A program made the position numbers and the translations under genes. Below, piece by piece: positions 1 through 64,000 of a DNA stretch of 64,000 nt. How positions within the stretch are numbered: the first letter of the stretch is position 1; the number at the start of each line of letters is the position of its first letter. The stretch lies in NCBI RefSeq assembly GCF_016903815.1, contig NZ_CP069974.1. One strand, written 5' to 3'. The notes under the pieces were generated by a model, which worked only from the letters and a program-made list of their open reading frames with translations, made no database searches and had not been told where the DNA came from. The stretch comes from Escherichia coli (lineage in GTDB: Bacteria > Pseudomonadota > Gammaproteobacteria > Enterobacterales > Enterobacteriaceae).

Positions 1-517
1 CCCGGTACAGCCGGTGGCTGACTGCCAGCATCAGCAGCCCGGCAATGCCGTAACTGGTGCCGGACAAAGGCCCCCACAGGGCCATCAGAAGAATGGCCGC
101 TGCTGTACGCCACCCACTGCGCGTTTCACACCACGTCAGCACCTGTGCCGCCACTGCAAAGGCAAACAGGATATTCCCCTCATACCAGGGAAAGCCGGCC
201 AGATAATATGCGAACTGGGCAATAATTCCCCATCCCCACAGCCGGTTAATGGCCGGTTGCCGGATATGCGCATGACGGGACAGATTCAGCCCCCACACCA
301 GGGCAAACAGCGGAAAGGCTCCTCGCCCGGCCAGAAACATCCATTCCTGCTTCAGCTGGAATATCAGATTGATGTGGTCCAGTACCATCAGCACCAGTGC
401 CACCGTTTTGATGATATCCCGCTGTCCGGGTGACCAGACCAGAAATGACTGCAACCAGGTATCGGTCCGTGCAGCCAGTGAATCGTTACGTGTCGTGTTC
501 GTGTTATCCGTTGTCAT
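1..517 (-). CDS. traX: TraX (F-pilin acetylase), N-terminal part; gene continues beyond window start
   Basis: Minus-strand translation from ATG at 517 reads MTTDNTNTRNDSLAARTDTWLQSF..., matching recalled F TraX; lies just downstream of traI stop as in F. The ORF-track 14..433 (+) ORF is the antisense frame. Confidence 0.75.
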   Translation of the reverse strand, partial: MTTDNTNTTRNDSLAARTDTWLQSFLVWSPGQRDIIKTVALVLMVLDHINLIFQLKQEWMFLAGRGAFPLFALVWGLNLSRHAHIRQPAINRLWGWGIIAQFAYYLAGFPWYEGNILFAFAVAAQVLTWCETRSGWRTAAAILLMALWGPLSGTSYGIAGLLMLAVSHRLYR

Positions 518-536
518 CAGTGTTTGTCTTCCTGTA

Positions 537-2990
537 TCAGTCTCCGCCCAGGGTTTTCTCTTTCTGCAGGTCACGAACCATATCCCGCTCCATCTGCTGC
601 AGACGCTCCTGCAGCAGATTTTCCCGGGCAACCTCCCGGACCGCTTCCCGTTCCCGTTGTGATTCACGCAGCACACTCTCCGGCAGTGCGGTTTCCCGTT
701 CAGAACTGGCAGTCCGGTCACGTTCCTGCCCGGCAATATCCCTGACAGCCAGCTCTGTTTTGCCGTCCGGCAGGTCAGGTTTGTTCTCTGCCATTTTACG
801 GACAATTTCATCTGCGCGACGTTCCGTTTCACGGCGGATGGCCTCTTCAGCCTGCCGCTGTGCCAGCACCTCTGCCGTGACCGGTTCGCCATTTCCGGCC
901 CCCGGCTGGACGCTGCTGTCCGGGATATCCCCCCACACGCGACCACCGGTGATGGCACCGGGATTCCACGGACGACCTTCACCGGCAATTCTTACCACCA
1001 CACCGCTGTCGGGATTATCACGGGCAATCCGGACACCATCCTGCATATTATCAGCCAGCAGGCTCTCTCCGTTACGGCTGCCCTGCAGGGCCACGAACTG
1101 CGCATCCCCGCGGCCTTTCACCCGTCCTTCACCGCTGAATCCCCGCAGCCCGTTTCCGTCATCCGTGGTCAGTGGGTTCAGCCAGATACCGGCGGACCTG
1201 CCGTTACGGTCAAACGCCGGCAGTGCCACATACGGCTGCGGATATTTACGTCCCGGTGCAATAAACCGTGCAGGGCTGTCTCCCCCGGCCAGCCCCGCCT
1301 GACGGAGAACGGCACGGCCTGCCGCCACGTCCCGCAGTTCCCGTGCCGTACTGAACAGCCGCTGCGCATTCATGACCTCCCGGTCCGGTTTCGGCTCAAA
1401 CACATCGTGGGCTGTTCCTTTCTGTACGGCATTGTTAATGGCATCCGTCCAGCCCTGACGGTTATCGGTGTACACCTGCACATGCTGCTTCATACGCGAC
1501 AGGGCCACGTAGGCTGACTCAAAGCCTGCCATCAGTTTCCGGTTACCTTCCGTGCCTTCAAGCGCAATGGCAAAGGTTTCACTTGTCCCCTGCGCACCGT
1601 GGGCGGTGATGGCATAGGCCAGGTCAATATGTTGCTCTGCCCGCTCCTGACCGGGGCGAATCACCCGGGTCTGCTGTCCGTCCGACAGCGTGACACTGTC
1701 ACCGGAAACCGCTGTCACCGTCCAGACGCTGTTGGCCACATAACCGCGCTCCCGGTCACTCTTCGTGAAGCGCATCCGGTCACCGGTTCCCACCCGGATT
1801 TTGTCTGGTGTGTACAGTGTGACACCTTCAGCCACCGCCTCCCGGGGCGAAATCAGCCGCGTGTTACCTTCCGCATCCTCCAGGGTTATCAGCCCGTCAT
1901 CCTTGCTGATACCGGCAATCCGGTGATACACACTATCCACCAGGGCAAGGGCATCCGGGTTATTCTCCCAGGTGGAGAGACGACGCAGTTCTCCGTCACG
2001 TATATTCGCTGTGTTCAGGACAGGCACCATGACCTGCTCTTTGCCCAGCTCACCGGCCTTTTCCCGTGCATCATGAATCATGCTGTTCAGTACGCGCCGG
2101 TCCTCATTCAGGTGCGTGACAATCAGCGTCTGCTCCCGTGCTTCCGGTGTCCTGCCGGTATAGTCGCGGACAATGGCCTCATACAGTGTCATGGGGATAT
2201 CCGGGAAAGCCTCGCCTTTCAGCATCGCCTTCTGCTGCGCTTCTGCCAGTTTCGCTTCCTGGCTGTGACTGAACTCCGTCACGGAGTGCTCCGGTGCCCA
2301 TGCGCCCTCCTGACGGGGAACCTGAGACGGTTTCACACTCTCAAGCCCGGACAGTGCCCTTTCCACATCCCGGTTAATCAGGCTGTATACCGCCTCCCGC
2401 AGTTCCGGCGTCTGACGCACAATCTCCTTCATGATGACCACATCGGCAGCACTGCGCGTCTGCTGCAGACGGAAAGGCTGACCGGGCGCGATGGCCTGCA
2501 GCTGGTCCGTGTCACCACTGGCCACGGCACGACCGCCACCGGCCGCAATCAGGGCGTATGCCCGTGCCATATCGGTATTGCCCACCATTGAGCTCTCATC
2601 GAGCAGGAACAGCGTGTTGCTGAAATCCGGCGTTTCTCCGCTGCGCTGCTGCAGCTGCGTGTCATGCAGAAAGGACGCCAGCGTCTGTGCATCCACGCCG
2701 GCGCTGCGCATCTCACCGACCGCACGGTGCGTGGGCCCCAGCCCCACAACTCGGGGACGCTCACTCGCCGGCAGCATGTTCACGGCTGACATCACCGCCC
2801 GGAACTGTGTGGTCTTACCCACACCGGCATAACCCTGTACCACCGTGAAACGGTCGGACGTTTCCAGTATCATACGGGTGGCGGCACGCTGTCCCGACGT
2901 TAACGTCTCCATGAGTTCGCCGGGTACTCTCTCCATCAACGGCGTGACCGCCTCCTTACCTTCGAGAATATGGCGAAGAATACTTTTTTC
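537..2990 (-). pseudogene. traI: traI 3' fragment (relaxase/helicase C-terminal part), severed by IS26
   Basis: ORF-track 1014-aa ORF matches F TraI C-terminal ~800 aa (from ...EKSILRHILEGKEAVTPLMERVPG... onward); its first ~200 codons run into IS26 and are not TraI. Confidence 0.9.
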
Positions 2991-3810
2991 GGCACTGTTG
3001 CAAATAGTCGGTGGTGATAAACTTATCATCCCCTTTTGCTGATGGAGCTGCACATGAACCCATTCAAAGGCCGGCATTTTCAGCGTGACATCATTCTGTG
3101 GGCCGTACGCTGGTACTGCAAATACGGCATCAGTTACCGTGAGCTGCAGGAGATGCTGGCTGAACGCGGAGTGAATGTCGATCACTCCACGATTTACCGC
3201 TGGGTTCAGCGTTATGCGCCTGAAATGGAAAAACGGCTGCGCTGGTACTGGCGTAACCCTTCCGATCTTTGCCCGTGGCACATGGATGAAACCTACGTGA
3301 AGGTCAATGGCCGCTGGGCGTATCTGTACCGGGCCGTCGACAGCCGGGGCCGCACTGTCGATTTTTATCTCTCCTCCCGTCGTAACAGCAAAGCTGCATA
3401 CCGGTTTCTGGGTAAAATCCTCAACAACGTGAAGAAGTGGCAGATCCCACGATTCATCAACACGGATAAAGCGCCCGCCTATGGTCGCGCGCTTGCTCTG
3501 CTCAAACGCGAAGGCCGGTGCCCGTCTGACGTTGAACACCGACAGATTAAGTACCGGAACAACGTGATTGAATGCGATCATGGCAAACTGAAACGGATAA
3601 TCAACGCCACGCTGGGATTTAAATCCATGAAGACGGCTTACGCCACCATCAAAGGTATTGAGGTGATGCGTGCACTACGCAAAGGCCAGGCCTCAGCATT
3701 TTATTATGGTGATCCCCTGGGCGAAATGCGCCTGGTAAGCAGAGTTTTTGAAATGTAAGGCCTTTGAATAAGACAAAAGGCTGCCTCATCGCTAACTTTG
3801 CAACAGTGCC
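2991..3810 (+). mobile_element. IS26 copy 1 (820 bp, 14-bp terminal inverted repeats GGCACTGTTGCAAA)
   Basis: IR at 2991-3004 and inverted copy at 3797-3810; encloses the 240-aa Tnp26 ORF. Confidence 0.95.
3036..3758 (+). CDS. tnpA: IS26 transposase Tnp26
   Basis: 240-aa ORF MLMELHMNPFKGRHFQRDIILWAV...; identical second copy at 9409..10131. Confidence 0.95.
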   Translation: MLMELHMNPFKGRHFQRDIILWAVRWYCKYGISYRELQEMLAERGVNVDHSTIYRWVQRYAPEMEKRLRWYWRNPSDLCPWHMDETYVKVNGRWAYLYRAVDSRGRTVDFYLSSRRNSKAAYRFLGKILNNVKKWQIPRFINTDKAPAYGRALALLKREGRCPSDVEHRQIKYRNNVIECDHGKLKRIINATLGFKSMKTAYATIKGIEVMRALRKGQASAFYYGDPLGEMRLVSRVFEM

Positions 3811-4765
3811 TTAACAAGTTGTTTGGGTGTTCGAATTTCAACAGGTAAGTTAGTTGCTAGAACCCATGGCTCCTTTGCCGACGCTGAGTAGATTTTAGGT
3901 GACGGGTGGTGACAATGAGTCCGTGTCGAGCGCTGATTTTTTCGGCCTTTAGAGCGAGATTTATACAATAGAATTTGGCATGAGATTGGATTGCTTTTAG
4001 TCAGCCTCTTATAGCCTAAAGTCTTTGAGTGACTAGATGACATATCATGTAAGTTGCTGATAGGTTTCCAGTTTTCCGCTCCTAGGTCTGCATATTGTAC
4101 TTTTCCTCTTACTCGACTTAACCAGTACCAACCCAGCTTCTCAACGGATTTATACCATGGCACTTTAAAGCCAGCATCACTGACAATGAGCGGTGTGGTG
4201 TTACTCGGTAGAATGCTCGCAAGGTCGGCTAGAAATTGGTCATGAGCTTTCTTTGAACATTGCTCTGAAAGCGGGAACGCTTTCTCATAAAGAGTAACAG
4301 AACGACCGTGTAGTGCGACTGAAGCTCGCAATACCATAAGTCGTTTTTGCTCACGAATATCAGACCAGTCAACAAGTACAATGGGCATCGTATTGCCCGA
4401 ACAGATAAAGCTAGCATGCCAACGGTATACAGCGAGTCGCTCTTTGTGGAGGTGACGATTACCTAACAATCGGTCGATTCGTTTGATGTTATGTTTTGTT
4501 CTCGCTTTGGTTGGCAGGTTACGGCCAAGTTCGGTAAGAGTGAGAGTTTTACAGTCAAGTAATGCGTGGCAAGCCAACGTTAAGCTGTTGAGTCGTTTTA
4601 AGTGTAATTCGGGGCAGAATTGGTAAAGAGAGTCGTGTAAAATATCGAGTTCGCACATCTTGTTGTCTGATTATTGATTTTTCGCGAAACCATTTGATCA
4701 TATGACAAGATGTGTATCCACCTTAACTTAATGATTTTTACCAAAATCATTAGGGGATTCATCAG
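3811..4765 (-). mobile_element. Truncated IS10 (outside end plus 5' 955 bp), cut by IS26
   Basis: IS10 outside end CTGATGAATCCCCTAATGATTTTGGTAAAAATCATTAAG on minus strand ending at 4765; Tnp N-terminus MCELDILHDSLYQFCPELHLKRLNSLTLACH... (ORF 3792..4658). Confidence 0.8.
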
Positions 4766-5837
4766 AGCATGATATCAAAACGCTCTGAGCTGCTCGTTCG
4801 GCTATGGCGTAGGCCTAGTCCGTAGGCAGGACTTTTCAAGTCTCGGAAGGTTTCTTCAATCTGCATTCGCTTCGAATAGATATTAACAAGTTGTTTGGGT
4901 GTTCGAATTTCAACAGGTAAGTTAGTTGCTAGAACCCATGGCTCCTTTGCCGACGCTGAGTAGATTTTAGGTGACGGGTGGTGACAATGAGTCCGTGTCG
5001 AGCGCTGATTTTTTCGGCCTTTAGAGCGAGATTTATACAATAGAATTTGGCATGAGATTGGATTGCTTTTAGTCAGCCTCTTATAGCCTAAAGTCTTTGA
5101 GTGACTAGATGACATATCATGTAAGTTGCTGATAGGTTTCCAGTTTTCCGCTCCTAGGTCTGCATATTGTACTTTTCCTCTTACTCGACTTAACCAGTAC
5201 CAACCCAGCTTCTCAACGGATTTATACCATGGCACTTTAAAGCCAGCATCACTGACAATGAGCGGTGTGGTGTTACTCGGTAGAATGCTCGCAAGGTCGG
5301 CTAGAAATTGGTCATGAGCTTTCTTTGAACATTGCTCTGAAAGCGGGAACGCTTTCTCATAAAGAGTAACAGAACGACCGTGTAGTGCGACTGAAGCTCG
5401 CAATACCATAAGCCGTTTTTGCTCACGGATATCAGACCAGTCAACAAGTACAATGGGCATCGTATTGCCCGAACAGATAAAGCTAGCATGCCAACGGTAT
5501 ACAGCGAGTCGCTCTTTGTGGAGGTGACGATTACCTAACAATCGGTCGATTCGTTTGATGTTATGTTTTGTTCTCGCTTTGGTTGGCAGGTTACGGCCAA
5601 GTTCGGTAAGAGTGAGAGTTTTACAGTCAAGTAATGCGTGGCAAGCCAACGTTAAGCTGTTGAGTCGTTTTAAGTGTAATTCGGGGCAGAATTGGTAAAG
5701 AGAGTCGTGTAAAATATCGAGTTCGCACATCTTGTTGTCTGATTATTGATTTTTCGCGAAACCATTTGATCATATGACAAGATGTGTATCCACCTTAACT
5801 TAATGATTTTTACCAAAATCATTAGGGGATTCATCAG
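4766..5837 (-). mobile_element. Second truncated IS10 copy (5' 1072 bp) in direct tandem with the first
   Basis: Same IS10 end at 5837; Tnp N-terminal 322 aa (ORF 4762..5730); near-identical to 3811..4765 with 1072-bp period. Confidence 0.8.
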
Positions 5838-5872
5838 CGTATAGTGTTTTGCAGTTTAGAGGAGATATCGCG

Positions 5873-6733
5873 ATGCATACGCGGAAGGCAATAACGGAGG
5901 CGCTTCAAAAACTCGGAGTCCAAACCGGTGACCTCTTGATGGTGCATGCCTCACTTAAAGCGATTGGTCCGGTCGAAGGAGGAGCGGAGACGGTCGTTGC
6001 CGCGTTACGCTCCGCGGTTGGGCCGACTGGCACTGTGATGGGATACGCGTCGTGGGACCGATCACCCTACGAGGAGACTCTGAATGGCGCTCGGCTGGAT
6101 GACGAAGCCCGCCGTACCTGGCTGCCGTTCGATCCCGCAACAGCCGGGACTTACCGTGGGTTCGGCCTGCTGAATCAATTTCTGGTTCAAGCCCCCGGCG
6201 CGCGGCGCAGCGCGCACCCCGATGCATCGATGGTCGCGGTTGGTCCGCTGGCTGAAACGCTGACGGAGCCTCACGAACTCGGTCACGCCTTGGGGGAAGG
6301 ATCGCCCGTCGAGCGGTTCGTTCGCCTTGGCGGGAAGGCCCTGCTGTTGGGTGCGCCGCTAAACTCCGTTACCGCATTGCACTACGCCGAGGCGGTTGCC
6401 GATATCCCCAACAAACGGTGGGTGACGTATGAGATGCCGATGCTTGGAAGAGACGGTGAAGTCGCCTGGAAAACGGCATCGGATTACGATTCAAACGGCA
6501 TTCTCGATTGCTTTGCTATCGAAGGAAAGCCGGATGCGGTTGAAACTATAGCAAATGCTTACGTGAAGCTCGGTCGCCATCGAGAAGGTGTCGTGGGCTT
6601 TGCTCAGTGCTACCTGTTCGACGCGCAGGACATCGTGACGTTCGGCGTCACCTATCTTGAGAAGCATTTCGGAACCACTCCGATCGTGCCTCCGCACGAG
6701 GCCGTCGAGCGCTCTTGCGAGCCTTCAGGTTAG
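5873..6733 (+). CDS. aac(3)-II: Aminoglycoside 3-N-acetyltransferase AAC(3)-II (gentamicin/tobramycin resistance)
   Basis: 286-aa product MHTRKAITEALQKLGVQTGDLLMVHASLKAIGPVEGG... matches recalled AAC(3)-IIa/IId family; RBS GAGGAG 9 nt upstream. ORF-track start 5849 is an upstream extension. Allele (IIa/IId/IIe) not resolvable by eye. Confidence 0.9.
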   Translation: MHTRKAITEALQKLGVQTGDLLMVHASLKAIGPVEGGAETVVAALRSAVGPTGTVMGYASWDRSPYEETLNGARLDDEARRTWLPFDPATAGTYRGFGLLNQFLVQAPGARRSAHPDASMVAVGPLAETLTEPHELGHALGEGSPVERFVRLGGKALLLGAPLNSVTALHYAEAVADIPNKRWVTYEMPMLGRDGEVAWKTASDYDSNGILDCFAIEGKPDAVETIANAYVKLGRHREGVVGFAQCYLFDAQDIVTFGVTYLEKHFGTTPIVPPHEAVERSCEPSG

Positions 6734-6745
6734 AGGCCGTCGACA

Positions 6746-7288
6746 ATGATAATCTGGATCAACGGACCTTTCGGCGCCGGAAAGACGACGCTCGCTAAGC
6801 GGCTGCGCGATCGGCGTTCCAAATCGCTGATCTTTGACCCCGAGGAAATCGGGTTCGTGGTGAAAGAAACGGTCCCCATGCCAGCGAGCGGAGACTATCA
6901 GGATCTCCCCTTGTGGAGGGGACTTACGATCGCGGCGGTCAGGGAGATTCGAAGGAATTACTCGCAGGACATCATCATCCCAATGACGCTCGTGCACCCG
7001 GACTATCTGACTGAGATACTCGACGGGGTAAGGCGGATCGACGATCAGCTGCTGCACATCTTTCTGACGCTCAACGAGGACCTATTGCGTCACCGGATCG
7101 CGAACCAGACCATGCATCCTGACCCGAATCGAAATGCGGAGATTCGAGAGTGGCGATTAGCGAATGTCGCCCGATGCTTGGCCGCAAGGGAACGGCTTCC
7201 ATGCACAACCCGTGTTCTCGATAGTGGTGCACACACCAGCGATGAACTCGCAGCGATGGTGCTCGACGGAATCGATGGGCGCACCTGA
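6746..7288 (+). CDS. tmrB: Tunicamycin resistance protein TmrB-like ATP-binding protein
   Basis: 180-aa ORF with P-loop GPFGAGKTT; the gene classically linked downstream of aac(3)-II. Confidence 0.85.
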   Translation: MIIWINGPFGAGKTTLAKRLRDRRSKSLIFDPEEIGFVVKETVPMPASGDYQDLPLWRGLTIAAVREIRRNYSQDIIIPMTLVHPDYLTEILDGVRRIDDQLLHIFLTLNEDLLRHRIANQTMHPDPNRNAEIREWRLANVARCLAARERLPCTTRVLDSGAHTSDELAAMVLDGIDGRT

Positions 7289-7381
7289 TCGCCTTCGACG
7301 CCTGCGCAAAGCGTAGCGCGAGGGTGGCGGGCTCACGACCAAACGCCCAGAGGTCGATCATCGCAGGGATGTTTGGCTTTG

Positions 7382-7680
7382 TGGTGCGGACGACGGGACT
7401 CGAACCCGTACTCTCACAGAGAAGCAGATTTTCGTACCACCTCGACTTTCGCCGCCGTCTGATGACGTTCGTGGTCTGGACTGTCCCTTCGCCATTGCCC
7501 GAAGGCTTTAGGCGCCGCCCGTCCAGTCTCTACACCTTCCCCCGAAGGGGCTTGGCTCGGGATTGGCTTAGGGTATTGCCCGTTAGCGTTCCCCGACTTT
7601 GAGCGGTTCTACTCCGCGGATTTCCCCGCGGGCACTCCAATTTTAAAGTCTGCTGCGTCTACCGATTTCGCCACGTCCGC
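7382..7680 (-). tRNA. tRNA-Leu(UAA) gene interrupted in the anticodon loop by a ~213-nt group I intron
   Basis: Minus strand: 5' exon GCGGACGTGGCGAAATCGGTAGACGCAGCAGACTT (acceptor, class II D arm, anticodon stem, C32-U34); 3' exon AAAATCTGCTTCTCTGTGAGAGTACGGGTTCGAGTCCCGTCGTCCGCACCA (rest of loop, long variable arm, T arm GGTTCGAGTCC, acceptor exactly complementary to GCGGACG, encoded CCA). Exons roughly 7680..7646 and 7432..7382. Confidence 0.7.
7433..7645 (-). ncRNA. Group I intron (tRNA anticodon-loop type, resembling the small cyanobacterial/Azoarcus tRNA introns)
   Basis: Follows exon U34, ends in G; contains core-like segments CCGAGCCAAGC...GAAGGTGTAGAGACTGGACGG...CCTAAAGC resembling the recalled Azoarcus tRNA-Ile intron; no ORF. 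Boundaries +/- 2 nt. Confidence 0.6.
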
Positions 7681-8262
7681 CTTTTTTCGCCGTTCCTAGC
7701 GCTCGTGCGATGCACCTATGTTGCACCTAGCGCCGAATCGTTCTTCGTCATCCTGAAAAACCACGTCTCCTAAAGCCTTGCATAGCTTATCTTTTCTCCA
7801 CCACGAACTTTTTTGTGGGATGGTAGAAAAAAAGACTTTTTAAGTCCGCTGGCTTGCCAGGCCTTGTTAGCTTGTACGGTCATGGTTATCGGGTAAAGAA
7901 TATTGACGGCATCGCTGGTGTCGGTGGCTGAAAAGCCGGCTCCCATCAGGGCAATAGCCATTTCAGATGCAGGCGTACAGGGCAATGGTCAACAGCTACA
8001 GCCTGTCTGACGATTCCGGCGTCATGGCTGCGGCGGCTATCACGCATTTTTTGTTCGGTCAGGCGGTGTTTTCGTACCTCAATGGTTGGAGCGTGTTGAT
8101 CGGACCTGGTACAGGTTTGGACAGCACGGGCTGCAAATACGCAAGGGATTTAATGGGCCTGGTGGCGTTCACGGCTTTTATCGTGACGTTTCTGTTCAGG
8201 GGCTACTCATAATCTCGTGGCTCGGCGGTTCCCGGCACACCATGACAGTAAGGAAGGACCCT

Positions 8263-9390
8263 GTGTCTCAACTCTCCCAGCTTCGAAGCCCCGCCGCCGT
8301 GCAGGCTGCCATCGATGAGTTCGTGCAACTGGGCCGCACGAAATTCCTGGCGCGCCACGGCTACGGCAAGTCCCGCGACTTCCTGGTACGTGATCCGAAG
8401 ACCGGCACCGATTGCGATTCCAAGGCCATCGCCGGTGTGGCCTTCGGCAAGCAATTTCCCGAGCAGGGCCCGCTCACTGCTGACAGCTTCTCCGGTGGCG
8501 AGGCGACCGTCGTTCCGGCGCTGACGCGGCTCGGGTTTCGCATCATTCGCATCGGCGAAGACTGGTCCGAAGAAGAGGTCCTGGCCACGGTCGAAGACTA
8601 TTTCGACATGCTGCGTGCCGAGGCGGCTGGGGAGCCGTACAACAAGTCCGAGCACAACCAGGCACTGCGCCAACTGCTGAACGGTCGCAGCAAGTCTTCA
8701 GTCGAGCTCAAGCACCAGAACATTAGCGCCGTACTCGATGCCCTGGGCCTGCCCTATATCAACGGCTACAAGCCACGCGGCAACAGCCAACTGCTGCTGC
8801 GTAAATCCGTACACGCCTACGTTCTGGAACATCAGCAGACGGTCGGCGCTCTTGTCGATGCCCTGGAGGAGGTAAAACTTCCGGGTGACAAAACCTACCG
8901 AGCGGCTTTGGTAGAACCACCCGCCCGTGAAGTGCTTGTGCGTACCCCGGCATCTCTACGGCAACGCCTACCGCGAAAGTTCGATTATGCCGCTCGCGAT
9001 GAAGCCAACCGCAAGCTGGGCCGGGCAGGGGAGCAGTGGGTGATTGGCTACGAACAGCAACGCCTGACCGAGCTCGGCCACCCAGAGCTTTTTCAGCGGC
9101 TGGATTGGGTGTCCGACACCCAGGGAGACGGTGCGGGGTTCGACATCCTGTCGTTCGAAGAGGACGCCCATGAGCGCTTCATCGAGGTGAAAACCACCAA
9201 TGGCGGGGTAGGCTCGTCTTTCTTGGTCAGCCACAACGAACTCGAATTCTCCAAGGAGGCGGGCGATCAATTCCATCTGTATCGCGTGTTCCAGTTTCGG
9301 GACGGTCCGCGCCTGTTCACGCTACCCGGCGACCTCAGCCAACATGTGCATCTCAAGCCGACGGGCACTGTTGCAAATAGTCGGTGGTGA
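8263..9390 (+). CDS. DUF3883-type protein with PD-(D/E)xK-like C-terminal nuclease fold; 3' end fused into IS26
   Basis: ORF in frame of track ORF 8086..9390; likely start GTG 8263 (RBS AGGAAGG at 8251) or ATG 8242. C-terminal GFDILSFEEDAHERFIEVKTT...LYRVFQF recalled as DUF3883; last ~9 codons derive from the IS26 inverted repeat. Confidence 0.6.
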   Translation: MSQLSQLRSPAAVQAAIDEFVQLGRTKFLARHGYGKSRDFLVRDPKTGTDCDSKAIAGVAFGKQFPEQGPLTADSFSGGEATVVPALTRLGFRIIRIGEDWSEEEVLATVEDYFDMLRAEAAGEPYNKSEHNQALRQLLNGRSKSSVELKHQNISAVLDALGLPYINGYKPRGNSQLLLRKSVHAYVLEHQQTVGALVDALEEVKLPGDKTYRAALVEPPAREVLVRTPASLRQRLPRKFDYAARDEANRKLGRAGEQWVIGYEQQRLTELGHPELFQRLDWVSDTQGDGAGFDILSFEEDAHERFIEVKTTNGGVGSSFLVSHNELEFSKEAGDQFHLYRVFQFRDGPRLFTLPGDLSQHVHLKPTGTVANSRW

Positions 9391-10183
9391 TAAACTTATC
9401 ATCCCCTTTTGCTGATGGAGCTGCACATGAACCCATTCAAAGGCCGGCATTTTCAGCGTGACATCATTCTGTGGGCCGTACGCTGGTACTGCAAATACGG
9501 CATCAGTTACCGTGAGCTGCAGGAGATGCTGGCTGAACGCGGAGTGAATGTCGATCACTCCACGATTTACCGCTGGGTTCAGCGTTATGCGCCTGAAATG
9601 GAAAAACGGCTGCGCTGGTACTGGCGTAACCCTTCCGATCTTTGCCCGTGGCACATGGATGAAACCTACGTGAAGGTCAATGGCCGCTGGGCGTATCTGT
9701 ACCGGGCCGTCGACAGCCGGGGCCGCACTGTCGATTTTTATCTCTCCTCCCGTCGTAACAGCAAAGCTGCATACCGGTTTCTGGGTAAAATCCTCAACAA
9801 CGTGAAGAAGTGGCAGATCCCACGATTCATCAACACGGATAAAGCGCCCGCCTATGGTCGCGCGCTTGCTCTGCTCAAACGCGAAGGCCGGTGCCCGTCT
9901 GACGTTGAACACCGACAGATTAAGTACCGGAACAACGTGATTGAATGCGATCATGGCAAACTGAAACGGATAATCAACGCCACGCTGGGATTTAAATCCA
10001 TGAAGACGGCTTACGCCACCATCAAAGGTATTGAGGTGATGCGTGCACTACGCAAAGGCCAGGCCTCAGCATTTTATTATGGTGATCCCCTGGGCGAAAT
10101 GCGCCTGGTAAGCAGAGTTTTTGAAATGTAAGGCCTTTGAATAAGACAAAAGGCTGCCTCATCGCTAACTTTGCAACAGTGCC
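9364..10183 (+). mobile_element. IS26 copy 2, direct orientation relative to copy 1
   Basis: IRs at 9364-9377 and 10170-10183; tnpA ORF 9409..10131 identical to copy 1. Confidence 0.95.
9409..10131 (+). CDS. tnpA: IS26 transposase Tnp26 (copy 2)
   Basis: Identical 240-aa ORF. Confidence 0.95.
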   Translation: MLMELHMNPFKGRHFQRDIILWAVRWYCKYGISYRELQEMLAERGVNVDHSTIYRWVQRYAPEMEKRLRWYWRNPSDLCPWHMDETYVKVNGRWAYLYRAVDSRGRTVDFYLSSRRNSKAAYRFLGKILNNVKKWQIPRFINTDKAPAYGRALALLKREGRCPSDVEHRQIKYRNNVIECDHGKLKRIINATLGFKSMKTAYATIKGIEVMRALRKGQASAFYYGDPLGEMRLVSRVFEM

Positions 10184-12918
10184 CTTTTTTCTGCCTCATA
10201 CGACGCACGGGAAACCAGCAGACCTGTGCCATAGCCTTTTGCCACATCCACATACAGTAAGTCACCGCGTTTTATCTGCGCATTGATTTCCCCTCCCAGT
10301 TCAGTAAAACCGGTTCCTTCTGCAGCAAACGACTTCGCCTCTGTCAGCAGGTCCACCATGCTGAAGGCCAGGTTTTTACTTTCCAGCACAGGAAGGGCCA
10401 GATGAATGGCCTGCTGTGCCGGCGTGTGAAGCCCGGCTTTCTGCAGACTGATAGCGGTTTCCAGCAATGTCTCACCGGCACGCGCCTTTATCTGATCAGA
10501 AACCACCGTAAAGGAGGGATGGCGGGCAAGTTTTTCCGCAGTACGGGGTTCATCCAGCGAGGAATACAGCCGGACATCACGACCACTGCGGGCCAGACCG
10601 TTCAGGGTCGCGTTGTCCATCGCCATCTGTGTGACGGAGGCAAAAACCGTCGCACTGTCGCTGACGGAATGCCCGGGCGTTTCCACCCAGCCGTTCTCCA
10701 GCTTCAGTGCCGTGAATGGTGAATCAGCCACAGGCAGGGTGGCCGGTTCAGCCCGCCCCGGCACAACAACCGTCATCGCATCTTCACTGACGGATGCCAC
10801 CTGCAGGCGGTCACCGCCGGAGACGCGGAGTCCGGGAATTTTCCCTGTCACCCTCAGTCGCTCGCCGTCTGCCACCGGCATTTTTTCCGGCCGGAACAGC
10901 GACCAGCTGCTGTCCAGGGAGGAAATACGCACCACCTGCGTTTCGCCCTGCGCATCCCGCAGGTTCAGGCTGTGACTCTGCGCTGTCACCCGGTCTATCA
11001 CATAGCGGTCATGACTGCGTGTCTCCGGGTTCCACTGCTCCATCACCATCCCCGGTCGGTACATATCCCGCAGATAACGGCTCCGGCTGTCCAGCCAGAC
11101 CGGTGACAGTGCAGTCATGGTCACCTCAGGGTGTCCGAGCACGCCCTGCGTTTTCAGCTCACTGCGAATGGCCTCTGTCAGTATGGCCTGTTCCCGTACC
11201 CCGCTGACCTGTGCCACGCTCTCTTCTCCGGCTTTCACGCTGGCCGCAAAATCTCCGGCCAGCCGGGCATAGCGGACATTACGGTCCGGTTCACTGATGA
11301 TGGTGGCCGGTCGCTGTTCTCCCCCCTGCCAGCGATATGTGTTCACCCCGGCATCCTTCATGGCCATCAGTGCACTGCCTGTACCGGTTCGCTGCCCGCT
11401 GTCGGTTATCAGGACCTGTACGTTATGACGTGCGGCACCATCCAGCAGGGTTAACGTCTCTTTCAGGGAGAGTTTTTCGCCCTGGTCGACGATAACGGTA
11501 CTGCCCGGCGGGAAGGCCATGCCTTCCAGCAACTGACGACGTCCGGTTATCAGTTCACCGGACAGCCGTTCATCCTGCTTCAGGTTCATCTGCGAGCGAC
11601 GGTCAGCAGCGATAATCTGCACCTCCCGCCCCTGCTCCCGGGCCATCATGACCAGTTCAGCCACCCGCTCACGCTGCCCGGCTGCACCGCCCTGCCCGGA
11701 CACAATGGCCAGCGACGGGCGATCCTGTGCCAGAACACTGACGGCATCGCTGTAACCGGCCGTCCGGGGGACACTTTTCTCCGGATGTACGGTCACCCGG
11801 TTCTGTTTCATGATGTCACGACTGAGTGCCCGGACTGACAGCTCATCGAGCACATGAATCCCGGACGTGAACAGCCCCTTCTCACGATCGAGGGGGATAA
11901 GCTGCTCACGGCTGATGGCCTCATCGATACCGGCGCGTGCCCGTTCAATCACACCATTTTCCGGCGGCAGTATGCCGACCGTCCTGGCCAGCACGTCCGT
12001 ATACGTGAACTGCACTTTTCGTTCACTTAATCCGGCAATGGCCTGTGTCACCGCCTGCTGCACATCCGGCCCGTCCTGTGAAGCAGGCCCGGGCGCCTGC
12101 GTGCGGATCTCCGCACGCTGATCCGCCGCGTCACGATATGCCCGGATGTCGAACCCGGTTTCCTTCAGCGTCTGCATCCATTCAGCCATTCTGACTTCAG
12201 GATCGACGTGCTGTTTGGATTTACGCGTATCCAGTGCCGCCACATCCCGGGATTTCAGCGAGGCGTCTTCACCGACGGCCTCCCGGATAGCCTGTGAGCG
12301 TCCGGAGAAGGCTTCCACCGGTACGCCCGGCATCTCCCACATACCGTGCTTACCGACCACTTCGGTTTCATAACCCAGCGCCTCAACGCGCTGACGTAAC
12401 TCACTCTGATATATTTTCCCGAACGCAATCCGGTTCGCGAGCACGTTCTCGGAAAATCCGGTTTTCCCCACTTTGTCACTGCTCAGTGTCTTCCATTCGC
12501 CGTTATGCTGCGTGACATTAGCCACCACCACATGCGTGTGTAACTGTGGGTCCTGATCGCGACTGGTGTCATGGTTAAACAGTGCCATCACCAGATTACC
12601 GGTCAGCACCGTTTCTGACTGTCCGTCCGTCATCACCCGTGTGGAAGCCAGCGCCTCCACCTGACGGACAGCAAAATCCACAGCCTGGTTATGTGCATCA
12701 ATAAGACGTTTATCCCCCCCGAGCATGGCCATCATGGAGACACTTTTGGGGGCGGAGAAGGTCAGGTCGTAGCCGGGACGATGCTTATTACTGCCATCCT
12801 GCATGCGGCTTAAATCCGCCCCGTCCGGCAGCCTGCCCTCCAGAAGACGGGTAAAAACATCCTTATCGACGCTGCCCTGCAGCCCAAGCTGTTCAGCCCC
12901 CTGAACGGAAAAAAGCAC
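10184..12918 (-). pseudogene. traI: traI 5' fragment (relaxase domain), lacking the first ~37 codons and severed by IS26
   Basis: 917-aa ORF matches F TraI from ...[27 protein letters not shown]... to ...SYEAEK; recalled N-terminus MMSIAQVRSAGSAGNYYTDKDNYY (catalytic tyrosines) is absent. Confidence 0.9.
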
Positions 12919-13072
12919 GGGTGTTCATGACGTCAAACAGCGTGGCCGCCGCTTTCTCACCGTAGATATCTTCCAGCTGGGCATAGGACTGGATACCAAA
13001 CACATAACAGCCACCGAACTTACGGGCTTCCGGCAGGATCTCCACCAGGTCCGGCAGTTTGTGTAACGTGGG
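12919..13072 (-). pseudogene. traD: traD internal remnant (coupling protein fragment)
   Basis: Minus-strand translation ...[52 protein letters not shown], a recalled F TraD segment, wedged between traU and traI remnants. Confidence 0.6.
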
Positions 13073-13238
13073 TACCCTGGCTGACTTTGATACTGCCCAG
13101 CGAGAGCGGGAAAATACAGCTCCAGCAGATATCCGTGATCGGGTTTACAAAACGCCCCTCACAGGCAGAATCCGCAGACGCCGCAGGGACATGACCGGCG
13201 AGAAGGAATAACATCAGCAGCCACAGTCTTCGCTTCAT
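13073..13238 (-). pseudogene. traU: traU 5' remnant (first ~55 codons)
   Basis: [55 protein letters not shown] then frame leaves TraU. Confidence 0.7.
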
Positions 13239-13561
13239 TTTCTGCCCTCCTCTGCCGGAATAAATTCCACCTTCAGGAAGCGATCGCCGGGAACGGCGCT
13301 CACCCGTGCCGGGACCTGATCAATGCCGAGGCGCTGGCAGAGCACACCGTTCTGGTCAAAGTAAATACGGCTGTCCAGCGCTTTCTGCATCTCCGGGATA
13401 CTGCCCTGCACGAGGATAATTTTGCTCTCCAGTGTGGGCGGCGTCTGGCGTTTCATCCAGGCCACCTGCGCCGGATCATCGCCATTGATGAAATACAGCG
13501 TCTGGTTAAAAGGAACATACTGCAGCGGATTCATCACTTCACCCTGACGGGCAAACACCCG
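13235..13561 (-). pseudogene. traW: traW 3' remnant (C-terminal ~108 codons)
   Basis: ...FARQGEVMNPLQYVPFNQTLYFINGDDPAQVAWMKRQTPPTLESKIILVQGSIPEMQKALDSRIYFDQNGVLCQRLGIDQVPARVSAVPGDRFLKVEFIPAEEGRK; N-terminal part and trbI missing. Confidence 0.7.
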
Positions 13562-13568
13562 CCCTTCG

Positions 13569-15896
13569 TTATCCCGGATACAGCTGGTTGTATTTTGCGA
13601 ACTCCTTCGCACTCTGTTTGAGGATAATTTTGTAGGAGGAGTTACCCCATGCCGCACGGGCCGCACTGGAGGCCTTGTCAGAGTCAAAGTCGACGATGTT
13701 CTGTGTGATGGTGATATAAGCACCGGTATGACGACGGGCGGTACGGTAACCTTTCTCAATAAACTCACCGACCTTGTAATTTTTGAAGTCCAGCAGACGC
13801 CAGCCTTCATCAATGACGTTCAGTTTCTTGAGGTTACGCGGCGTGCGGTACATCCTGTTCTCGATGTAGATAATCAGGGAGAACATCACCGCAACCAGCA
13901 GTGACGGACGGTCTTCCAGTCCGCCCAGCTCCAGCACCACCATTTTTGCGTCATCCCGCAGGGACGGCTCATCAGAGTTAAAATACTGACCGTAAGTGCC
14001 GTTGGCAGTGTACTGGTCAAGCAGCACAATCATTTCGTCCAGACGGCTGCGGATAGTCGGTGACCCGGCATACTGCTCGCTGTCACTGGCGTTTTTCAGG
14101 AAATCCACCACGTCATCAATACGTGCCCTGTTCTCTTTGGCCAGCCAGGAGGCCCTGACCGCCTGCAGCAGCAGACCTTCATGCACTTCATCCAGGTTAC
14201 CGTTGGGGCTGGCCATCACTGACAACTGGTCACGGACACGCTCCGCTGACTGGTCGATATCGGTGATATTCGCAAACGGGTTAAAACGCAGGGTTTCACC
14301 GTCCAGATATACGCCACCCATGTTCTCACACAGGGACTTGTAGCCATCCCCCATGTCGAACACCACGGCAAAGCCCCCGGAGTCCAGCACGCTGCGGATA
14401 AGGGGCTGTATCAGTCCGGTTTTACCGGCCCCGGAGGTGCCACAGACCGCCATGTTGTAGTTGGTGTTATTCATCCCCCGGAAGAAAATATCGATAAACG
14501 CCAGCTGGTTACGGTAGGTGGGTGCCAGCAGACCTGCCGGTGTCAGGGGGTTATCCGCCACTAACGGCATCAGGTTGGCAACATTAAAGCTCTCTGCGCG
14601 CTGAACCACACCGGCCTCTTTCAGCTGTTTAAACAGCCCTTTCCCGGCCATAAAGGGCAGGCAGGTCAGGAAATTGCGCATGTGGTTAAAGCGCGGTGAA
14701 ATCAGCTCAAAACCGTTTTTACGGAAGCTGTTCAGGATGTCCTGCTCCACTTCCAGTGCCGTTTCATTATTGTCCTTGCAGAAGGCTGTGATGTTGAGGA
14801 AGTAGGACACGACAGAAGACTGACCGGAGCCCAGCCGCTGACGCAGTTCCCCCCACTCCTTCGCCTCTTTCTCCACGGACGGAAACCATTTGGCATAGGA
14901 GGTCTTCGACTTTTTCTCCAGGTCCATGTACTTCAGGTTGGCTTCGCTGTGGGTTTTCACCTGGTCTTCCACCACCAGAGTCAGCGTCAGGATGAACGGA
15001 CAGGAGATGGACAGTTCCGGGTTCAGCAGGTTGCTGTAGTTGTCGGCCATATTCCACAGGAAGGCGATTTCCGGGTTACGGGCCAGATGGAAATTCAGGA
15101 TGCGGGCCGTGCTGTTCCTGCCGTTCTCACGCAGGCCCAGCGTCAGGTAATCAGCCCGGACTTTCAGGTCAAAACTGTCCTCCACACACTGATAATTCAG
15201 ATCAGAATACGGGTCCAGCTGACGTCTTTTCGGGTACAGGGAGTCCGGGTTATGATTAATCATCTCCCCGACAATATCGATAAAGGCCTGTGCATCCACC
15301 GTCTGTGTGGCGATACTGGCCCCCTGTAACGACGCCCGGATGATTTTCACCAGGTTTTCCATTTCCAGAATGTCAGCCCGGCTTTTTTTCTTCGAGGGAG
15401 AACAGTACGAGAAGAATACCCGGTAATGGCGCAGGGTCAGGGGCAGATTCATCCCCTCCGGCAGCGGAAACTGTGTCGCTGCCGCGTTCATATAATAGGC
15501 ACGGGTAATGGCGTTAAACCGTTCAGCCTGTTCACCGGACCAGGAGAACTCACGCAGCCCGTATTCAATTCTGTCACCAACAAGCTGGCTGGACTTCAGA
15601 TGGATGCAGAACGGCACTCCGCGTGGCAGTTTGGTGCGCAGCATGTGGTCGAGCGCCTCCACAATGGACTCATTCGCCCCATTGATGGGAATGGCTTCCA
15701 GCATAAAGCCCATCGTGGTGTCATTCATGAACAGACCGGACTCCTGGTTGTAATCACGGTACGGCAGCAGACGGCTGAACTGCGGGAAGCTCATTTCGCC
15801 CAGAACTTCATTGGCCTTTGCGGATTCGTCAGGCAGTTTCAGTGCTGTGACGAGGGAGTTAACCGCCTGAGTGACGGCCTCAAGTGGGTTATTCAC
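13569..15896 (-). CDS. traC: TraC (VirB4-like type IV secretion ATPase), C-terminally shortened (775 aa vs ~875 in F)
   Basis: Starts MNNPLEAVTQAVNSLVTALKLPDE...; ends ...KEFAKYNQLYPG at a deletion junction with traW. Confidence 0.85.
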   Translation of the reverse strand: MNNPLEAVTQAVNSLVTALKLPDESAKANEVLGEMSFPQFSRLLPYRDYNQESGLFMNDTTMGFMLEAIPINGANESIVEALDHMLRTKLPRGVPFCIHLKSSQLVGDRIEYGLREFSWSGEQAERFNAITRAYYMNAAATQFPLPEGMNLPLTLRHYRVFFSYCSPSKKKSRADILEMENLVKIIRASLQGASIATQTVDAQAFIDIVGEMINHNPDSLYPKRRQLDPYSDLNYQCVEDSFDLKVRADYLTLGLRENGRNSTARILNFHLARNPEIAFLWNMADNYSNLLNPELSISCPFILTLTLVVEDQVKTHSEANLKYMDLEKKSKTSYAKWFPSVEKEAKEWGELRQRLGSGQSSVVSYFLNITAFCKDNNETALEVEQDILNSFRKNGFELISPRFNHMRNFLTCLPFMAGKGLFKQLKEAGVVQRAESFNVANLMPLVADNPLTPAGLLAPTYRNQLAFIDIFFRGMNNTNYNMAVCGTSGAGKTGLIQPLIRSVLDSGGFAVVFDMGDGYKSLCENMGGVYLDGETLRFNPFANITDIDQSAERVRDQLSVMASPNGNLDEVHEGLLLQAVRASWLAKENRARIDDVVDFLKNASDSEQYAGSPTIRSRLDEMIVLLDQYTANGTYGQYFNSDEPSLRDDAKMVVLELGGLEDRPSLLVAVMFSLIIYIENRMYRTPRNLKKLNVIDEGWRLLDFKNYKVGEFIEKGYRTARRHTGAYITITQNIVDFDSDKASSAARAAWGNSSYKIILKQSAKEFAKYNQLYPG

Positions 15897-16055
15897 ATGA
15901 ATTCCTTAGTTGAAAAATAAAGCGAGAAATGCGGTAGCCATGAAGGGAATACCTGTAATTAACGCGCCATTTCCCGGCGCATATACAAAGATTTCGGTTT
16001 TCTGAATATCAACTCATGTTCATCCGGAATTAAATCAATATGTTCTGCGACTGAC

Positions 16056-16277
16056 TTATGCATAATGTTTTCTCTGCTTTTCCTGATACGCCTGACATTC
16101 AACGCACAACGTCACACCGGGAAATATTTTCCGCCGGGCTTCCGGAATAGGATTTCCGCATGCTTCACAGAGATAAACAGGAATACCATGAACATTTATT
16201 TTCTGGCGTATCCGGTTTATTCCTGTCATGGTCAGTTGTTCTGTCACTGAATATGCTTCATCGGCTTCATCACTCAC
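16056..16277 (-). CDS. traR: TraR (DksA-like zinc finger protein)
   Basis: 73 aa with CEACGNPIPEARRK...CVECQ zinc finger; position between traV and traC as in F. Confidence 0.85.
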   Translation of the reverse strand: MSDEADEAYSVTEQLTMTGINRIRQKINVHGIPVYLCEACGNPIPEARRKIFPGVTLCVECQAYQEKQRKHYA

Positions 16278-16411
16278 GGAATATTCCTCCCGACATGTTC
16301 TGACACGCTACCGCCCATCCCTTTTCACGCACAGGGCACTCGTTTTACAGGCAGATTTTGAATACAGAAAGCCCGCCGGCATTGCCGGCTGATATACAAC
16401 TTCAGGGCCAG

Positions 16412-16927
16412 TTAATTAATACGTGGTTTTCCCCACGCAGACGGTTTAATAACAAAAAACACACTGGATGGCTGATGATAAACATCCTGATTATCAATAT
16501 AAGGCGCTATCCATAATGCAGCCGTCTGCTCACCCGTTCTTAGCGGGCGGGGAGGTGTTACCGGCGCAACTGAACTGACCGGAACAATCGTTTTCACTTC
16601 CCGGGCAGCCGTAAACAACGGACGTGGTGCCAGCAGTTTCTGCTCCGGAAGTGCCGTCACCGCAGGTCTGCTGCCGGACGGAGGGGTCGCGGTGACGGTC
16701 TGCACCGGCATTGTCCGGAAGTTCCCTTCAGCCAGGCGCGGCAGTGATGCCGCAACCGGCTTTGCTTCTGAGGACTGCTCCAGTTCTTTGGCCTTCTCAT
16801 TGGCCTGCTCCATCGTCATACAGGTATCGGATGTGGTGGCGTTACACTCAAATTCCGTACTGGTTCCGGCACAGCCGGAAAGTAATAACGTTCCCAGCAG
16901 AGGAATAAATAAAGAAATCTGTTTCAT
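16412..16927 (-). CDS. traV: TraV lipoprotein (pilus assembly)
   Basis: 171 aa, lipoprotein signal ...LLLSGCAG. Confidence 0.85.
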   Translation of the reverse strand: MKQISLFIPLLGTLLLSGCAGTSTEFECNATTSDTCMTMEQANEKAKELEQSSEAKPVAASLPRLAEGNFRTMPVQTVTATPPSGSRPAVTALPEQKLLAPRPLFTAAREVKTIVPVSSVAPVTPPRPLRTGEQTAALWIAPYIDNQDVYHQPSSVFFVIKPSAWGKPRIN

Positions 16928-17238
16928 TACCCTTCTCCTTTTTTATTACTCTCCACAACAGCAGAAATTAACTCTACTGTCAGATTTGTTTTTCCTGCAC
17001 AGGGTTGTCCGGAGACTACTGTATTTCCCGGAGAAGAAAATAAGCTCATCGACATACCCTTCTTCATCACACCGACAGCTGCCATATTAAAATTGTGCGG
17101 CAATGATTCAGAACCGAATTCCTTCAGTGCAGGAAGTACGATTCTTGTGGTGCAGTTACTGAGAACAGCATTCATAAAATCATCTGATACGCTTTTATCC
17201 GGTACAGAGCGTGCAGTAATAATATTACGCATGTTCAT
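16927..17238 (-). CDS. TrbG/TrbD-region small protein
   Basis: ORF between traP and traV, synteny with F trbD-trbG; exact assignment not verified. Confidence 0.4.
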   Translation of the reverse strand: MNMRNIITARSVPDKSVSDDFMNAVLSNCTTRIVLPALKEFGSESLPHNFNMAAVGVMKKGMSMSLFSSPGNTVVSGQPCAGKTNLTVELISAVVESNKKGEG

Positions 17239-17812
17239 TTTTATCTCCGTTGTTTCTGTTTGCCCTGTCATCAGGGAAATAAACATGGCATTTCCTGATT
17301 TTTTCCGACAGAGAAGTATCTTCCGTATAAACTTCCTTCAGATGTTCATCTGCGGTTCCCACCCGGACACATTTCATTTTTCCGGGTCGCACCGGATATT
17401 TCCCGGTGATCGCTGCCAGCGAGACATACATCAGTGCCAGTGTTGCCCAGAATGCGGTGACCAGTTGCATCAGTGACCGGTCAGTCTCCCTGACATAATC
17501 TGCAGCATCAGCCGCGCGGTAATGGCAGATATCCTGTATTTCTGATCTGCCTGAAGAATCAGAGGAAGAAAACCAGCATTCACTGACCGGGAACTGTCCG
17601 GCAGGTGCTGTTTGTCTTACGAAGTTAATCTCCTTAACCAGTAATTTCCCCGGCGTGGTGTTGTCCTTCCATAAAACAAACAGAGCCATCAGGGCCATTG
17701 TGGCCAGCGGCCAGATAACCACAAACCTGACGACCCACAGCAGCCAGCGAACGACAAACGCCACACGGAATGTCAGTGCATCACCCGCCATTTCCGCCCT
17801 CCTTGCCGGCAT
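17225..17812 (-). CDS. traP: TraP
   Basis: 195-aa membrane protein in the expected F position. Confidence 0.7.
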   Translation of the reverse strand: MPARRAEMAGDALTFRVAFVVRWLLWVVRFVVIWPLATMALMALFVLWKDNTTPGKLLVKEINFVRQTAPAGQFPVSECWFSSSDSSGRSEIQDICHYRAADAADYVRETDRSLMQLVTAFWATLALMYVSLAAITGKYPVRPGKMKCVRVGTADEHLKEVYTEDTSLSEKIRKCHVYFPDDRANRNNGDKNEHA

Positions 17813-19232
17813 CCCCGCCCTGCGGGTTCTTGTCTCCGGACATAAACTGCTGCGGATTCAGATTGCCCAGCTGCTTCAGCATCTGGTCGGTGTTAAAACC
17901 GTTCAGGTGGCTTTCTGCCGAGGGAGGATTCGGCACAGGGCTTTCCGGGTTACCCTCTTCCGCTGTACTCTGTGACTGCTCCAGCGCCATTTCCTCCACG
18001 GTTTTCAGCTGGAAGCCGTCCTGGAACACCACTGTCACTTCGTTGCCCGCACCAATCGGTATCACCGGGTGATACTGTTCGGCACGTTTGATGTAGTAGT
18101 CACTGAGCGTCTGTGCGGCTTTCGATGCGCCGCCACCGATACCCATTTTAAGGACATCGCCGGCCCCGTAAGCGGCTGTGGCACCCAGCCCGACAGCCGG
18201 CTGGGAGGCGCGCTCCATTCCCTGACCGATACCGTCAACAAATCCCGCGCCCCATGCCCAGCCGAGGATTTTGCCGTTACGCATCACCACTTCGCCCTTG
18301 ATACCGTTTTTACCCCGGAAGCTGACATGCCCCTTAATCGGCATATCAATGGTTTTGCCATTCTTCAGGCAGCTGATATTACGGGTGCGAACAATAGCAC
18401 GTTCACTGGAGACATCCCCCCAGGCTTCCAGCCCCACAAAACATCCCGTTGCGTCATACGTCTTGCTGTTCGGCATTTCCACCAGACCGGTGATACGCAG
18501 CTGCATCGGCACCGTGGATTCATTACCGGTGACTGAGGCATTGGCATCCGCCCCTTCAATCAGCATGGCTTTCGCAAAACTTCCTGACGGAATGTACGGC
18601 AGCGATGGTCCCTGTTTTCCCTCATTACGGGTAAACACCTTACGCTGTATCCGGTTAGGCACCGGCACAGACTGGTACATCACCTGTGGTGGTGGCGTGA
18701 CACCATTCCCGGGATAAAACGCCGTCGGCGGTGGAACAGCAACGCTGCCCTGCGGCGGGAAGGATACGGGGGTGTTTCCCGGCTGTGGTTCGCCTTCCGG
18801 CCCGGGCGGTGAGGCTGGCGTCTGCGGTACAGGCTCACCGGTCGCCGTGACGGGATTAGCACCCAGGGCTTTTACCTGCTCTGCCAGGGCGGCATTGTCC
18901 TGTCCCAGTTTTTCAATACGACGCTGGTCATCACCGCGCTGTTTGTTCAGGACATCCAGTTCACGACGGATTTCCTCATACTGCTTCTGCATCTGCGCTG
19001 CCGTCACCTGCATCTCTGTGGTGGCATGCTGACGCACCTTGTCATCAAAGGTCGTATCCACCACACCGGTCATATCCGGCACAGGCTCCTGTTCAGCCAC
19101 GGTTTCCCCGTTACCGGACATGTCCACATCAGACAGATACAGTGCCCCACCAATCGCGGAGGCTGTACCGACAACCACAATCCCCAGCCACAGGTACTGC
19201 TTGCGTTTCACAATGGTGTTGATACTGGCCAT
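17781..19232 (-). CDS. traB: TraB (VirB10-like)
   Basis: 483 aa, N-terminal TM, proline-rich linker; synteny. Confidence 0.85.
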   Translation of the reverse strand: MASINTIVKRKQYLWLGIVVVGTASAIGGALYLSDVDMSGNGETVAEQEPVPDMTGVVDTTFDDKVRQHATTEMQVTAAQMQKQYEEIRRELDVLNKQRGDDQRRIEKLGQDNAALAEQVKALGANPVTATGEPVPQTPASPPGPEGEPQPGNTPVSFPPQGSVAVPPPTAFYPGNGVTPPPQVMYQSVPVPNRIQRKVFTRNEGKQGPSLPYIPSGSFAKAMLIEGADANASVTGNESTVPMQLRITGLVEMPNSKTYDATGCFVGLEAWGDVSSERAIVRTRNISCLKNGKTIDMPIKGHVSFRGKNGIKGEVVMRNGKILGWAWGAGFVDGIGQGMERASQPAVGLGATAAYGAGDVLKMGIGGGASKAAQTLSDYYIKRAEQYHPVIPIGAGNEVTVVFQDGFQLKTVEEMALEQSQSTAEEGNPESPVPNPPSAESHLNGFNTDQMLKQLGNLNPQQFMSGDKNPQGGDAGKEGGNGG

Positions 19233-19960
19233 CAGTTGCCCTCCCCGTCACGGATGACATACACATCCATGCACGCACCTGCCAGTAACTGGCTGGCAGG
19301 CTGGCTGAACATCACGGCACGGGTTCCCGGCTGCCAGAAGTCACTTTCCCGGATATTCAGGGCAGACAGCGTTTTATTTTCCACGGCAAAGCGGACCATC
19401 TTCAGGTGATTCCCCGTCCATACGGCATCTGCCACTGAAGACAGCCCCGCCGGGGCCTGCAGGGTTTCCTTTGTCACAGGAACCTGATACCAGCCTGCAG
19501 GTAATTTTCCGCCACGGACAGCCTGGCTGATGGTCACAAGCAGGGATTCGTAAGGCGTGGACGTTTCCCACGCACCGGCTTCTTCTCCGGTTCCGCGCAG
19601 GTCACTGACCAGCTGAATGGTACGCCCCGCGCCTTCACGGGGAACGGCCTGAATGGAAAGATTCAGACCACGTTCTGTTTCCAGAATGAACGTAAAGGGC
19701 TTTTTGTTGACGGTGGCAACCACCACACCGCCGGAGGCGGTCTGCTCATTATTGGTCAGGGCACCATCCAGACTGTTCACGGCGATAATCCGGTCACCGG
19801 GAACGGTAAACAGATTCGGGCTGGTATTGCTGATGGCAATACTGGCCTGACCACCGTTCACCATTGGCACCACGGTGGGGGACAGCGTACCGTTTGCGGC
19901 CATCACGCTGCAGGAAAAAAACAGGCTGCCGAATATTATTGCCGTATTATTTTTTCTCAT
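19232..19960 (-). CDS. traK: TraK (secretin-like)
   Basis: 242 aa with signal peptide; synteny. Confidence 0.85.
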
Positions 19961-20513
19961 CGTCTGTTTCCCCGAAATTATCCAGCCAGGTCACCCCGTT
20001 TTCCCGCTTCAGAATAAGGATGTAATGTTTGATATCAGTGAAAGGTTTTGAATCACCAATCCAGGTTTTAAGCACACCACGAATTTCCACACGGCCATAC
20101 TGAGGCCAGACACGAACACTGGTCTGGAAAAAGGCTGAGTTCACGTTATCGTTTTTAATACGCTTCGCTTCTTCAGCCAGAATAACTTTCATCTGGTTCT
20201 GTGCGCCCGGGCGGATATATTTCAGAAGCGCCTGATGTGAGGCATCGACGGTTTCTGATGAAACATTCAGACGGAGGGCAATAAATGACAGCGCCATCTG
20301 CTGTAAATAAGAGGCGTCGGCACTGTTCTGTGACACGGCAAAGGGGGCATTAAATGCCATTGGCGTCACGGCAGTGCGTTGCTCATTCTGAAGACGGTAG
20401 TTATTCACCCCCTGAATGACGTTAACAGAGAGGCTGAGAACAATAAGCACTGACATAAATATAAAGGCGATGGCCATTACACGACTGGTACTTAAACGGG
20501 CACCGTGTTCCAT
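19947..20513 (-). CDS. traE: TraE
   Basis: 188 aa, N-terminal TM; synteny. Confidence 0.85.
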
Positions 20514-20534
20514 ATAACAATCCTGGTATCAGTT

Positions 20535-20846
20535 CTATTTAACCCACTGCCGGAAACACGAATCGGGAACATTATGAAAAATACCGCGCAGCAGGGCTGT
20601 TGGCATATACCAGTAAATCAGGTCTCGTAACCAGGAACTGCCCCGCCCTTTTTTCAGTTTTTTAATCCCGAAATAAACCAGAACCGCTGCACCAATACCG
20701 AACAGATATTTTGATGTTGTGATACCCCAGCCAATACAGATTGCGGCGGGGATCAGTTCATCCAGTGGCAGGCCAAACCAGCGGCTCTGGTTGGTCAGTG
20801 TTTCCGGGAAACGATATTTCTTAAGTTTATTCTCGTCTCCCGACAT
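20535..20846 (-). CDS. traL: TraL
   Basis: Small membrane protein; synteny. Confidence 0.8.
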
Positions 20847-20850
20847 CGTT

Positions 20851-21213
20851 TTATTTCAGGCCAACGACGGCCATACCCACAGCAATAAATACAGAGATGA
20901 TGGCAAAACCGGCCAGGAACTTGACGTTTTTGGTCATCATGTACATGACCGCACCGACCAGAACTTCAGCCAGAACAACCCATTTAACAACACTGGAGTC
21001 CTTACCGAAGGTCGCCTTAACCGTGGTGTTACCGCTTGCCATCAGGTCCTGGCCCTGTGCTGCCATTGCCAGTTGCGGGAAGAACATCATCAGAACAGCA
21101 GCAGGGATCACAGCGCGAGCCAGGCGAAGCATATTCAGACGAGTGAATTTAGAAAAAAACGATTTCTTTTTGACGGGCGCAGAAGCACCCTGAACACTTA
21201 AAAAGGCGTCCAT
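20851..21213 (-). CDS. traA: TraA propilin (F-pilin precursor)
   Basis: 120 aa ...[86 protein letters not shown], classic F-type pilin. Confidence 0.9.
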
Positions 21214-21246
21214 ATGATTCCTCTGTTTAATATTGATAGATAAAAA

Positions 21247-21474
21247 CTAAAGTTCTTTAAATGTTGACTCGTTCTCTTCGATCACCTCCCTGAATATTTC
21301 TTCATTATAGAAATCAGGAAACCGTTTCAGATGATCTCTGAGACGGATCTGAACCTCTATAGTTTTACTTCTACCGCTACGATCTTTGGCCCGAATAAGT
21401 CGGTTATTTGTATCTTCATCGAGATACACTGAGACTGTTCTGCTTATCCCGCCTCTCGCGTTACGCCTCCTCAC
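21247..21474 (-). CDS. traY: TraY (75-aa R100-type ribbon-helix-helix oriT protein)
   Basis: Size and position. Confidence 0.8.
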   Translation of the reverse strand: MRRRNARGGISRTVSVYLDEDTNNRLIRAKDRSGRSKTIEVQIRLRDHLKRFPDFYNEEIFREVIEENESTFKEL

Positions 21475-21561
21475 TCAATTCACCTCTGTTTCCTGACCAA
21501 TAAAATCATGATTGCACAGAAATGGCCTGTCGAAAATGGGCCCAAAACGAGCCCTGCTTTA

Positions 21562-22239
21562 TTACATTTTTTTAACACCCATATATTCACTCAAAACATT
21601 TAATATTTCGTACATTACACCTGTCTTAATACATTTATTCCTGAACAAATCGAAGGAACCCAATCTTTTATTGATATCCGCATTAATCTTTTTAATCCTT
21701 TTTTTAGAAGCCACTTCTGTGATTTTTAATTCTTTAGCTATATTTATATGTTTATACCCTAATGCATAGAAACAAAAAACAACCAATGATTTTGCTGTCA
21801 TATTCGATATAACAGACTGTACATAGCTATCACGATGATAATAATTTTCTTTTTCCACACGAAAGAATGGATAGTCAGGAAATATATTAATTTGCCATAG
21901 AACAACAGATTCTTCATTATAAAATGAAACATTTTCCATCCTTATTTGATAGATTTCTCCATGAAAATTAAAACGACGACAAAATGCGGAACCATGCCCA
22001 AGAGACTGGCATTCAAGCTCAAGTGATGAAAGAAAAATTTCAACCTGCAGACGTACATAACTTTCACCAGAGAAGGGTTTATCTTCTTTGGAAAAGAGTT
22101 CAATAAAGGCCCCATTGGCATAAAGGATTTTCCTTTTTTTGTTACGGACACAAACAGGAACAGGAGAATTCCTGTAGATATTTTGAACGTTAAGAATGTA
22201 TTTATTTACAGATTGACTGTTAAGTGGCCTTTCTCTCAT
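21562..22239 (-). CDS. traJ: TraJ (tra operon activator)
   Basis: 225 aa, AT-rich gene between traM and traY. Confidence 0.8.
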
Positions 22240-22320
22240 CGGCGATTTTTAATATCAAGTTTTAACGTGGCATTAACCACATAATTAATATAACCTTTAT
22301 GCGGTTAATTGTCATCAAAT
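22235..22320 (+). ncRNA. finP: Probable finP antisense RNA region (complementary to traJ leader)
   Basis: Position only (traM-traJ intergenic, opposite strand); not checked by structure. Confidence 0.3.
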
Positions 22321-22372
22321 TGAACCAGATCAAAATCCTGTTATTTGAAGCAAATCAACTTTTAATTCTTTT

Positions 22373-22756
22373 TTAACCCTCATCATTTTCTGGAAAGAAC
22401 CTCTCCATCTCAGATGACACCTTCTCCCTGATATCTTCGACCATATTCGCATATTCAAACTTTGGATTTCCGGAGACATGAGGACTGAGAGACTCAATAC
22501 CCAAAATTTTCGCTACTGATGATTGTGTTTTTACAACGCATTCAAGAAGCAATTTATTAAACTCAGTCTGATTAAATGCAGACTCTTTACGCTCCATCTG
22601 AGTCTCATATACACGAAGCCCTAATTCGAGAAGCATAGTGGATATGCTTGAGAAACTTACATCTGTACTTTTAGCTCCTTCTGCACGTCTTCTTTCCACA
22701 ATTTTATTTATTTTATAGACAATTTCGTCACTGACATAAGCCTGCACTTTCGCCAT
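22373..22756 (-). CDS. traM: TraM (oriT-binding relaxosome protein)
   Basis: 127 aa MAKVQAYVSDEIVYKINKIVERRR... Confidence 0.85.
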   Translation of the reverse strand: MAKVQAYVSDEIVYKINKIVERRRAEGAKSTDVSFSSISTMLLELGLRVYETQMERKESAFNQTEFNKLLLECVVKTQSSVAKILGIESLSPHVSGNPKFEYANMVEDIREKVSSEMERFFPENDEG

Positions 22757-22759
22757 ATG

Positions 22760-23100
22760 TATACCTCTTTATTTTCTTATCGCATCAAATTTATTTCACA
22801 TATAAAAAAAAGACAATTCATCGATGAATCGAATCGTGACGCAAGTTACGAAAATTACGATTCATGCAGCAAATCACATCACGAATTGAATCTAGAGTCA
22901 ATTCGCTTTAACTCGTTGTTTTATTATTACTGATTCATCTATGAGTTGTGTTAAATTCATTGGTGAATCATATGCGATTCACCAATGAATCCTTTTTATA
23001 ATGTAAAATAAATTAAAATACATTATTTAAAACATAAGTTAATGATTCAAGTAGCAAATCAGCAAAAACTTGTTTTTGCGTAGTGTGTGGTGCTTTTGGT
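22760..23100. promoter_or_regulatory. oriT: oriT (F/R100-type) with TraM/TraY/IHF site region and nic site near 23088/23089
   Basis: TTTGCGTAGTGTGT/GGTGCTTTTGGTGGTGAGAACCACCAACCTGTTGAGCC matches recalled F-type nick region; upstream CGATTCAC-type repeats (TraM sites). Confidence 0.8.
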
Positions 23101-23179
23101 GGTGAGAACCACCAACCTGTTGAGCCTTTTTGTGGAGTGGGTTAAATTATTTACGGATAAAGTCACCAGAGGTGGAAAA

Positions 23180-23689
23180 ATGAAAAAATGGATGTTAGCC
23201 ATCTGCCTGATGTTTATAAATGAGATCTGCCAAGCCACTGATTGCTTTGATCTTGCAGGCCGGGATTACAAAATAGATCCTGATTTACTGAGAGCAATAT
23301 CATGGCAAGAATCCCGTTACCGGGTTAATGCCATCGGTATTAATCCGGTAACGGGATATGGCAGCGGACTGATGCAGGTAGATTCCCAGCATTTTAACGA
23401 ACTGGCCCGCTACGGAATTAAGCCAGAACATCTGACAACAGATCCCTGCATGAACATTTATACCGGTGCTTATTATCTGGCAATAGCATTTAAAAAATGG
23501 GGCGTCACCTGGGAGGCCGTTGGTGCATACAATGCCGGATTCAGGAAAACCGAACGCCAGAACCAGAGACGTCTTGCCTACGCATCAGATGTTTACCGGA
23601 TTTATACCGGGATAAAAAGCAGTAAAGGTATCCGGCTTCCGGCCACGAAGAAATCACTTCCGGAAATTAACAGCGTGCAGAACAATTAA
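23180..23689 (+). CDS. orf169 / gene X, lytic transglycosylase-like leading-region protein
   Basis: [10 protein letters not shown]... signal peptide, Slt-like motifs; first leading-region gene beside oriT. Confidence 0.8.
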
Positions 23690-23985
23690 TCTTACAGACA
23701 TTGTCAGATACCGGTTATGCCGCAAAAGCGGCATGGAAGGCCACACACAAAAATATCATATGAGTGACAATACTGACTGGCCGAAGCCCCGCGAAGCGGG
23801 AACCCATCTTATATATACCCGGTAACTGCGCAGCCTCCTGCCAGACCATTTTTCGCAGGCACAATATTTACAGACAACCGGAAAGCCGGTTGATGAAATT
23901 GAGGTATATCAGACGACACAGCAATGCCGAAAAATGATAATATAAGTAAAGCCCCGAAAATTTTTTCGGGGCTTTACTTATATTA

Positions 23986-24807
23986 TCATGACTTCCACTT
24001 TCTGAACTGTTCGGCAATCACCCATAACGCCTTGTTGATTCTTATATCACCATCAATACCTGTAATGGCTCTTGTCCTGGTATTTTTCCCGGAGGCACTT
24101 CGCCCCGATAATCCACCTTTTATCATATTCTCCTGAACCCGCTGCCAGGTTGTCCAGAGATCGTTCTGTTTGTCTTCCCGACGACGGGGAGTAATTATCT
24201 GTTCAGGTGTCACTGGCGTTTTATTTTCATCTTCATACCTGACCATCAGTGCAGCTCTGCCAAATAAATGTTGCTCGTCACTGTTAAGATGAATTTCTTT
24301 CATCGCCTCCATATTATCAGTGACCTTATCAAAGACACCGAGCACTTCATACGCTCCCTCGATAACCTGCCCGACAATATCACCTTTATGTGGAACGCGG
24401 ATTTCGCCAAAATTATTTCCGCACACCAGGCCATTTGTGCAGACAAAACGAAAAATTCCGGGGATCATCTGATAACTGGATGAACCATCATGTGAATTAA
24501 GCAGGATAATTTCAGGAACTTCCTGTCCGTTAATATGCCCTTCCCTGCGAAGACGTAACATATGTTTACTGTATTCGCGACGTCCCAAATCACGAACCCG
24601 ACTCTGACAGGCAAAGAATGGCTGGAAACCTTCATCACGTAACTTATTGATGATATTGATTGTTGGAATATACGTATAACGTTCACTCCGGGACTCATGT
24701 TTATCACCGGAAAATACCGAAGGCACGAACTGCATTAATTCATCATCCGTTAAAGGACGTTCACGGCGGATGGAATTATACCGACCAAAACGGGAAGCTA
24801 ATCGCAT
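23986..24807 (-). CDS. Conserved IncF leading-region protein (DUF932-like, tentative)
   Basis: ORF 23986..24888; likely start MRLASRFGRYNSIRRERPLT... Confidence 0.6.
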   Translation of the reverse strand: MRLASRFGRYNSIRRERPLTDDELMQFVPSVFSGDKHESRSERYTYIPTINIINKLRDEGFQPFFACQSRVRDLGRREYSKHMLRLRREGHINGQEVPEIILLNSHDGSSSYQMIPGIFRFVCTNGLVCGNNFGEIRVPHKGDIVGQVIEGAYEVLGVFDKVTDNMEAMKEIHLNSDEQHLFGRAALMVRYEDENKTPVTPEQIITPRRREDKQNDLWTTWQRVQENMIKGGLSGRSASGKNTRTRAITGIDGDIRINKALWVIAEQFRKWKS

Positions 24808-24925
24808 AACAGCTACTCCTTTATGAAAGAATAAATTTAATAAAAAATTTTTCCGCTTAATATCATCCCCCCCGATCTCCATTAACAAGATTGCAACAAT
24901 CAGGAGGGGTATTCATCACATCCGG

Positions 24926-25213
24926 TCAGCAGATCGCCCGGATATCGAGGCCGGCACGCTTAATCTGACGCAGGAACTGTTTGAAGTGATCGGCTTCCGC
25001 AATGTTGATATGGCGGAACTGCTTATCCACACCCTGACTGAGCGCGTAGCTATAACTGAAGGCCATCTTTTCCGGGTGGCTTTTGCGATATTTTTTCAGC
25101 TCAGTCAGGCTGCTGAATTCCAGGACGTCCCACTCTTCCCCGGTGTTTTTTTTCTTCCCGGCAACAAGAAGCGTGTACGACGCGGTGTTAACGTGGATAT
25201 TTCGGGTACTCAT
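24926..25213 (-). CDS. Small conserved leading-region protein (YubO/DUF905-like, tentative)
   Basis: 95-aa ORF; RBS present; same upstream motif as ssb. Confidence 0.55.
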   Translation of the reverse strand: MSTRNIHVNTASYTLLVAGKKKNTGEEWDVLEFSSLTELKKYRKSHPEKMAFSYSYALSQGVDKQFRHINIAEADHFKQFLRQIKRAGLDIRAIC

Positions 25214-25254
25214 CCTGCTTTCTCCTCTCTCTGGTTTTCAGCCCCCATCATCTG

Positions 25255-28206
25255 TTGAGTTTCGGGAGCCGCGGTTTTGACGTTTTGCGGGGACCTGCCT
25301 TTTGTTCCCTCCGGTATTCACCATCACCTTTTTGAGAACCTTCGCCGCAAGGGGCATCACTGCCACGGACGGAAACGACTGTCCGGGGGCAGACCGCAAA
25401 AGTTTTTGCCTGCTTCTGGGCAAAAAGTTTTGCGGGATGTGCATTTCACCCCTGGACTGGCGGAGACGGTTGTGGCTGTCTTTGCCCCCGGCGACAGGGG
25501 CTTAAACAGGTGAATGGCACCGGACAGAACAACGGGCAGGGACCCGCCGCAACGACGTGAAGCGCGGTTTGCGAAACGGCGTTGCCCCTTACATCCCGGC
25601 GGTCTTTTGCCGGGATGCCAGGAGCGCAGGCCACGGCGCGACAGAGGCGGCGCGACCGGAACGGTCGCTGCAAGCCAGGGGTTTTCACGCATCGGACCGT
25701 AGCGACAGCCCGAAACCGCGCCAGCGGGTTCGGCGGAGACTGGCAGGTGCGCCAGCAGCTGCCTGTCGGAGTCGGGCCTGACGACCGGATGCCGCCAGGC
25801 AGCCGGGAGCCGAAGGTGCGCGTGCGACAGGAAGTCGCTTAACGTATTGTTTTACATTGATAAAACCAGCTATCCCATTAGCTGTAGCCTACCGGGACAG
25901 GCGTTGCCGGCAACGGCGGGGTCTGAAGCTCCCGGGACAACGAGAGCCGGGCGTCAGCCCGGGTAATGCCCCGTGAGGGGCTTTACCTTGCTGCAAGCAT
26001 CATGCGGCAGGAGAGCAAGGCTGGTCAGAAGGGTTAACACATGTGAACTGTTGATAAACACCGTTATCGGCAACAGGCCAAAGATGCTGACAGGCCTGAA
26101 CCAAAAGGTACGGGGTCCGGTTGCTACCTCGCGCACAGGGAGCACATGGGCGCAGAGACCCCCGGTGAAGAGACAGAACCCGCCCTGACCCTCTGTATGT
26201 TAAGCGGAACCTGGTAAACCCGTATCGCTGCCTCACAGGCAGGTGAACCGCAAGGAACACTGTTAGCGGTGCGGGCATAGGAGGACGGAAAAAGCGAATG
26301 CCCGGCTGTAATAACCGGGATACGGGGCAGGTTCCCCGACGCGAAAGCGGGCAGACTTCCGTCTGGTCTTTAATTGCATGAAAAGCTGTAAAGCAGTCAA
26401 AAGGATATCAGCGAGATGAATACACACATCAGTGTGTCCACGATACCCCACCCGACAGGCTGGCACACCATAAACTGGAAAGCATGCCATGCCCGGGTGC
26501 GAAAGCTACAGTTACGGATTGCAAAGGCAACCCGACAGCAACAATGGCGGCAGGTCAGAGAACTACAGCGCATCCTCACCCGCTCATTCTCCGGCAAAGC
26601 CGTGGCTGTCAGGCGTGTAACTGAAAATACCGGTAAAAGGACACCCGGTATTGACGGAAAAATATGGCACACACCGAAGGAGAAATGGGAAGGAATATGC
26701 AGCCTGAATCTGTGTGGTTACAGGCCACAGCCACTACGGCGAATACATATCCCAAAATCAAACGGCAAAACGCGACCGCTGGGCATACCCACAATGAGGG
26801 ACCGGGCCATGCAGGCACTGTGGCTGCTGGCTCTGGAACCCGTATCCGAGACCACTGCTGACCATAACAGCTATGGTTTCAGACCAATGCGCAGCACGCA
26901 TGACGCCATTGAGTCCATTTTTCTGCGGATGAGCCAGAAAGTATCGCCCAAATGGATACTGGAGGGCGATATTAAAGGGTGCTTCGATAACATCAGCCAT
27001 GACTGGCTGCTTTCCCATATTCCGATGGACAGGAGACTGCTTAAAAAATGGTTGAAAGCAGGTTACATGGAAAGAGGCGTGTTTAACCATACGAACAGCG
27101 GGACACCGCAGGGAGGCATCATATCCCCTGTTCTCGCCAACATGGCTCTGGACGGACTGGAGAAGGAACTGATGCAAACGTTCAGGAAAAGTGGTTATCA
27201 CAGTGCAAAGCACCAGGTGAATTATGTGAGATATGCTGATGATTTCATCTGTTCAGGCAGCTCCCGTGAATTGCTGGAAAATGAGGTCAGACCACTGATT
27301 GCAGCTTTCATGCGCGAACGAGGGCTGGAACTGTCGGAAGAAAAAACAGCGATCACACATATAGATAAAGGCTTCGACTTTTTAGGGCAGAACGTCAGGA
27401 AGTACAACGGTAAAATGCTGATTAAACCGTCGAAGAAAAACCTGAAGAACTTCCTCTGTAAAGTCAGAGAAATAATTAAACGCAATCCGACGCTCCCGGC
27501 ATGGAAACTGATAGGCCAGCTAAACCCGGTGATCCGGGGATGGGCTACCTATCACCGACACGTCGTGGCGAAAGAAACATTTAATTATGTCGACACCCAA
27601 ATCTGGCGAGCTATATGGCGATGGTGTGTAAGACGGCATCCCCGGAAAGGATTGCGGTGGATCGCCGGACGATACTTCTCCTTTGAAGGCAGGCGCTGGA
27701 TCTTTAAAGCCATAACCCCGGAAGGGAAAATTCTGACACTCTTCCGGGCAATGGAAACACCGATAAAGCGCCATATAAAAATCAAAGGCGAAGCAACACC
27801 ATACACCCCCGGAATGGAAATCTACTTTGAACGTCGTCTGGATCTAATCTGGAAAGGCAAATCAAAGAAGATGAAGACAGTAGTTCAACTCTGGAAGAGG
27901 CAGGGGAAACACTGTCCGCAGTGCGGACAACTCATAACCAACCAGACCGGATGGAATATACATCACCGGATCAGGAAAGTTATGGGCGGCAGTGACGAAC
28001 TGACCAATCTCGAGTTGTTACATCCGAACTGCCACCGACAGTTACACAGCAGGGAAGCCGGTGCTCACCGAAAGCACTTATAAAGGCTTGAGCGGAGTGC
28101 GGGGAAACTCGCACGCTCCGTTCTTAGGGGGCGGCGGCGCAGCAATGTGCCGCTGCTACCCGACCCGGCAGACAGGACAACACTGCAGTAGTCAGAATCA
28201 GAGCAG
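25255..28206 (+). mobile_element. Group II intron, copy A (RT/maturase with HNH endonuclease)
   Basis: Intron-encoded protein ORF plus domain V hairpin GAGCGGAGTGCGGGGAAACTCGCACGCTCCGTTC at 28093-28126; ends approximate (5' start lacks canonical GUGYG, 3' end between 28164 and 28206). Confidence 0.75.
26416..28083 (+). CDS. Group II intron-encoded reverse transcriptase/maturase/HNH endonuclease (555 aa)
   Basis: RT motifs incl. YVRYADDF, maturase X region, C-terminal CPQCG...HH HNH. Confidence 0.9.
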   Translation: MNTHISVSTIPHPTGWHTINWKACHARVRKLQLRIAKATRQQQWRQVRELQRILTRSFSGKAVAVRRVTENTGKRTPGIDGKIWHTPKEKWEGICSLNLCGYRPQPLRRIHIPKSNGKTRPLGIPTMRDRAMQALWLLALEPVSETTADHNSYGFRPMRSTHDAIESIFLRMSQKVSPKWILEGDIKGCFDNISHDWLLSHIPMDRRLLKKWLKAGYMERGVFNHTNSGTPQGGIISPVLANMALDGLEKELMQTFRKSGYHSAKHQVNYVRYADDFICSGSSRELLENEVRPLIAAFMRERGLELSEEKTAITHIDKGFDFLGQNVRKYNGKMLIKPSKKNLKNFLCKVREIIKRNPTLPAWKLIGQLNPVIRGWATYHRHVVAKETFNYVDTQIWRAIWRWCVRRHPRKGLRWIAGRYFSFEGRRWIFKAITPEGKILTLFRAMETPIKRHIKIKGEATPYTPGMEIYFERRLDLIWKGKSKKMKTVVQLWKRQGKHCPQCGQLITNQTGWNIHHRIRKVMGGSDELTNLELLHPNCHRQLHSREAGAHRKHL

Positions 28207-28477
28207 GAAGAAAAAGAGAATAATCACAGGGAAGGTGATGTGATTTCTGACAGGCCATAACCAGAGAAGGCGGGGGAAAAGAACGGGCGCCGCAGGCGCG
28301 CGTTCATCCCCGTTCCTGAAGGGAAACGACCTTCCTGAAGTCAGGTTGTTCATGCCCGTACAACATCAGCAAGGAGAAAGGGGCTACCGGCGAACCAGCA
28401 GCCCCTTTATAAAGGCGCTTCAGTAGTCAGACCAGCATCAGTCCTGAAAAGGCGGGCCTGCGCCCGCCTCCAGGTTG

Positions 28478-28636
28478 CTACTTACCGGATTCGTAAGCCA
28501 TGAAAGCCGCCACCTCTCTGTGTCCGTCTCTGTAACGAATCTCGCACAGCGATTTTCGTGTCAGATAAGTGAATATCAACAGTGTGAGACACACGATCAA
28601 CACACACCAGACAAGGGAACTTCGTGGTAGTTTCAT
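28478..28636 (-). CDS. hok: Hok-family membrane toxin (hok/sok or flm type I toxin-antitoxin)
   Basis: 52 aa [52 protein letters not shown]. Confidence 0.9.
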
Positions 28637-28742
28637 GGCCTTCTTCTCCTTGCGCAAAGCGCGGTAAGAGGCTATCCTGATGTGGACTAGACATAGGGAT
28701 GCCTCGTGGTGGTTAATGTACTGACCCCAAAAAGTTGGACAG

Positions 28743-29594
28743 TTAAACACGAGGCATATAGGTCTGATTCCGATATTCAATTGGAGTCAGACCTTTTAAT
28801 TTCAGGCTAATTCTTCTGCTGTTGTAGTATTCAATATATTCCGTAACAGCATCCTTCAGTTCGCTTATATTACTGAACTCATCAAGATAAAAACACTCCG
28901 ACTTTAAGGTTCCAAAGAAACACTCCACCACAGCATTATCCAGACAATTGCCTTTTCTGGACATGCTTTGTTTAATACCATGTTCTTTAAGGATATTTTG
29001 ATATCTTCTCATACGATACTGCCATCCCTGGTCAGAGTGCAGAACAGGATGCTCGTGAGGATTAAGCTTTTTGAATGCCTGATCGAGCATATTCTCAACC
29101 ATGTTCATCACTGGTCTTTCCGAAAGGCTGTAAGAAATAACTTCGTTGTTGAAGAGATCTATTACTGGAGACAAATACAGCTTGCGCCCATTGACTGCAA
29201 ATTCAGTAACATCGGTAACCCACTTCTCGTTTGGCCGCGTAGCCTTGAAATCTCTTTGGAGAACATTAGGGGCGGTTTGCCCTACCTCTCCTCTGTAAGA
29301 GCGGTATCGCTTGACCTTAATCGCTGCTTTAAGTGAGAGGGTTCCCATCAGGCGCTGAACAGCTTTATGGTTAATCTGTTTCCCTTCTCGATGAAGAGAC
29401 AGCGTTACCCTACGGTATCCGTATCGGCCTCTATTCTCGTGATAAATCTCACTAATACGCTTTTTAACGTCCGCATACTTGTCAGGCTTGCTGAGAGCCT
29501 TTAGATGATAATAAAACGTACTGCGCGGTATCTCCGCAGCCCTGAGAAGCTCATCAAGAGGATAAAACTGCCTTAGCTCGTTGAGTACTTTCAC
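28743..29594 (-). CDS. insK: IS150 OrfB (DDE catalytic domain)
   Basis: 283-aa ORF. Confidence 0.8.
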
Positions 29595-30112
29595 TTTTTC
29601 GTGGGATGAGCTAAGGCTTTCAGCTTTTTTAGATACATAAGCCGCGTTTCAAGAAATCGAACTTGCCTTTCAAGATCCTCAATGCGTCGGTCTTTTGACA
29701 GCTCCAATGCTGATGCCGCTTTTTCTGGATCAACTGATATTGCAATGTTTCTTTTGGTGCCAATCTTGAGCGCGCGTAAACCAGCTTCTCCGCGCTCTTC
29801 ATAGACCTTCAGCCACCTGGCTACAGAACCACTACCAGCAAGCATAAAGTGAGCAGCAGCCTGATTAAGGGACATGTGCTGCTCGATCACAGCTTTCACG
29901 ACCTTAATACGCAACTCTGGATCAGCACTAACGCCTTTAGGTTTGGGAATTAAACCTTTTTCTCCATGTTTTTCATAGAGGGCAACCCATGTCCTGACCT
30001 GGGTTCGGGGGACACCAAAACGTGCCGAGATGATCCTGTAACCATCATCAGTTGTGAAGTAGTGATTCACGACTTCAAGGCGCTTTTCAAAAGGGTATTT
30101 TGGCTTTGACAT
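29591..30112 (-). CDS. insJ: IS150 OrfA (HTH)
   Basis: 173-aa ORF. Confidence 0.8.
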   Translation of the reverse strand: MSKPKYPFEKRLEVVNHYFTTDDGYRIISARFGVPRTQVRTWVALYEKHGEKGLIPKPKGVSADPELRIKVVKAVIEQHMSLNQAAAHFMLAGSGSVARWLKVYEERGEAGLRALKIGTKRNIAISVDPEKAASALELSKDRRIEDLERQVRFLETRLMYLKKLKALAHPTKK

Positions 30113-30271
30113 ATTAGGGGCTATTCCATTTCATCGTCCAACAAAATGGGTGCAGTACAAGCGCCGGGCACATCATAGCCCATATACCTGCACGCTGACC
30201 ACACTCACTTTCCCTGAAAATAATCCGCTCATTCAGACCGTTCACGGGAAATCCGTGTGATTGTTGCCGCA

Positions 30272-30991
30272 TCACGCTGCCTCCCGGAGTTTGTTCGGCA
30301 CCATCCACCGCTCCATCTCACGAACAGCATGACCGACCACCCTTGCCGCCATACCAGCCTCTGCGATGACCTGCCAGAATGGCATATCCTGCCACTGCCA
30401 GCGTTCCATTCCGGCCAGTGACGGAAAACGCTCGCCCCACTGCCAGAACAGGGTTTCCAGGTCATGCTCTGCCACCCGGTCACTCCAGCGTGCATGCCAG
30501 CTTCCGACTGTTTCCGGCGAATGGAATGCCAGTTCGATTTCAGCCTGAGCGACCAGCGCCTGGTACGCACGGGCTTTCTGCTCTGCCTCCCTCGCCTGCT
30601 GGCGGCTGTACTTCTGCATGACCAGCGCGGATTTATGGCGACTGCGTTCCCTGACACGAAACCGCACCGACGGGAACAAGCGCTCTGCTGCATCACCGGG
30701 AAGGGGAAGGAGGCAGACCTCGCCCTGTGTTTCAATCAGCACATCGATGGCATACAGCCACTGAAGACGGTTGCCGTGCAGTTCTTCTGCGGTCAGGGAC
30801 GGCATGAAAAATCGCAGGTCAGACAGCGATATCCTGCGGCTTCCGTTCAGACAGCGGAAAAACGCCCCCGCATACGGATATTCAGCCAGCGTGTTACCCT
30901 GATGGCGGCGTTTTTCGGTCTCCGCCACCGCCCGCCATGCGGCCTGTTGCTCTGTGCTGAGAGGAACCAGTGCCTGTGAACGTGCGCTCAT
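30272..30991 (-). CDS. psiA: PsiA (plasmid SOS inhibition)
   Basis: 239-aa ORF, synteny with psiB. Confidence 0.85.
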
Positions 30992-31425
30992 GCCTGACCT
31001 CCTTCCGCCATCAGGATATGGATGATGTCACTGACGCTGTACCCCTGCGCGTCCAGTGACGCCGCCAGTGCCAGTGAATGGCTGACGGCTTCCGGTGCAA
31101 ACCGCCGCTGTACCTGAACCACCGCAAACGGCTCACCACCGGCATTCACCAGAACCAGCACCCAGACCTGAGAGACATCGCCCGGTGAACATAACGCCAG
31201 GTGGAAACGTTCGTGGGCTGGCGTGAAACGAACCTGGACGGGGAAAAAGCCCCCGAACTCACTGCCATACTCGCCATTCATCATCCAGTTGTCCGGCGCA
31301 TCCAGTTCCCGCATCACGGCGTGTGTCAGCTCACGACGTTCATCACTTCCGGCTGCCCGGATATCTTCATATTCCTGTGCGCTCATGGTCTGTAATACAT
31401 TCAGGGTCAGTTCAGTTTTCATCAC
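30988..31425 (-). CDS. psiB: PsiB (RecA/SOS inhibitor)
   Basis: 145 aa [41 protein letters not shown]... Confidence 0.9.
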
Positions 31426-31476
31426 GGTATCTCCCTTGCTGCCGCCCCGTCTCCGGCGGGGCGGTGTGGTTGTTTA

Positions 31477-33435
31477 TCAGGCGGCATCAGCCAGGTTATC
31501 GGTGCGTTCAGTGGTATCCGTCTGTGGATGTGGTGCACACATCCAGCCAGGCACCCAGCAGTTGTCTTTCATATGGTGCTCTGCATGTTCAGCCGCATCA
31601 CCTTTCTTCATCTTCTCTGCATCCCGTGCAGCACCGGACAGTCCTGCCTCATTCAGGGCTGCGATAATCTGCGGCTTTTTCAGGTGTCCGAAGAAGTTTG
31701 CTTTTGTCGGCTGCCACCAGTCGCGCATGTGGAATCCGATAGCGGTTTCCAGCGAGTCAAGCGGACTGCGTGACGTGTGACCACACTCACGGGTCTGGAC
31801 ACCGTTAAGGCTGCATGCGGTGCAGAAACTGAGCAGGGACAACAGCACCTCCTGACTGAGTGACAGGAATGTCGTCATGTCTCGTGACCATCCCTCCGGT
31901 AACAGGGCAGCAAGACGGGCTTTTTCTGCCATCAGCGCCATGAATGCGACACCTTCCTTCCCTGACGGCGCATCGCTGGTCAGCGAATAATGTTTACATT
32001 CCAGGCTGATTTGTGCCGGTTTACTGTACGCTCCGCTGCCAAACACATTCAGGCAGAGCGTCCATGCCAGCAGTGCCAGAGATTTGTCCGGTTGCTGCAT
32101 AAGCGCCGCCTGGACTGCCAGCGTGCGTTCGGAAGACATTTTCGTCAGCAGTGGCAGACTGATTCCCCCCACTGACGCTTTCTCCTGCACCTGTTCCGTG
32201 CGGTCAGCGTCGTCAGCCACGTCATCCTCACTGCGCAACTGCACACCTCGCTGGACACACACGTTGCCATAACGCCAGGACACCACCACTCCACCTCCGG
32301 CACGCATCTCCGGCGTCCACGCTCTGACCTTCGCCATGCAGCGCATCAGCTTCATTTCTGCTTCCAGCAGGTCAGATTCCTCACACTGGTTTTCCAGCGC
32401 GTCGTAACGCGTCATCAGTTCGTTCAGACGTTCTTCTTCCGCCTCCGTCAGCACCGCTTCCGGCTCCGGCAGACAGCGGTATGTTCCGGCATCCTCACGG
32501 CACTCACCTACAGGCTCCATGCGTCCGGCACACCATCCCCAGCCTTCGGCTTCCCGAAGGAACTCTGCGACAGCCTGGAGTTTTTCCAGCAGGGCGGCAT
32601 CGAGCGCCACGCAGTCCACATAGCCACCCTCGTCGTCGCTGAACAAATCGGTGCGCAGTTCGTCTGGCGAGAAGGCATCAGCCCCCACGAAGCGGAATTT
32701 ACTGTTCCCAGCCACCGCCACTTCACTTTCGGTAATCAGGTTGCGGATAACCCGCACATCCGGTTTACCGCCCCATCCTGACTGGCAGGCGGCTTCAAAC
32801 ACCTGCACCTGACGCGCGGTGTCGTTCTCCAGCGCCAGCGCCTGACAGTGTTCGGTGGTGATGCGGTCTTCTGCCAGCGCATCAAGGATGACGGGTGCAA
32901 GGTCTGCCAGTTTCAGCATTCGCTGGACGTGGCGGGGTGAATAGCCCAGCAGGTCGCCAGTCTGCGCAGGTGTTTTGCCTTCCTGCGCCATTGCGCGGAA
33001 TCCGGCAATCTGTTCGGCAGGGTGCATATCCCGACGATGACCGTTTTCAGTCATTGATGCGGCAGTCGCCAGTTCCTGCAGAATAACCTTCACGCGTACA
33101 GGCCAGTCAGCCGGAAGGATGTTGCGCTCTGCCAGCATGTTGAGTGCAGCCAGTCGGCGACCACCTGCGGCGACACCGTAACGGTCACCAGGCAGGGTAT
33201 GCACGACCAGATTCTGCAACAGGCCAACGCCCTTAATGGACTCAGCCAGTTCGCTGACGGACTCCACAGAATACGGCACCGTGCGCACATTCAGCGGTGA
33301 TTTAATCAGTGAGGCCAGCGGCACGCTCACTTCCTCCGTCTGCGCCAGCAGGGCAGACAGGACTGTTTCCTGCGTTTTTGCAGGTTTACGGCTGGATTTA
33401 CGCTCCGTTTTTGCCTTAGACTCTGTAACTGACAT
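31477..33435 (-). CDS. ParB-like nuclease-domain protein of the leading region
   Basis: ORF 31477..33495; probable start MSVTESKAKTE...; ParB/Srx N-terminal domain. Confidence 0.75.
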   Translation of the reverse strand: MSVTESKAKTERKSSRKPAKTQETVLSALLAQTEEVSVPLASLIKSPLNVRTVPYSVESVSELAESIKGVGLLQNLVVHTLPGDRYGVAAGGRRLAALNMLAERNILPADWPVRVKVILQELATAASMTENGHRRDMHPAEQIAGFRAMAQEGKTPAQTGDLLGYSPRHVQRMLKLADLAPVILDALAEDRITTEHCQALALENDTARQVQVFEAACQSGWGGKPDVRVIRNLITESEVAVAGNSKFRFVGADAFSPDELRTDLFSDDEGGYVDCVALDAALLEKLQAVAEFLREAEGWGWCAGRMEPVGECREDAGTYRCLPEPEAVLTEAEEERLNELMTRYDALENQCEESDLLEAEMKLMRCMAKVRAWTPEMRAGGGVVVSWRYGNVCVQRGVQLRSEDDVADDADRTEQVQEKASVGGISLPLLTKMSSERTLAVQAALMQQPDKSLALLAWTLCLNVFGSGAYSKPAQISLECKHYSLTSDAPSGKEGVAFMALMAEKARLAALLPEGWSRDMTTFLSLSQEVLLSLLSFCTACSLNGVQTRECGHTSRSPLDSLETAIGFHMRDWWQPTKANFFGHLKKPQIIAALNEAGLSGAARDAEKMKKGDAAEHAEHHMKDNCWVPGWMCAPHPQTDTTERTDNLADAA

Positions 33436-33500
33436 AGTTAGTACCTCCCAAAACGGTAATAATGATTGTCTGCCGGACGTGTCCCCGTCCGGCACCTCTC

Positions 33501-36997
<3,497 letters not shown>

Positions 36998-37039
36998 GAT
37001 GTGCCTCCTTCTGTTGATGTTTTCAGCCCCCATCATCTT

Positions 37040-39991
37040 TTGAGTTTCGGGAGCCGCGGTTTTGACGTTTTGCGGGGACCTGCCTTTTGTTCCCTCCGGT
37101 ATTCACCATCACCTTTTTGAGAACCTTCGCCGCATGGGGCATCACTGCCACGGACGGAAACGACTGTCCGGGGGCAGACCGCAAAAGTTTTTGCCTGCTT
37201 CTGGGCAAAAAGTTTTGCGGGATGTGCATTTCACCCCTGGACTGGCGGAGACGGTTGTGGCTGTCTTTGCCCCCGGCGACAGGGGCTTAAACAGGTGAAT
37301 GGCACCGGACAGAACAACGGGCAGGGACCCGCCGCAACGACGTGAAGCGCGGTTTGCGAAACGGCGTTGCCCCTTACATCCCGGCGGTCTTTTGCCGGGA
37401 TGCCAGGAGCGCAGGCCACGGCGCGACAGAGGCGGCGCGACCGGAACGGTCGCTGCAAGCCAGGGGTTTTCACGCATCGGACCGTAGCGACAGCCCGAAA
37501 CCGCGCCAGCGGGTTCGGCGGAGACTGGCAGGTGCGCCAGCAGCTGCCTGTCGGAGTCGGGCCTGACGACCGGATGCCGCCAGGCAGCCGGGAGCCGAAG
37601 GTGCGCGTGCGACAGGAAGTCGCTTAACGTATTGTTTTACATTGATAAAACCAGCTATCCCATTAGCTGTAGCCTACCGGGACAGGCGTTGCCGGCAACG
37701 GCGGGGTCTGAAGCTCCCGGGACAACGAGAGCCGGGCGTCAGCCCGGGTAATGCCCCGTGAGGGGCTTTACCTTGCTGCAAGCATCATGCGGCAGGAGAG
37801 CAAGGCTGGTCAGAAGGGTTAACACATGTGAACTGTTGATAAACACCGTTATCGGCAACAGGCCAAAGATGCTGACAGGCCTGAACCAAAAGGTACGGGG
37901 TCCGGTTGCTACCTCGCGCACAGGGAGCACATGGGCGCAGAGACCCCCGGTGAAGAGACAGAACCCGCCCTGACCCTCTGTATGTTAAGCGGAACCTGGT
38001 AAACCCGTATCGCTGCCTCACAGGCAGGTGAACCGCAAGGAACACTGTTAGCGGTGCGGGCATAGGAGGACGGAAAAAGCGAATGCCCGGCTGTAATAAC
38101 CGGGATACGGGGCAGGTTCCCCGACGCGAAAGCGGGCAGACTTCCGTCTGGTCTTTAATTGCATGAAAAGCTGTAAAGCAGTCAAAAGGATATCAGCGAG
38201 ATGAATACACACATCAGTGTGTCCACGATACCCCACCCGACAGGCTGGCACACCATAAACTGGAAAGCATGCCATGCCCGGGTGCGAAAGCTACAGTTAC
38301 GGATTGCAAAGGCAACCCGACAGCAACAATGGCGGCAGGTCAGAGAACTACAGCGCATCCTCACCCGCTCATTCTCCGGCAAAGCCGTGGCTGTCAGGCG
38401 TGTAACTGAAAATACCGGTAAAAGGACACCCGGTATTGACGGAAAAATATGGCACACACCGAAGGAGAAATGGGAAGGAATATGCAGCCTGAATCTGTGT
38501 GGTTACAGGCCACAGCCACTACGGCGAATACATATCCCAAAATCAAACGGCAAAACGCGACCGCTGGGCATACCCACAATGAGGGACCGGGCCATGCAGG
38601 CACTGTGGCTGCTGGCTCTGGAACCCGTATCCGAGACCACTGCTGACCATAACAGCTATGGTTTCAGACCAATGCGCAGCACGCATGACGCCATTGAGTC
38701 CATTTTTCTGCGGATGAGCCAGAAAGTATCGCCCAAATGGATACTGGAGGGCGATATTAAAGGGTGCTTCGATAACATCAGCCATGACTGGCTGCTTTCC
38801 CATATTCCGATGGACAGGAGACTGCTTAAAAAATGGTTGAAAGCAGGTTACATGGAAAGAGGCGTGTTTAACCATACGAACAGCGGGACACCGCAGGGAG
38901 GCATCATATCCCCTGTTCTCGCCAACATGGCTCTGGACGGACTGGAGAAGGAACTGATGCAAACGTTCAGGAAAAGTGGTTATCACAGTGCAAAGCACCA
39001 GGTGAATTATGTGAGATATGCTGATGATTTCATCTGTTCAGGCAGCTCCCGTGAATTGCTGGAAAATGAGGTCAGACCACTGATTGCAGCTTTCATGCGC
39101 GAACGAGGGCTGGAACTGTCGGAAGAAAAAACAGCGATCACACATATAGATAAAGGCTTCGACTTTTTAGGGCAGAACGTCAGGAAGTACAACGGTAAAA
39201 TGCTGATTAAACCGTCGAAGAAAAACCTGAAGAACTTCCTCTGTAAAGTCAGAGAAATAATTAAACGCAATCCGACGCTCCCGGCATGGAAACTGATAGG
39301 CCAGCTAAACCCGGTGATCCGGGGATGGGCTACCTATCACCGACACGTCGTGGCGAAAGAAACATTTAATTATGTCGACACCCAAATCTGGCGAGCTATA
39401 TGGCGATGGTGTGTAAGACGGCATCCCCGGAAAGGATTGCGGTGGATCGCCGGACGATACTTCTCCTTTGAAGGCAGGCGCTGGATCTTTAAAGCCATAA
39501 CCCCGGAAGGGAAAATTCTGACACTCTTCCGGGCAATGGAAACACCGATAAAGCGCCATATAAAAATCAAAGGCGAAGCAACACCATACACCCCCGGAAT
39601 GGAAATCTACTTTGAACGTCGTCTGGATCTAATCTGGAAAGGCAAATCAAAGAAGATGAAGACAGTAGTTCAACTCTGGAAGAGGCAGGGGAAACACTGT
39701 CCGCAGTGCGGACAACTCATAACCAACCAGACCGGATGGAATATACATCACCGGATCAGGAAAGTTATGGGCGGCAGTGACGAACTGACCAATCTCGAGT
39801 TGTTACATCCGAACTGCCACCGACAGTTACACAGCAGGGAAGCCGGTGCTCACCGAAAGCACTTATAAAGGCTTGAGCGGAGTGCGGGGAAACTCGCACG
39901 CTCCGTTCTTAGGGGGCGGCGGCGCAGCAATGTGCCGCTGCTACCCGACCCGGCAGACAGGACAACACTGCAGTAGTCAGAATCAGAGCAG
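37040..39991 (+). mobile_element. Group II intron, copy B (identical protein to copy A)
   Basis: Same offsets as copy A (+11785); immediately upstream of and divergent from ssb. Confidence 0.75.
38201..39868 (+). CDS. Group II intron RT/maturase/HNH (copy B)
   Basis: 555 aa, identical to copy A. Confidence 0.9.
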   Translation: MNTHISVSTIPHPTGWHTINWKACHARVRKLQLRIAKATRQQQWRQVRELQRILTRSFSGKAVAVRRVTENTGKRTPGIDGKIWHTPKEKWEGICSLNLCGYRPQPLRRIHIPKSNGKTRPLGIPTMRDRAMQALWLLALEPVSETTADHNSYGFRPMRSTHDAIESIFLRMSQKVSPKWILEGDIKGCFDNISHDWLLSHIPMDRRLLKKWLKAGYMERGVFNHTNSGTPQGGIISPVLANMALDGLEKELMQTFRKSGYHSAKHQVNYVRYADDFICSGSSRELLENEVRPLIAAFMRERGLELSEEKTAITHIDKGFDFLGQNVRKYNGKMLIKPSKKNLKNFLCKVREIIKRNPTLPAWKLIGQLNPVIRGWATYHRHVVAKETFNYVDTQIWRAIWRWCVRRHPRKGLRWIAGRYFSFEGRRWIFKAITPEGKILTLFRAMETPIKRHIKIKGEATPYTPGMEIYFERRLDLIWKGKSKKMKTVVQLWKRQGKHCPQCGQLITNQTGWNIHHRIRKVMGGSDELTNLELLHPNCHRQLHSREAGAHRKHL

Positions 39992-40006
39992 CAGGAAAAA
40001 GAAGAA

Positions 40007-40045
40007 CAGTAGCAGTAGCAGTAGCAGTAGCAGTAGCAGTAGCAG
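40007..40045. repeat. Hexanucleotide microsatellite (CAGTAG)6 plus partial unit
   Basis: Perfect tandem units at 40007-40042; absent from the equivalent flank of intron copies A and C. Confidence 0.9.
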
Positions 40046-40220
40046 GAACAACAACATCAGTAACAGACAAATGACAGGCATGAAGAAACAGAAGCCCCCA
40101 TCAGAACGTCCGCGTAATGAAAGGGGCGGCGCGTGAGCGCGGCCCCTTTCAGCGCCACCGGCGCGCGTTTTTTCCCGGCGCGGGCAGACAGGCATTTATC
40201 CTCCCGCCGGCCCTGTGTCA

Positions 40221-40784
40221 TCAGGCACGCAGACGAATAATCATCGTCGGGACATCGGTATAAGCAAACGTGCCGCGCGGCAGCTCCTCGCGGACGTCAG
40301 AAAACGGTAACAGCTTCTCCTGCTGGCGTGGTCCGTTGAGACAGACGGCGACCAGCACGCCACCCGGACGCAACAGGGAAAAGGCCCGCAGGATATGCCG
40401 GATATCCTGCCCGTGGCTGAACGGCGGATTCATGATAACCCGGCTGTAATACTGCACCGGCAGCCATTCCATGAAGTCGCCACACTGAACCCTGACACCG
40501 TTAAAATTTTCCCGCAGATACCGGACCAGCCCGCTGTTGATTTCCACCGCATCACACATGGCCCCCGGCGCGGTATCCCGAATCGCCCGCAGTATGGCCC
40601 CGGTGCCGGCAGAGGGTTCCAGAATGTGATCACGGTTGCTGATCTCCGCCAGCATCACCAGGCGATCACAGACCGGGGCAGGAGTCACAAAAAGCTGAGA
40701 TTCAGCCCGGATTTCAGCAACCGGCGCGGCGTTATCCAGCCTTGCGCGCATCAGCCGGATACGTTCTCTTAACTGACTGTGCAT
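40221..40784 (-). CDS. SAM-dependent methyltransferase (amino-methyltransferase motifs EPSAGTG and NPPF); probable orphan DNA methyltransferase
   Basis: 187-aa ORF with motif I and motif IV. Confidence 0.7.
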   Translation of the reverse strand: MHSQLRERIRLMRARLDNAAPVAEIRAESQLFVTPAPVCDRLVMLAEISNRDHILEPSAGTGAILRAIRDTAPGAMCDAVEINSGLVRYLRENFNGVRVQCGDFMEWLPVQYYSRVIMNPPFSHGQDIRHILRAFSLLRPGGVLVAVCLNGPRQQEKLLPFSDVREELPRGTFAYTDVPTMIIRLRA

Positions 40785-40831
40785 ATCATTATCTCCGTCA
40801 TCCCCCGGGGATTTTCCCGGGGGGATATACC

Positions 40832-42193
40832 TTATTTCTGTGGGATTTCCGTGATTTTCATGTCGGAGATATACACATTCACCAGGCGGAAATTATTGTC
40901 CATTGTGCGGCGGTACCGGTATGCCCCGTGGTCTTCTGCTTCTGCCACACTGCGCACGGCCTTACAGTCCCGGGGCAGGGCGGCCCACTGTGCCTTTGTC
41001 ATTTCCCGGAAACCTTCCCCCGGATAGTTGACTACCGGCGGACGCTTCGCGGCCTGACTGGCGACGGCAGCCTCTTCTGCCGATGGTGCTTTGTAGTCCG
41101 TGATGCGATCGGGCGTCACTTTCATCGTGCCGCTGTACCCGAGAAAACTGTAATTTGGCGTTGTGACTGAACTCACCGCCCCGTTGCTTTTGTTCACACG
41201 GATGATGGTCAGCCACTCGCCCCGGCTGAAAACCTGTCCGCCCGGCTCAAAATCCTGTGTCCGGGTAACCACGCCGCCGCTTTCGTCCAGCATGGCACGC
41301 TCATAGATCAGGCGGTTCTGATAGTGGTTAACCCAGCGTTGTTGATGCTGAATCTGCCGTTCATGACAGCGGATCGCAATTTCGCGGGCCTGCTCCGTGG
41401 TGATGATGTCATCATCCAGGGCCGACCATAACGATCGACTTCCTTCATACTGGCTTTTTTCTGCCGGGCGCGGATACGTATCCAGCGGGAAACAGGCGCT
41501 GATATGGTCATGACTGCTGATGAGTTTTGCCATATTCAGATCCAGCGATTCAGCCCGCCACATCGTCAGATATTTCTGCGACTGCGCGATGGTCTTTTCA
41601 GCCTTGCGCAAATCAGCTTCGATTTTTTTGATACGACGCCAGCGAACGTCCGGACGTTCTTTATACTTCGCGTGAAGCAGTGCCGACCGCGCCCGCTCTT
41701 CCCAGTATTCCGCACGTTCAAAGAGCATCACGGCTCGTTTCATGCCGTTTTCAATACGCTGCGCATCACGACGGGCGCGGCGTTCGCTGTGATGCCCCAC
41801 AAGAATGGGCTGACCGGGCGGGATCATCGCGGCCAGTCTTTCCACTTCATCAAGTGCCTGTGCGGATTCACTGGCCCGCTTTCCGCTGTATCCGGTAAAC
41901 CGCTCCGCCCGTGCTTCCTGACGTTCAGCGAGCGTGCTGTCTTCATCCTCAATCTCTCCGGCAAGTGAGAGGAGCACGTCTTCCCGGCCCGGTGTCCAGG
42001 CTGGCGCGACAAACAGCGCCTGTTTTGGTGCCCAGCGGAAACCGGCATCATGCACTTTTTTATACGTCTCCGGGTCAAGACGTGACACGGCATACAGGCG
42101 CAGTTTGTTGTCATCCGGTGAGTAGGTCGCGCGGTACATCTGCACAGGGCTGGCGGCTTCCGGGGCGGTCATGGTGATTGCTGCTAATGTCAT
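40832..42193 (-). CDS. Conserved leading-region protein of unknown function (453 aa)
   Basis: Long ORF with good coding character; family not verified. Confidence 0.6.
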   Translation of the reverse strand: MTLAAITMTAPEAASPVQMYRATYSPDDNKLRLYAVSRLDPETYKKVHDAGFRWAPKQALFVAPAWTPGREDVLLSLAGEIEDEDSTLAERQEARAERFTGYSGKRASESAQALDEVERLAAMIPPGQPILVGHHSERRARRDAQRIENGMKRAVMLFERAEYWEERARSALLHAKYKERPDVRWRRIKKIEADLRKAEKTIAQSQKYLTMWRAESLDLNMAKLISSHDHISACFPLDTYPRPAEKSQYEGSRSLWSALDDDIITTEQAREIAIRCHERQIQHQQRWVNHYQNRLIYERAMLDESGGVVTRTQDFEPGGQVFSRGEWLTIIRVNKSNGAVSSVTTPNYSFLGYSGTMKVTPDRITDYKAPSAEEAAVASQAAKRPPVVNYPGEGFREMTKAQWAALPRDCKAVRSVAEAEDHGAYRYRRTMDNNFRLVNVYISDMKITEIPQK

Positions 42194-42244
42194 AAAATGT
42201 TCTCCTTCCGTCTGTTGCCGCCCCTCGCGGGGCGGCTCACCTCA

Positions 42245-42475
42245 TCAGTTAAAAGCGCGTTTCAGTTCGAGTGTGCGGAGCACCTGCCCGAAGGCCGTGT
42301 TTTTCATGGCGGGGATGTGTACACCACGCCCCCGGTGAAAACTCCGGGCAATGTGTCGCCCGAAGGCTTTCAGCACGGGGTCAATTTCCGGCGCGGGGAT
42401 GTCTTCGCGTCTGAAACGGGGATGACGGCGGGGCTTTACAGCCGCTGCGGAAGGTGAAACAATACTTACTGTCAT
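42245..42475 (-). CDS. Small hypothetical protein
   Basis: 76-aa ORF upstream of the 453-aa gene. Confidence 0.3.
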   Translation of the reverse strand: MTVSIVSPSAAAVKPRRHPRFRREDIPAPEIDPVLKAFGRHIARSFHRGRGVHIPAMKNTAFGQVLRTLELKRAFN

Positions 42476-42713
42476 AATTTAGCCTCTTATGACGTTAATT
42501 AATGAAACCGTAAAGACTGTTCGTGCAGTCTCTGCGGTGTGGATTAAGCAGGTCCCTGACCTGCTTTTTTCATATCTGCGTCTGACGTTCTCCGGTGTTT
42601 TCCTCCTTCTGTTCCTGCGTTCTCATTACCTGCCAGCCGGATGACTGACAGAACACATAAATGCGTATTGCCGGAGCCTGAAATAAATCCTGATTTTTAA
42701 AGAACATCACCCG

Positions 42714-45662
42714 TTGAGTTTCGGGAGCCGCGGTTTTGACGTTTCGCGGGAACCTGCTGCTGTATACCCTGTGGTATGAACTTCACCCGTTTGAGAACCT
42801 TCGCCGCAAGGGGCATCACTGCCACGGCCTGACGCACCTGTCCTGGGCAGAACGCAAAATTTTTTACCGGGTTTTGGGTAAAAAATTTTGTGGGCTGTTC
42901 ATTTACCCTGGACAGTCAGTGCGGCAGGTTGTGGCTGTATCAGCCCCAGGCGACAGGGACTCATACGGGTGTGTGGCACCGGCAGGCAATGAGCAGGGAC
43001 CCGCCGCAACGACGGAGAGCGCGTGCGCGAAACGGCGTTGCCCCTTACATCCCGGCGGCCTTTTGCCGGGATGCCGGGAGCGCAGGCCACGGCGCGACAA
43101 GGGTGGCGCGACCGGAACGGTCGCTGCAAGCCCGGGGTTTTCACGCATCGGACCGTAGCGACAGCCCGAAACCGCGCCAGCGGGTTCGGCGGAGACTGGC
43201 GGGTGCGCCAGCAGCTGCCTGTCGGAGTCGGGCCTGACGACCGGATGCCGCCAGGCAGCCGGGAGCCGAAGGTGCGCGTGCGACAGGAAGTCGCTTAACG
43301 TATTGTTTTACATTGATAAAACCAGCTATCCCATTAGCTGTAGCCTACCGGGACAGGCGTTGCCGGCAACGGCGGGGTCTGAAGCTCCCGGGACAACGAG
43401 AGCCGGGCGTCAGCCCGGGTAATGCCCCGTGAGGGGCTTTACCTTGCTGCAAGCATCATGCGGCAGGAGAGCAAGGCTGGTCAGAAGGGTTAACACATGT
43501 GAACTGTTGATAAACACCGTTATCGGCAACAGGCCAAAGATGCTGACAGGCCTGAACCAAAAGGTACGGGGTCCGGTTGCTACCTCGCGCACAGGGAGCA
43601 CATGGGCGCAGAGACCCCCGGTGAAGAGACAGAACCCGCCCTGACCCTCTGTATGTTAAGCGGAACCTGGTAAACCCGTATCGCTGCCTCACAGGCAGGT
43701 GAACCGCAAGGAACACTGTTAGCGGTGCGGGCATAGGAGGACGGAAAAAGCGAATGCCCGGCTGTAATAACCGGGATACGGGGCAGGTTCCCCGACGCGA
43801 AAGCGGGCAGACTTCCGTCTGGTCTTTAATTGCATGAAAAGCTGTAAAGCAGTCAAAAGGATATCAGCGAGATGAATACACACATCAGTGTGTCCACGAT
43901 ACCCCACCCGACAGGCTGGCACACCATAAACTGGAAAGCATGCCATGCCCGGGTGCGAAAGCTACAGTTACGGATTGCAAAGGCAACCCGACAGCAACAA
44001 TGGCGGCAGGTCAGAGAACTACAGCGCATCCTCACCCGCTCATTCTCCGGCAAAGCCGTGGCTGTCAGGCGTGTAACTGAAAATACCGGTAAAAGGACAC
44101 CCGGTATTGACGGAAAAATATGGCACACACCGAAGGAGAAATGGGAAGGAATATGCAGCCTGAATCTGTGTGGTTACAGGCCACAGCCACTACGGCGAAT
44201 ACATATCCCAAAATCAAACGGCAAAACGCGACCGCTGGGCATACCCACAATGAGGGACCGGGCCATGCAGGCACTGTGGCTGCTGGCTCTGGAACCCGTA
44301 TCCGAGACCACTGCTGACCATAACAGCTATGGTTTCAGACCAATGCGCAGCACGCATGACGCCATTGAGTCCATTTTTCTGCGGATGAGCCAGAAAGTAT
44401 CGCCCAAATGGATACTGGAGGGCGATATTAAAGGGTGCTTCGATAACATCAGCCATGACTGGCTGCTTTCCCATATTCCGATGGACAGGAGACTGCTTAA
44501 AAAATGGTTGAAAGCAGGTTACATGGAAAGAGGCGTGTTTAACCATACGAACAGCGGGACACCGCAGGAAGGCATCATATCCCCTGTTCTCGCCAACATG
44601 GCTCTGGACGGACTGGAGAAGGAACTGATGCAAACGTTCAGGAAAAGTGGTTATCACAGTGCAAAGCACCAGGTGAATTATGTGAGATATGCTGATGATT
44701 TCATCTGTTCAGGCAGCTCCCGTGAATTGCTGGAAAATGAGGTCAGACCACTGATTGCAGCTTTCATGCGCGAACGAGGGCTGGAACTGTCGGAAGAAAA
44801 AACAGCGATCACACATATAGATAAAGGCTTCGACTTTTTAGGGCAGAACGTCAGGAAGTACAACGGTAAAATGCTGATTAAACCGTCGAAGAAAAACCTG
44901 AAGAACTTCCTCTGTAAAGTCAGAGAAATAATTAAACGCAATCCGACGCTCCCGGCATGGAAACTGATAGGCCAGCTAAACCCGGTGATCCGGGGATGGG
45001 CTACCTATCACCGACACGTCGTGGCGAAAGAAACATTTAATTATGTCGACACCCAAATCTGGCGAGCTATATGGCGATGGTGTGTAAGACGGCATCCCCG
45101 GAAAGGATTGCGGTGGATCGCCGGACGATACTTCTCCTTTGAAGGCAGGCGCTGGATCTTTAAAGCCATAACCCCGGAAGGGAAAATTCTGACACTCTTC
45201 CGGGCAATGGAAACACCGATAAAGCGCCATATAAAAATCAAAGGCGAAGCAACACCATACACCCCCGGAATGGAAATCTACTTTGAACGTCGTCTGGATC
45301 TAATCTGGAAAGGCAAATCAAAGAAGATGAAGACAGTAGTTCAACTCTGGAAGAGGCAGGGGAAACACTGTCCGCAGTGCGGACAACTCATAACCAACCA
45401 GACCGGATGGAATATACATCACCGGATCAGGAAAGTTATGGGCGGCAGTGACGAACTGACCAATCTCGAGTTGTTACATCCGAACTGCCACCGACAGTTA
45501 CACAGCAGGGAAGCCGGTGCTCACCGAAAGCACTTATAAAGGCTTGAGCGGAGTGCGGGGAAACTCGCACGCTCCGTTCTTAGGGGGCGGCGGCGCAGCA
45601 ATGTGCCGCTGCTACCCGACCCGGCAGACAGAACAACACTGCAGTAGTCAGAATCAGAGCAG
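42714..45662 (+). mobile_element. Group II intron, copy C (diverged 5' ~330 nt, 1 aa difference in protein)
   Basis: Same architecture; protein differs Q->E in GTPQ(G/E)GIISP. Confidence 0.75.
43872..45539 (+). CDS. Group II intron RT/maturase/HNH (copy C)
   Basis: 555 aa. Confidence 0.9.
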   Translation: MNTHISVSTIPHPTGWHTINWKACHARVRKLQLRIAKATRQQQWRQVRELQRILTRSFSGKAVAVRRVTENTGKRTPGIDGKIWHTPKEKWEGICSLNLCGYRPQPLRRIHIPKSNGKTRPLGIPTMRDRAMQALWLLALEPVSETTADHNSYGFRPMRSTHDAIESIFLRMSQKVSPKWILEGDIKGCFDNISHDWLLSHIPMDRRLLKKWLKAGYMERGVFNHTNSGTPQEGIISPVLANMALDGLEKELMQTFRKSGYHSAKHQVNYVRYADDFICSGSSRELLENEVRPLIAAFMRERGLELSEEKTAITHIDKGFDFLGQNVRKYNGKMLIKPSKKNLKNFLCKVREIIKRNPTLPAWKLIGQLNPVIRGWATYHRHVVAKETFNYVDTQIWRAIWRWCVRRHPRKGLRWIAGRYFSFEGRRWIFKAITPEGKILTLFRAMETPIKRHIKIKGEATPYTPGMEIYFERRLDLIWKGKSKKMKTVVQLWKRQGKHCPQCGQLITNQTGWNIHHRIRKVMGGSDELTNLELLHPNCHRQLHSREAGAHRKHL

Positions 45663-46040
45663 CAGATAAAGGAACAACAACATCAGGAACAGTTCCATAA
45701 CATAAGAAAGAAACACTCCTGAGTCAGACACATCACAGACGGGAAGGGTAACGGGCGACGCGCCAGCGTGGCCCGCTTCCCTTCCGGCAGGCGTCAGCCT
45801 GCCAGGGGTTTTCGCGCGGACTGACAGGCGGCCTCCACCGCCTGCCCCTGTATCACCTGTTTCTGCTACCCTGTAAGATGTAGTGACCGCCCAGGAAAAC
45901 CGCCTGCTGATTCGCCACAAAATCGCAGATTTCATCAACAATCTGCGCGGTGGTGAGCGGTTTCTGCCCCATTTCACGACGCCGCGCATTAATCACGGCC
46001 CTGTAATTACGCAGAATTTCGCGGGTTTCTGTGCTGATAT

Positions 46041-46463
46041 TCATGACATCGTCTCCCCGTCCAGCGCCTGTAACACAACGTCCATTGCTTCGCGTTCCTC
46101 CCTGACGAATGCGTCACCGTCGCCCCCGTTCTCACTCCCGACGGCATACAGGCGCTTCATTTCACTGCCTGCCAGCGCCATCACTTTTTCCAGCATCACC
46201 GCCGGGACTGTCACCTGACGGCTGGCGCGCTTTTCTTCCATCAGTTCACGAACAACGCCGTGAACAACGCTGACATCCGCACCATATTCAAAGGCATCGT
46301 CCAGCCGCTGCATGACGGTTTCCAGCTCATCGTCTGTCAGACTCCAGTCCTGGGCTATGTGACGCACATCCCCACGGGTCAGCACTACGGCAAAAACGCA
46401 TTCACTGTCCGGCACGTCTGTATCCAGCACTTCGCGGATAATTTCTTTAACAGTACAGTACAT
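46041..46463 (-). CDS. Small acidic leading-region protein (paralog of 48179..48613)
   Basis: 140-aa ORF; shares ...RQVTVPA... block with the 144-aa ORF. Confidence 0.55.
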   Translation of the reverse strand: MYCTVKEIIREVLDTDVPDSECVFAVVLTRGDVRHIAQDWSLTDDELETVMQRLDDAFEYGADVSVVHGVVRELMEEKRASRQVTVPAVMLEKVMALAGSEMKRLYAVGSENGGDGDAFVREEREAMDVVLQALDGETMS

Positions 46464-46509
46464 GTTCTCGTCTCCTTTACAGGGGCGGCATTGCCGCCCC
46501 GTCCGTTAA

Positions 46510-46935
46510 TCAGTCCAGAGCCGCGTAAATCGCGTTGCATTCGGGGTGAAATTCGATGTGACGCCACAACTGCGCATCGCGCATCCGGTAAAGCTGGGTC
46601 AGTCCTGCATCCCCGCTGTCGTGGTACAGCCACAACTGGCGGTTAATCACAAGGGAGGTCAGGATGATGCCTGCGGCATCAGCACTCACGGTACGGTCAA
46701 ACCAGTTTGCACCGTTCACCATGTGGAAACGGTCGCCATCCGGCATCATGTAACCGCCACCGTCCGGCAGGCGGATGAAGTGCCAGAAGCCTCCCTGATA
46801 TTCCGGCATCATTTTTTGCGCCAGCGCGTACACATACGCCTCGGCATACAGAAAATCGTTGCCAAACAGATACGGCAGAAAGGAGAGACGGTCGCACTCT
46901 TCAACATTCAGAGTGACAGGTTTCGCATATTGCAT
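46510..46935 (-). CDS. klcA: ArdB/KlcA-family antirestriction protein
   Basis: 141-aa ORF, family recognised by recall. Confidence 0.7.
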
Positions 46936-47351
46936 GATGTTTTCCTCCGTTGTTCACATATTCCGCGACACCGGGCGGTGCCGTGCCTCCATAAAAGCCG
47001 GGCGAACAGGCGGGGATGCAGGGGCGCAAGGGAAGCCGCAGCCTGACGCACACGGCTGACGGGAGTTGCAGGGTGAGACCGCGAAATCTGAGCGGGTGAA
47101 CGACCGGAAAATCACGGCAGACGGGAAGGAGGGACCGGGTGACCGCAGCGGCGAAGCGTACCCTTGCATCAACGCCAGCCCGGCTAAGATGGAGGCACGG
47201 CACAGCCCGCACACGACGCTGAGGCCACATAACTGAAAAACCACAAGGCCATGCCCTGCATGGCCGGGTAAAGCGGAGCCGGCGGCGACTTCCTTTGTGC
47301 TCTGTCCGGGGACCGGCAGGAAAAAGGCGGGGATTTACCCCGCCAGTGTCA

Positions 47352-48179
47352 TCATTTCCGGATTTTTGCCAGGGCATCCGCCATGCTGCGGATTTCGGTC
47401 CGGGCTTCCCGGACCACCTCCCGCAGAACACCACGGTCAAACCAGCGGCGGGGCGGTTCATCCGGTATACGCAGCACATCGCAGGCCAGCCCACTGGACA
47501 GGATATGCTCAATACACTCACTGACCAGATACATTTCCACCGACGAAAAACGTGCTCCCCGGTTCACGATGGCATCGAGCACCACGGGCAGGTTTTCGTC
47601 ATCTTCATCGAGCCAGCAGGGGTGATCGCTTTCCTTCACGACCAGGCGAAAGCGGCGCGTCTGGCGGGTCAGCAACGTCTGACCGGTGGTGGTCAGCGCC
47701 GCACGGATACGCCGCGCATCTTCTGCCACCTGGTAACAGATGCTTCGTACCGCATCGTGCACCGCATCAAGAACAGCCCTGATTTCGTCTTCGGTCAGCC
47801 ATTCTCCGGCATACGGGAAAGACACCTGCGTTCCGTCTGCCGGAAGTACCGGCAGCGACTGCCACTGACTGCCGGACAGTACCAGTTCCGCCCCGGTTCC
47901 GGTCAGTCTCTGAATGGCGGAGGCCAGGAGCGGCGGCAGTACGCCGCCGTGACGGTTGATAAGTAACGTCGCCAGCCGGGGCGCATCCAGCCGCACGTAA
48001 ATGCTGATCCAGCCCGGATAGTTCGGATTTCGCTGGTCAACATCCGTCTCTTCCGGCCAGCCCTGCGCCAGCAGCAGGTTACGGGCGTGACGACAAATCA
48101 GTGCGTTCAGCGTGCTGTTTTCGTTCATGATTAAGCGTTCTCCCTGTATCGCCGCCCGCAGGGCAGGCGGCGATAACAT
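47352..48179 (-). CDS. Conserved leading-region protein of unknown function (275 aa)
   Basis: ORF with coding character; stop overlaps next gene start. Confidence 0.55.
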
Positions 48180-48613
48180 CAGTTGTTTTCGTGTGTGTTG
48201 TTTTTCAGCAGGGTGCGGGCCTGATTAACCACCGCCTGACGGCGGGTAACGCATTCCGGGACGGCGAGGCCGTTATCACGGGCGGCCCACTCACGTTTCC
48301 ACAGTGCCTGTTCAGCGGTCTGAATCAGGGACGCCAGCAGTTCAGCAGGGACGGTCACCTGGCGGTTTTCGCTCACGTTGCTGATAATCTCCATCACCGC
48401 GGCGGAAGAAATACCGGATTCAGTCCGCTGGTCTTCCGGGATGTCCTCCATGCGCGCCAGGACGGTCCTGATTTCATGATCGGTCAGAGAAATTTCCATA
48501 CCGTCAGCCAGTGCCTGAATCTCTTCCGGGGACCAGATAACCAGCATCAGCGGCGCGTCTCCCGGATACTTTGCTGCCAGCTCCCGGCATAGCGTTTCGC
48601 ATGTTCCGTACAT
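48179..48613 (-). CDS. Small acidic leading-region protein (paralog of 46041..46463)
   Basis: 144-aa ORF. Confidence 0.55.
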
Positions 48614-48848
48614 TCTCGTCTCCTTCTCAATCTTTGAAGCAGGAATCCAGTTCCAGAATTTCGGTATACGCCTCCATAAACAGGCGATTGGCGCGATACA
48701 GCGTCTGGCGTGTCAGGCGTTCAACAAGCACATCGGAATCAAAGCGACAGCGATGCTCCATATCGTTCAGCCTGGCCCGAAGGTCACACATGGTGTTGGC
48801 CACCTCCGCCACGTCGGCGCGAAGTTTTTCGTGTCCGGCATAGTTCAT

Positions 48849-49532
48849 TTACGCAGCCTCCGGCATAAACCAGTCATCATTCGCGGCCCCCTGCTGCATG
48901 GCCCGTTGCACGGCGGCAAGGCGTTGCTGCCCGGCACGGTGATACTGCTCAAGCAGCTCGATACCGATATACCGGCGTCCGGACTGGAGGGCGGCGACGC
49001 AGGTTGAGCCGCTGCCTGCAAACGGGTCCAGCACAATTGCGTTCGGGTGTGTGAAGCTCTCAATCAGCGGTTGCAGGCTGGTAACGGGCTTTTCCGTCGG
49101 GTGATGACGATTGCCAGAATATTTCCAGCCCAGCACGTCCGGCAGCGGGTTTTGTGGCAGACGTGGACGGCCTTTTGCCAGGATGTAGGCGCATTCGTGG
49201 CGATAGCCCACATATGCGGCCTTCGATGTGTAGTTTTTGGTGAAGACCAGGTGACCAACAACGCTGAATCCCGCATTTTTCCAGGCGGCCATAAAGCGAT
49301 CGACGCGGTTCCAGCCGTAGAAGCTCACCATCAGCGCGTCTTTTTTGAGTACGCGGTACATTTCATTACAGGCCGGTTGCAGCCATTCATCGGTTTTATC
49401 GCCGGCGATGGTGCGCCCGGAACGGTCACGAAAACCGACGAGATATGGCGGGTCAGTTAATATGAAATCAATGGCGTTATCAGGGATACGCGTCATAACA
49501 TCGATGCAGTTACCAAGGACAAAACGGGACAT
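48849..49532 (-). CDS. DNA methyltransferase (N6-adenine/N4-cytosine type, DPPY motif), orphan
   Basis: 227 aa with ILTDPPY and FAGSGST motifs. Confidence 0.8.
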   Translation of the reverse strand: MSRFVLGNCIDVMTRIPDNAIDFILTDPPYLVGFRDRSGRTIAGDKTDEWLQPACNEMYRVLKKDALMVSFYGWNRVDRFMAAWKNAGFSVVGHLVFTKNYTSKAAYVGYRHECAYILAKGRPRLPQNPLPDVLGWKYSGNRHHPTEKPVTSLQPLIESFTHPNAIVLDPFAGSGSTCVAALQSGRRYIGIELLEQYHRAGQQRLAAVQRAMQQGAANDDWFMPEAA

Positions 49533-49916
49533 AACAACGCTCCTTCTCTTACAGAGGGCACCGGGAGGGCCCCCCTGTGGTGCCCGTTCCCCGCTGCCTG
49601 TGGGCTGTTCACCGCGTCCGGTAACGGGTCAGGCCGACCGTGGAATATCGCAGCCGTCGTCTTTTTGACGGCGAGAATATGCCGCGAAAGCGGCTTGAAG
49701 GGCGTTCATCAGAAAAGGGCGACAGGCTGGCGTACACTGTCACCGGTGCCAGCCGGGAGCAGTAAAAGCGCCCGTCCCGTGCCCGCCGGACGCGGGACAC
49801 TGACCACAGGCAGCGTTCCTGCCGCGCCGCGTCAGCCGGCGCAGTAAAAAGAGGAGCACGGCGACATCCTTTGTCGGAAAAGAAACGGGCGGTTGCCCGC
49901 CCGTCTCCGTCATACT

Positions 49917-50888
49917 TCATCCCCCGTAATGCGCCACCTTGTCGACTATCCACTCCGGCGCGGTGACTTCCGGCAGCTCATCATCATCTGTCGGGGAAGA
50001 CCATTCCAGTTCCCCCCACAGCACATCAACAAGCTCTCCACGCTCATATCGCTGCCAGCCACAGAAATTGCAGCCCTGTTCGGCGTACCAGTGCTCCAGC
50101 GTGCAGCCGAAACGGCGGCTTAATTCTGCAACAACGTTGCTTTCCGGCTGACACCACGGCGTGTCGAAATCCACTTGAATGAAGTTTTCTCCCTGACGGC
50201 TGATATTCACCTCATACCCCACAGGCCACTTCACGCCATACTGTTCCGTATACCAGTGATACGCAGAAGGAACACCGTTCAGAACACCACCGTTAAAGCC
50301 ATTCACTTCAACATCCAGGCGGGTGGGCAGAACCGTCAGCAGGTCAAACGGCATGGTTTTTTCCGGCAGTACATTGTCACACAGACGGTTCCACCACACC
50401 GATACATCCTCGTTACTCCAGAAGCCACACCAGTCACCTCTTTTTGCGGTGAAATGCACGGTGATGGTTTCCCTGACCTCATCCGGTAATCCTTCCCAGC
50501 GACGCTGGCCAGTACCACTCTGCAGCCAGAGTTCATGCAGCATCAGGCAGTTTTGCTCATCCAGCAGTACACCGTTCTGCAGGTGTGTCAGCCAGCGGGT
50601 GAACGCGATATTCTCCGGCGATACAACACCACGTCCGGCATCCGTCAGTCCGGGGCACGGTTCAAACTGCACATCTTCAGTGGTCTGCAGAAGTCCGGCA
50701 CTTCCGGCCAGAAACAGCTGAATACCTTCATTTGTGGCGCGGCGATAAAGCGGTGTGACGGCACCGCTGGCCAGTCGTTTAATCTCAGCAATCTGTGCCG
50801 GTTCACCAGAAAAATGCATACGATTCGAGCACCAGTTTGGCATGGGAATTCTCCTCTCACATGCGGCCTCCATCAGGCCGTGCCGCAC
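49917..50888 (-). CDS. Conserved leading-region protein of unknown function (323 aa)
   Basis: Long ORF; alternative start MPNWCSNRMHF. Confidence 0.55.
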   Translation of the reverse strand: MRHGLMEAACERRIPMPNWCSNRMHFSGEPAQIAEIKRLASGAVTPLYRRATNEGIQLFLAGSAGLLQTTEDVQFEPCPGLTDAGRGVVSPENIAFTRWLTHLQNGVLLDEQNCLMLHELWLQSGTGQRRWEGLPDEVRETITVHFTAKRGDWCGFWSNEDVSVWWNRLCDNVLPEKTMPFDLLTVLPTRLDVEVNGFNGGVLNGVPSAYHWYTEQYGVKWPVGYEVNISRQGENFIQVDFDTPWCQPESNVVAELSRRFGCTLEHWYAEQGCNFCGWQRYERGELVDVLWGELEWSSPTDDDELPEVTAPEWIVDKVAHYGG

Positions 50889-51209
50889 CTGTAACCGGGC
50901 GACCGCATACGAATGCAGGTGCGGCCCCGAAGCCGCAGCGCGTGGAGGAGGAACGACGAAACGTGACCGGGTGAGGAGGCCGGCGACAGCGACACACTTG
51001 CATCGGATGCAGCCCGGTTAACGTGCCGGCACGGCCTGGGTAACCAGGTATTTTGTCCACATAACCGTGCGCAAAATGTTGTGGATAAGCAGGACACAGC
51101 AGCAATCCACAGCAGGCATACAACCGCACACCGAGGTTACTCCGTTCTACAGGTTACGACGACATGTCAATACTTGCCCTTGACAGGCATTGATGGAATC
51201 GTAGTCTCA

Positions 51210-51600
51210 CGCTGATAGTCTGATCGACAATACAAGTGGGACCGTGGTCCCAGACCGATAATCAGACCGACAACACGAGTGGGATCGTGGTCCCAGACTA
51301 ATAATCAGACCGACGATACGAGTGGGACCGTGGTCCCAGACTAATAATCAGACCGACGATACGAGTGGGACCGTGGTCCCAGACTAATAATCAGACCGAC
51401 GATACGAGTGGGACCATGGTCCCAGACTAATAATCAGACCGACGATACGAGTGGGACCATGGTCCCAGACTAATAATCAGACCGACGATACGAGTGGGAC
51501 CGTGGTCCCAGACTAATAATCAGACCGACGATACGAGTGGGACCGTGGTCCCAGTCTGATTATCAGACCGACGATACAAGTGGAACAGTGGGCCCAGAGA
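51210..51600. repeat. sopC: sopC centromere: 43-bp direct repeats each with TGGGACCGTGGTCCCA inverted motif (8 good units plus 1 degenerate)
   Basis: Period 43 bp from 51236; downstream of sopB. Confidence 0.9.
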
Positions 51601-51685
51601 GAATATTCAGGCCAGTTATGCTTTCTGGCCTGTAACAAAGGACATTAAGTAAAGACAGATAAACGTAGACTAAAACGTGGTCGCA

Positions 51686-52657
51686 TCAGGGTGCTGGCTT
51701 TTCAAGTTCCTTAAGAATGGCCTCAATTTTCTCTATACACTCAGTTGGAACACGAGACCTGTCCAGGTTAAGCACCATTTTATCGCCCTTATACAATACT
51801 GTCGCTCCAGGAGCAAACTGATGTCGTGAGCTTAAACTAGTTCTTGATGCAGATGACGTTTTAAGCACAGAAGTTAAAAGAGTGATAACTTCTTCAGCTT
51901 CAAATATCACCCCAGCTTTTTTCTGCTCATGAAGGTTAGATGCCTGCTGCTTAAGTAATTCCTCTTTATCTGTAAAGGCTTTTTGAAGTGCATCACCTGA
52001 CCGGGCAGATAGTTCACCGGGGTGAGAAAAAAGAGCAACAACTGATTTAGGCAATTTGGCTGTGTTGATACAGCGGGTAATAATCTTACGTGAAATATTT
52101 TCCGCATCAGCCAGCGCAGAAATATTTCCAGCAAATTCATTCTGCAATCGGCTTGCATAACGCTGACCACGTTCATAAGCACTTGTTGGGCGATAATCGT
52201 TACCCAATCTGGATAATGCAGCCATCTGCTCATCATCCAGCTCGCCAACCAGAACACGATAATCACTTTCGGTAAGTGCAGCAGCTTTACGACGGCGACT
52301 CCCATCGGCAATTTCTATGACACCAGATACTCTTCGACCGAACGCCGGTGTCTGTTGACCAGTCAGTAGAAAAGAAGGGATGAGATCATCCAGTGAGTCC
52401 TCAGTAAGCAGCTCCTGGTCACGTTCATTACCTGACCATACCCGAGAGGTCTTCTCAACACTATCACCCCGGAGCACTTCAAGAGTAAACTTCACATCCC
52501 GACCACATACAGGCAAAGTAATGGCATTACCGCGAGCCATTACTCCTACGCGCGCAATTAACGAATCCACCATCGGGGCAGCTGGTGTCGATAACGAAGT
52601 ATCTCCAACCGGTTGAGTATTGAGCGTATGTTTTGGAATAACAGGCGCACGCTTCAT
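51686..52657 (-). CDS. sopB: SopB (ParB partition protein)
   Basis: 323-aa ORF. Confidence 0.9.
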
Positions 52658-53832
52658 TATCTAATCTCCCAGCGTGGTTTAATCAGACGATCGAAAATTT
52701 CATTGCAGACAGGTTCCCAAATAGAAAGAGCATTTCTCCAGGCACCAGTTGAAGAGCGTTGATCAATGGCCTGTTCAAAAACAGTTCTCATCCGGATCTG
52801 ACCTTTACCAACTTCATCCGTTTCACGTACAACATTTTTTAGAACCATGCTTCCCCAGGCATCCCGAATTTGCTCCTCCATCCACGGGGACTGAGAGCCA
52901 TTACTATTGCTGTATTTGGTAAGCAAAATACGTACATCAGGCTCGAACCCTTTAAGATCAACGTTCTTGAGCAGATCACGAAGCATATCGAAAAACTGCA
53001 GTGCGGAGGTGTAGTCAAACAACTCAGCAGGCGTGGGAACAATCAGCACATCAGCAGCACATACGACATTAATCGTGCCGATACCCAGGTTAGGCGCGCT
53101 GTCAATAACTATGACATCATAGTCATGAGCAACAGTTTCAATGGCCAGTCGGAGCATCAGGTGTGGATCGGTGGGCAGTTTACCTTCATCAAATTTGCCC
53201 ATTAACTCAGTTTCAATACGGTGCAGAGCCAGACAGGAAGGAATAATGTCAAGCCCAGGCCAGCAAGTGGGCTTTATTGCATAAGTGACATCGTCCTTTT
53301 CCCCAAGATAGAAAGGCAGGAGAGTGTCTTCTGCATGAATATGAAGATCTGGTACCCATCCGTGATACATTGAGGCTGTTCCCTGGGGGTCGTTACCTTC
53401 CACGAGCAAAACACGTAGCCCCTTCAGAGCCAGATCCTGAGCAAGATGAACAGAAACTGAGGTTTTGTAAACGCCACCTTTATGGGCAGCAACCCCGATC
53501 ACCGGTGGAAATACGTCTTCAGCACGTCGCAATCGCGTACCAAACACATCACGCATATGATTAATTTGTTCAATTGTATAACCAACACGTTGCTCAACCC
53601 GTCCTCGAATTTCCATATCCGGGTGCGGTAGTCGCCCTGCTTTCTCGGCATCTCTGATAGCCTGAGAAGAAACCCCAACTAAATCCGCTGCTTCACCTAT
53701 TCTCCAGCGCCGGGTTATTTTCCTCGCTTCCGGGCTGTCATCATTAAACTGTGCAATGGCGATAGCCTTCGTCATTTCATGACCAGCGTTTATGCACTGG
53801 TTAAGTGTTTCCATGAGTTTCATTCTGAACAT
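52657..53832 (-). CDS. sopA: SopA (ParA partition ATPase)
   Basis: 391 aa with deviant Walker [14 protein letters not shown]. Confidence 0.9.
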
Positions 53833-54199
53833 CCTTTAATCATTGCTTTGCGTTTTTTTATTAAATCTTGCAATTTACTGCAAAGCAACAACAAAATCGC
53901 AAAGTCATCAAAAAACCGCAAAGTTGTTTAAAATAAGAGCAACACTACAAAAGGAGATAAGAAGAGCACATACCTCAGTCACTTATTATCACTAGCGCTC
54001 GCCGCAGCCGTGTAACCGAGCATAGCGAGCGAACTGGCGAGGAAGCAAAGAAGAACTGTTCTGTCAGATAGCTCTTACGCTCAGCGCAAGAAGAAATATC
54101 CACCGTGGGAAAAACTCCAGGTAGAGGTACACACGCGGATAGCCAATTCAGAGTAATAAACTGTGATAATCAACCCTCATCAATGATGACGAACTAACC

Positions 54200-54410
54200 C
54201 CCGATATCAGGTCACATGACGAAGGGAAAGAGAAGGAAATCAACTGTGACAAACTGCCCTCAAATTTGGCTTCCTTAAAAATTACAGTTCAAAAAGTATG
54301 AGAAAATCCATGCAGGCTGAAGGAAACAGCAAAACTGTGACAAATTACCCTCAGTAGGTCAGAACAAATGTGACGAACCACCCTCAAATCTGTGACAGAT
54401 AACCCTCAGA
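54200..54410. repeat. incC: incC iterons (TGTGACAAATTGCCCTCAG-type direct repeats)
   Basis: Repeats at ~54244, 54335, 54369, 54390. Confidence 0.8.
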
Positions 54411-55480
<1,070 letters not shown>

Positions 55481-55939
55481 GTTTTTTCAGGCATCGTGTG
55501 TAAGCAGAATATATAAGTGCTGTTCCCTGGTGCTTCCTCGCTCACTCGAGGGCTTCGCCCTGTCGCTCGACTGCGGCGAGCACTACTGGCTGTAAAAGGA
55601 CAGACCACATCATGGTGCTGTGTTCATTAGGTTGTTCTGTCCATTGCTGACATAATCCGCTCCACTTCAACGTAACACCGCACGAAGATTTCTATTGTTC
55701 CTGAAGGCATATTCAAATCGTTTTCGTTACCGCTTGCAGGCATCATGACAGAACACTACTTCCTATAAACGCTACACAGGCTCCTGAGATTAATAATGCG
55801 GATCTCTACGATAATGGGAGATTTTCCCGACTGTTTCGTTCGCTTCTCAGTGGATAACAGCCAGCTTCTCTGTTTAACAGACAAAAACAGCATATCCACT
55901 CAGTTCCACATTTCCATATAAAGGCCAAGGCATTTATTC

Positions 55940-56746
55940 TCAGGATAATTGTTTCAGCATCGCAACCGCATCAGACTCCGGCATCGCAAACTGCACCCGG
56001 TGCCGGGCAGCCACATCCAGCGCAAAAACCTTCGTGTAGACTTCCGTTGAACTGATGGACTTATGTCCCATCAGGCTTTGCAGAACTTTCAGCGGTATAC
56101 CGGCATACAGCATGTGCATCGCATAGGAATGGCGGAACGTATGTGGTGTGACCGGAACAGAGAACGTCACACCGTCAGCAGCAGCGGCGGCAACCGCCTC
56201 CCCAATCCAGGTCCTGACCGTTCTGTCCGTCACTTCCCAGATCCGCGCTTTCTCTGTCCTTCCTGTGCGACGGTTACGCCGCTCCATGGGTATTTTCAGT
56301 GTTGCCACCATCGTCTGCAGCTGGCTGACGTACCAGGAGTCAGAGAGCGGAACCAGCCGGTGAGTCTGCTGACCGGCGGGCATTCTCCCCGCCGTCCTGG
56401 CAGCTTTTTCGGTCCGTTGTTTCAGGGTCGCAAGCTGCACAAACGGATACGGAGGCGCAAGCGAAAAATCCCCCCGCGTCAGCGCCAGTGCTTCATTAAT
56501 GCGTGCTCCGGTGTTCCACAGTGTGGCCAGCAGCATCTTGCGGTGCAGATCCGGGACGTAATGGAGCAGGGCACTCACTTCCGGAGCCAGCAGATATTTT
56601 GGCAGTTCATCATGGACCATCGACATCTGGCGAAGTGCCAGAGCTGCCGGATAATCAATGGCAACAGGCAGCGATGCAGGCTGCCCGGCAGAATACACTG
56701 CCGGTACCATGACTGCAGACTGGCTGTGTATAACGGAGCCTGACAT
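55940..56746 (-). CDS. resD: ResD site-specific recombinase (tyrosine recombinase, multimer resolution)
   Basis: 268 aa with C-terminal HTFRHSYA...Y motif. Confidence 0.85.
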   Translation of the reverse strand: MSGSVIHSQSAVMVPAVYSAGQPASLPVAIDYPAALALRQMSMVHDELPKYLLAPEVSALLHYVPDLHRKMLLATLWNTGARINEALALTRGDFSLAPPYPFVQLATLKQRTEKAARTAGRMPAGQQTHRLVPLSDSWYVSQLQTMVATLKIPMERRNRRTGRTEKARIWEVTDRTVRTWIGEAVAAAAADGVTFSVPVTPHTFRHSYAMHMLYAGIPLKVLQSLMGHKSISSTEVYTKVFALDVAARHRVQFAMPESDAVAMLKQLS

Positions 56747-57272
<526 letters not shown>

Positions 57273-57905
57273 AGCACACCTCTTTTTGACATACTTCGGG
57301 TATACATATCAGTATATATTCTTATGCCGCAAAAATCAGCGCGCAAATACGCATACTGCTATCTGGCTTTTAGTAAGCCTTATGTATTTTACCTTTCGTT
57401 ATGTTAACCAATAAAAATTAAAATCTGACTTATAAAAACAAAGCGTAATTACCGCATTCCCGTTTCGTATGGATCCGACTTTATTTGAATAAACGACTTT
57501 CCGGAAGTGTACAACGCTGAGAAAATCATCATATCGCTGTTTTCCGCCCCTGCACGGCGCATCACAGGTCAGGGAAATAACACAACATATAGTGTCATCA
57601 GCAGCTGAATCCGGCACCACATGTTGTGCTTACAGGAAGTGGCGTTGTGTGGGGGGGAGAGGAAGATCCGTAACTGCCGGAAACCGGATCTCAGAAGAGA
57701 AAAAGAAGAGTTGTTGCAAGATAAGCACAAAAAATGGTGGTTTGTTGAGATATGGTAATTATTGCTCAGTGGGCAAAATTCAGAACAGAGTTAGCCTGAA
57801 ATTGCAAAAAACAGGCCAGAAAAACTTTTTTCAGCTCATTTTCATCAACCGGCCTTAAAGGCTGCTTCGGATTTCCTAAATACAGTTTTACATAAGGAAC
57901 ATCGT

Positions 57906-58103
57906 ATGACTGTATTTCTCATGGCCGTTTTCTATGGCCTCTTAAAAACTGGCTCTCTCATTGCCCTACTTGTTGATGCCTATAAAGGCTGGACCTTGTT
58001 CTGGAAGAACTATGATCGACTCCCCCATATCTACCGTTCGCAATGGCGATATCAGCGACGCTTCATTCTCAAAAGAATCTGGAAACGCATCAGAACCGGC
58101 TAA
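57906..58103 (+). CDS. Small membrane protein, hydrophobic N-terminus and basic C-terminus (65 aa)
   Basis: RBS AAGGAA 7 nt upstream of ATG; convergent with HTH gene. Confidence 0.35.
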   Translation: MTVFLMAVFYGLLKTGSLIALLVDAYKGWTLFWKNYDRLPHIYRSQWRYQRRFILKRIWKRIRTG

Positions 58104-58384
58104 GCCGGTTCTTCCAGCAGCATCCCCAACCCGGCCAGCCAGCACAGACAGCACCAGGTGGTGAACACCATTCTGGTCTCGCCGGATTTCCACTTACGGA
58201 TGGTGCGCTCGTCCACATCTAGCCGGTTGGCCAGCTGGATATCTGTGAGCGGGATCAGCGCCCGGACCACGCTGACTTCACTGGCTGAAGGTGCCATCCA
58301 GCTCTCGCCCGAGCACAGTGTTTCAGGGTTAAATTTCTCTAGTTCTATCAGCCCCTGAACCTGACGGGCATTTTCTGCCTTCAT
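58100..58384 (-). CDS. HTH (XRE-like) DNA-binding protein with hydrophobic C-terminus
   Basis: 94 aa with LTDIQLANRLDVDERTIRKWKSGE helix-turn-helix; 19 bp downstream of the 377-aa gene. Confidence 0.55.
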   Translation of the reverse strand: MKAENARQVQGLIELEKFNPETLCSGESWMAPSASEVSVVRALIPLTDIQLANRLDVDERTIRKWKSGETRMVFTTWCCLCWLAGLGMLLEEPA

Positions 58385-58403
58385 ATGCGGTTAACCTTTC
58401 TGA

Positions 58404-59537
58404 TCAGGATTGCGACACACTTTGTACACGATGGGCAAGACGGCGCGTTTCTTCCACGGCCCTGAGTTCATTTGCTTTTTCTATCATTTCTGCGGTTGGT
58501 TCAGAAAGTTTTTCAAAAAACTCCTTAAACCTCTTTGCAACTGACTGCAGAGAAACACTGTCAGTTCTCGCTGTTTTAAGATTGGTGTAGACGAGGCGGG
58601 AAAGGGGTTTGGTCAGTTCCTTCCGTTCCATGTATCGTTTGAAGATCCAGAGATAAATATCAACCAGTTCCAGCCCGGCACTCATCGTTCCCGACTGGAA
58701 GACAAGCGGTTTTGCTGGCATGTTCTTCATATCCATGACAGGCAAACCCGGCCCCAGTGCCCACGGCTGTTCGCGGATCTGGTAGTAAAACTCGTTCAAC
58801 TCCCGCTGGGTGGTGTTGAACTGTGACTGCTGGTCAACAATGATATCTGCTTTCCGGTTCGGTGCCCCCAGACGAGAGCAGATCCCGTGCAAAACGGACT
58901 GAAAACCAATCATATTGGGCATGATCTGCAACTTTTCCTTATTGGTTTTGCAGTTGTACCCCAGCTCATCAAAGTTGACCATCGCCCAAGATAGGGCATC
59001 GGTAATGAGTTCAACTGAACGGGCATCACCCAGAGAGTGAACGCGCTGAAGCAGCACTCCACAAACCTCACTGAATAATGAGCAAGAACGTTCATCATGA
59101 GCCTCAAGACGGGCACGCCACGCTTTTTCAGCCAGCTCATCATCAAACAGATTAGACAGATTCAGCAGCAGGGGATAGCGCAGAGGGGTCCAGTAGGCAC
59201 TCCAGGGCACAACCGGATTCAGTCCCTGATCAAACACCTGGTCGAAGAACGAAATAATGGCGTGATCGCGCTTAACCACCTGCCAGATATCAAACCGTAT
59301 CCGGTGATTTTTCTGCAGGACCAGCAGCGTATCCACAACTTCTGAAAGGCGGTGCACGCCCAGTTCCGCAGCGTGCAGGCGCTCCACGCCCAGAGTTTTG
59401 CGTAATGCGGCAAGATCCGCTTCAGCAACCTTATCTAGGTCAGCCTCTGAGGACAGTACTCCGTAGGAGAGGATTGGCTGGGTTTTGTCAAAAAGGTTTC
59501 GGCCAGTCTGGCCTGTTTCATCCACATAAAAGTGCAT
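58404..59537 (-). CDS. DUF3800-like protein (377 aa), function unknown
   Basis: N-terminal FYVDETGQTG (conserved D-E motif), size in family range; assignment by recall only. Confidence 0.55.
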   Translation of the reverse strand: MHFYVDETGQTGRNLFDKTQPILSYGVLSSEADLDKVAEADLAALRKTLGVERLHAAELGVHRLSEVVDTLLVLQKNHRIRFDIWQVVKRDHAIISFFDQVFDQGLNPVVPWSAYWTPLRYPLLLNLSNLFDDELAEKAWRARLEAHDERSCSLFSEVCGVLLQRVHSLGDARSVELITDALSWAMVNFDELGYNCKTNKEKLQIMPNMIGFQSVLHGICSRLGAPNRKADIIVDQQSQFNTTQRELNEFYYQIREQPWALGPGLPVMDMKNMPAKPLVFQSGTMSAGLELVDIYLWIFKRYMERKELTKPLSRLVYTNLKTARTDSVSLQSVAKRFKEFFEKLSEPTAEMIEKANELRAVEETRRLAHRVQSVSQS

Positions 59538-59799
59538 TCAGATATCCTTTTCAAGGCAGGAGGAAAAGAAACGGCATAATTCAAATCAATGTAAAACCTT
59601 CCTGTTGCCGGCTGCAAGTGATCCTCTTAAATGAGTTTTCGGATCTAAGGAAGAGAGAAGAGGGATTATTGTATGAATGGCACAAAAAGCGACGGATTGT
59701 TGCGGTGAATAGATTATTGCTTAGGAAGCAAAATTTATAGTAATTGATAACTCTAATGCAATTAAACAGCGACCCCATCAGGGGTCACCGTAATTTTGA

Positions 59800-62700
59800 T
59801 CAGCGATGTTCAAACCGCGCCACTGGAGTATCAGTGATTTCCATCTCTATTTCCCAGAGCGTTTTCATCACACCTTCAAGTGGATCGTCGCTGCTGCGGT
59901 AGAAGGTATTGAAAAGGGTTCCATCCGGATACCTGAACAGCCTGAGTTCACCAAAGGATTCAGCACTGACCATAAGCGAAAACTCCTGTTCGGAATTGAG
60001 GACAAGGTAAATAAGACAGTTATTGATCCTGAAGGGCAGAGAGCGGCTACCCCTGGCCGATACATCAACATGTATGCTAAACGCGTCATGCCTTTCCGGC
60101 TGATAGACCAGTTCCCTCAGTTCCTCGCTGAAGCGGGAACCATAGATCACCAGAATGTAGTTATTCTGATCAGCGGACCGTTGCGCGACTTCCATTAACA
60201 GCGTTTCGAGGTTATTGACCTCAATCGTTAATTTAGCCTGTGACTGCCACAGTACATAATGCAGTCTGCGGAGAATATTTCTGTTCACTTCTGATACCGA
60301 AGGGAAATCTCCGTAGTCAGTCTGATTAAGCTCTCTGGCAACATACTCTTTGGAAACACCAACAGGAATATATATCGCCAGCCAGTTGCGATCACATTCT
60401 GAATTTTGAGTAAACGTGAAGTATTTAAGCAGAACATCTTCAGACAATGCCCCAGGAAGTTCATTTGTAAGACGAGCATCAGTGTTTCTCAGTCGAGCCT
60501 GGTCTACTTCAGCAGCAACGATATCTGCCGTTTTACTACGACTGAATACATCTATGTATTTATCCAGAACATCATTAAAGAACACCACATTCGTTGCATA
60601 ATCCGCTTCTGAAATGATATAACCTTCATAGGGAACTGAAGGGTCTCGTTTCAGTCGTTTAAGAATAGAAATTATTCTGTCTTTACTGGAATAGGAAAAC
60701 ACCCCTCCAGCCAGGGCTTCATTAACACGCTGTGTAACCTGCTCCGCAGGCCTTGCGAGCTTTATAGCCAGCAAGGCAAACGCCCCGTAGAGACTCCCTA
60801 AATCTTCATATTCCCCTGTATACATACGCCCGGGAATGTAAGGCCTTTCATTATATGAGTTCATAACCTCAATGGTTTCTGATAACCCGCTGTACCAGCT
60901 TGTATTCGTATGCAGATTGCAGTGCTCAATTCTCAGTATCATGTCAATGATATCGACAGAACGTCTGAATGCAGGCGTCAGCGTGTCATGTGTATCTCTA
61001 TCTTCATATAATTCAGACATAATGAGATGATTCACAAGATCGGCTAAGTCTATATTTTTTTGCGATTCAAAATGAGCAATAAGATACCCTGCCATTAACA
61101 ACCGCAAATCGGATAAGGCATTTGCAAACATAATGGACAAAGCGGCATCTTTTTTATACTTGCTGCCCCTGAGTAACATATTCCACTGCGGTTCTGTCTC
61201 CTTCAGGGACAGATAATCCGGAGTCAGGAAGAAACTGTGCCAGCGGTACTCTTCCTCCCAGTAACGTGTAAACCGGCTCTGATTAAACCAGAGGCAGAGA
61301 ACGTCGTGAGCATATCGCACGGAAGAGGCATTATCGGCAACCACTGACGGAATAAGAAGCCTGGCGGTATTATGCAGATGATACATCAGGCGGCCAGTAG
61401 AATCTTCACTCCCGGGTTTGCCAGTGATCGTGGTCATACTCCAGCCTTCCCACAGTCCGATATACCCGCGGATAAGGGCCTGGTGAGTCAGCTCCTGGCT
61501 GGCCGAGAGGGGGCCCCCCAGTCCCGCTTTCCACTCGTTTAACACATGCCACACCCTGAAAAGCGAGAGTAAAAACTGTCTGAAATCGGTAAAACACGTG
61601 CTCTGTGTTTTTCTGTACACACGCAATGGAATGAGCATCGATTCACGGAAATATTCGCCTGAATATTCCGTTGATTTTACGGATTCACGAAAAAACTTTC
61701 TCAATTCATAATGGAATGAATCGCTGAAAGTATGGCTAAAACCTGATTCTTTTACTTCATCCAGATAATTTTTATCGACCTCGTAATTGTAACTTCTTTT
61801 GATAGAGGTATAGGTATCTGTTAATCGTTCAATCCCTGTTCTGAAGACGCTAATATTTTTATCGTTAAGCGCATCGTAAGCCTCACCAAAGAAATCAAAA
61901 GTAATATCATCCAGATCCCTTTTGTTCTCAGGGCGCCCTGTTACAATACAACGACGCAATAACCACCGCCACAATCCTGAAACAGGCTTGACATTTCTCG
62001 ATGACAATAAAGTCAGTTCACCAGAACGAACACCAAAGGAGGGCAGAATGATAATTTCCGCATCCTGCCCATCTACCGCCTCTAGCCTTCTCAGTAGGAA
62101 TAAAAAAGGCCTTATATAAATATCAGTAACAACATCACCTTTACTGATATTAGATTTAACATGAAGCATATCGTCTTTCTCAGAAATTGAGTAAGGCAGT
62201 ATTTTAATATTACCGAGGTAATTTTGACCTACATGACCCCCCGGGTAACGCAGCCACGCCTGAATATATGCTTTTTGAATGTAGTCATCCACTATCTGAG
62301 ATAAAAAAAACTTATTCATTAGTCGATCGCGTTTGCTCTCATCCAGGACATTCAGACTGGAGACGAAGAACCAGATAGACAGAATAATATTGAAAAGCAT
62401 CCACACAAAAGCTGTTACGGCAAAAGAAGTATTAAGATATCCGTCACCTATAGATAACGTCATACCGCCCAGCACGACAAATGCAGCCAGTGAAAGACCA
62501 CTCAGGCCCGCAAACATATATCCGGAATGAAGTTGATACGCGGACTGAATATGGATCCTTGCTGATTTCTTTTGAAATAAAACACTTATAAGCCCCACAA
62601 CCAGCGGAAATACAATACCGATTATAGTCAACTGGCTACCCAGTAAATTAGACATCCAATCTGAAAGCTTGGTAATGCCCTTAAAATGCTGCACAGCGAA

Positions 62701-62919
62701 AGGTAGCAATACAGGGCGAAAATATTCGACCACGCCAACAGCCCCGAAGGCTGCGGACCATAGAACCAGCATAGCCCGGACGTAATGGGTGGAGCAGGAA
62801 ACAAGTATTCTCTCCACCGGGTTCCAGCGAAGTTTTTTGTAATCCCGGTTCGACTTCAGGCTCCGTCGGAGTTCAGCTCTCACCTGCCATGAGACACTTT
62901 TCAGAAGTTTTCCAAACAT
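59800..62919 (-). CDS. Large multi-pass membrane protein (1039 aa) of unknown function, AT-rich gene
   Basis: Uninterrupted 3.1-kb ORF; ~4 hydrophobic helices in the first ~190 aa, ~850-aa soluble region without recognisable Walker, HNH or PD-(D/E)xK motifs by eye; AT-rich by eye relative to flanking backbone. Confidence 0.7.
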   Translation of the reverse strand: MFGKLLKSVSWQVRAELRRSLKSNRDYKKLRWNPVERILVSCSTHYVRAMLVLWSAAFGAVGVVEYFRPVLLPFAVQHFKGITKLSDWMSNLLGSQLTIIGIVFPLVVGLISVLFQKKSARIHIQSAYQLHSGYMFAGLSGLSLAAFVVLGGMTLSIGDGYLNTSFAVTAFVWMLFNIILSIWFFVSSLNVLDESKRDRLMNKFFLSQIVDDYIQKAYIQAWLRYPGGHVGQNYLGNIKILPYSISEKDDMLHVKSNISKGDVVTDIYIRPFLFLLRRLEAVDGQDAEIIILPSFGVRSGELTLLSSRNVKPVSGLWRWLLRRCIVTGRPENKRDLDDITFDFFGEAYDALNDKNISVFRTGIERLTDTYTSIKRSYNYEVDKNYLDEVKESGFSHTFSDSFHYELRKFFRESVKSTEYSGEYFRESMLIPLRVYRKTQSTCFTDFRQFLLSLFRVWHVLNEWKAGLGGPLSASQELTHQALIRGYIGLWEGWSMTTITGKPGSEDSTGRLMYHLHNTARLLIPSVVADNASSVRYAHDVLCLWFNQSRFTRYWEEEYRWHSFFLTPDYLSLKETEPQWNMLLRGSKYKKDAALSIMFANALSDLRLLMAGYLIAHFESQKNIDLADLVNHLIMSELYEDRDTHDTLTPAFRRSVDIIDMILRIEHCNLHTNTSWYSGLSETIEVMNSYNERPYIPGRMYTGEYEDLGSLYGAFALLAIKLARPAEQVTQRVNEALAGGVFSYSSKDRIISILKRLKRDPSVPYEGYIISEADYATNVVFFNDVLDKYIDVFSRSKTADIVAAEVDQARLRNTDARLTNELPGALSEDVLLKYFTFTQNSECDRNWLAIYIPVGVSKEYVARELNQTDYGDFPSVSEVNRNILRRLHYVLWQSQAKLTIEVNNLETLLMEVAQRSADQNNYILVIYGSRFSEELRELVYQPERHDAFSIHVDVSARGSRSLPFRINNCLIYLVLNSEQEFSLMVSAESFGELRLFRYPDGTLFNTFYRSSDDPLEGVMKTLWEIEMEITDTPVARFEHR

Positions 62920-63225
62920 AGATATCCTGCGTATTACATAAGAAATTTTATGAATAATAAGCGGTAGGAACCTTTTTTTCTCTGGAAAATGTCACCCGAT
63001 ACCCTTCATACAGGCTTTGTCATCCTAAAATCCGGTTTAACCTTTTTTCGGATCTCCGATAAAAAAGAAAGAAATAGAGATATGCATAAACATATGCCTG
63101 GCATCTACATATGCTACCGCTATACATATGCCACACATCTGCCTATACTAAACATATGCACACACCCGGTGCTTTGAATATTCCGGATATGTTTCACATA
63201 TCCATATGCTCGGGAGAGAAAGAAC

Positions 63226-63456
63226 ATGAGAACCGTATCGATATTTAAAAATGGCAACAACCGCGCCATCCGTCTGCCTCGTGATCTGGATTTTGAGGGG
63301 GTGAGCGAGCTCGAGATCGTCCGGGAAGGGGACAGCATCATCCTGCGCCCCGTCCGGCCAACCTGGGGATCATTCCTAGAGTACGAAAAAGCCGATCCAG
63401 ATTTTATGGCGGAGCGCGAGGATGTTGTCAGCGACGAAGGGCGATTTAACCTGTGA
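63226..63456 (+). CDS. vapB: VapB/VagC-type antitoxin (AbrB/SpoVT fold)
   Basis: 76 aa MRTVSIFKNGNNRAIRLPRDL...; overlaps vapC start. Confidence 0.85.
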   Translation: MRTVSIFKNGNNRAIRLPRDLDFEGVSELEIVREGDSIILRPVRPTWGSFLEYEKADPDFMAEREDVVSDEGRFNL

Positions 63457-63869
63457 ACAAGACTTATATGCTTGATACCTGTATCTGCTCGTTCATCATG
63501 CGTGAACAGCCAGAAGCCGTCCTGAAGCGTCTGGAGCAGGCGGTGCTACGCGGCCACCGTATAGTGGTCTCGGCCATCACCTACTCTGAAATGCGCTTCG
63601 GGGCTACCGGCCCAAAGGCCTCACCACGTCACGTCCAACTGGTCGATGAATTCTGCGCCCGCCTCGATGCCATCCTGCCCTGGGATCGCGCCGCAGTAGA
63701 CGCCACCACGAAGATTAAAGTGGCACTGCGGCTGGCCGGGACGCCGATCGGCCCGAACGACACGGCGATTGCCGGGCACGCCATCGCCGCCGGGGCGATA
63801 CTGGTAACGAATAATACAAGAGAATTTGAGCGAGTGCCTGACCTGGTGCTGGAAGACTGGGTGAAGTAA
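63453..63869 (+). CDS. vapC: VapC/VagD PIN-domain toxin
   Basis: 138 aa with PIN acidic residues (MLDTCI..., ...NDTAIAGHAIA...). Confidence 0.85.
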   Translation: MNKTYMLDTCICSFIMREQPEAVLKRLEQAVLRGHRIVVSAITYSEMRFGATGPKASPRHVQLVDEFCARLDAILPWDRAAVDATTKIKVALRLAGTPIGPNDTAIAGHAIAAGAILVTNNTREFERVPDLVLEDWVK

Positions 63870-64000
63870 GACACTCTTTTCAAAGTCAGGAGATAAGGGC
63901 ACCAAGAAACAGCCCGTATACGGGCTGTTTTAACAGATATCTACAGTAAGCGGTCCTAAACTGTAGGGTATCTTCGAAGATCAGACTATCAGGGAGCTAA

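What the first reader, a model, noticed from the sequence alone, without database searches (positions are those of the whole stretch)
45850..50900. Leading-region cluster of antirestriction gene, two orphan methyltransferases and several unassigned conserved ORFs as anti-defence candidates
ArdB/KlcA (46510..46935) and a DPPY-motif DNA methyltransferase (48849..49532) are interleaved with ORFs of 140, 275, 144, 73 and 323 aa that I cannot assign. A further NPPF-motif methyltransferase sits at 40221..40784, and psiB/ssb lie nearby. All are co-oriented for early entry into the recipient. The unassigned genes, including the 140/144-aa paralog pair, are plausible anti-restriction or anti-defence factors.
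Basis: inference. Interest (0 to 1): 0.45.

Follow-up and report, generated by a model that had tools for sequence, protein, structure and literature searches.

The report
Known plasmid leading-region anti-restriction operons
This 5-kb stretch is the well-studied first-entering region of F-like and IncI1 resistance plasmids: two operons carrying a DNA methylase and a KlcA anti-restriction protein, plus six conserved genes of unknown function, so the finding is accurate but not new.

Summary
All the ORFs exist on the minus strand. KlcA/ArdB, the DPPY methyltransferase, the NPPF methyltransferase, psiB and ssb are confirmed, and the 140/144-aa pair are DUF1380 paralogs. Two ORFs are over-extended: 275 aa is really 258 aa, and 323 aa is really 308 aa.

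The block is ordinary. It is 100% identical in hundreds of plasmids and present in at least 5000 PLSDB records. It is 94% identical, gene for gene, to plasmid F and to IncI1 pESBL.

In pESBL the methylase is M.EcoGIX, shown experimentally to protect the entering plasmid from restriction. The M.EcoGIX and klcA operons are reported to be induced on entry from single-stranded-DNA promoters. Both hairpins are present here. For the klcA one I found covariation (17 of 51 pairs compensatory).

The six unassigned genes are real (dN/dS 0.05-0.32) and non-essential by TnSeq in pESBL. Samuel et al. 2024 already list them as uncharacterised leading-region families. YchA gives a confident model with no known fold match. 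Its distant homologues always sit just upstream of klcA or ardA.

An anti-defence role for these six genes is plausible, already proposed in print, and untested.

The parts
45853..46044 (-). 63-aa basic protein (pESBL Hp13). Last gene of the klcA operon; its start overlaps the DUF1380a stop by 4 nt.
   Evidence: ORF. 98% aa identity to pESBL and F. dN/dS 0.05-0.11. GGGGAGA Shine-Dalgarno, pI 9.8. No family hit.
46041..46463 (-). DUF1380 paralog a, 140 aa (pESBL Hp12; probably the family named YubJ/YcjA). Very acidic.
   Evidence: PF07128 at 23.7 bits, below the 26-bit cutoff. phrog_9024 E 8e-6. Aligns over its full length with the 144-aa paralog. pI 4.3, net charge -16. dN/dS 0.20-0.29.
46510..46935 (-). 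KlcA/ArdB anti-restriction protein (F YfgB)
   Evidence: PF03230 E 1.5e-26. PDB 2KMG KlcA E 1.8e-18 and 2WJ9 ArdB E 3e-7. 100% identical to pESBL KlcA and 97.9% to F.
46972..47209 (+). Class 2 single-stranded-DNA promoter hairpin (F 'ssp2'), on the transferred plus strand. It would drive klcA transcription leftwards. The right arm carries TTGCAT (47164-47169), 15 nt, then TAAGAT (47185-47190).
   Evidence: ssDNA fold dG -103 kcal/mol, z -4.4. 95% identical to the pESBL elements 5' of klcA and of ardA. Covariation across 9 distinct sequences: 96% of cells paired versus 34-38% when slid, 17/51 compensatory pairs, 0/500 shuffles. TTG and TAnnnT are invariant. Promoter and roadblock function in F and pESBL: PMC12672017 and bioRxiv 10.64898/2026.01.09.698686.
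47352..48128 (-). YchA-like protein, 258 aa (pESBL Hp11). Last gene of the methylase operon.
48179..48613 (-). DUF1380 paralog b, 144 aa (pESBL Hp10; the family named YcgB)
   Evidence: PF07128 E 5.5e-53. dN/dS 0.31. The AF2 model has only pLDDT 55.
48627..48848 (-). 73-aa protein (pESBL Hp9). It starts immediately after the methylase stop codon.
   Evidence: phrog_4830 E 1e-36. 96% identical to F and 77% to pESBL. dN/dS 0.14-0.21. Fusions with DUF1380 carry the precomputed family PF27407.
48849..49532 (-). Orphan beta-class N6-adenine DNA methyltransferase, orthologue of M.EcoGIX (F YfeA)
   Evidence: PF01555 E 1.9e-40 and NF010253 at 501 bits. PADLOC MTase_II at 477 bits. DPPY lies N-terminal and FAGSGS C-terminal. 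95.2% aa identity to the pESBL gene at 54782-55465, which is M.EcoGIX.
49592..49815 (+). Class 3 single-stranded-DNA promoter hairpin (probably F 'ssp3') on the transferred strand, upstream of the methylase
   Evidence: ssDNA fold of 49533-49916: dG -106.5, z -6.0. Strongest peak in a 300-nt sliding scan. Within the 94% identical block shared with pESBL and F. Promoter activity and transcription start mapped in pESBL (PMC12672017). The RefSeq ORF here shows no third-position bias, 6/3/4.
49917..50843 (-). DUF1281 / Api92-like protein, 308 aa (pESBL Hp8, F YfdA). Acidic. It lies upstream of the class 3 promoter, so it is not in the methylase operon.
   Evidence: PF06924 E 6.7e-49 plus PF18406. 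PDB 2IJR Api92 E 1.8e-50. phrog_37043 aligns from residue 16. dN/dS 0.21. Frameshifted in F.
50892..51020 (+). Short hairpin upstream of DUF1281 that resembles the right arm of the class 2 element. Status uncertain.
   Evidence: Fold. 74% identity over 73 nt to 47133-47201, E 9e-4. The wider region folds weakly, z -2.1.
40221..40784 (-). Second orphan methyltransferase (NPPF motif), in a separate upstream operon with DUF3560 (40832-42193) and a 76-aa ORF (42245-42475)
   Evidence: PF05175 and other class I SAM MTase hits, below the Pfam cutoffs or only marginally above them. PADLOC Mad2 E 6e-21 and MTase_II E 1e-9. PHROG MTase domains of giant phage and plasmid proteins, E 1e-31.
23080..23096 (+). 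oriT nic-site motif that defines the plus strand as the transferred strand
   Evidence: 2 mismatches to the F nic sequence, located between traM and the SLT gene. Gene order matches F.

Best explanation
The region is the oriT-distal end of the conserved leading region shared by F-like and IncI1 plasmids. It contains two transcription units that are read from the incoming single strand before it is converted to duplex DNA.

Unit 1: a roughly 225-nt hairpin on the transferred strand (49592-49815, 'class 3') rebuilds a promoter. That promoter drives the M.EcoGIX-type methylase, then the 73-aa protein, DUF1380b and YchA.

Unit 2: a roughly 240-nt hairpin (46972-47209, 'class 2', ssp2 in F) drives klcA/ardB, then DUF1380a and the 63-aa protein.

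How the known parts work: the methylase puts m6A on the entering strand with little sequence specificity, which blunts type II restriction. KlcA counters type I restriction. In F the class 2 hairpin also stalls complementary-strand synthesis and so prolongs this burst of expression.

The unassigned proteins are made in the same burst. They are most likely establishment factors acting in the first minutes in the recipient, and anti-defence is the leading candidate role. DUF1281 lies upstream of unit 1 and its expression mode is unresolved.

Shown here: identity of the parts, orientation, hairpins, covariation, synteny and purifying selection. Taken from the literature on 94-100% identical orthologues: promoter activity, induction on entry and anti-restriction phenotypes. 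Inferred: the roles of the six unassigned genes.
For: - 94.4% identity over 5350 bp to pESBL and 93.7% over 6093 bp to F, gene for gene.
- M.EcoGIX lies at pESBL 54782-55465, and the orthologue here is 95% identical.
- The M.EcoGIX knockout and oriT-inversion experiments are in PMC4288162 and PMC7736820.
- RNA-seq and 5' RACE for the klcA and M.EcoGIX operons, with class 2 and 3 promoters conserved in F, are in PMC12672017.
- ssp2 drives yfgB and acts as a roadblock. Its deletion lowers transfer 21-fold or more into wild E. coli, 36-fold against EcoGIII and 5-fold against EcoKI.
- The two intergenic regions are the strongest ssDNA folds in a 300-nt scan of 45600-51700, with z -4.4 and -6.0.
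- The class 2 stem shows covariation and has G:T pairs that form only on the transferred strand.
- The nic site and gene order fix the orientation.
- Tight gene spacing, one overlap and a Shine-Dalgarno sequence before seven of the eight genes (the 308-aa DUF1281 start was read from the ORF only) fit operons.
- dN/dS is 0.00-0.32 for all eight ORFs.
- YchA keeps its position next to klcA or ardA at 24-30% identity.
Against: - No experiment was done on this plasmid. Promoter use and phenotypes are transferred from orthologues.
- The class 3 hairpin has no covariation support, because only three near-identical sequences were available.
- The -35/-10 match in the class 2 arm is weak by consensus: 5 mismatches and a 15-nt spacer.
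- The unassigned proteins have no similarity to any known anti-defence protein.
- klcA/ardB deletions had no detectable effect in some other plasmids (PMC11602122).
- In this plasmid four group II introns and an IS150 push the region to 23-28 kb from nic, so it enters later than in F.
Confidence: 0.85

Rival explanations
1. The unassigned genes (the DUF1380 pair, YchA, the 73-aa and 63-aa proteins, DUF1281) are early establishment factors that act on host physiology or on plasmid DNA processing. Possible targets are transcription reprogramming, SOS or ssDNA handling, and strand conversion. On this view they do not inhibit defence systems.
For: - YfjB/HerB is another conserved leading-region protein of previously unknown function that is induced on entry. 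It proved to be a ParB-like reprogrammer of host transcription that offsets acquisition cost (PMC13370423).
- psiB and ssb in the same region also act on host responses rather than on a dedicated defence system.
- None of the six matches a known anti-defence family.
Against: - They are co-transcribed with two anti-restriction genes.
- Across distant plasmids YchA is always adjacent to klcA or ardA.
- DUF1380a (net charge -16) and DUF1281 (net about -21 to -23 for the 323- and 300-aa forms tested) are strongly acidic, as DNA-mimic anti-restriction proteins are, but that is a weak indicator.
Confidence: 0.3
2. The small co-transcribed proteins are partners or modulators of the neighbouring anti-restriction enzyme. 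DUF1380b and the 73-aa protein would act with the methylase, and DUF1380a and the 63-aa protein with KlcA. They would not be independent effectors.
For: - One DUF1380 paralog follows each anti-restriction gene in each operon.
- The junctions are overlapping or abutting.
[quoted passage not shown] M.EcoGIX is proposed to work with DNA polymerase I (PMC7736820). Both reports leave room for cofactors.
Against: - Distant plasmids keep YchA with klcA or ardA but have no methylase gene and no recognisable DUF1380 gene.
- Literature knowledge, not tested here: IncP KlcA acts when expressed alone.
- The 156-aa protein in the DUF1380b slot shares only a possible 50-aa module (hhalign probability 37%).
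Confidence: 0.15
3. The unassigned ORFs are maintenance or housekeeping genes, or decaying or mis-called ORFs with no role on entry.
For: DUF1281 is frameshifted in the F reference sequence. One RefSeq ORF in the region (49609-49920) does look spurious.
Against: - The pESBL orthologues scored 1.00 non-essential for maintenance.
- All eight ORFs show purifying selection and, where checked, Shine-Dalgarno sequences.
- They are conserved in at least 5000 plasmids and are among the largest leading-region-enriched families.
Confidence: 0.04

Closest known systems
pESBL (IncI1, NC_018659.1) leading-region block Hp8 - M.EcoGIX - Hp9 - Hp10 - YchA/Hp11 - KlcA - Hp12 - Hp13, with its class 3 and class 2 ssDNA promoters
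   Same: Same eight genes in the same order. 94.4% nucleotide identity over 5350 bp, KlcA 100%, methylase 95%. Both promoter hairpins are present.
   Different: The replicon and transfer system differ: IncF here, IncI1/MOBP there. The 73-aa protein is only 77% identical. Here an extra Frpo-driven operon (DUF3560 plus the NPPF methylase) and group II introns lie between this block and ssb.
Plasmid F (NC_002483.1) yfdA-yfeA-...-yfgB region with ssp2 and ssp3
   Same: 93.7% identity over 6093 bp. It lies next to sopABC in the same way. KlcA (YfgB) is 98% identical and the methylase (YfeA) 94%.
   Different: F has a frameshifted DUF1281 gene. F lacks the DUF3560/NPPF-methylase operon and the introns, so the block lies much closer to nic in F.
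Leading-region 'anti-defence islands' (Samuel et al., Nature 2024)
   Same: By their listed names and their order from oriT, each gene here appears to fall in one of their largest leading-region-enriched families: 8 (MTase), 9 (KlcA), 7 and 14 (DUF1380), 10 (YchA), 11 (73 aa) and 27 (DUF1281). All are on the strand that can be transcribed from the incoming ssDNA.
   Different: That study lists the unassigned families as uncharacterised and does not test them. No anti-CRISPR is seen in this block.
ArdA and Frpo/ssi class 1 units of ColIb-P9 and F
   Same: The same logic applies: a hairpin promoter on the transferred strand gives a transient burst of an anti-restriction or anti-SOS protein.
   Different: Class 2 and 3 hairpins share no sequence with Frpo/ssi. 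KlcA is not a DNA mimic like ArdA (literature knowledge).

Membership tests
KlcA/ArdB anti-restriction family (PF03230) | Sequence membership above the curated threshold, and similarity to the solved KlcA and ArdB structures | tested here: met
   92.8 bits against a 25-bit cutoff. 2KMG E 1.8e-18 and 2WJ9 E 3e-7, both near full length.
KlcA/ArdB anti-restriction family (PF03230) | Alleviation of type I restriction in vivo | not testable with these tools
   Only by transfer from orthologues: 98% identical to F YfgB, whose promoter deletion lowers transfer 5-fold against EcoKI.
M.EcoGIX-type orphan beta-class N6-adenine DNA methyltransferase | Beta-class motif order: catalytic DPPY N-terminal to the SAM-binding FxGxG | tested here: met
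   DPPY lies near the N-terminus and DPFAGSGST in the C-terminal third of the 227-aa protein (sequence). PF01555 covers residues 21-201.
M.EcoGIX-type orphan beta-class N6-adenine DNA methyltransferase | Orthology to M.EcoGIX | tested here: met
   95.2% aa identity over all 227 residues to pESBL 54782-55465, in the same synteny. NF010253 at 501 bits.
M.EcoGIX-type orphan beta-class N6-adenine DNA methyltransferase | No cognate restriction endonuclease gene adjacent | tested here: met
   The neighbours are the 73-aa ORF and the promoter hairpin.
M.EcoGIX-type orphan beta-class N6-adenine DNA methyltransferase | Single-strand-specific, low-specificity m6A activity that protects during entry | not testable with these tools
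   Shown for M.EcoGIX only (PMC7736820, PMC4288162).
Class 2 ssDNA promoter (ssp2; klcA/ardA type) | Long conserved stem-loop on the transferred strand, directly upstream of klcA or ardA | tested here: met
   z -4.4. 17/51 compensatory pairs, 96% paired, 0/500 shuffles, slid controls 34-38%. 95% identical to both pESBL copies.
Class 2 ssDNA promoter (ssp2; klcA/ardA type) | -35 and -10 boxes rebuilt in the stem, and a transcription start at its base | tested here: inconclusive
   TTGCAT, 15 nt, TAAGAT in the right arm. TTG and TAnnnT are invariant in 10 sequences, and the interior of the -10 lies in an internal loop. The consensus match is weak. The transcription start cannot be tested here.
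Class 3 ssDNA promoter (M.EcoGIX type) | Homology to the pESBL element with a mapped start site, and a stable ssDNA fold | tested here: met
   Lies within the 94% identical block. dG -106.5, z -6.0.
Class 3 ssDNA promoter (M.EcoGIX type) | Structure maintained by compensatory change | tested here: inconclusive
   Only three sequences at about 95% identity, with 0 compensatory changes. The distant search saturated with records at 90% identity or more.
Known anti-defence proteins (for the six unassigned ORFs) | Sequence or fold similarity to a characterised anti-restriction, anti-CRISPR or other anti-defence protein | tested here: not met
DUF1380 (PF07128), for the 140/144-aa pair | Pfam membership of both proteins | tested here: inconclusive
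   The 144-aa protein scores 179 bits and is a clear member. The 140-aa protein scores 23.7 bits, below the 26-bit cutoff, but aligns over its full length with shared MYxT and RQVTVPA motifs.

The most novel reading that the evidence does not exclude
At least one of the unassigned proteins made on entry is a new kind of anti-defence effector carried by thousands of resistance plasmids. The best candidates are YchA, which has a confident model with no known fold relative and stays next to klcA or ardA at 24% identity, and the acidic DUF1380 pair. One testable idea is that they neutralise modification-dependent (type IV) or type I restriction that the non-specific m6A methylase cannot handle or may even provoke.
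Probability: 0.35. Interest if true: 0.55.

Novelty: already known. Interest (0 to 1): 0.2.

Why it matters
This block sits on a large share of the IncF and IncI1 plasmids that spread ESBL and other resistance genes in E. coli, Klebsiella, Salmonella and Shigella. Its known parts help plasmids enter restricting hosts.

The open question is what the six conserved, co-expressed proteins of unknown function do. That question is already recognised in the field. Answering it needs genetics, not more sequence analysis.

- covariation support for the class 2 hairpin;
- a confident YchA model with no fold relative in PDB or BFVD;
- conserved YchA-klcA/ardA synteny in distant plasmids.

Tried and rejected
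- **DUF1380b structure.** The model reached only pLDDT 55 from a shallow alignment, so no fold search was run on it. A profile search with both paralogs did not surface more diverse members in the listed hits.
- **PDB sequence searches.** Nothing for YchA or DUF1380b.
- **Class 3 hairpin covariation.** The three-sequence comparison was uninformative.
- **Promoter consensus scan.** No site with 4 or fewer mismatches in the three intergenic regions.
- **Is the 156-aa protein in the DUF1380b slot of distant plasmids a DUF1380 member?** hhalign probability 1.2% with one sequence and 37% with three, so unresolved.
- **The RefSeq hypothetical ORF at 49609-49920.** Rejected as a gene: no codon-position bias, and it lies inside the hairpin.
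- **Are the unassigned ORFs defence genes?** Considered and rejected: no PADLOC hits.

Full report
**What is there.** The window comes from an E. coli multi-replicon IncF plasmid and is nearly identical to NZ_CP020496.1. Between 45850 and 50900 all real genes lie on the minus strand. In order of transcription they are:
- DUF1281/Api92-like, 49917-50843, 308 aa;
- a 384-nt gap;
- a DPPY N6-adenine DNA methyltransferase, 48849-49532;
- a 73-aa ORF, 48627-48848;
- DUF1380b, 48179-48613, 144 aa;
- a YchA-like protein, 47352-48128, 258 aa;
- a 416-nt gap;
- KlcA/ArdB, 46510-46935;
- DUF1380a, 46041-46463, 140 aa;
- a 63-aa ORF, 45853-46044.

Family assignments come from Pfam, NCBIfam, PHROGs, PADLOC and PDB sequence searches. 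Homologues and profiles start at Met18 and Met16 respectively. A Shine-Dalgarno sequence precedes the Met18 start, and one is visible in the ORF sequence before Met16. All eight ORFs are under purifying selection against their pESBL and F orthologues, with dN/dS 0.00-0.32, including the two small ones. The 140/144-aa pair are true paralogs.

**Orientation.** A nic-site match (GTAGTGTGT|GGTGCTTT), of the type I recall for R100, lies on the plus strand at 23080-23096, between traM (22373-22756) and the SLT gene. The gene order from there is DUF932, hok, psiA, psiB, ParB-like, DUF905, ssb, as in F. The plus strand is therefore the transferred strand. It enters 5' to 3' from about 23090 upwards and is the template for every minus-strand gene. 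The block ends at sopC/sopBA, so it is the oriT-distal end of the leading region.

**How common it is.** Identity is 99% or more in 690 of them, across Escherichia, Klebsiella, Salmonella and Shigella. It is 94.4% identical over 5350 bp to the IncI1 plasmid pESBL (NC_018659.1) and 93.7% identical over 6093 bp to F, gene for gene.

**What is already known about it.**
- *The methylase.* In pESBL it is M.EcoGIX (54782-55465), and the protein here is 95% identical. Deleting M.EcoGIX lowers transfer up to about 1000-fold into recipients carrying EcoGIII or EcoRI. Inverting oriT abolishes the protection. The conclusion drawn was that the enzyme is expressed from, and acts on, the entering single strand (PMC4288162, PMC7736820).
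- *Induction on entry.* Donor-depleted RNA-seq and 5' RACE showed that the klcA and M.EcoGIX operons of pESBL are strongly induced on entry. They are driven by new 'class 2' promoters (upstream of klcA and of ardA) and a 'class 3' promoter (upstream of M.EcoGIX), both single-stranded-DNA promoters, and both conserved in F (PMC12672017).
- *ssp2 in F.* In F the class 2 element (ssp2) drives yfgB, the KlcA gene. It also blocks complementary-strand synthesis. Its deletion lowers transfer 21-fold or more into wild E. coli, 36-fold against EcoGIII and 5-fold against EcoKI (bioRxiv 10.64898/2026.01.09.698686).
- *The unassigned families.* By name and by order from oriT, Samuel et al. 2024 appear to list each gene here among the largest leading-region-enriched families, and mark the unassigned ones 'Uncharacterized'.
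- *Essentiality.* pESBL TnSeq scored all eight orthologues 1.00 'non-essential' for maintenance and for transfer to K-12.

**What I could add.**
1. *Strongest folds.* The two intergenic gaps give the strongest ssDNA folds on the transferred strand in a 300-nt scan of 45600-51700: dG -103 with z -4.4, and dG -106.5 with z -6.0.
2. *Class 2 hairpin covariation.* I aligned the class 2 element with its copies in pESBL (two), F and five metagenomic or genomic plasmid contigs that carry distant YchA homologues. The stem-loop is conserved: 96% of cells pair, against 34-38% when partners are slid. 17 of 51 pairs show compensatory changes, and 0 of 500 shuffles reach that. Several pairs are G:T on the transferred strand and would be C:A on the complement, so the transferred strand is the one that folds. 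In the right arm TTG and TAnnnT are invariant, and the interior of the -10 lies in an internal loop. By consensus the boxes are weak: TTGCAT, 15 nt, TAAGAT.
3. *Class 3 hairpin.* It has no covariation evidence, because only near-identical copies could be retrieved.
4. *A probable annotation error.* The RefSeq 'hypothetical protein' at 49609-49920 lies inside the class 3 hairpin. Its substitutions fall 6/3/4 by codon position, against 8/6/35 for the methylase. It is probably not a gene.
5. *YchA.* The model is confident (pLDDT 90.9, pTM 0.84). It has two alpha/beta halves and no significant match in PDB or BFVD. The family is narrow, with 181 representatives among 1.84 billion proteins. Homologues at 24-30% identity always lie just upstream of klcA or ardA, often with DUF1281 further upstream, in plasmids that have no methylase gene and no recognisable DUF1380 gene.
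6. *Charge.* DUF1380a (pI 4.3, net -16) and DUF1281 (net about -21 to -23) are strongly acidic. That is only a weak hint of DNA mimicry.
7. *The NPPF methyltransferase.* It hits Mad2 and type II DNA methylase models, and the methylase domains of giant phage and plasmid proteins. A DNA substrate is therefore plausible but not shown. It sits in a separate Frpo-type operon with DUF3560.

**Interpretation.** The architecture and the roles of the methylase and KlcA are well supported, although the functional evidence is transferred from 94-100% identical orthologues. For the six unassigned genes the evidence is contextual only: same operons, same burst of expression, conserved synteny, enrichment in leading regions, and dispensability in the laboratory. 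That fits anti-defence. It equally fits other early establishment roles, and YfjB/HerB is a recent example of a leading-region protein that reprograms the host rather than blocking a defence. I put about 0.35-0.4 on at least one of them being a true anti-defence effector.

**Verdict.** The finding restates a hypothesis already in the literature about one of the most common and best-studied plasmid regions. Novelty: already known. Interest is low (0.2). What remains of interest is the unknown biochemistry of YchA, DUF1380 and DUF1281.

Noticed in passing
window 33800-36997 (minus strand): The plasmid ssb gene is split by a 2661-bp group II intron in the same orientation. Exon 1 (aa 1-13) is at 36997-36959, exon 2 (aa 14-179, 97% identical to F Ssb) is at 34297-33800, and the intron is 34298-36958 with a 633-aa ltrA. 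RefSeq annotates only a truncated ssb. ssb is the first gene of the Frpo2-driven operon that is induced on entry, so the intron would be transcribed in a burst in each new host.
   Followed up: partly
window about 25822-28163, about 37607-39948, and 43278-45619 (plus strand): Three near-identical copies of another group II intron (2342 bp, 555-aa ltrA with an HNH domain, Rfam group-II-D1D4-7). Each sits at the same position just 3' of one of three Frpo/ssi-like repeats, in the sense of the transferred strand. The exact empty site is seen in NZ_CP023816.1 (L001 position 19771). The exon-intron junction occurs in at least 1010 PLSDB records, so this homing site is common.
   Followed up: partly
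window 49609-49920 (minus strand): The RefSeq 'hypothetical protein' ORF (103 aa) lies inside the class 3 ssDNA promoter hairpin. It shows no third-codon-position bias against pESBL (6/3/4) and is probably an annotation artefact.
   Followed up: yes
window 50892-51020: A short hairpin upstream of DUF1281 shares 74% identity over 73 nt with the -35/-10 arm of the class 2 promoter (TTGCAT...TAACGT). It may be a fourth, degenerate ssDNA promoter. The papers I read do not say whether DUF1281 is induced on entry.
   Followed up: partly
L006 6443-6913; L008 3608-4078: In distant plasmids a conserved 156-aa protein occupies the DUF1380b slot upstream of YchA. It shares a possible 50-residue module with the DUF1380 N-terminus (hhalign probability 37%).
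   Followed up: partly
window 42470-42569 (plus strand): Rfam match to AS-pc01 (antisense RNA to pHK01_035, 98.9 bits), next to the 76-aa ORF at the head of the DUF3560/NPPF-methylase operon.
   Followed up: no
window 28478-30112: Overlapping minus-strand ORFs at the position where near-identical plasmids annotate an IS150 element. It lies between the hok/flm region and psiA and lengthens the leading region further.
   Followed up: no

Follow-up and report, generated by a model that had tools for sequence, protein, structure and literature searches.

A widespread ten-unit sopC allele in the RepFIA/sopABC module of an Escherichia coli IncF plasmid

The stretch of DNA analysed here, 64,000 nucleotides of Escherichia coli contig NZ_CP069974.1 (assembly GCF_016903815.1) and hereafter called the window, is part of an IncF multireplicon plasmid. 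Its positions 39001-64000 are 99.9% identical to plasmid pM105_mF, and F-type tra genes are located within positions 1-25000. On the minus strand, repE, the putative incC iterons, the sop promoter, sopA, sopB and sopC follow one another in the order known from plasmid F. The RepFIA initiator gene repE (54411-55166, minus strand) was identified by NCBIfam PRK13742 (E=3e-162). Iteron-like repeats (GAGGGnnnnTTnGTCACAG) were observed at about 54160-54420, in the interval that separates the repE stop codon from the sop promoter, and are consistent with incC of RepFIA. The sop promoter/operator region (53846-53923, minus strand) displays three copies of the hexamer CTTTGC on the gene strand with a spacing of 19 bp (53918, 53899 and 53880) and an inverted copy at 53846, and the region is called as a 19-bp repeat by TRF. 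We take this hexamer to be the SopA operator motif, as in the F sop promoter. The Walker-type partition ATPase gene sopA (52657-53823, minus strand; NCBIfam equivalog PRK13705, E=3e-263) encodes a protein identical to F SopA across the 388 amino acids annotated in F, and the mechanically predicted open reading frame begins three codons further upstream, at 53832. It is followed by sopB (51686-52657, minus strand; NCBIfam equivalog PRK13698, E=4e-192), which encodes the centromere-binding ParB protein of 323 amino acids. This SopB corresponds to WP_000817036 and differs from F SopB by two substitutions, E18G and A88S (322 of 324 positions identical, counting the stop).

A tandem array begins 62 bp beyond the sopB stop codon at 51686. 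TRF reported it at 51225-51598 with a period of 43 bp, 8.7 copies, 94% matches, 0% indels and a score of 636, and the spacing of 43 bp was also returned by a repeat finder. With up to three mismatches allowed, the SopB box TGGGACCNNGGTCCCA recurs every 43 bp exactly, the first copy being at 51237 and the last at 51581; there are seven perfect copies, one copy with one mismatch (TGGGATC, at 51280) and one with three (at 51581). When the window was shuffled 100 times, this number of box matches was never reached. Because the array lies directly downstream of sopA-sopB on the minus strand, we identify it as sopC, in agreement with the earlier note. It displays the traits of F-type sopC from the Sop subfamily of type Ia ParABS systems, namely direct repeats of about 43 bp with a 16-bp inverted repeat in each unit, placed in cis directly downstream of the sopA-sopB operon.

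In order to count units in the same way throughout, the arrays of the window and of F were dissected in one fixed register, in which a 16-bp box and a 27-bp spacer make up the 43-bp unit. In this register the whole array of the window spans 51194-51623 (430 bp) and comprises 10 units, of which eight are well conserved and two are degenerate ends. The eight good units (51237-51580, minus strand), delimited by TRF, box search and register, are of the types B, C, D, D, E, E, D and F. Seven of their boxes match TGGGACC-PuPy-GGTCCCA perfectly and the eighth is the TGGGATC variant at 51280. In the adjacent units at 51409 and 51452 the centre of the box is AT instead of GT (AC in gene orientation). 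Read in gene orientation, every good box has a Pu-Py centre, either AC or AT. The first unit in plus-strand reading (51194-51236, minus strand) is farthest from sopB; its box TGGAATCGTAGTCTCA has four mismatches, the unit as a whole is 72% identical to the consensus, and it is probably not bound by SopB. The tenth unit (51581-51623, minus strand) is nearest to sopB and combines a box with three mismatches (TGGAACAGTGGGCCCA) with a diverged spacer. The description of the array in the earlier note as eight clean 43-bp units and a degenerate one matches our box search. Its total of about nine units is correct as a count of boxes, but the fixed register adds the degenerate unit at 51194-51236 and brings the total to 10.

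Between flanks identical to those of the window, the array of plasmid F (NC_002483) measures 516 bp and holds 12 units, which are 10 good units and two degenerate ends. Measured like for like, the window therefore has two units (86 bp) fewer than F, with 10 against 12 units in all and eight against 10 good ones, and it departs from the F archetype in both number and length. The F array yields 10.7 copies with TRF and 11 boxes at up to three mismatches; F shows 11 boxes and not 12 because its end unit, with the box TGGAATCGTAGTCTCA and its four mismatches, escapes the search. A count of boxes at this threshold (nine in the window, 11 in F) was for this reason rejected as a measure of array length, as it misses the 12 of the literature. 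The earlier note was thus right that the array is shorter than that of F, whereas its deficit of nine against 12 mixed two conventions: the 12 of F holds when both degenerate ends are counted, and not under the convention that the note had applied to the window. Within the F RefSeq record (NC_002483, 51700-53700) we observed nine perfect SopB boxes and one variant, while F is listed with eight consensus boxes and two key-position mutations in Table 1 of Pillet (2011; PMC3177203). Since the two tallies differ, the F/mini-F sequence versions appear to be one box substitution apart.

To compare alleles, each distinct 43-mer was given one letter and the arrays were written as ordered unit strings. 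This gives ABCDDEEDFG for the window and ABCDDDEHDDFG for F. The two arrays share the 43-bp unit, the 16-bp SopB box, the position downstream of sopAB and a degenerate unit at either end, and their first three and final two units are the same. Their interiors differ in order, with DDEED in the window against DDDEHDD in F. Two adjacent units with an AT centre (E) are present in the window where F has one, and the window is devoid of the internal H unit of F, which carries the spacer GTCTGATTATCAG. With two E units and no H unit, the array of the window could not have arisen from that of F by a single deletion, and a derivation by one deletion was rejected on these grounds.

The same allele was found in other plasmids. 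In pU302L of Salmonella Typhimurium (NC_006816) sopC is identical in 430 of 430 bases and the window segment 50900-51900 is present exactly; in pEC958 of the ST131 lineage (NZ_HG941719) sopC is likewise identical in 430 of 430 bases and the 3-kb sopC-sopB-sopA stretch is exact. Both encode SopB WP_000817036, as in the window, and the three plasmids show no difference within the locus, while their backbones and cargo differ. The window thus carries the pU302L-type 10-repeat allele in number, order and sequence of units. For pU302L, Table 1 of Pillet (2011; PMC3177203) gives 10 repeats of 43 bp, seven consensus boxes, no canonical ends and one key-position mutation, which is exactly the profile of the window. 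The same 430-bp array is carried by pEGY3. When the segment 50900-51900, containing the array and its flanks, was compared with PLSDB, it matched at 100% in one gap-free piece in all of the first 40 records listed, and the same perfect match was found in 15 of 60 records spaced evenly across 2343 matching ones, from which we estimate about 590 plasmids with the identical allele. The variant SopB WP_000817036 was found in pEGY3, pM105_mF, pU302L, pEC958 and GN03507, covering alleles of 10 and eight units, and SopB WP_000817031 is carried by F and by the fetched examples with four, five, seven, nine and 15 units. MOB-suite typing in PLSDB lists IncFIB, IncFII and IncQ1 for pEGY3, pM105_mF and pU302L, and no IncFIA, although their repE (RepFIA) and sopABC are identical to those of the window.

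These data bear on the contraction by recombination that the earlier note had considered, in its narrow form a recent loss from an F-like sopC of 12 units that is private to the plasmid of the window. The array is indeed 86 bp shorter than that of F between identical flanks, and shrinkage by unequal crossover does occur in the family, where an allele of eight units is derived from one of 10. Some 590 independent plasmids, pU302L and pEC958 among them, nevertheless carry the identical allele, which is linked to a distinct SopB variant and whose unit string is out of reach of one deletion from ABCDDDEHDDFG. We consider such a private contraction highly improbable. The reduced number is not peculiar to this plasmid, as the references of its own lineage share it. 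An assembly artefact, in which a longer array collapsed during short-read assembly, was also considered, as near-identical tandem units of 43 bp can collapse in this way. The array, however, is merely 430 bp long and contains distinguishable variants (B, C, E and F) in a fixed order, and exactly this order of units is shared by hundreds of complete plasmids that were assembled independently, as well as by about half of the RefSeq complete genomes sampled. We regard a collapsed assembly as extremely improbable. According to our analysis, the array is, with a high degree of confidence, the functional sopC that belongs to the RepFIA/sopABC module in a multireplicon IncF plasmid, in the form of the widespread 10-repeat allele known from pU302L and pEC958. 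The 10-unit length would have been inherited with the lineage bearing SopB WP_000817036, without a recent loss from the 12-unit F array. This exact allele is already known: it was published in 2011 and entered the databases with pU302L.

In order to place the allele within the natural range of array lengths, the two 300-bp flanks were joined with the array removed (600 nt) and used as a query, and the span in each record minus 600 was taken as array length. This method recovers the published counts of 12 units for F, six for pO157 and 10 for pU302L (Pillet, 2011, Table 1; PMC3177203). A BLAST search with the whole 1001-bp segment could not be interpreted as an allele count, with at least 5000 records matched and related Klebsiella sopC arrays among them. 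Both flanks were present in 1648 PLSDB records and in 1551 of 5426 RefSeq complete E. coli genomes, and a systematic sample of 58 was drawn from each, so that the frequencies are those of samples from public databases that over-represent clinical ST131-type plasmids. Ten units were found in 21 PLSDB and 30 RefSeq records, and this is the modal class in both samples, with 36% (Wilson 95% CI 25-49%) and 52% (39-64%), respectively. Arrays of six units (14 in PLSDB, 10 in RefSeq) and seven units (nine and 13) came next. Four and five units were each found once in PLSDB and twice in RefSeq, whereas eight (two records), nine (four), 11 (four) and 15 units (one) were found in the PLSDB sample and in none of the 58 RefSeq records. 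The 12 units of F account for about 2% of each sample (one record in each), and the single RefSeq record of this length is 10.5 kb in size with its source given as 'Laboratory developed'. Of 1602 matches to the sopC flanks in RefSeq E. coli, 31 were located on chromosomes and not on plasmids, and these may represent integrated F-like elements.

Twelve repeats had been taken as canonical, yet F is merely the type plasmid, and repeat numbers from three to 17, among them the 10-repeat allele, are reported across the family (Pillet, 2011; PMC3177203). The number 12 thus describes plasmid F and not IncFIA in general, while 10 is the commonest number in the sampled isolates. Repeat counts need to follow one convention for the degenerate end units if they are to be compared.

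The comparison of unit strings shows where length varies. In alleles of four to 15 units the ends (A/I, B ... F, G) are conserved, and the alleles differ in how many D, E and H units lie between them. The allele of pO157 (six units) and those of four, five, seven, eight, nine, 11 and 15 units have the flanks, ends and box of the window, but their interior units differ from those of the window in number and order, and some alleles include the hybrid units J (B/D), K (D/F) and N (E/F). Such hybrid units in the shorter alleles point to misaligned units that underwent unequal crossover or slippage. The eight-unit allele of GN03507 is exactly what one crossover between the seventh and ninth units would make of the window allele, and the 11-unit allele of pPK8566 equals the window allele with one additional D unit. 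As both are derivable from the allele of the window, the latter behaves as the parental state in its lineage. Change of repeat number by recombination or slippage is therefore real in this family, in line with the recombination that the earlier note had proposed, but it does not make the array of the window a private contraction. Judged by their unit strings, the natural IncFIA-type sopC alleles are one polymorphic series. We posit that array length is one state of a polymorphic repeat, which would change by unequal recombination or replication slippage among interior units that are nearly identical, with the diverged units at the ends remaining fixed. The ordered unit string may also provide a cheap lineage marker for IncFIA modules. 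A sopC of 12 units with the same flanks was observed in pRHB30-C10_3 (CP057295.1); it reads AOPQRRSTSUKV and contains two internal TGGAACC boxes. Nearly all of its units are of different sequence types, in contrast to the other alleles with their homogenised arrays, and it clearly belongs, by its sequence, to a divergent lineage.

SopB needs no more than the 16-bp inverted repeat for its specificity, and the first and last repeats are probably not bound by SopB, degenerate ends being typical of the family (PMC3177203). By analogy with this family, SopB dimers would bind all eight good units of the window at their inverted repeats and spread from these boxes onto the flanking DNA, building a partition complex on which SopA-ATP would act to position and segregate the plasmid copies. 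A TraDIS study of pEC958 has identified sopAB as the sole partition system of that plasmid and as needed for its maintenance (PMC4398462). As the pEC958 locus is identical to that of the window, this indirectly suggests that the allele works in vivo. According to PMC3177203, which refers to Biek and Shi (1994) and Lane (1987), a single repeat is all that a functional partition complex requires, and the number of sopC repeats is described there as 'not an important feature'. With eight good sites where a single one suffices, a stability defect is not expected, and the 10-unit length should be without effect on plasmid stability. The repeat number of sopC is a known and functionally tolerant polymorphism that matters very little.

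It could still be asked whether the clusters at six, seven and 10 units and the rarity of 12 reflect selection and not hitch-hiking with successful plasmid lineages. Array length or the doubled AT-centre unit might in that case, for example, tune SopB titration, the size of the partition complex or the incompatibility that sopC mediates between IncFIA replicons residing in the same cell. Clonal expansion of a few lineages, such as those of pO157 and the ST131-type plasmids, explains the clusters equally well, and we consider selection for length to be very unlikely.

Several further repeats were observed in the window. An element of about 2.98 kb is present in three direct copies that are 97-99.8% identical (25234-28220, 37019-40006 and 42705-45679) in the leading region, and ltrA genes for a group II intron reverse transcriptase/maturase are annotated in the fetched part of the corresponding region of pM105_mF, the best-matching plasmid. 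A perfect CAGTAG hexanucleotide microsatellite of 6.5 copies (40007-40045) lies immediately next to the end of the second copy. The F-type tra region contains two internal duplications, of positions 2991-3810 at 9364-10183 (100% identity) and of positions 3811-4765 at 4883-5837 (99.8%). The best matches to positions 1-25000 cover about 80% of this segment in many pieces, and this patchy coverage suggests IS-mediated rearrangement.

Follow-up and report, generated by a model that had tools for sequence, protein, structure and literature searches.

The 64-kb stretch of DNA analysed here (the window) belongs to an Escherichia coli IncF plasmid, and the island under study fills the ccdA-proximal cargo slot of its RepFIA backbone, between vapBC and ccdAB-resD. 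This setting, and the correspondence with the pif position of plasmid F, were as given in the original prediction: open reading frames and annotation place the island between ccdAB and vapBC, and F (NC_002483) carries pifA-pifC directly upstream of ccdA, in the same slot. The coordinates of the four island open reading frames were likewise confirmed, with gaps of exactly 262 bp between the large gene and the DUF3800 gene and 19 bp between the latter and the helix-turn-helix (HTH) gene. The features are as follows.

55940..57272, minus strand: backbone flank with ccdA, ccdB and a ResD-like tyrosine recombinase gene (ORFs and RefSeq annotation of an identical plasmid segment)
57664..57721, minus strand: boundary repeat, copy 3, a CT-rich tract and AGATCCGGTTTCCGGCAGTTACGGATCT (pattern search and relaxed scan)
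about 57692..59635: cassette 2, comprising the DUF3800, HTH and ORF65 genes (homology-block limits by BLAST)
57906..58103, plus strand: ORF65, convergent, 65 aa (ORF list; PGAP WP_000215657.1)
58100..58384, minus strand: gene for a 94-aa HTH protein, HTH at about residues 47-70 (profile matches)
58404..59537, minus strand: DUF3800 gene, 377 aa (Pfam match)
59619..59680, minus strand: boundary repeat, copy 2, a CT-rich tract and AGATCCGAAAA...GGATCA, right arm degenerate (homology ends, alignment)
about 59636..63055: cassette 1, the large gene alone (homology-block limits by BLAST)
59771..59786, minus strand: terminator-like hairpin GACCCC-TGAT-GGGGTC, then GCTGTTTAATT, with a weak T-tail (direct sequence reading)
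59800..62919, minus strand: gene for a 1039-aa inner-membrane protein ('BIG'), a stand-alone cassette (ORF list, homologs, AF2 model, neighbourhoods)
59803..60612, minus strand: putative HK97-fold domain, residues about 770-1039 (AF2 model)
62350..62784, minus strand: region with four transmembrane (TM) helices, residues about 46-190 (hydropathy, alignment, AF2 model)
63028..63085, minus strand: boundary repeat, copy 1, a CT-rich tract, then AGATCCG-N13-CCGGATT (11-mer count, homology ends, alignment)
63226..63869, plus strand: backbone flank, the vapB-vapC toxin-antitoxin pair (ORFs and RefSeq annotation)

That the slot takes variable accessory cargo of a defence type is borne out by other plasmids. 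Besides pif in F, another IncF plasmid (NZ_CP082825) has a HEPN nuclease, a hypothetical gene, a DUF3800 gene and a 170-aa gene in this slot, and Klebsiella plasmids carry the series vapBC, DUF3800, HTH, small ORF, a 96-aa gene, a TIR-like PDC-S35 gene (E=7e-66) and PifA (E=1e-290). Like pif, which lies in the same backbone position, the island is candidate phage-excluding cargo, and PifA homologs adjoin both a large-protein homolog (in Pantoea allii) and the DUF3800 cassette (in the Klebsiella plasmids). However, pif and the island show no sequence or domain kinship; PifA belongs to the KAP P-loop NTPases, but in the large protein there is neither an NTPase motif nor a PADLOC PifA match. No model of PADLOC 2.0, its candidate (PDC) families included, matches any island gene and, as Pfam and NCBIfam gave no named system either, the earlier view that the combination corresponds to none still stands. 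A search of the accessible literature for the accessions of the island genes found no mention of them.

Independence of the two cassettes and their boundary repeats

The large, DUF3800 and HTH genes had been proposed as one module. From sequence comparisons, the three same-strand genes appear not to be one system, and the two cassettes occur independently. Searches by tblastn for DUF3800 or HTH in more than 20 loci with a large-protein homolog (92% to 22% identity) found neither in any of them, and co-occurrence of the genes was not seen outside this plasmid lineage; DUF3800 is found elsewhere without the large gene and without the HTH gene. Homology places the block edges at 59636 and 63055 for the large gene, and at 59630 and 58483 for the DUF3800 block. 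At locus L012, homology spans the large-gene block with these same edges, the vapBC-flank homology of loci L029 and L030 begins at 63044, and in L030 the DUF3800-block homology stops at 59630 and the backbone homology at 57703. In L012 and NZ_CP010139 the large-gene module is joined straight to a ccdA-type repeat copy, and in many plasmids the DUF3800-block homology begins exactly at the repeat core of copy 2.

Base composition also differs between the blocks. The segment had been described as markedly AT-rich, which is true but modest, and confined to the large gene: its block (59647..63044) has 43.7% GC, against a window mean of 52.1%, and falls in the lowest ~5% of 3.4-kb windows, while the DUF3800 block has 49.1%. 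Joint acquisition of the three genes as a single defence or abortive-infection system would fit the adjacency of the genes on one strand and the presence of the whole 5.9-kb segment at high identity on 171 plasmid records. We nevertheless regard it as extremely improbable, given the lack of co-occurrence beyond this lineage, the occurrence of each block without the other, the sharp junctions at the repeat, the difference in GC, and the terminator-like hairpin and separate upstream region between the large gene and DUF3800. The hairpin starts 14 nt past the stop codon of the large gene; a consensus terminator scan did not call it.

At every cassette boundary lies a repeat of ~65 bp, consisting of a CT-rich tract and the inverted repeat AGATCCG-N13-CGGATCT; each cassette is preceded by one copy, and homology between plasmids breaks there. 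Copy 1 is located 136 bp upstream of the large gene, within the divergent spacer with vapB, copy 2 forms the junction of both cassettes, 109 bp upstream of DUF3800, and copy 3, about 400 bp upstream of ccdA, closes the DUF3800-HTH-ORF65 cassette on its distal side. The exact 11-mer AGATCCGAAAA occurs twice in the window, compared with 0.06 occurrences expected. Twelve copies, from IncF, IncI, Klebsiella, F, Enterobacter and Pantoea sources, were aligned, and the repeat core is present on at least 3564 plasmid records. Module exchange bounded by short sites is familiar from integron attC cassettes and the pdif modules of Acinetobacter plasmids; as there, the modules here are bounded by a short inverted-repeat element, and a tyrosine recombinase gene (resD-like) adjoins them. 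The repeat itself, with its 7-bp arms, 13-nt spacer and preceding CT-rich tract, however matches neither attC nor the 11-6-11 layout of Xer sites, and could alternatively be an operator, an insulator or a mere hotspot of homologous recombination, rather than a dedicated recombination site.

The DUF3800-HTH-ORF65 cassette

The assignment of the 377-aa protein to DUF3800 holds, with a Pfam match (E=1.5e-5) across the full model. The protein has a predicted RNase H-like fold in which the invariant carboxylates (D6/E7, D83, D235 and E290/D293) lie on β1, β3, β4 and the C-terminal helix, and the QxxD motif of the Pfam family reads ExxD. It is the candidate effector of the second cassette. In type VII retrons DUF3800 (PF12686) serves as the effector domain, and it is also linked to Cas12a2; the retron effectors and the Cas12a2-associated TPR-DUF3800 proteins share with the island protein the Pfam family, an RNase H2-like fold and an N-terminal DE motif (PMC7736814, PMC10910872). 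However, neither a reverse transcriptase with msr/msd RNA nor a CRISPR array nor a known DUF3800 RNA motif occurs here and, unlike in the retron and Cas12a2 settings, the partner is a small HTH protein with a membrane peptide.

The 94-aa protein is probably a transcriptional regulator. The XRE-type HTH label is weakly supported, the profile matches being to phrog_8351 (E=3.8e-13), VC1465_fam (E=1.8e-4) and HTH_3 (E=0.23); the C-terminal tail is hydrophobic and conserved (FTTWCCLCWLAGLGM). Its gene overlaps at the 3' end, by 4 bp, with ORF65, which encodes a single TM helix, at the N-terminus, and a basic tail (LPHIYRSQWRYQRRFILKR) and is kept alongside the HTH gene, at 71% amino acid identity in an IncI plasmid (L028) and 40% in Klebsiella (L029 and L031). 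HTH homologs (64-71% identity) follow DUF3800 in the Klebsiella plasmids. The DUF3800-HTH pair is not obligate, because the examined DUF3800 homologs at 50-79% identity lack the HTH partner. In the IncI plasmid a DUF4238 gene takes the place of DUF3800, directly upstream of a 71%-identical HTH/small-ORF pair. As a single-gene system of the P2 hotspot (Rousset et al. 2022), DUF4238 alone protects against T7 (PMC9122126); the domain is absent from the window, and the protein of the IncI plasmid, which has no PADLOC match, is likened to the tested one by domain only.

We propose that the DUF3800 protein, a predicted RNase H-like nuclease whose gene has a promoter region of its own, would be an effector in its own right, for defence or addiction, and that the HTH gene and small ORF would together form a regulatory unit also serving other effectors, such as DUF4238. 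There is a minor but real chance that the cassette is a plasmid addiction (toxin-antitoxin-like) or housekeeping nucleic-acid-processing module, rather than phage defence; it sits among the maintenance genes ccdAB, vapBC and resD, in size and shape the ORF65 product is like small membrane toxins, and DUF3800 relatives occur on about 2500 plasmid records. However, 377 residues exceed the size of typical type II toxins, neither the gene order nor the convergent peptide is typical, DUF3800 serves as an effector domain in retron and CRISPR settings, and the HTH/peptide pair also occurs downstream of DUF4238, the anti-T7 domain.

The large membrane protein

The 1039-aa protein of the first cassette has no match in Pfam, NCBIfam or PADLOC. 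We found 107 homologs, and 791 clusters at 50% identity, of uniform length. The four TM helices first predicted are supported by hydropathy and by the AF2 model (pLDDT 86.4, pTM 0.72), at about residues 46-67, 92-116, 134-158 and 164-190. Conservation along the protein is highest in TM2-TM4 and lowest in the C-terminal part (values per segment of 0.62-0.75 in the TM region, compared with 0.34-0.52 elsewhere), and Q96, T98, P105, G109, Q116, Q129, S132, G133, W173 and N177 are invariant in a 48-sequence alignment. Very little of the chain reaches the periplasm, the loops being about 24 and 5 residues long, and positive-inside reasoning suggests that both termini are cytoplasmic. Neither sequence nor fold comparison revealed a nuclease, ATPase or other catalytic motif; we propose the four-TM region as an effector or membrane-coupling module.

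The soluble part, in which no motif could at first be assigned, is now predicted to contain an HK97 (capsid-like) fold, found by two independent methods and libraries. We infer its position to be residues 770-1039, where the model has a long helix (771-802) followed by a mixed alpha/beta region with 13 strands, at a pLDDT mostly of 88-97. Comparison with capsid families found no likeness at the sequence level, and this holds for the HK97-fold proteins (phage major capsid proteins, encapsulins and the satellite Ccm); unlike these, the capsid-like domain is joined in one chain to a membrane and helical region of 770 aa, and there are no portal, terminase, protease or cargo genes near the large gene. 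A common fold does not by itself prove capsid binding.

Genomic neighbours and possible mode of action

In many bacteria, homologs of the large protein lie beside or within known anti-phage systems. In Kangiella and Aliikangiella the homolog lies inside hsdM-hsdS-X-hsdR, with reading frames abutting or overlapping, and evolves faster (57% identity) than hsdM and hsdR (74-78%). This position, between hsdS and hsdR with coupled frames, resembles that of PrrC, the anticodon nuclease embedded in a Type Ic restriction-modification (R-M) system in the order prrA-prrB-prrC-prrD. PrrC is, however, unrelated to the large protein, in which no nuclease or NTPase domain was detected, and most members of the large-protein family, in contrast, are not inside R-M operons. 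Elsewhere, Hachiman HamAB lies directly upstream of the homolog (Enterovibrio), PifA (Pantoea allii) or McrBC (a Salmonella ICE) adjoins it, or a KAP NTPase or an AAA_15/21 ATPase plus a short integrase are adjacent, with SIR2 or PIN genes near. Carriers include plasmids, an ICE and, in E. coli, an e14-like prophage, whose icd-intE cargo slot (the site of lit in K-12) contains a homolog. About a third of the surveyed loci, including those of Kosakonia, Photobacterium, Shewanella, Pseudoalteromonas and Bermanella, have no recognisable defence or mobile neighbour among the two to four tested per locus. Frameshifts or stops split five of the 16 genome copies of the gene, as is common for costly accessory genes.

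We read the region, with a probability of roughly 0.55, as a plasmid defence hotspot with two independent candidate defence cassettes, the large protein being a membrane-anchored capsid-like candidate. It is probably a new single-gene, membrane-anchored anti-phage protein, running from a cytoplasmic N-terminus through four TM helices and a long helical region to a capsid-like C-terminus. Judging from the modelled fold, the cytoplasmic, fast-evolving HK97-fold domain may sense phage heads, recognising a head-assembly component (major capsid protein, scaffold, protease or portal) via capsomer-like contacts. A signal would then travel through the helical region to the four-TM module, which would disturb the membrane (abortive infection) or hold head components there. 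A head-assembly protein would place the trigger in the same class as that of Lit, whose icd-intE slot the E. coli homolog shares, and CapRel, both of which respond to phage capsid protein (PMC9712102). Lit is a soluble metalloprotease and CapRel a fused toxin-antitoxin, however, and neither has a capsid-like fold or TM helices.

It is unlikely that the protein is instead a non-killing, membrane-tethered capsid decoy, which co-assembles with or caps capsomers and so poisons head assembly. Satellite-encoded capsid homologs that redirect helper capsids offer a parallel, but a single tethered domain would face hundreds of capsid subunits per particle, and a passive anchoring role for the TM helices is unexpected because they are the most conserved part and contain invariant polar residues (Q96, T98, Q116 and N177). 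Action at the membrane during entry, where phage or plasmid DNA would be blocked or attacked as it comes in or rival elements excluded, with the capsid-like fold as a scaffold only, would be consistent with the inner-membrane location, with carriage on plasmids, an ICE and a prophage, and with the precedent of the membrane-bound nuclease SNIPE, a membrane-localised defence at injection sites (10.1101/2025.11.03.685801). The missing catalytic motif and the minimal periplasmic exposure make this quite unlikely.

We consider it very unlikely that the protein has no immune role, as an ordinary membrane protein or a decaying relic of a domesticated capsid hitch-hiking on mobile elements. Some sources name its relatives 'MFS transporter' or 'chromate transporter', several loci lack a defence context and five copies are pseudogenised. 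Against this, neither Pfam nor NCBIfam gives a transporter domain, and the TM helices number only four. Selection on the protein is argued by its full-length architecture, which is kept over about 790 clusters, from 22% identity upward, and the gene is repeatedly found inside or beside defence systems.

Two independent cassettes between ccdAB and vapBC

The window derives from a multireplicon IncF plasmid of E. coli, a kind of plasmid that ranks with the chief vehicles of antibiotic resistance in clinical isolates of this species. ORF calling gave the four genes as first predicted, with spacings of 262 bp and 19 bp, and the ORFs and annotation together placed ccdA, ccdB and a resD-like integrase on one side of them and vapB and vapC on the other.

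Genes of the slot (ORF call)
59800..62919, minus strand, large gene, 1039-aa ORF
58404..59537, minus strand, DUF3800 gene, 377-aa ORF
58100..58384, minus strand, HTH gene, 94-aa ORF
57906..58103, plus strand, convergent small gene, 65-aa ORF

At least 80% of 57300..63200 was present in 171 PLSDB records, in all of which it was annotated as hypothetical or DUF3800; this is a segment carried by hundreds of sequenced plasmids under the sole annotation 'hypothetical'. The expected correspondence with the pif phage-exclusion genes of plasmid F was borne out by the F reference sequence (NC_002483), in which the genes immediately upstream of ccdA are pifA and pifC. The slot is a hotspot for plasmid cargo, and in other plasmids that cargo includes defence genes.

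The original prediction treated the genes as one three-gene, AT-rich module. The compositional part holds for the large-gene module only: its GC content is 43.7%, against 52.1% for the window, and only about 5% of 3.4-kb windows are as poor in GC. For the DUF3800 block the figure is 49.1%. The unity of the module is contradicted by both distribution and block boundaries, as determined by tblastn and pairwise BLAST. Homologues of the large protein were gathered from more than 20 distinct loci, ranging from 92% down to 22% identity, and a tblastn search of all these loci with the DUF3800 protein, the HTH protein and the small ORF gave matches in the same plasmid lineage only, a gene distribution on which a single three-gene system was rejected. 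Klebsiella virulence plasmids lack the large gene: their vapBC adjoins DUF3800 (79.5% identity), after which come HTH (64%) and the convergent small ORF. In another E. coli IncF plasmid both the HTH gene and the large gene are missing, and the vapBC–ccdAB slot is filled by genes for a HEPN nuclease, a hypothetical protein, DUF3800 (79%) and an unrelated protein of 170 aa. In an IncI plasmid the place of DUF3800 is taken by DUF4238, and immediately downstream of it come the HTH gene and the small ORF (71% identity). Conversely, the match of an Enterobacter contig (L012) to 59636..63055, at 92.8%, is followed by a homologue of 57498..57766, so that the ~1.9-kb DUF3800–HTH–small-ORF block is precisely absent there; the large-gene module of NZ_CP010139 is joined in the same way. 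In many plasmids, including pAPEC-O1, homology to the DUF3800 block starts exactly at the cassette junction, with other DNA to the left. The slot therefore contains two independent cassettes with a common boundary repeat.

Other genes in these slots recur as well. The HEPN family nuclease and a ~255-aa hypothetical gene form a recurring pair, upstream of DUF4238 in the IncI plasmid (L028, 1767-4842) and of DUF3800 in the IncF plasmid (L030, 4548-5834); neither has a PADLOC match, and the pair is another candidate cassette of the same hotspot. Just past the right end of the window, a plasmid of the same type (L001, 12732-17266) has a 712-aa AAA ATPase gene downstream of vapBC with the boundary repeat before it, followed by a hypothetical gene and one annotated 'S-4TM family putative pore-forming effector', an arrangement suggestive of one more defence-type cassette in this array.

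The boundary repeat and the pif region of plasmid F

The 64-kb window has two copies of the 11-mer AGATCCGAAAA, one exactly at each end of the large-gene block (59636-59646 and 63045-63055), against 0.06 copies expected by chance. It is part of a ~65-bp element consisting of a CT-rich tract and then an inverted repeat, AGATCCG-N13-CGGATCT, and copies of this element were found as follows.

Copies of the boundary repeat
63028-63085, minus strand, window
59619-59680, minus strand, window
57664-57721 (also given as 57664-57691), minus strand, window, third copy, upstream of ccdA
15045, L001 (same plasmid type)
9947, L012 (Enterobacter contig)
14876, L014 (Pantoea allii contig)
6691, L028 (IncI plasmid)
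5574 and 7865, L029 (Klebsiella plasmid)
7829, L030 (another E. coli IncF plasmid)
7091 and 11923, L039 (plasmid F)

In every comparator the element lies at module boundaries: in F, one copy precedes a TIR-like operon and the other separates pifC from ccdA; in the Klebsiella plasmids, one copy separates vapB from DUF3800 and another follows the small ORF; further copies are on the IncI plasmid and the Enterobacter and Pantoea allii contigs. Homology between plasmids breaks exactly at its core, which is present on at least 3564 PLSDB plasmid records. A resD-like tyrosine recombinase gene adjoins the region. The element may serve recombination, as a site or a hotspot, or may act as an operator, and we infer that it mediates cassette exchange. 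It offers a handle on cargo swapping in plasmid defence hotspots and could be used for mining more unannotated cassettes.

Several known kinds of element were considered for it. A target-site duplication of 11 bp was rejected, as the motif recurs at many module boundaries within a longer repeat, and this reading is also opposed by our finding a precise, high-identity empty site nowhere. The element is not a terminator, because neither strand has a T-run after the stem. With its geometry of 7-13-7 plus a CT tract it resembles neither integron attC sites nor Xer (pdif) sites, the XerC/D arrangement being 11-6-11.

Some 630 bp between ccdA and the small ORF (57273-57905) have no annotated gene and contain a copy of the repeat; conservation of this region is ~80% in the IncI plasmid (over 57447-58269) and ~70% in the Enterobacter contig (over 57498-57766). 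A consensus scan for promoters and terminators was uninformative, promoter-like sites being fewer than in shuffled sequence.

Two genes accompany pifA in F as well as in the Klebsiella virulence plasmids, one of 96 aa and one for a 299-aa 'nucleotide-binding protein' (pif-region features at 7217-10671 and 4297-4575 of F, NC_002483, and at 7991-11444 of the Klebsiella plasmid). The 299-aa protein matches the PADLOC candidate PDC-S35 (E=7e-66) and TIR effectors (E=4e-13), making a TIR-like PDC-S35 protein and PifA neighbours in both. F also keeps a DUF3800 fragment (aa 266-358, 61% identity) and, because of this fragment and the common 96-aa and 299-aa genes, its pif region resembles what decay of the Klebsiella arrangement would leave.

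The 1039-residue membrane protein

The large protein gave zero matches in Pfam, NCBIfam and PADLOC and, as predicted, corresponds to no named system in these libraries or in PHROGs; a search of its family profile against PDB sequences returned two spurious matches only, and it was absent from 50,697 phage records. It lies outside every described family. From 107 homologues, close to distant, the family extends to 791 clusters at 50% identity (E<=0.001), nearly all of 1030-1150 aa and aligned end to end, and the protein is found on 422 plasmid records. Hydropathy and the positive-inside distribution suggest an N-in, four-TM, C-in topology, and about 850 residues would therefore be cytoplasmic. 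TM2–TM4 form the best-conserved segment, with invariant polar residues, and the C-terminal 250 residues are the least conserved part.

Residues ~770-1039 form a 32-residue helix followed by 13 strands (pLDDT about 88-97), a succession of secondary structure that points to an HK97-fold domain at about this position, and the predicted model shows the HK97 fold in three dimensions. More than 30 of its 60 top fold matches are capsid proteins or encapsulins, the others being helical-repeat proteins that agree with the central helical region. The Foldseek comparison proposed with the original prediction, run against BFVD and thus independent of the first fold search in method and library, agreed: all named matches among the top 50 were capsid or head proteins, with a best E of 1.5e-5, 270-300 aligned columns and target TM-scores of up to 0.52. 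Searches of Pfam, PHROG and the PDB by sequence turned up no capsid family, and no portal, terminase, protease or cargo genes were among the neighbours. Since it has no capsid sequence match and its neighbours are plasmid backbone or defence genes, the large gene is not a capsid gene; it would have in common with HK97-fold capsid proteins and encapsulins the predicted fold, but neither sequence membership nor gene neighbourhood.

In unrelated genomes the large gene is recurrently placed by known defence systems. In Kangiella and Aliikangiella a homologue lies within a Type I R-M operon, in the order hsdM-hsdS-homologue-hsdR, its start abutting the hsdS stop and its stop overlapping the hsdR start by 8 bp, which is the position of PrrC in the prr locus; at 57% identity it is more diverged than hsdM and hsdR (74-78%). 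Homologues follow Hachiman HamA/HamB in Enterovibrio (E=1e-122 and 1e-195) and McrBC in a Salmonella ICE, adjoin a PifA homologue in Pantoea allii (E=6e-266), and lie near SIR2 or PIN genes in Pectobacterium, Pantoea stewartii and Vibrio. A 45%-identical E. coli homologue (78 member sequences) has icd on one side and the int/xis genes of a lambdoid prophage on the other; in K-12, e14 carries ymfD-ymfE-lit in this slot. In Pectobacterium and Pantoea stewartii, a short integrase gene precedes the homologue, with a KAP NTPase and an AAA_15/21 ATPase upstream, respectively, and the constant integrase with a differing upstream gene suggests that a hotspot of like design exists in the chromosome as well. 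This integrase gene encodes 200 aa with a Phage_integrase domain and is directly before the homologue in both (6122-6724 of L003 in Pantoea stewartii, 8122-8724 of L032 in Pectobacterium). The defence-linked loci make up about 8-11 of roughly 25 distinct ones, with few neighbours tested per locus; other loci have no recognisable defence or mobile-element context.

Frameshifts or stops, possibly through sequencing error, split the large gene in five of its 16 genome-collection copies, those of Pantoea allii, Pantoea rodasii, Alteromonas, Psychrobacter and a Vibrio (L014, L015, L021, L022 and L026).

The large protein is thus a conserved four-TM protein with a predicted capsid-like fold that recurs beside and inside defence systems. 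PifA and other KAP NTPase exclusion proteins have a KAP P-loop NTPase domain, whereas the large protein matches neither PADLOC PifA nor Pfam KAP_NTPase. Nor did it match, at E<=1, any PADLOC family of TM effectors (CBASS/Pycsar, S-4TM, Kiwa KwaA, Zorya, retron 2TM); the large gene occurs alone among varying neighbours, rather than with a cognate signalling partner. A stand-alone gene in defence islands is a known kind of system; in the literature searched, the architecture of a four-TM module with an HK97-fold domain is new, and that literature describes no capsid-like domains in defence proteins. Function here is a candidate one and the fold a predicted one.

We infer that the genes of both cassettes act against phages or, more broadly, against mobile elements. 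In the large protein, the fast-evolving, capsid-like C-terminus would be the sensor and the conserved TM module the effector: the anchored HK97-fold domain would sense assembling heads by capsomer-like (homotypic) contacts and switch on the four-TM effector. We put at roughly one in five the chance that the large protein is an exapted phage capsid serving as an immune receptor and, together with this, that the boundary repeat is a defence-cassette exchange site among enterobacterial plasmids. Rival, less probable readings of the large protein are a passive capsid decoy, an entry block and a non-immune membrane protein. As a receptor, the large protein would be a prokaryotic counterpart of mouse Fv1, a capsid-derived restriction factor, and a capsid-fold domain in a bacterial immune protein would be a new case of a virus-derived part turned on viruses. 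Should the protein be anti-phage, it would represent a widespread new family (about 790 clusters) whose architecture is without parallel among described systems, and would bear on phage therapy against plasmid-bearing strains. An anti-phage effect has been reported for urinary F plasmids; the literature searched does not implicate these genes in it, nor does it mention the accessions of the three proteins.

The DUF3800 cassette

The 377-aa protein matches the PF12686 HMM (E=1.5e-5, model 1-148/149, residues 2-301). Members of the DUF3800 family have an N-terminal DE and a C-terminal QxxD motif (PMC7736814); here D6-E7 is invariant and the C-terminal motif is E290-x-x-D293, invariant in the subfamily, with E in place of Q. 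The core is β1-β2-β3/α/β4/α/β5 with carboxylates on β1, β4 and the C-terminal helix, that is, an RNase H-like fold with its carboxylate set intact. Weak matches to BrxL, PA2171 and FtsZ, none with E below 0.015, were discounted as noise.

Retron or CRISPR association was rejected, as both an RT gene and an array are absent. No RT-sized ORF occurs in 57200..63300; the type VII retron arrangement was not found, with no adjacent RT gene and no msr/msd RNA by Rfam scan, the cmscan of 57200..63300 (E<=1) giving two unrelated weak matches only. None of the DUF3800 RNA motifs of Weinberg 2017 (Rfam DUF3800-I..XI) lies near the gene, and the upstream DNA of five DUF3800 genes has only about 105 bp in common, and that only among close relatives.

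The pairing with the HTH gene is loose. DUF3800 homologues at 79%, 68% and 50% identity lack the HTH gene and the HTH protein also pairs with DUF4238; the two did not qualify as an obligate type II toxin–antitoxin pair. A rival view takes this cassette for an addiction module. The HTH/small-ORF pair sits after either DUF3800 or DUF4238 and would regulate whatever effector lies upstream. One DUF4238 protein has been reported to protect against T7 (PMC9122126). The DUF3800 gene adds to a known family a member whose partnership is new.

An HTH in the 94-aa protein was located at about residues 47-70, and its predicted XRE type stood less firmly, the HTH_3 match being weak (E=0.23) and that to VC1465_fam (E=1.8e-4) below the curated cut-off; the strongest match was to phrog_8351 (E=3.8e-13), a family of unknown function. 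PADLOC, NCBIfam, PHROGs and Pfam otherwise gave nothing useful for it or the small ORF. The 65-aa ORF is a real gene, because its frame is kept at 71% and 40% identity in diverged plasmids. The HTH protein ends (58100-58160) in a strongly conserved, hydrophobic, Cys/Trp-rich tail, MVFTTWCCLCWLAGLGM, and its gene overlaps, tail to tail, the 57906-58103 gene, whose product is a small TM peptide in which a basic motif is conserved; the HTH protein and this peptide may interact at the membrane.

Follow-up and report, generated by a model that had tools for sequence, protein, structure and literature searches.

The DNA studied here is IncF (RepFIA) plasmid DNA of Escherichia coli, and it lies in a window, that is, the whole stretch analysed, of 64,000 nucleotides (RefSeq assembly GCF_016903815.1, contig NZ_CP069974.1). 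Past the genes repE, resD and ccdB/ccdA, a short open reading frame on the plus strand runs tail to tail into a gene for a helix-turn-helix (HTH) protein, the last member of a minus-strand operon. The short ORF has a RefSeq (PGAP) entry, WP_000215657.1 'hypothetical protein', and the minus-strand genes that follow are listed there as a 94-aa hypothetical protein, a DUF3800 protein, a 1039-aa hypothetical protein and then vapBC. Every copy of the small ORF carries only 'hypothetical protein' as annotation, and the gene is often missing from PLSDB tables while being called by PGAP in many records; the 94-aa HTH gene has been named 'korC' by some submitters. A literature search with the RefSeq accessions of the pair found no mention of them. 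The interval 57300-58500, which holds the small ORF, is 100% identical in many E. coli plasmids, mostly multireplicon IncF. The features of the region are as follows.

54411-55166: repE
55940-56746: resD
56747-57272: ccdB/ccdA
57658-57805, plus strand: upstream element, copy 1 (nhmmer E=1.2e-32), present in 11/11 aligned loci
57851-57863, no strand assigned: palindrome GGCCTTAAAGGC(C/T), candidate operator over a weak -35 (TTAAAG)
57877-57882, plus strand: candidate -10, TAAATA, present in all lineages, 3/6 consensus positions
57894-57898, plus strand: Shine-Dalgarno sequence AAGGA, 7 nt before the small-ORF ATG, invariant in 11/11 loci
57906-58103, plus strand: small-protein gene, ATG start, 65 aa, MTVFLMAVFYGLLKTGSLIALLVDAYKGWTLFWKNYDRLPHIYRSQWRYQRRFILKRIWKRIRTG, intact
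58100-58384, minus strand: KorC-like Xre-family HTH gene, 94 aa, last gene of the cargo operon
58404-59537, minus strand: DUF3800 cargo gene, 377 aa, N-terminal D-E motif (Pfam PF12686, E=4e-6)
59619-59738, plus strand: upstream element, copy 2 (inverted repeat 59620-59645 plus repeats; nhmmer E=1e-24)
59800-62919, minus strand: orphan multi-TM gene, 1039 aa, a frequent neighbour of the pair, no Pfam or PADLOC match
63030-63071, plus strand: upstream element, copy 3 (inverted repeat only, at 63029-63054; nhmmer E=8e-5), 110 nt before the start of the 1039-aa gene

A small membrane protein family of Enterobacterales

A preliminary description of this DNA had singled out a 65-aa ORF with a good ribosome-binding site, a hydrophobic N-terminal helix and a strongly basic tail, ending in the stop region of the HTH gene, and each of these properties is borne out. 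The frame is intact behind its AAGGA. The maximum Kyte-Doolittle hydropathy over 19 residues is 1.92 (residues 5-23; 2.05-2.46 in the homologues), and a single transmembrane (TM) helix is predicted at about residues 3-25. An AF2 model built on a 21-sequence alignment (pLDDT 78) has helices at residues 2-37 and 39-64 with a kink at Pro40. Residues 28-65 carry a net charge of +10 (11 K/R) together with 9 W/Y/F, the C-terminal helix being basic and aromatic with the motif W-R-Y-Q-R-R-F-I, and a TM helix followed by a tail of +7 to +10 occurs in all lineages of the small ORF. Its TAA (58101-58103) and the minus-strand TAG of the HTH gene (58100-58102) lie in a 4-nt overlap of the two genes. The protein is thus predicted to be a single-pass inner-membrane protein with an amphipathic C-terminal helix in the cytoplasm, the N-terminus being placed outside on the strength of the positive-inside rule.

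In 11 divergent copies, with identity down to 40%, the frame, the ATG and the Shine-Dalgarno sequence are kept, the indels are multiples of three, and the dN/dS ratio (Nei-Gojobori) is 0.1-0.3 for most pairs at a dS of about 0.4-2. On these grounds 57906-58103 is almost certainly a real gene, and purifying selection on it is shown by the comparison of these copies. That it should be a chance frame in the conserved 3' UTR or regulatory DNA of the HTH operon, as its shortness, its patchy annotation and the failure of our scan to find a consensus promoter might suggest, is hardly credible when dN/dS stays so low at saturated synonymous divergence, the reading frame and its start signals survive at 40% protein identity, and PGAP calls the gene in so many records.

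The best-conserved part of the protein (residues 28-62) is not the TM segment, which is variable yet hydrophobic, but the cytoplasmic tail, with the core Y-x-G-W-T-L-F-W-K-N-Y-D-x-L-P-H-I-Y-R-S-x-W-R-Y-Q-R-R-F-I-L-[RK]-R-I-W-K-R.

A search of 5.8e9 proteins returned 65 clusters of homologues, all from Enterobacterales (Escherichia, Klebsiella, Salmonella, Serratia, Hafnia, Pantoea, Morganella, Cronobacter and Pectobacterium). The carriers are plasmids, ICEs and integrase-borne islands, and only 5 loci were found in species-representative genomes. A divergent lineage, 40-49% identical, occurs on pLVPK-type Klebsiella plasmids (locus L010) and in Morganella (L018). The protein had no match in PADLOC or, at E<=1, in Pfam, NCBIfam or PHROG, and no homology to described toxin families (Hok, Ldr, TisB, Ibs, ShoB, Fst and others) was found. 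A profile search of 1.84e9 representatives gave 26 matches, all within its own family, and found no distant relatives; an Rfam scan of 57000-58600 gave only chance-level matches; and among IMG/VR viral contigs we found relatives of neither the small ORF nor the HTH protein. By these searches the small ORF is an orphan, lineage-restricted small protein family.

The convergent HTH partner

The HTH protein has a weak Pfam HTH_3 match and a match to phrog_8351 (E=3.8e-13). Its AF2 model (pLDDT 83) has as Foldseek neighbours HipB, HigA2, Aca1/2/7/10, C.Kpn2I and ImmR (probability 0.9-0.99, with weak E-values), the nearest solved folds being Xre-type autorepressors. Of the KorC proteins, the comparison was with that of pOXA-48, to which it is ~33% identical over residues 27-86. 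The C-terminal, DNA-binding half is 76-98% identical across loci.

The pairing with the HTH protein put forward in the preliminary description is strongly supported. A convergent small ORF or its remnant accompanies the HTH gene in all 21 HTH loci, the window included, with an overlap of 4-11 nt, and conversely 21 of the 23 small-ORF loci are paired with the HTH gene; no lineage lacks the stop overlap, despite differences in the codons that overlap. By tblastn against PLSDB, the window-type small ORF is present in 762 records and the L010 type (the pLVPK-type copy, mostly in Klebsiella) in 622, and the HTH gene, at an identity of at least 60%, in 1,337; each gene is therefore on about 1,350 PLSDB plasmids and the pair on roughly 1.9% of all plasmids in PLSDB, counts that are consistent with a roughly one-to-one co-occurrence. 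Among complete E. coli genomes the pair region was found in 428 of 5,426 (484 of its 492 places being on plasmids). Plasmid carriers of the pair include ST131-type IncF resistance plasmids and Klebsiella virulence plasmids. More distant relatives of the HTH protein, such as the 33% identical KorC of pOXA-48, come without the small ORF. Overall, a functional tie between the small ORF and the HTH gene is very probable.

Variable cargo, a repeated upstream element and transcription signals

The HTH gene is the 3'-terminal gene of its operon. Its start either lies 19 nt past the end of the gene before it, as here with the DUF3800 gene, or the two overlap by up to 4 nt. The genes upstream of it, the cargo, vary from locus to locus: DUF3800 in the window, L010 and L015; DUF4238 plus a 530-aa protein in L007, L012 and L027; DUF4238 plus a TIR-like protein matching PADLOC PDC-S35 (E=1.9e-60) in L011; and a 339/345-aa protein of no known family in L003 and L016. 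This cargo looks defence-like, since DUF4238 was protective against T7 in a study of P2/P4 hotspots (bioRxiv 10.1101/2021.01.21.427644), type VII retrons have DUF3800 as their RNase H2-like effector domain (PMC7736814), and the TIR-like protein matches a PADLOC family. Against PADLOC-DB v2 the L011 cargo alone gave a significant match; the small ORF, the HTH protein, the DUF3800 protein and the 1039-aa protein gave none.

The small ORF and the N-terminus of the HTH protein have recombined freely between these loci. Between the window and the second module of L011 the small ORF is 98% identical, the HTH N-terminus only 38%, and the cargo is different; between the window and L003 the HTH N-terminus is 82% identical and the cargo is unrelated; and small-ORF identity does not correlate with HTH N-terminal identity (r = -0.03). 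Since the identity matrices are mosaic elsewhere, the conserved unit is shown, at the level of sequence comparison, to be the leader (~250 nt), the small ORF and the HTH domain, with the cargo as a mosaic. We considered the HTH protein as a cargo-specific antitoxin and rejected this, as unrelated cargo is found beside near-identical HTH N-termini, and members of one cargo family come with N-termini only 43-51% identical; the HTH N-terminus is not cargo-specific and a direct neutralisation of the cargo is therefore unlikely.

The 1039-aa protein encoded farther along the minus strand has N-terminal TM helices, and its gene has a hairpin terminator of its own (about 59765-59780). Homologues that are 26% identical are divergent from the small ORF in L003 (Klebsiella plasmids) and in the chromosomal islands L027-L030, where they adjoin P4-type integrases. 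Two further arrangements were observed. On an IncI-gamma/K1 plasmid (L011, 3358-7867) two modules stand in tandem, the first made of a 5'-truncated small ORF, the HTH gene and DUF3800, the second of an intact small ORF, the HTH gene, DUF4238 and a 367-aa TIR-like protein (PDC-S35). In plasmid pEC958 (133797-135464; L009, 38798-40465) a DUF3800 gene occupies the equivalent position by ccdA and faces a convergent gene for a 170-aa hypothetical protein in place of the HTH/small-ORF pair. The TraDIS data for pEC958 (PMC4398462), which we considered as evidence on essentiality, are uninformative because that plasmid is without the pair; no mapping of its essential gene EC958_A0140 onto the pair locus was found. 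The I-complex TraDIS paper (PMC10286972) makes no mention of the pair genes.

Some 250 nt before the small-ORF ATG are conserved even in the 40%-identity lineages and hold, in order, an inverted repeat, three ATT[A/G]TTG(C) repeats, TTGC-N8-GCAA, an A/T-rich stretch, the palindrome, TAAATAC and the Shine-Dalgarno sequence. The inverted repeat of copy 1, GATCCG-N14-CGGATC (57665-57690), contains two GATC sites 22 bp apart. A nhmmer model built on the distal 150 nt of this leader located the two other copies in the window, where the GATCCG-N14-CGGATC pattern occurs three times against 0.2 expected. Copy 2 lies 83 nt upstream of the DUF3800 start, abuts the terminator and the 3' end of the 1039-aa gene, and is followed by no small ORF. 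Comparable placements recur at other loci: in L003, L007 and L015 an inverted-repeat copy precedes the first cargo gene by 63-83 nt, in L010 an additional one lies about 400 nt upstream, and in L011 one full element forms the divergent region between the DUF3800-HTH operon and the next small ORF. From its positions the repeated element looks operator-like, or like a cassette boundary, heading each transcription unit of the island. An element in the same orientation was also observed beyond the window end (L001, 17017-17129), upstream of an AAA_13 ATPase gene.

Closer to the gene, the palindrome GGCCTTAAAGGC(C/T) is unique in the window, is present in 11/11 loci and always stands 12-13 nt from TAAATAC; as judged from its position, the form GGCCTTAAAGGCC is a candidate operator over the putative -35 of the small ORF. 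A scan upstream of the small ORF found no sigma-70 consensus promoter, and inspection by hand gave only a weak TTAAAG-16-TAAATA. Two other candidate signals were discarded: a sigma-54-like promoter, whose GG-N10-GC spacing does not fit, and an anti-Shine-Dalgarno hairpin (TTTCCT...AAGGAA), which is not conserved in the L010/L018 lineage.

The terminator scan found no intrinsic terminator between or after the convergent genes, so the transcripts of the small ORF and the HTH operon probably overlap. A near-perfect palindrome, AACCGGC-TAA-GCCGGTT (58091-58107), sits on both overlapping stops and has no T-run on either strand; it is present in loci of the window/L003 type and absent from L007-type loci, and was rejected as a conserved terminator. 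At 57340-57379, between the ccdA promoter region and the module, there are two weak terminator-like hairpins, one per strand, the only candidate stops for minus-strand read-through from the cargo-HTH operon. Two repeat structures flank the module. At about 57580-57630, just left of element copy 1 and between the rfsF/oriV-1 region and the module, an inverted repeat CACAACATAT ... ACATGTTGTG is shared by the window, L007, L012 and L013, not by all loci. At 63087-63210, between the 1039-aa gene start and vapB, iteron-like direct repeats comprise ACATATGC-containing units at 17-nt spacing and further copies, candidates for the vapBC operator or for a binding array of another kind.

Possible roles of the pair and relation to known systems

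The preliminary description also took the ORF as typical of small membrane toxins and as a possible member of a toxin-regulator pair with the HTH protein, a reading that is plausible yet short of proof. The reading that we put first, tentatively and as somewhat short of probable, is that of a kil-kor-like or toxin-repressor switch, in which a membrane peptide is silenced by a KorC-like repressor and by convergent transcription. The HTH protein would bind GATCCG-N14-CGGATC, or the palindrome GGCCTTAAAGGCC that covers the weak small-ORF promoter, or both, and cargo-HTH transcription, having no terminator, would run antisense through the small ORF; together they would keep the membrane protein silent. 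Should the supply of repressor fail, through plasmid loss or the shut-off of host transcription by a phage, the derepressed peptide would enter the inner membrane and arrest or kill the cell. A broader proposal, to which we give little credence, makes the pair the 'addiction/abort core' of plasmid and island cassettes bracketed by copies of the inverted repeat, in which effectors (DUF3800, DUF4238, the TIR-like protein, the 1039-aa membrane protein, AAA_13) would be swapped by recombination. One global repressor, acting by operator binding and by interference from convergent transcription, would restrain these effectors together with a membrane-killing peptide and so create a bistable kill switch serving both element stability and abortive infection.

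Natural disruptions of the small ORF beside an intact HTH gene are common and bear indirectly on the question of toxicity. In one form, indexed in 104 collection blocks, an IS3-family element has inserted after codon 39 and the HTH and DUF3800 genes are intact; another, indexed in 211, has a small ORF truncated to 36 aa beside an intact HTH gene. A 5'-truncated small ORF (about the first 24 codons gone) with an intact HTH gene was present in 7 of 60 sampled E. coli records, while the reverse, a truncated HTH gene beside an intact small ORF, was seen in none of the 60, an asymmetry that comes from samples and is not a census. Several of the 5'-truncated copies belong to tandem arrays in which another pair is intact. 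The small ORF lacks its HTH gene in only two contexts, a Cronobacter locus (L008) in which the HTH gene is deleted and an E. coli chromosomal locus (L025) in which it is a frameshifted pseudogene. Both of these small ORFs read through at the C-terminus and have substitutions where conservation is otherwise at least 90% (W47Y/R48Q and G28S in L025; T30I and I42L in L008). The small ORF is not unconditionally lethal, as the two loci keep a full-length copy without a functional HTH gene.

The chromosomal island L029 (1535-7883) has an intact pair beside fragments of the 1040-aa gene, of DUF4238 and of the 530-aa gene, which hints that the pair is kept there independently of the cargo. In pOXA-48, korC, a distant relative in another genetic setting, tolerates no transposon insertions, its silencing destabilises the plasmid, and the authors suspected it of repressing a toxic function (PMC12365149). 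Taken together, the disruption asymmetry, the changes in the HTH-less copies, the persistence of the pair in L029 and the essentiality of korC are consistent with a repressed toxin. Other observations argue against the toxin reading. The conserved part is the 35-aa basic cytoplasmic tail rather than the TM segment, a pattern seldom seen in pore-forming type I toxins and one that would agree with the binding of protein or nucleic acid; neither a consensus promoter nor homology to a known toxin was found in our searches. Against the switch as such, the r of -0.03 and the free recombination of small ORF and HTH N-terminus give no sign of specific protein-protein pairing.

The same conserved tail is the starting point for the first alternative, in which the protein is a non-toxic, membrane-anchored modulator whose basic tail would bind the acidic HTH protein, or the DNA or RNA of that protein, and which would act as an anti-repressor or sensor coupling membrane or infection signals to cargo expression. 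Here the best-conserved part of the small protein (residues 28-62) would face the one conserved partner in an otherwise mosaic locus, the HTH C-terminal domain; the inverted repeat common to several operons suggests a regulon in need of an input signal, and loss of the small ORF is tolerated, as it would be for a dispensable modulator. On the other hand, the convergent overlap is unnecessary for such a role, and a pure regulator of cargo would not explain why the pair outlasts the decayed cargo in L029. We consider this alternative unlikely, albeit one that deserves real weight.

Small single-pass inner-membrane proteins commonly act in exclusion. The small protein could have an independent membrane function (superinfection or entry exclusion, a block to phage DNA injection, or partnership with the 1039-aa protein) and be merely co-regulated or linked with the HTH gene. 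It is embedded among defence-like genes (DUF4238, PDC-S35, DUF3800) and often divergent from the 1040-aa multi-TM gene. Its linkage to the HTH gene is, however, much tighter than that to the 1039-aa gene or to any cargo, no homology to known exclusion proteins was found in Pfam or PHROG, and the family is absent from the viral contigs searched; we regard an independent function as quite improbable.

A type I-like toxin under RNA control, in which the unterminated cargo-HTH transcript would be the antisense antitoxin and the HTH protein would have no direct part, appears to us decidedly unlikely. The convergent genes, the overlapping stops and the lack of a detectable terminator on either strand fit such control, as does the persistence of this arrangement in all lineages despite differing overlap codons. 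Yet neither a dedicated antisense promoter or sRNA nor an Rfam match was found, the small ORF keeps an operator-like palindrome of its own, and a type I toxin would not typically be 65 aa long or have a conserved soluble tail.

Of the known systems, the repressed-toxin reading comes closest to the kil-kor loci of RK2/RP4, RA3 and pOXA-48. The region resembles them in having a small plasmid-borne HTH protein labelled korC and operator-like palindromes, with a candidate role as operators, repeated before several operons; KorC of RA3 is a global regulator of several modules (PMC8124265). It differs in that pOXA-48 KorC is only ~33% identical over 60 residues and pOXA-48 has no convergent small ORF, and in that the putatively controlled genes are defence-like cargo and an orphan membrane peptide rather than klcA/kle. 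To our knowledge, a kil candidate that is convergent and overlaps the stop of its repressor gene is not a feature of described kil-kor loci.

With the type II toxin-antitoxin systems and related controllers (HigBA2, HipBA, Aca-acr, C-proteins of restriction-modification systems) the pair shares the HTH fold, nearest to HipB, HigA2, Aca1/2/7/10 and C.Kpn2I, and the position of the HTH gene downstream of potentially harmful effectors in an operon, as in higBA and acr-aca. Unlike in those systems, the candidate toxin is convergent with the HTH gene on the opposite strand and is not co-transcribed with it, and the HTH N-terminus is 82% identical between loci with unrelated cargo. The likeness to type I systems (Hok/Sok, TisB/IstR-1, Ldr, Ibs, Fst) lies in a small, hydrophobic, plasmid-borne single-TM peptide with a charged tail, at 65 aa on the long side for the class, in the nearby addiction modules ccdAB and vapBC, and in probable overlapping antisense transcription. 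The differences are the size of 65-70 aa, the highly conserved 35-aa cytoplasmic domain, the lack of any sequence relationship, and a partner that is a protein-coding HTH gene, no dedicated antisense sRNA having been found. In the single-gene lysis protein E of phiX174 a TM helix at the N-terminus precedes a basic C-terminal domain, and the small protein is similar in size and has this layout too. The resemblance is architectural only: there is no homology or PHROG match, the small protein is plasmid-borne and absent from viral contigs, and its conserved part is the basic tail, not the TM helix.

Overall, by the searches run here, the small ORF and its pair belong to no described toxin, toxin-antitoxin or defence family, and they are best described as a variant of the toxin-repressor or kil-kor logic built on an orphan protein. 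Should the small protein prove to be a membrane toxin under repressor control, these plasmids would have in it one more determinant of addiction or abortive infection that helps them persist, the essential KorC-like repressors of some plasmids would be explained, and the leader, small ORF and HTH domain would form a conserved handle for the swapping of defence genes. Even if it is non-toxic, it represents a well-supported new family of small membrane proteins with a clear genetic partner.
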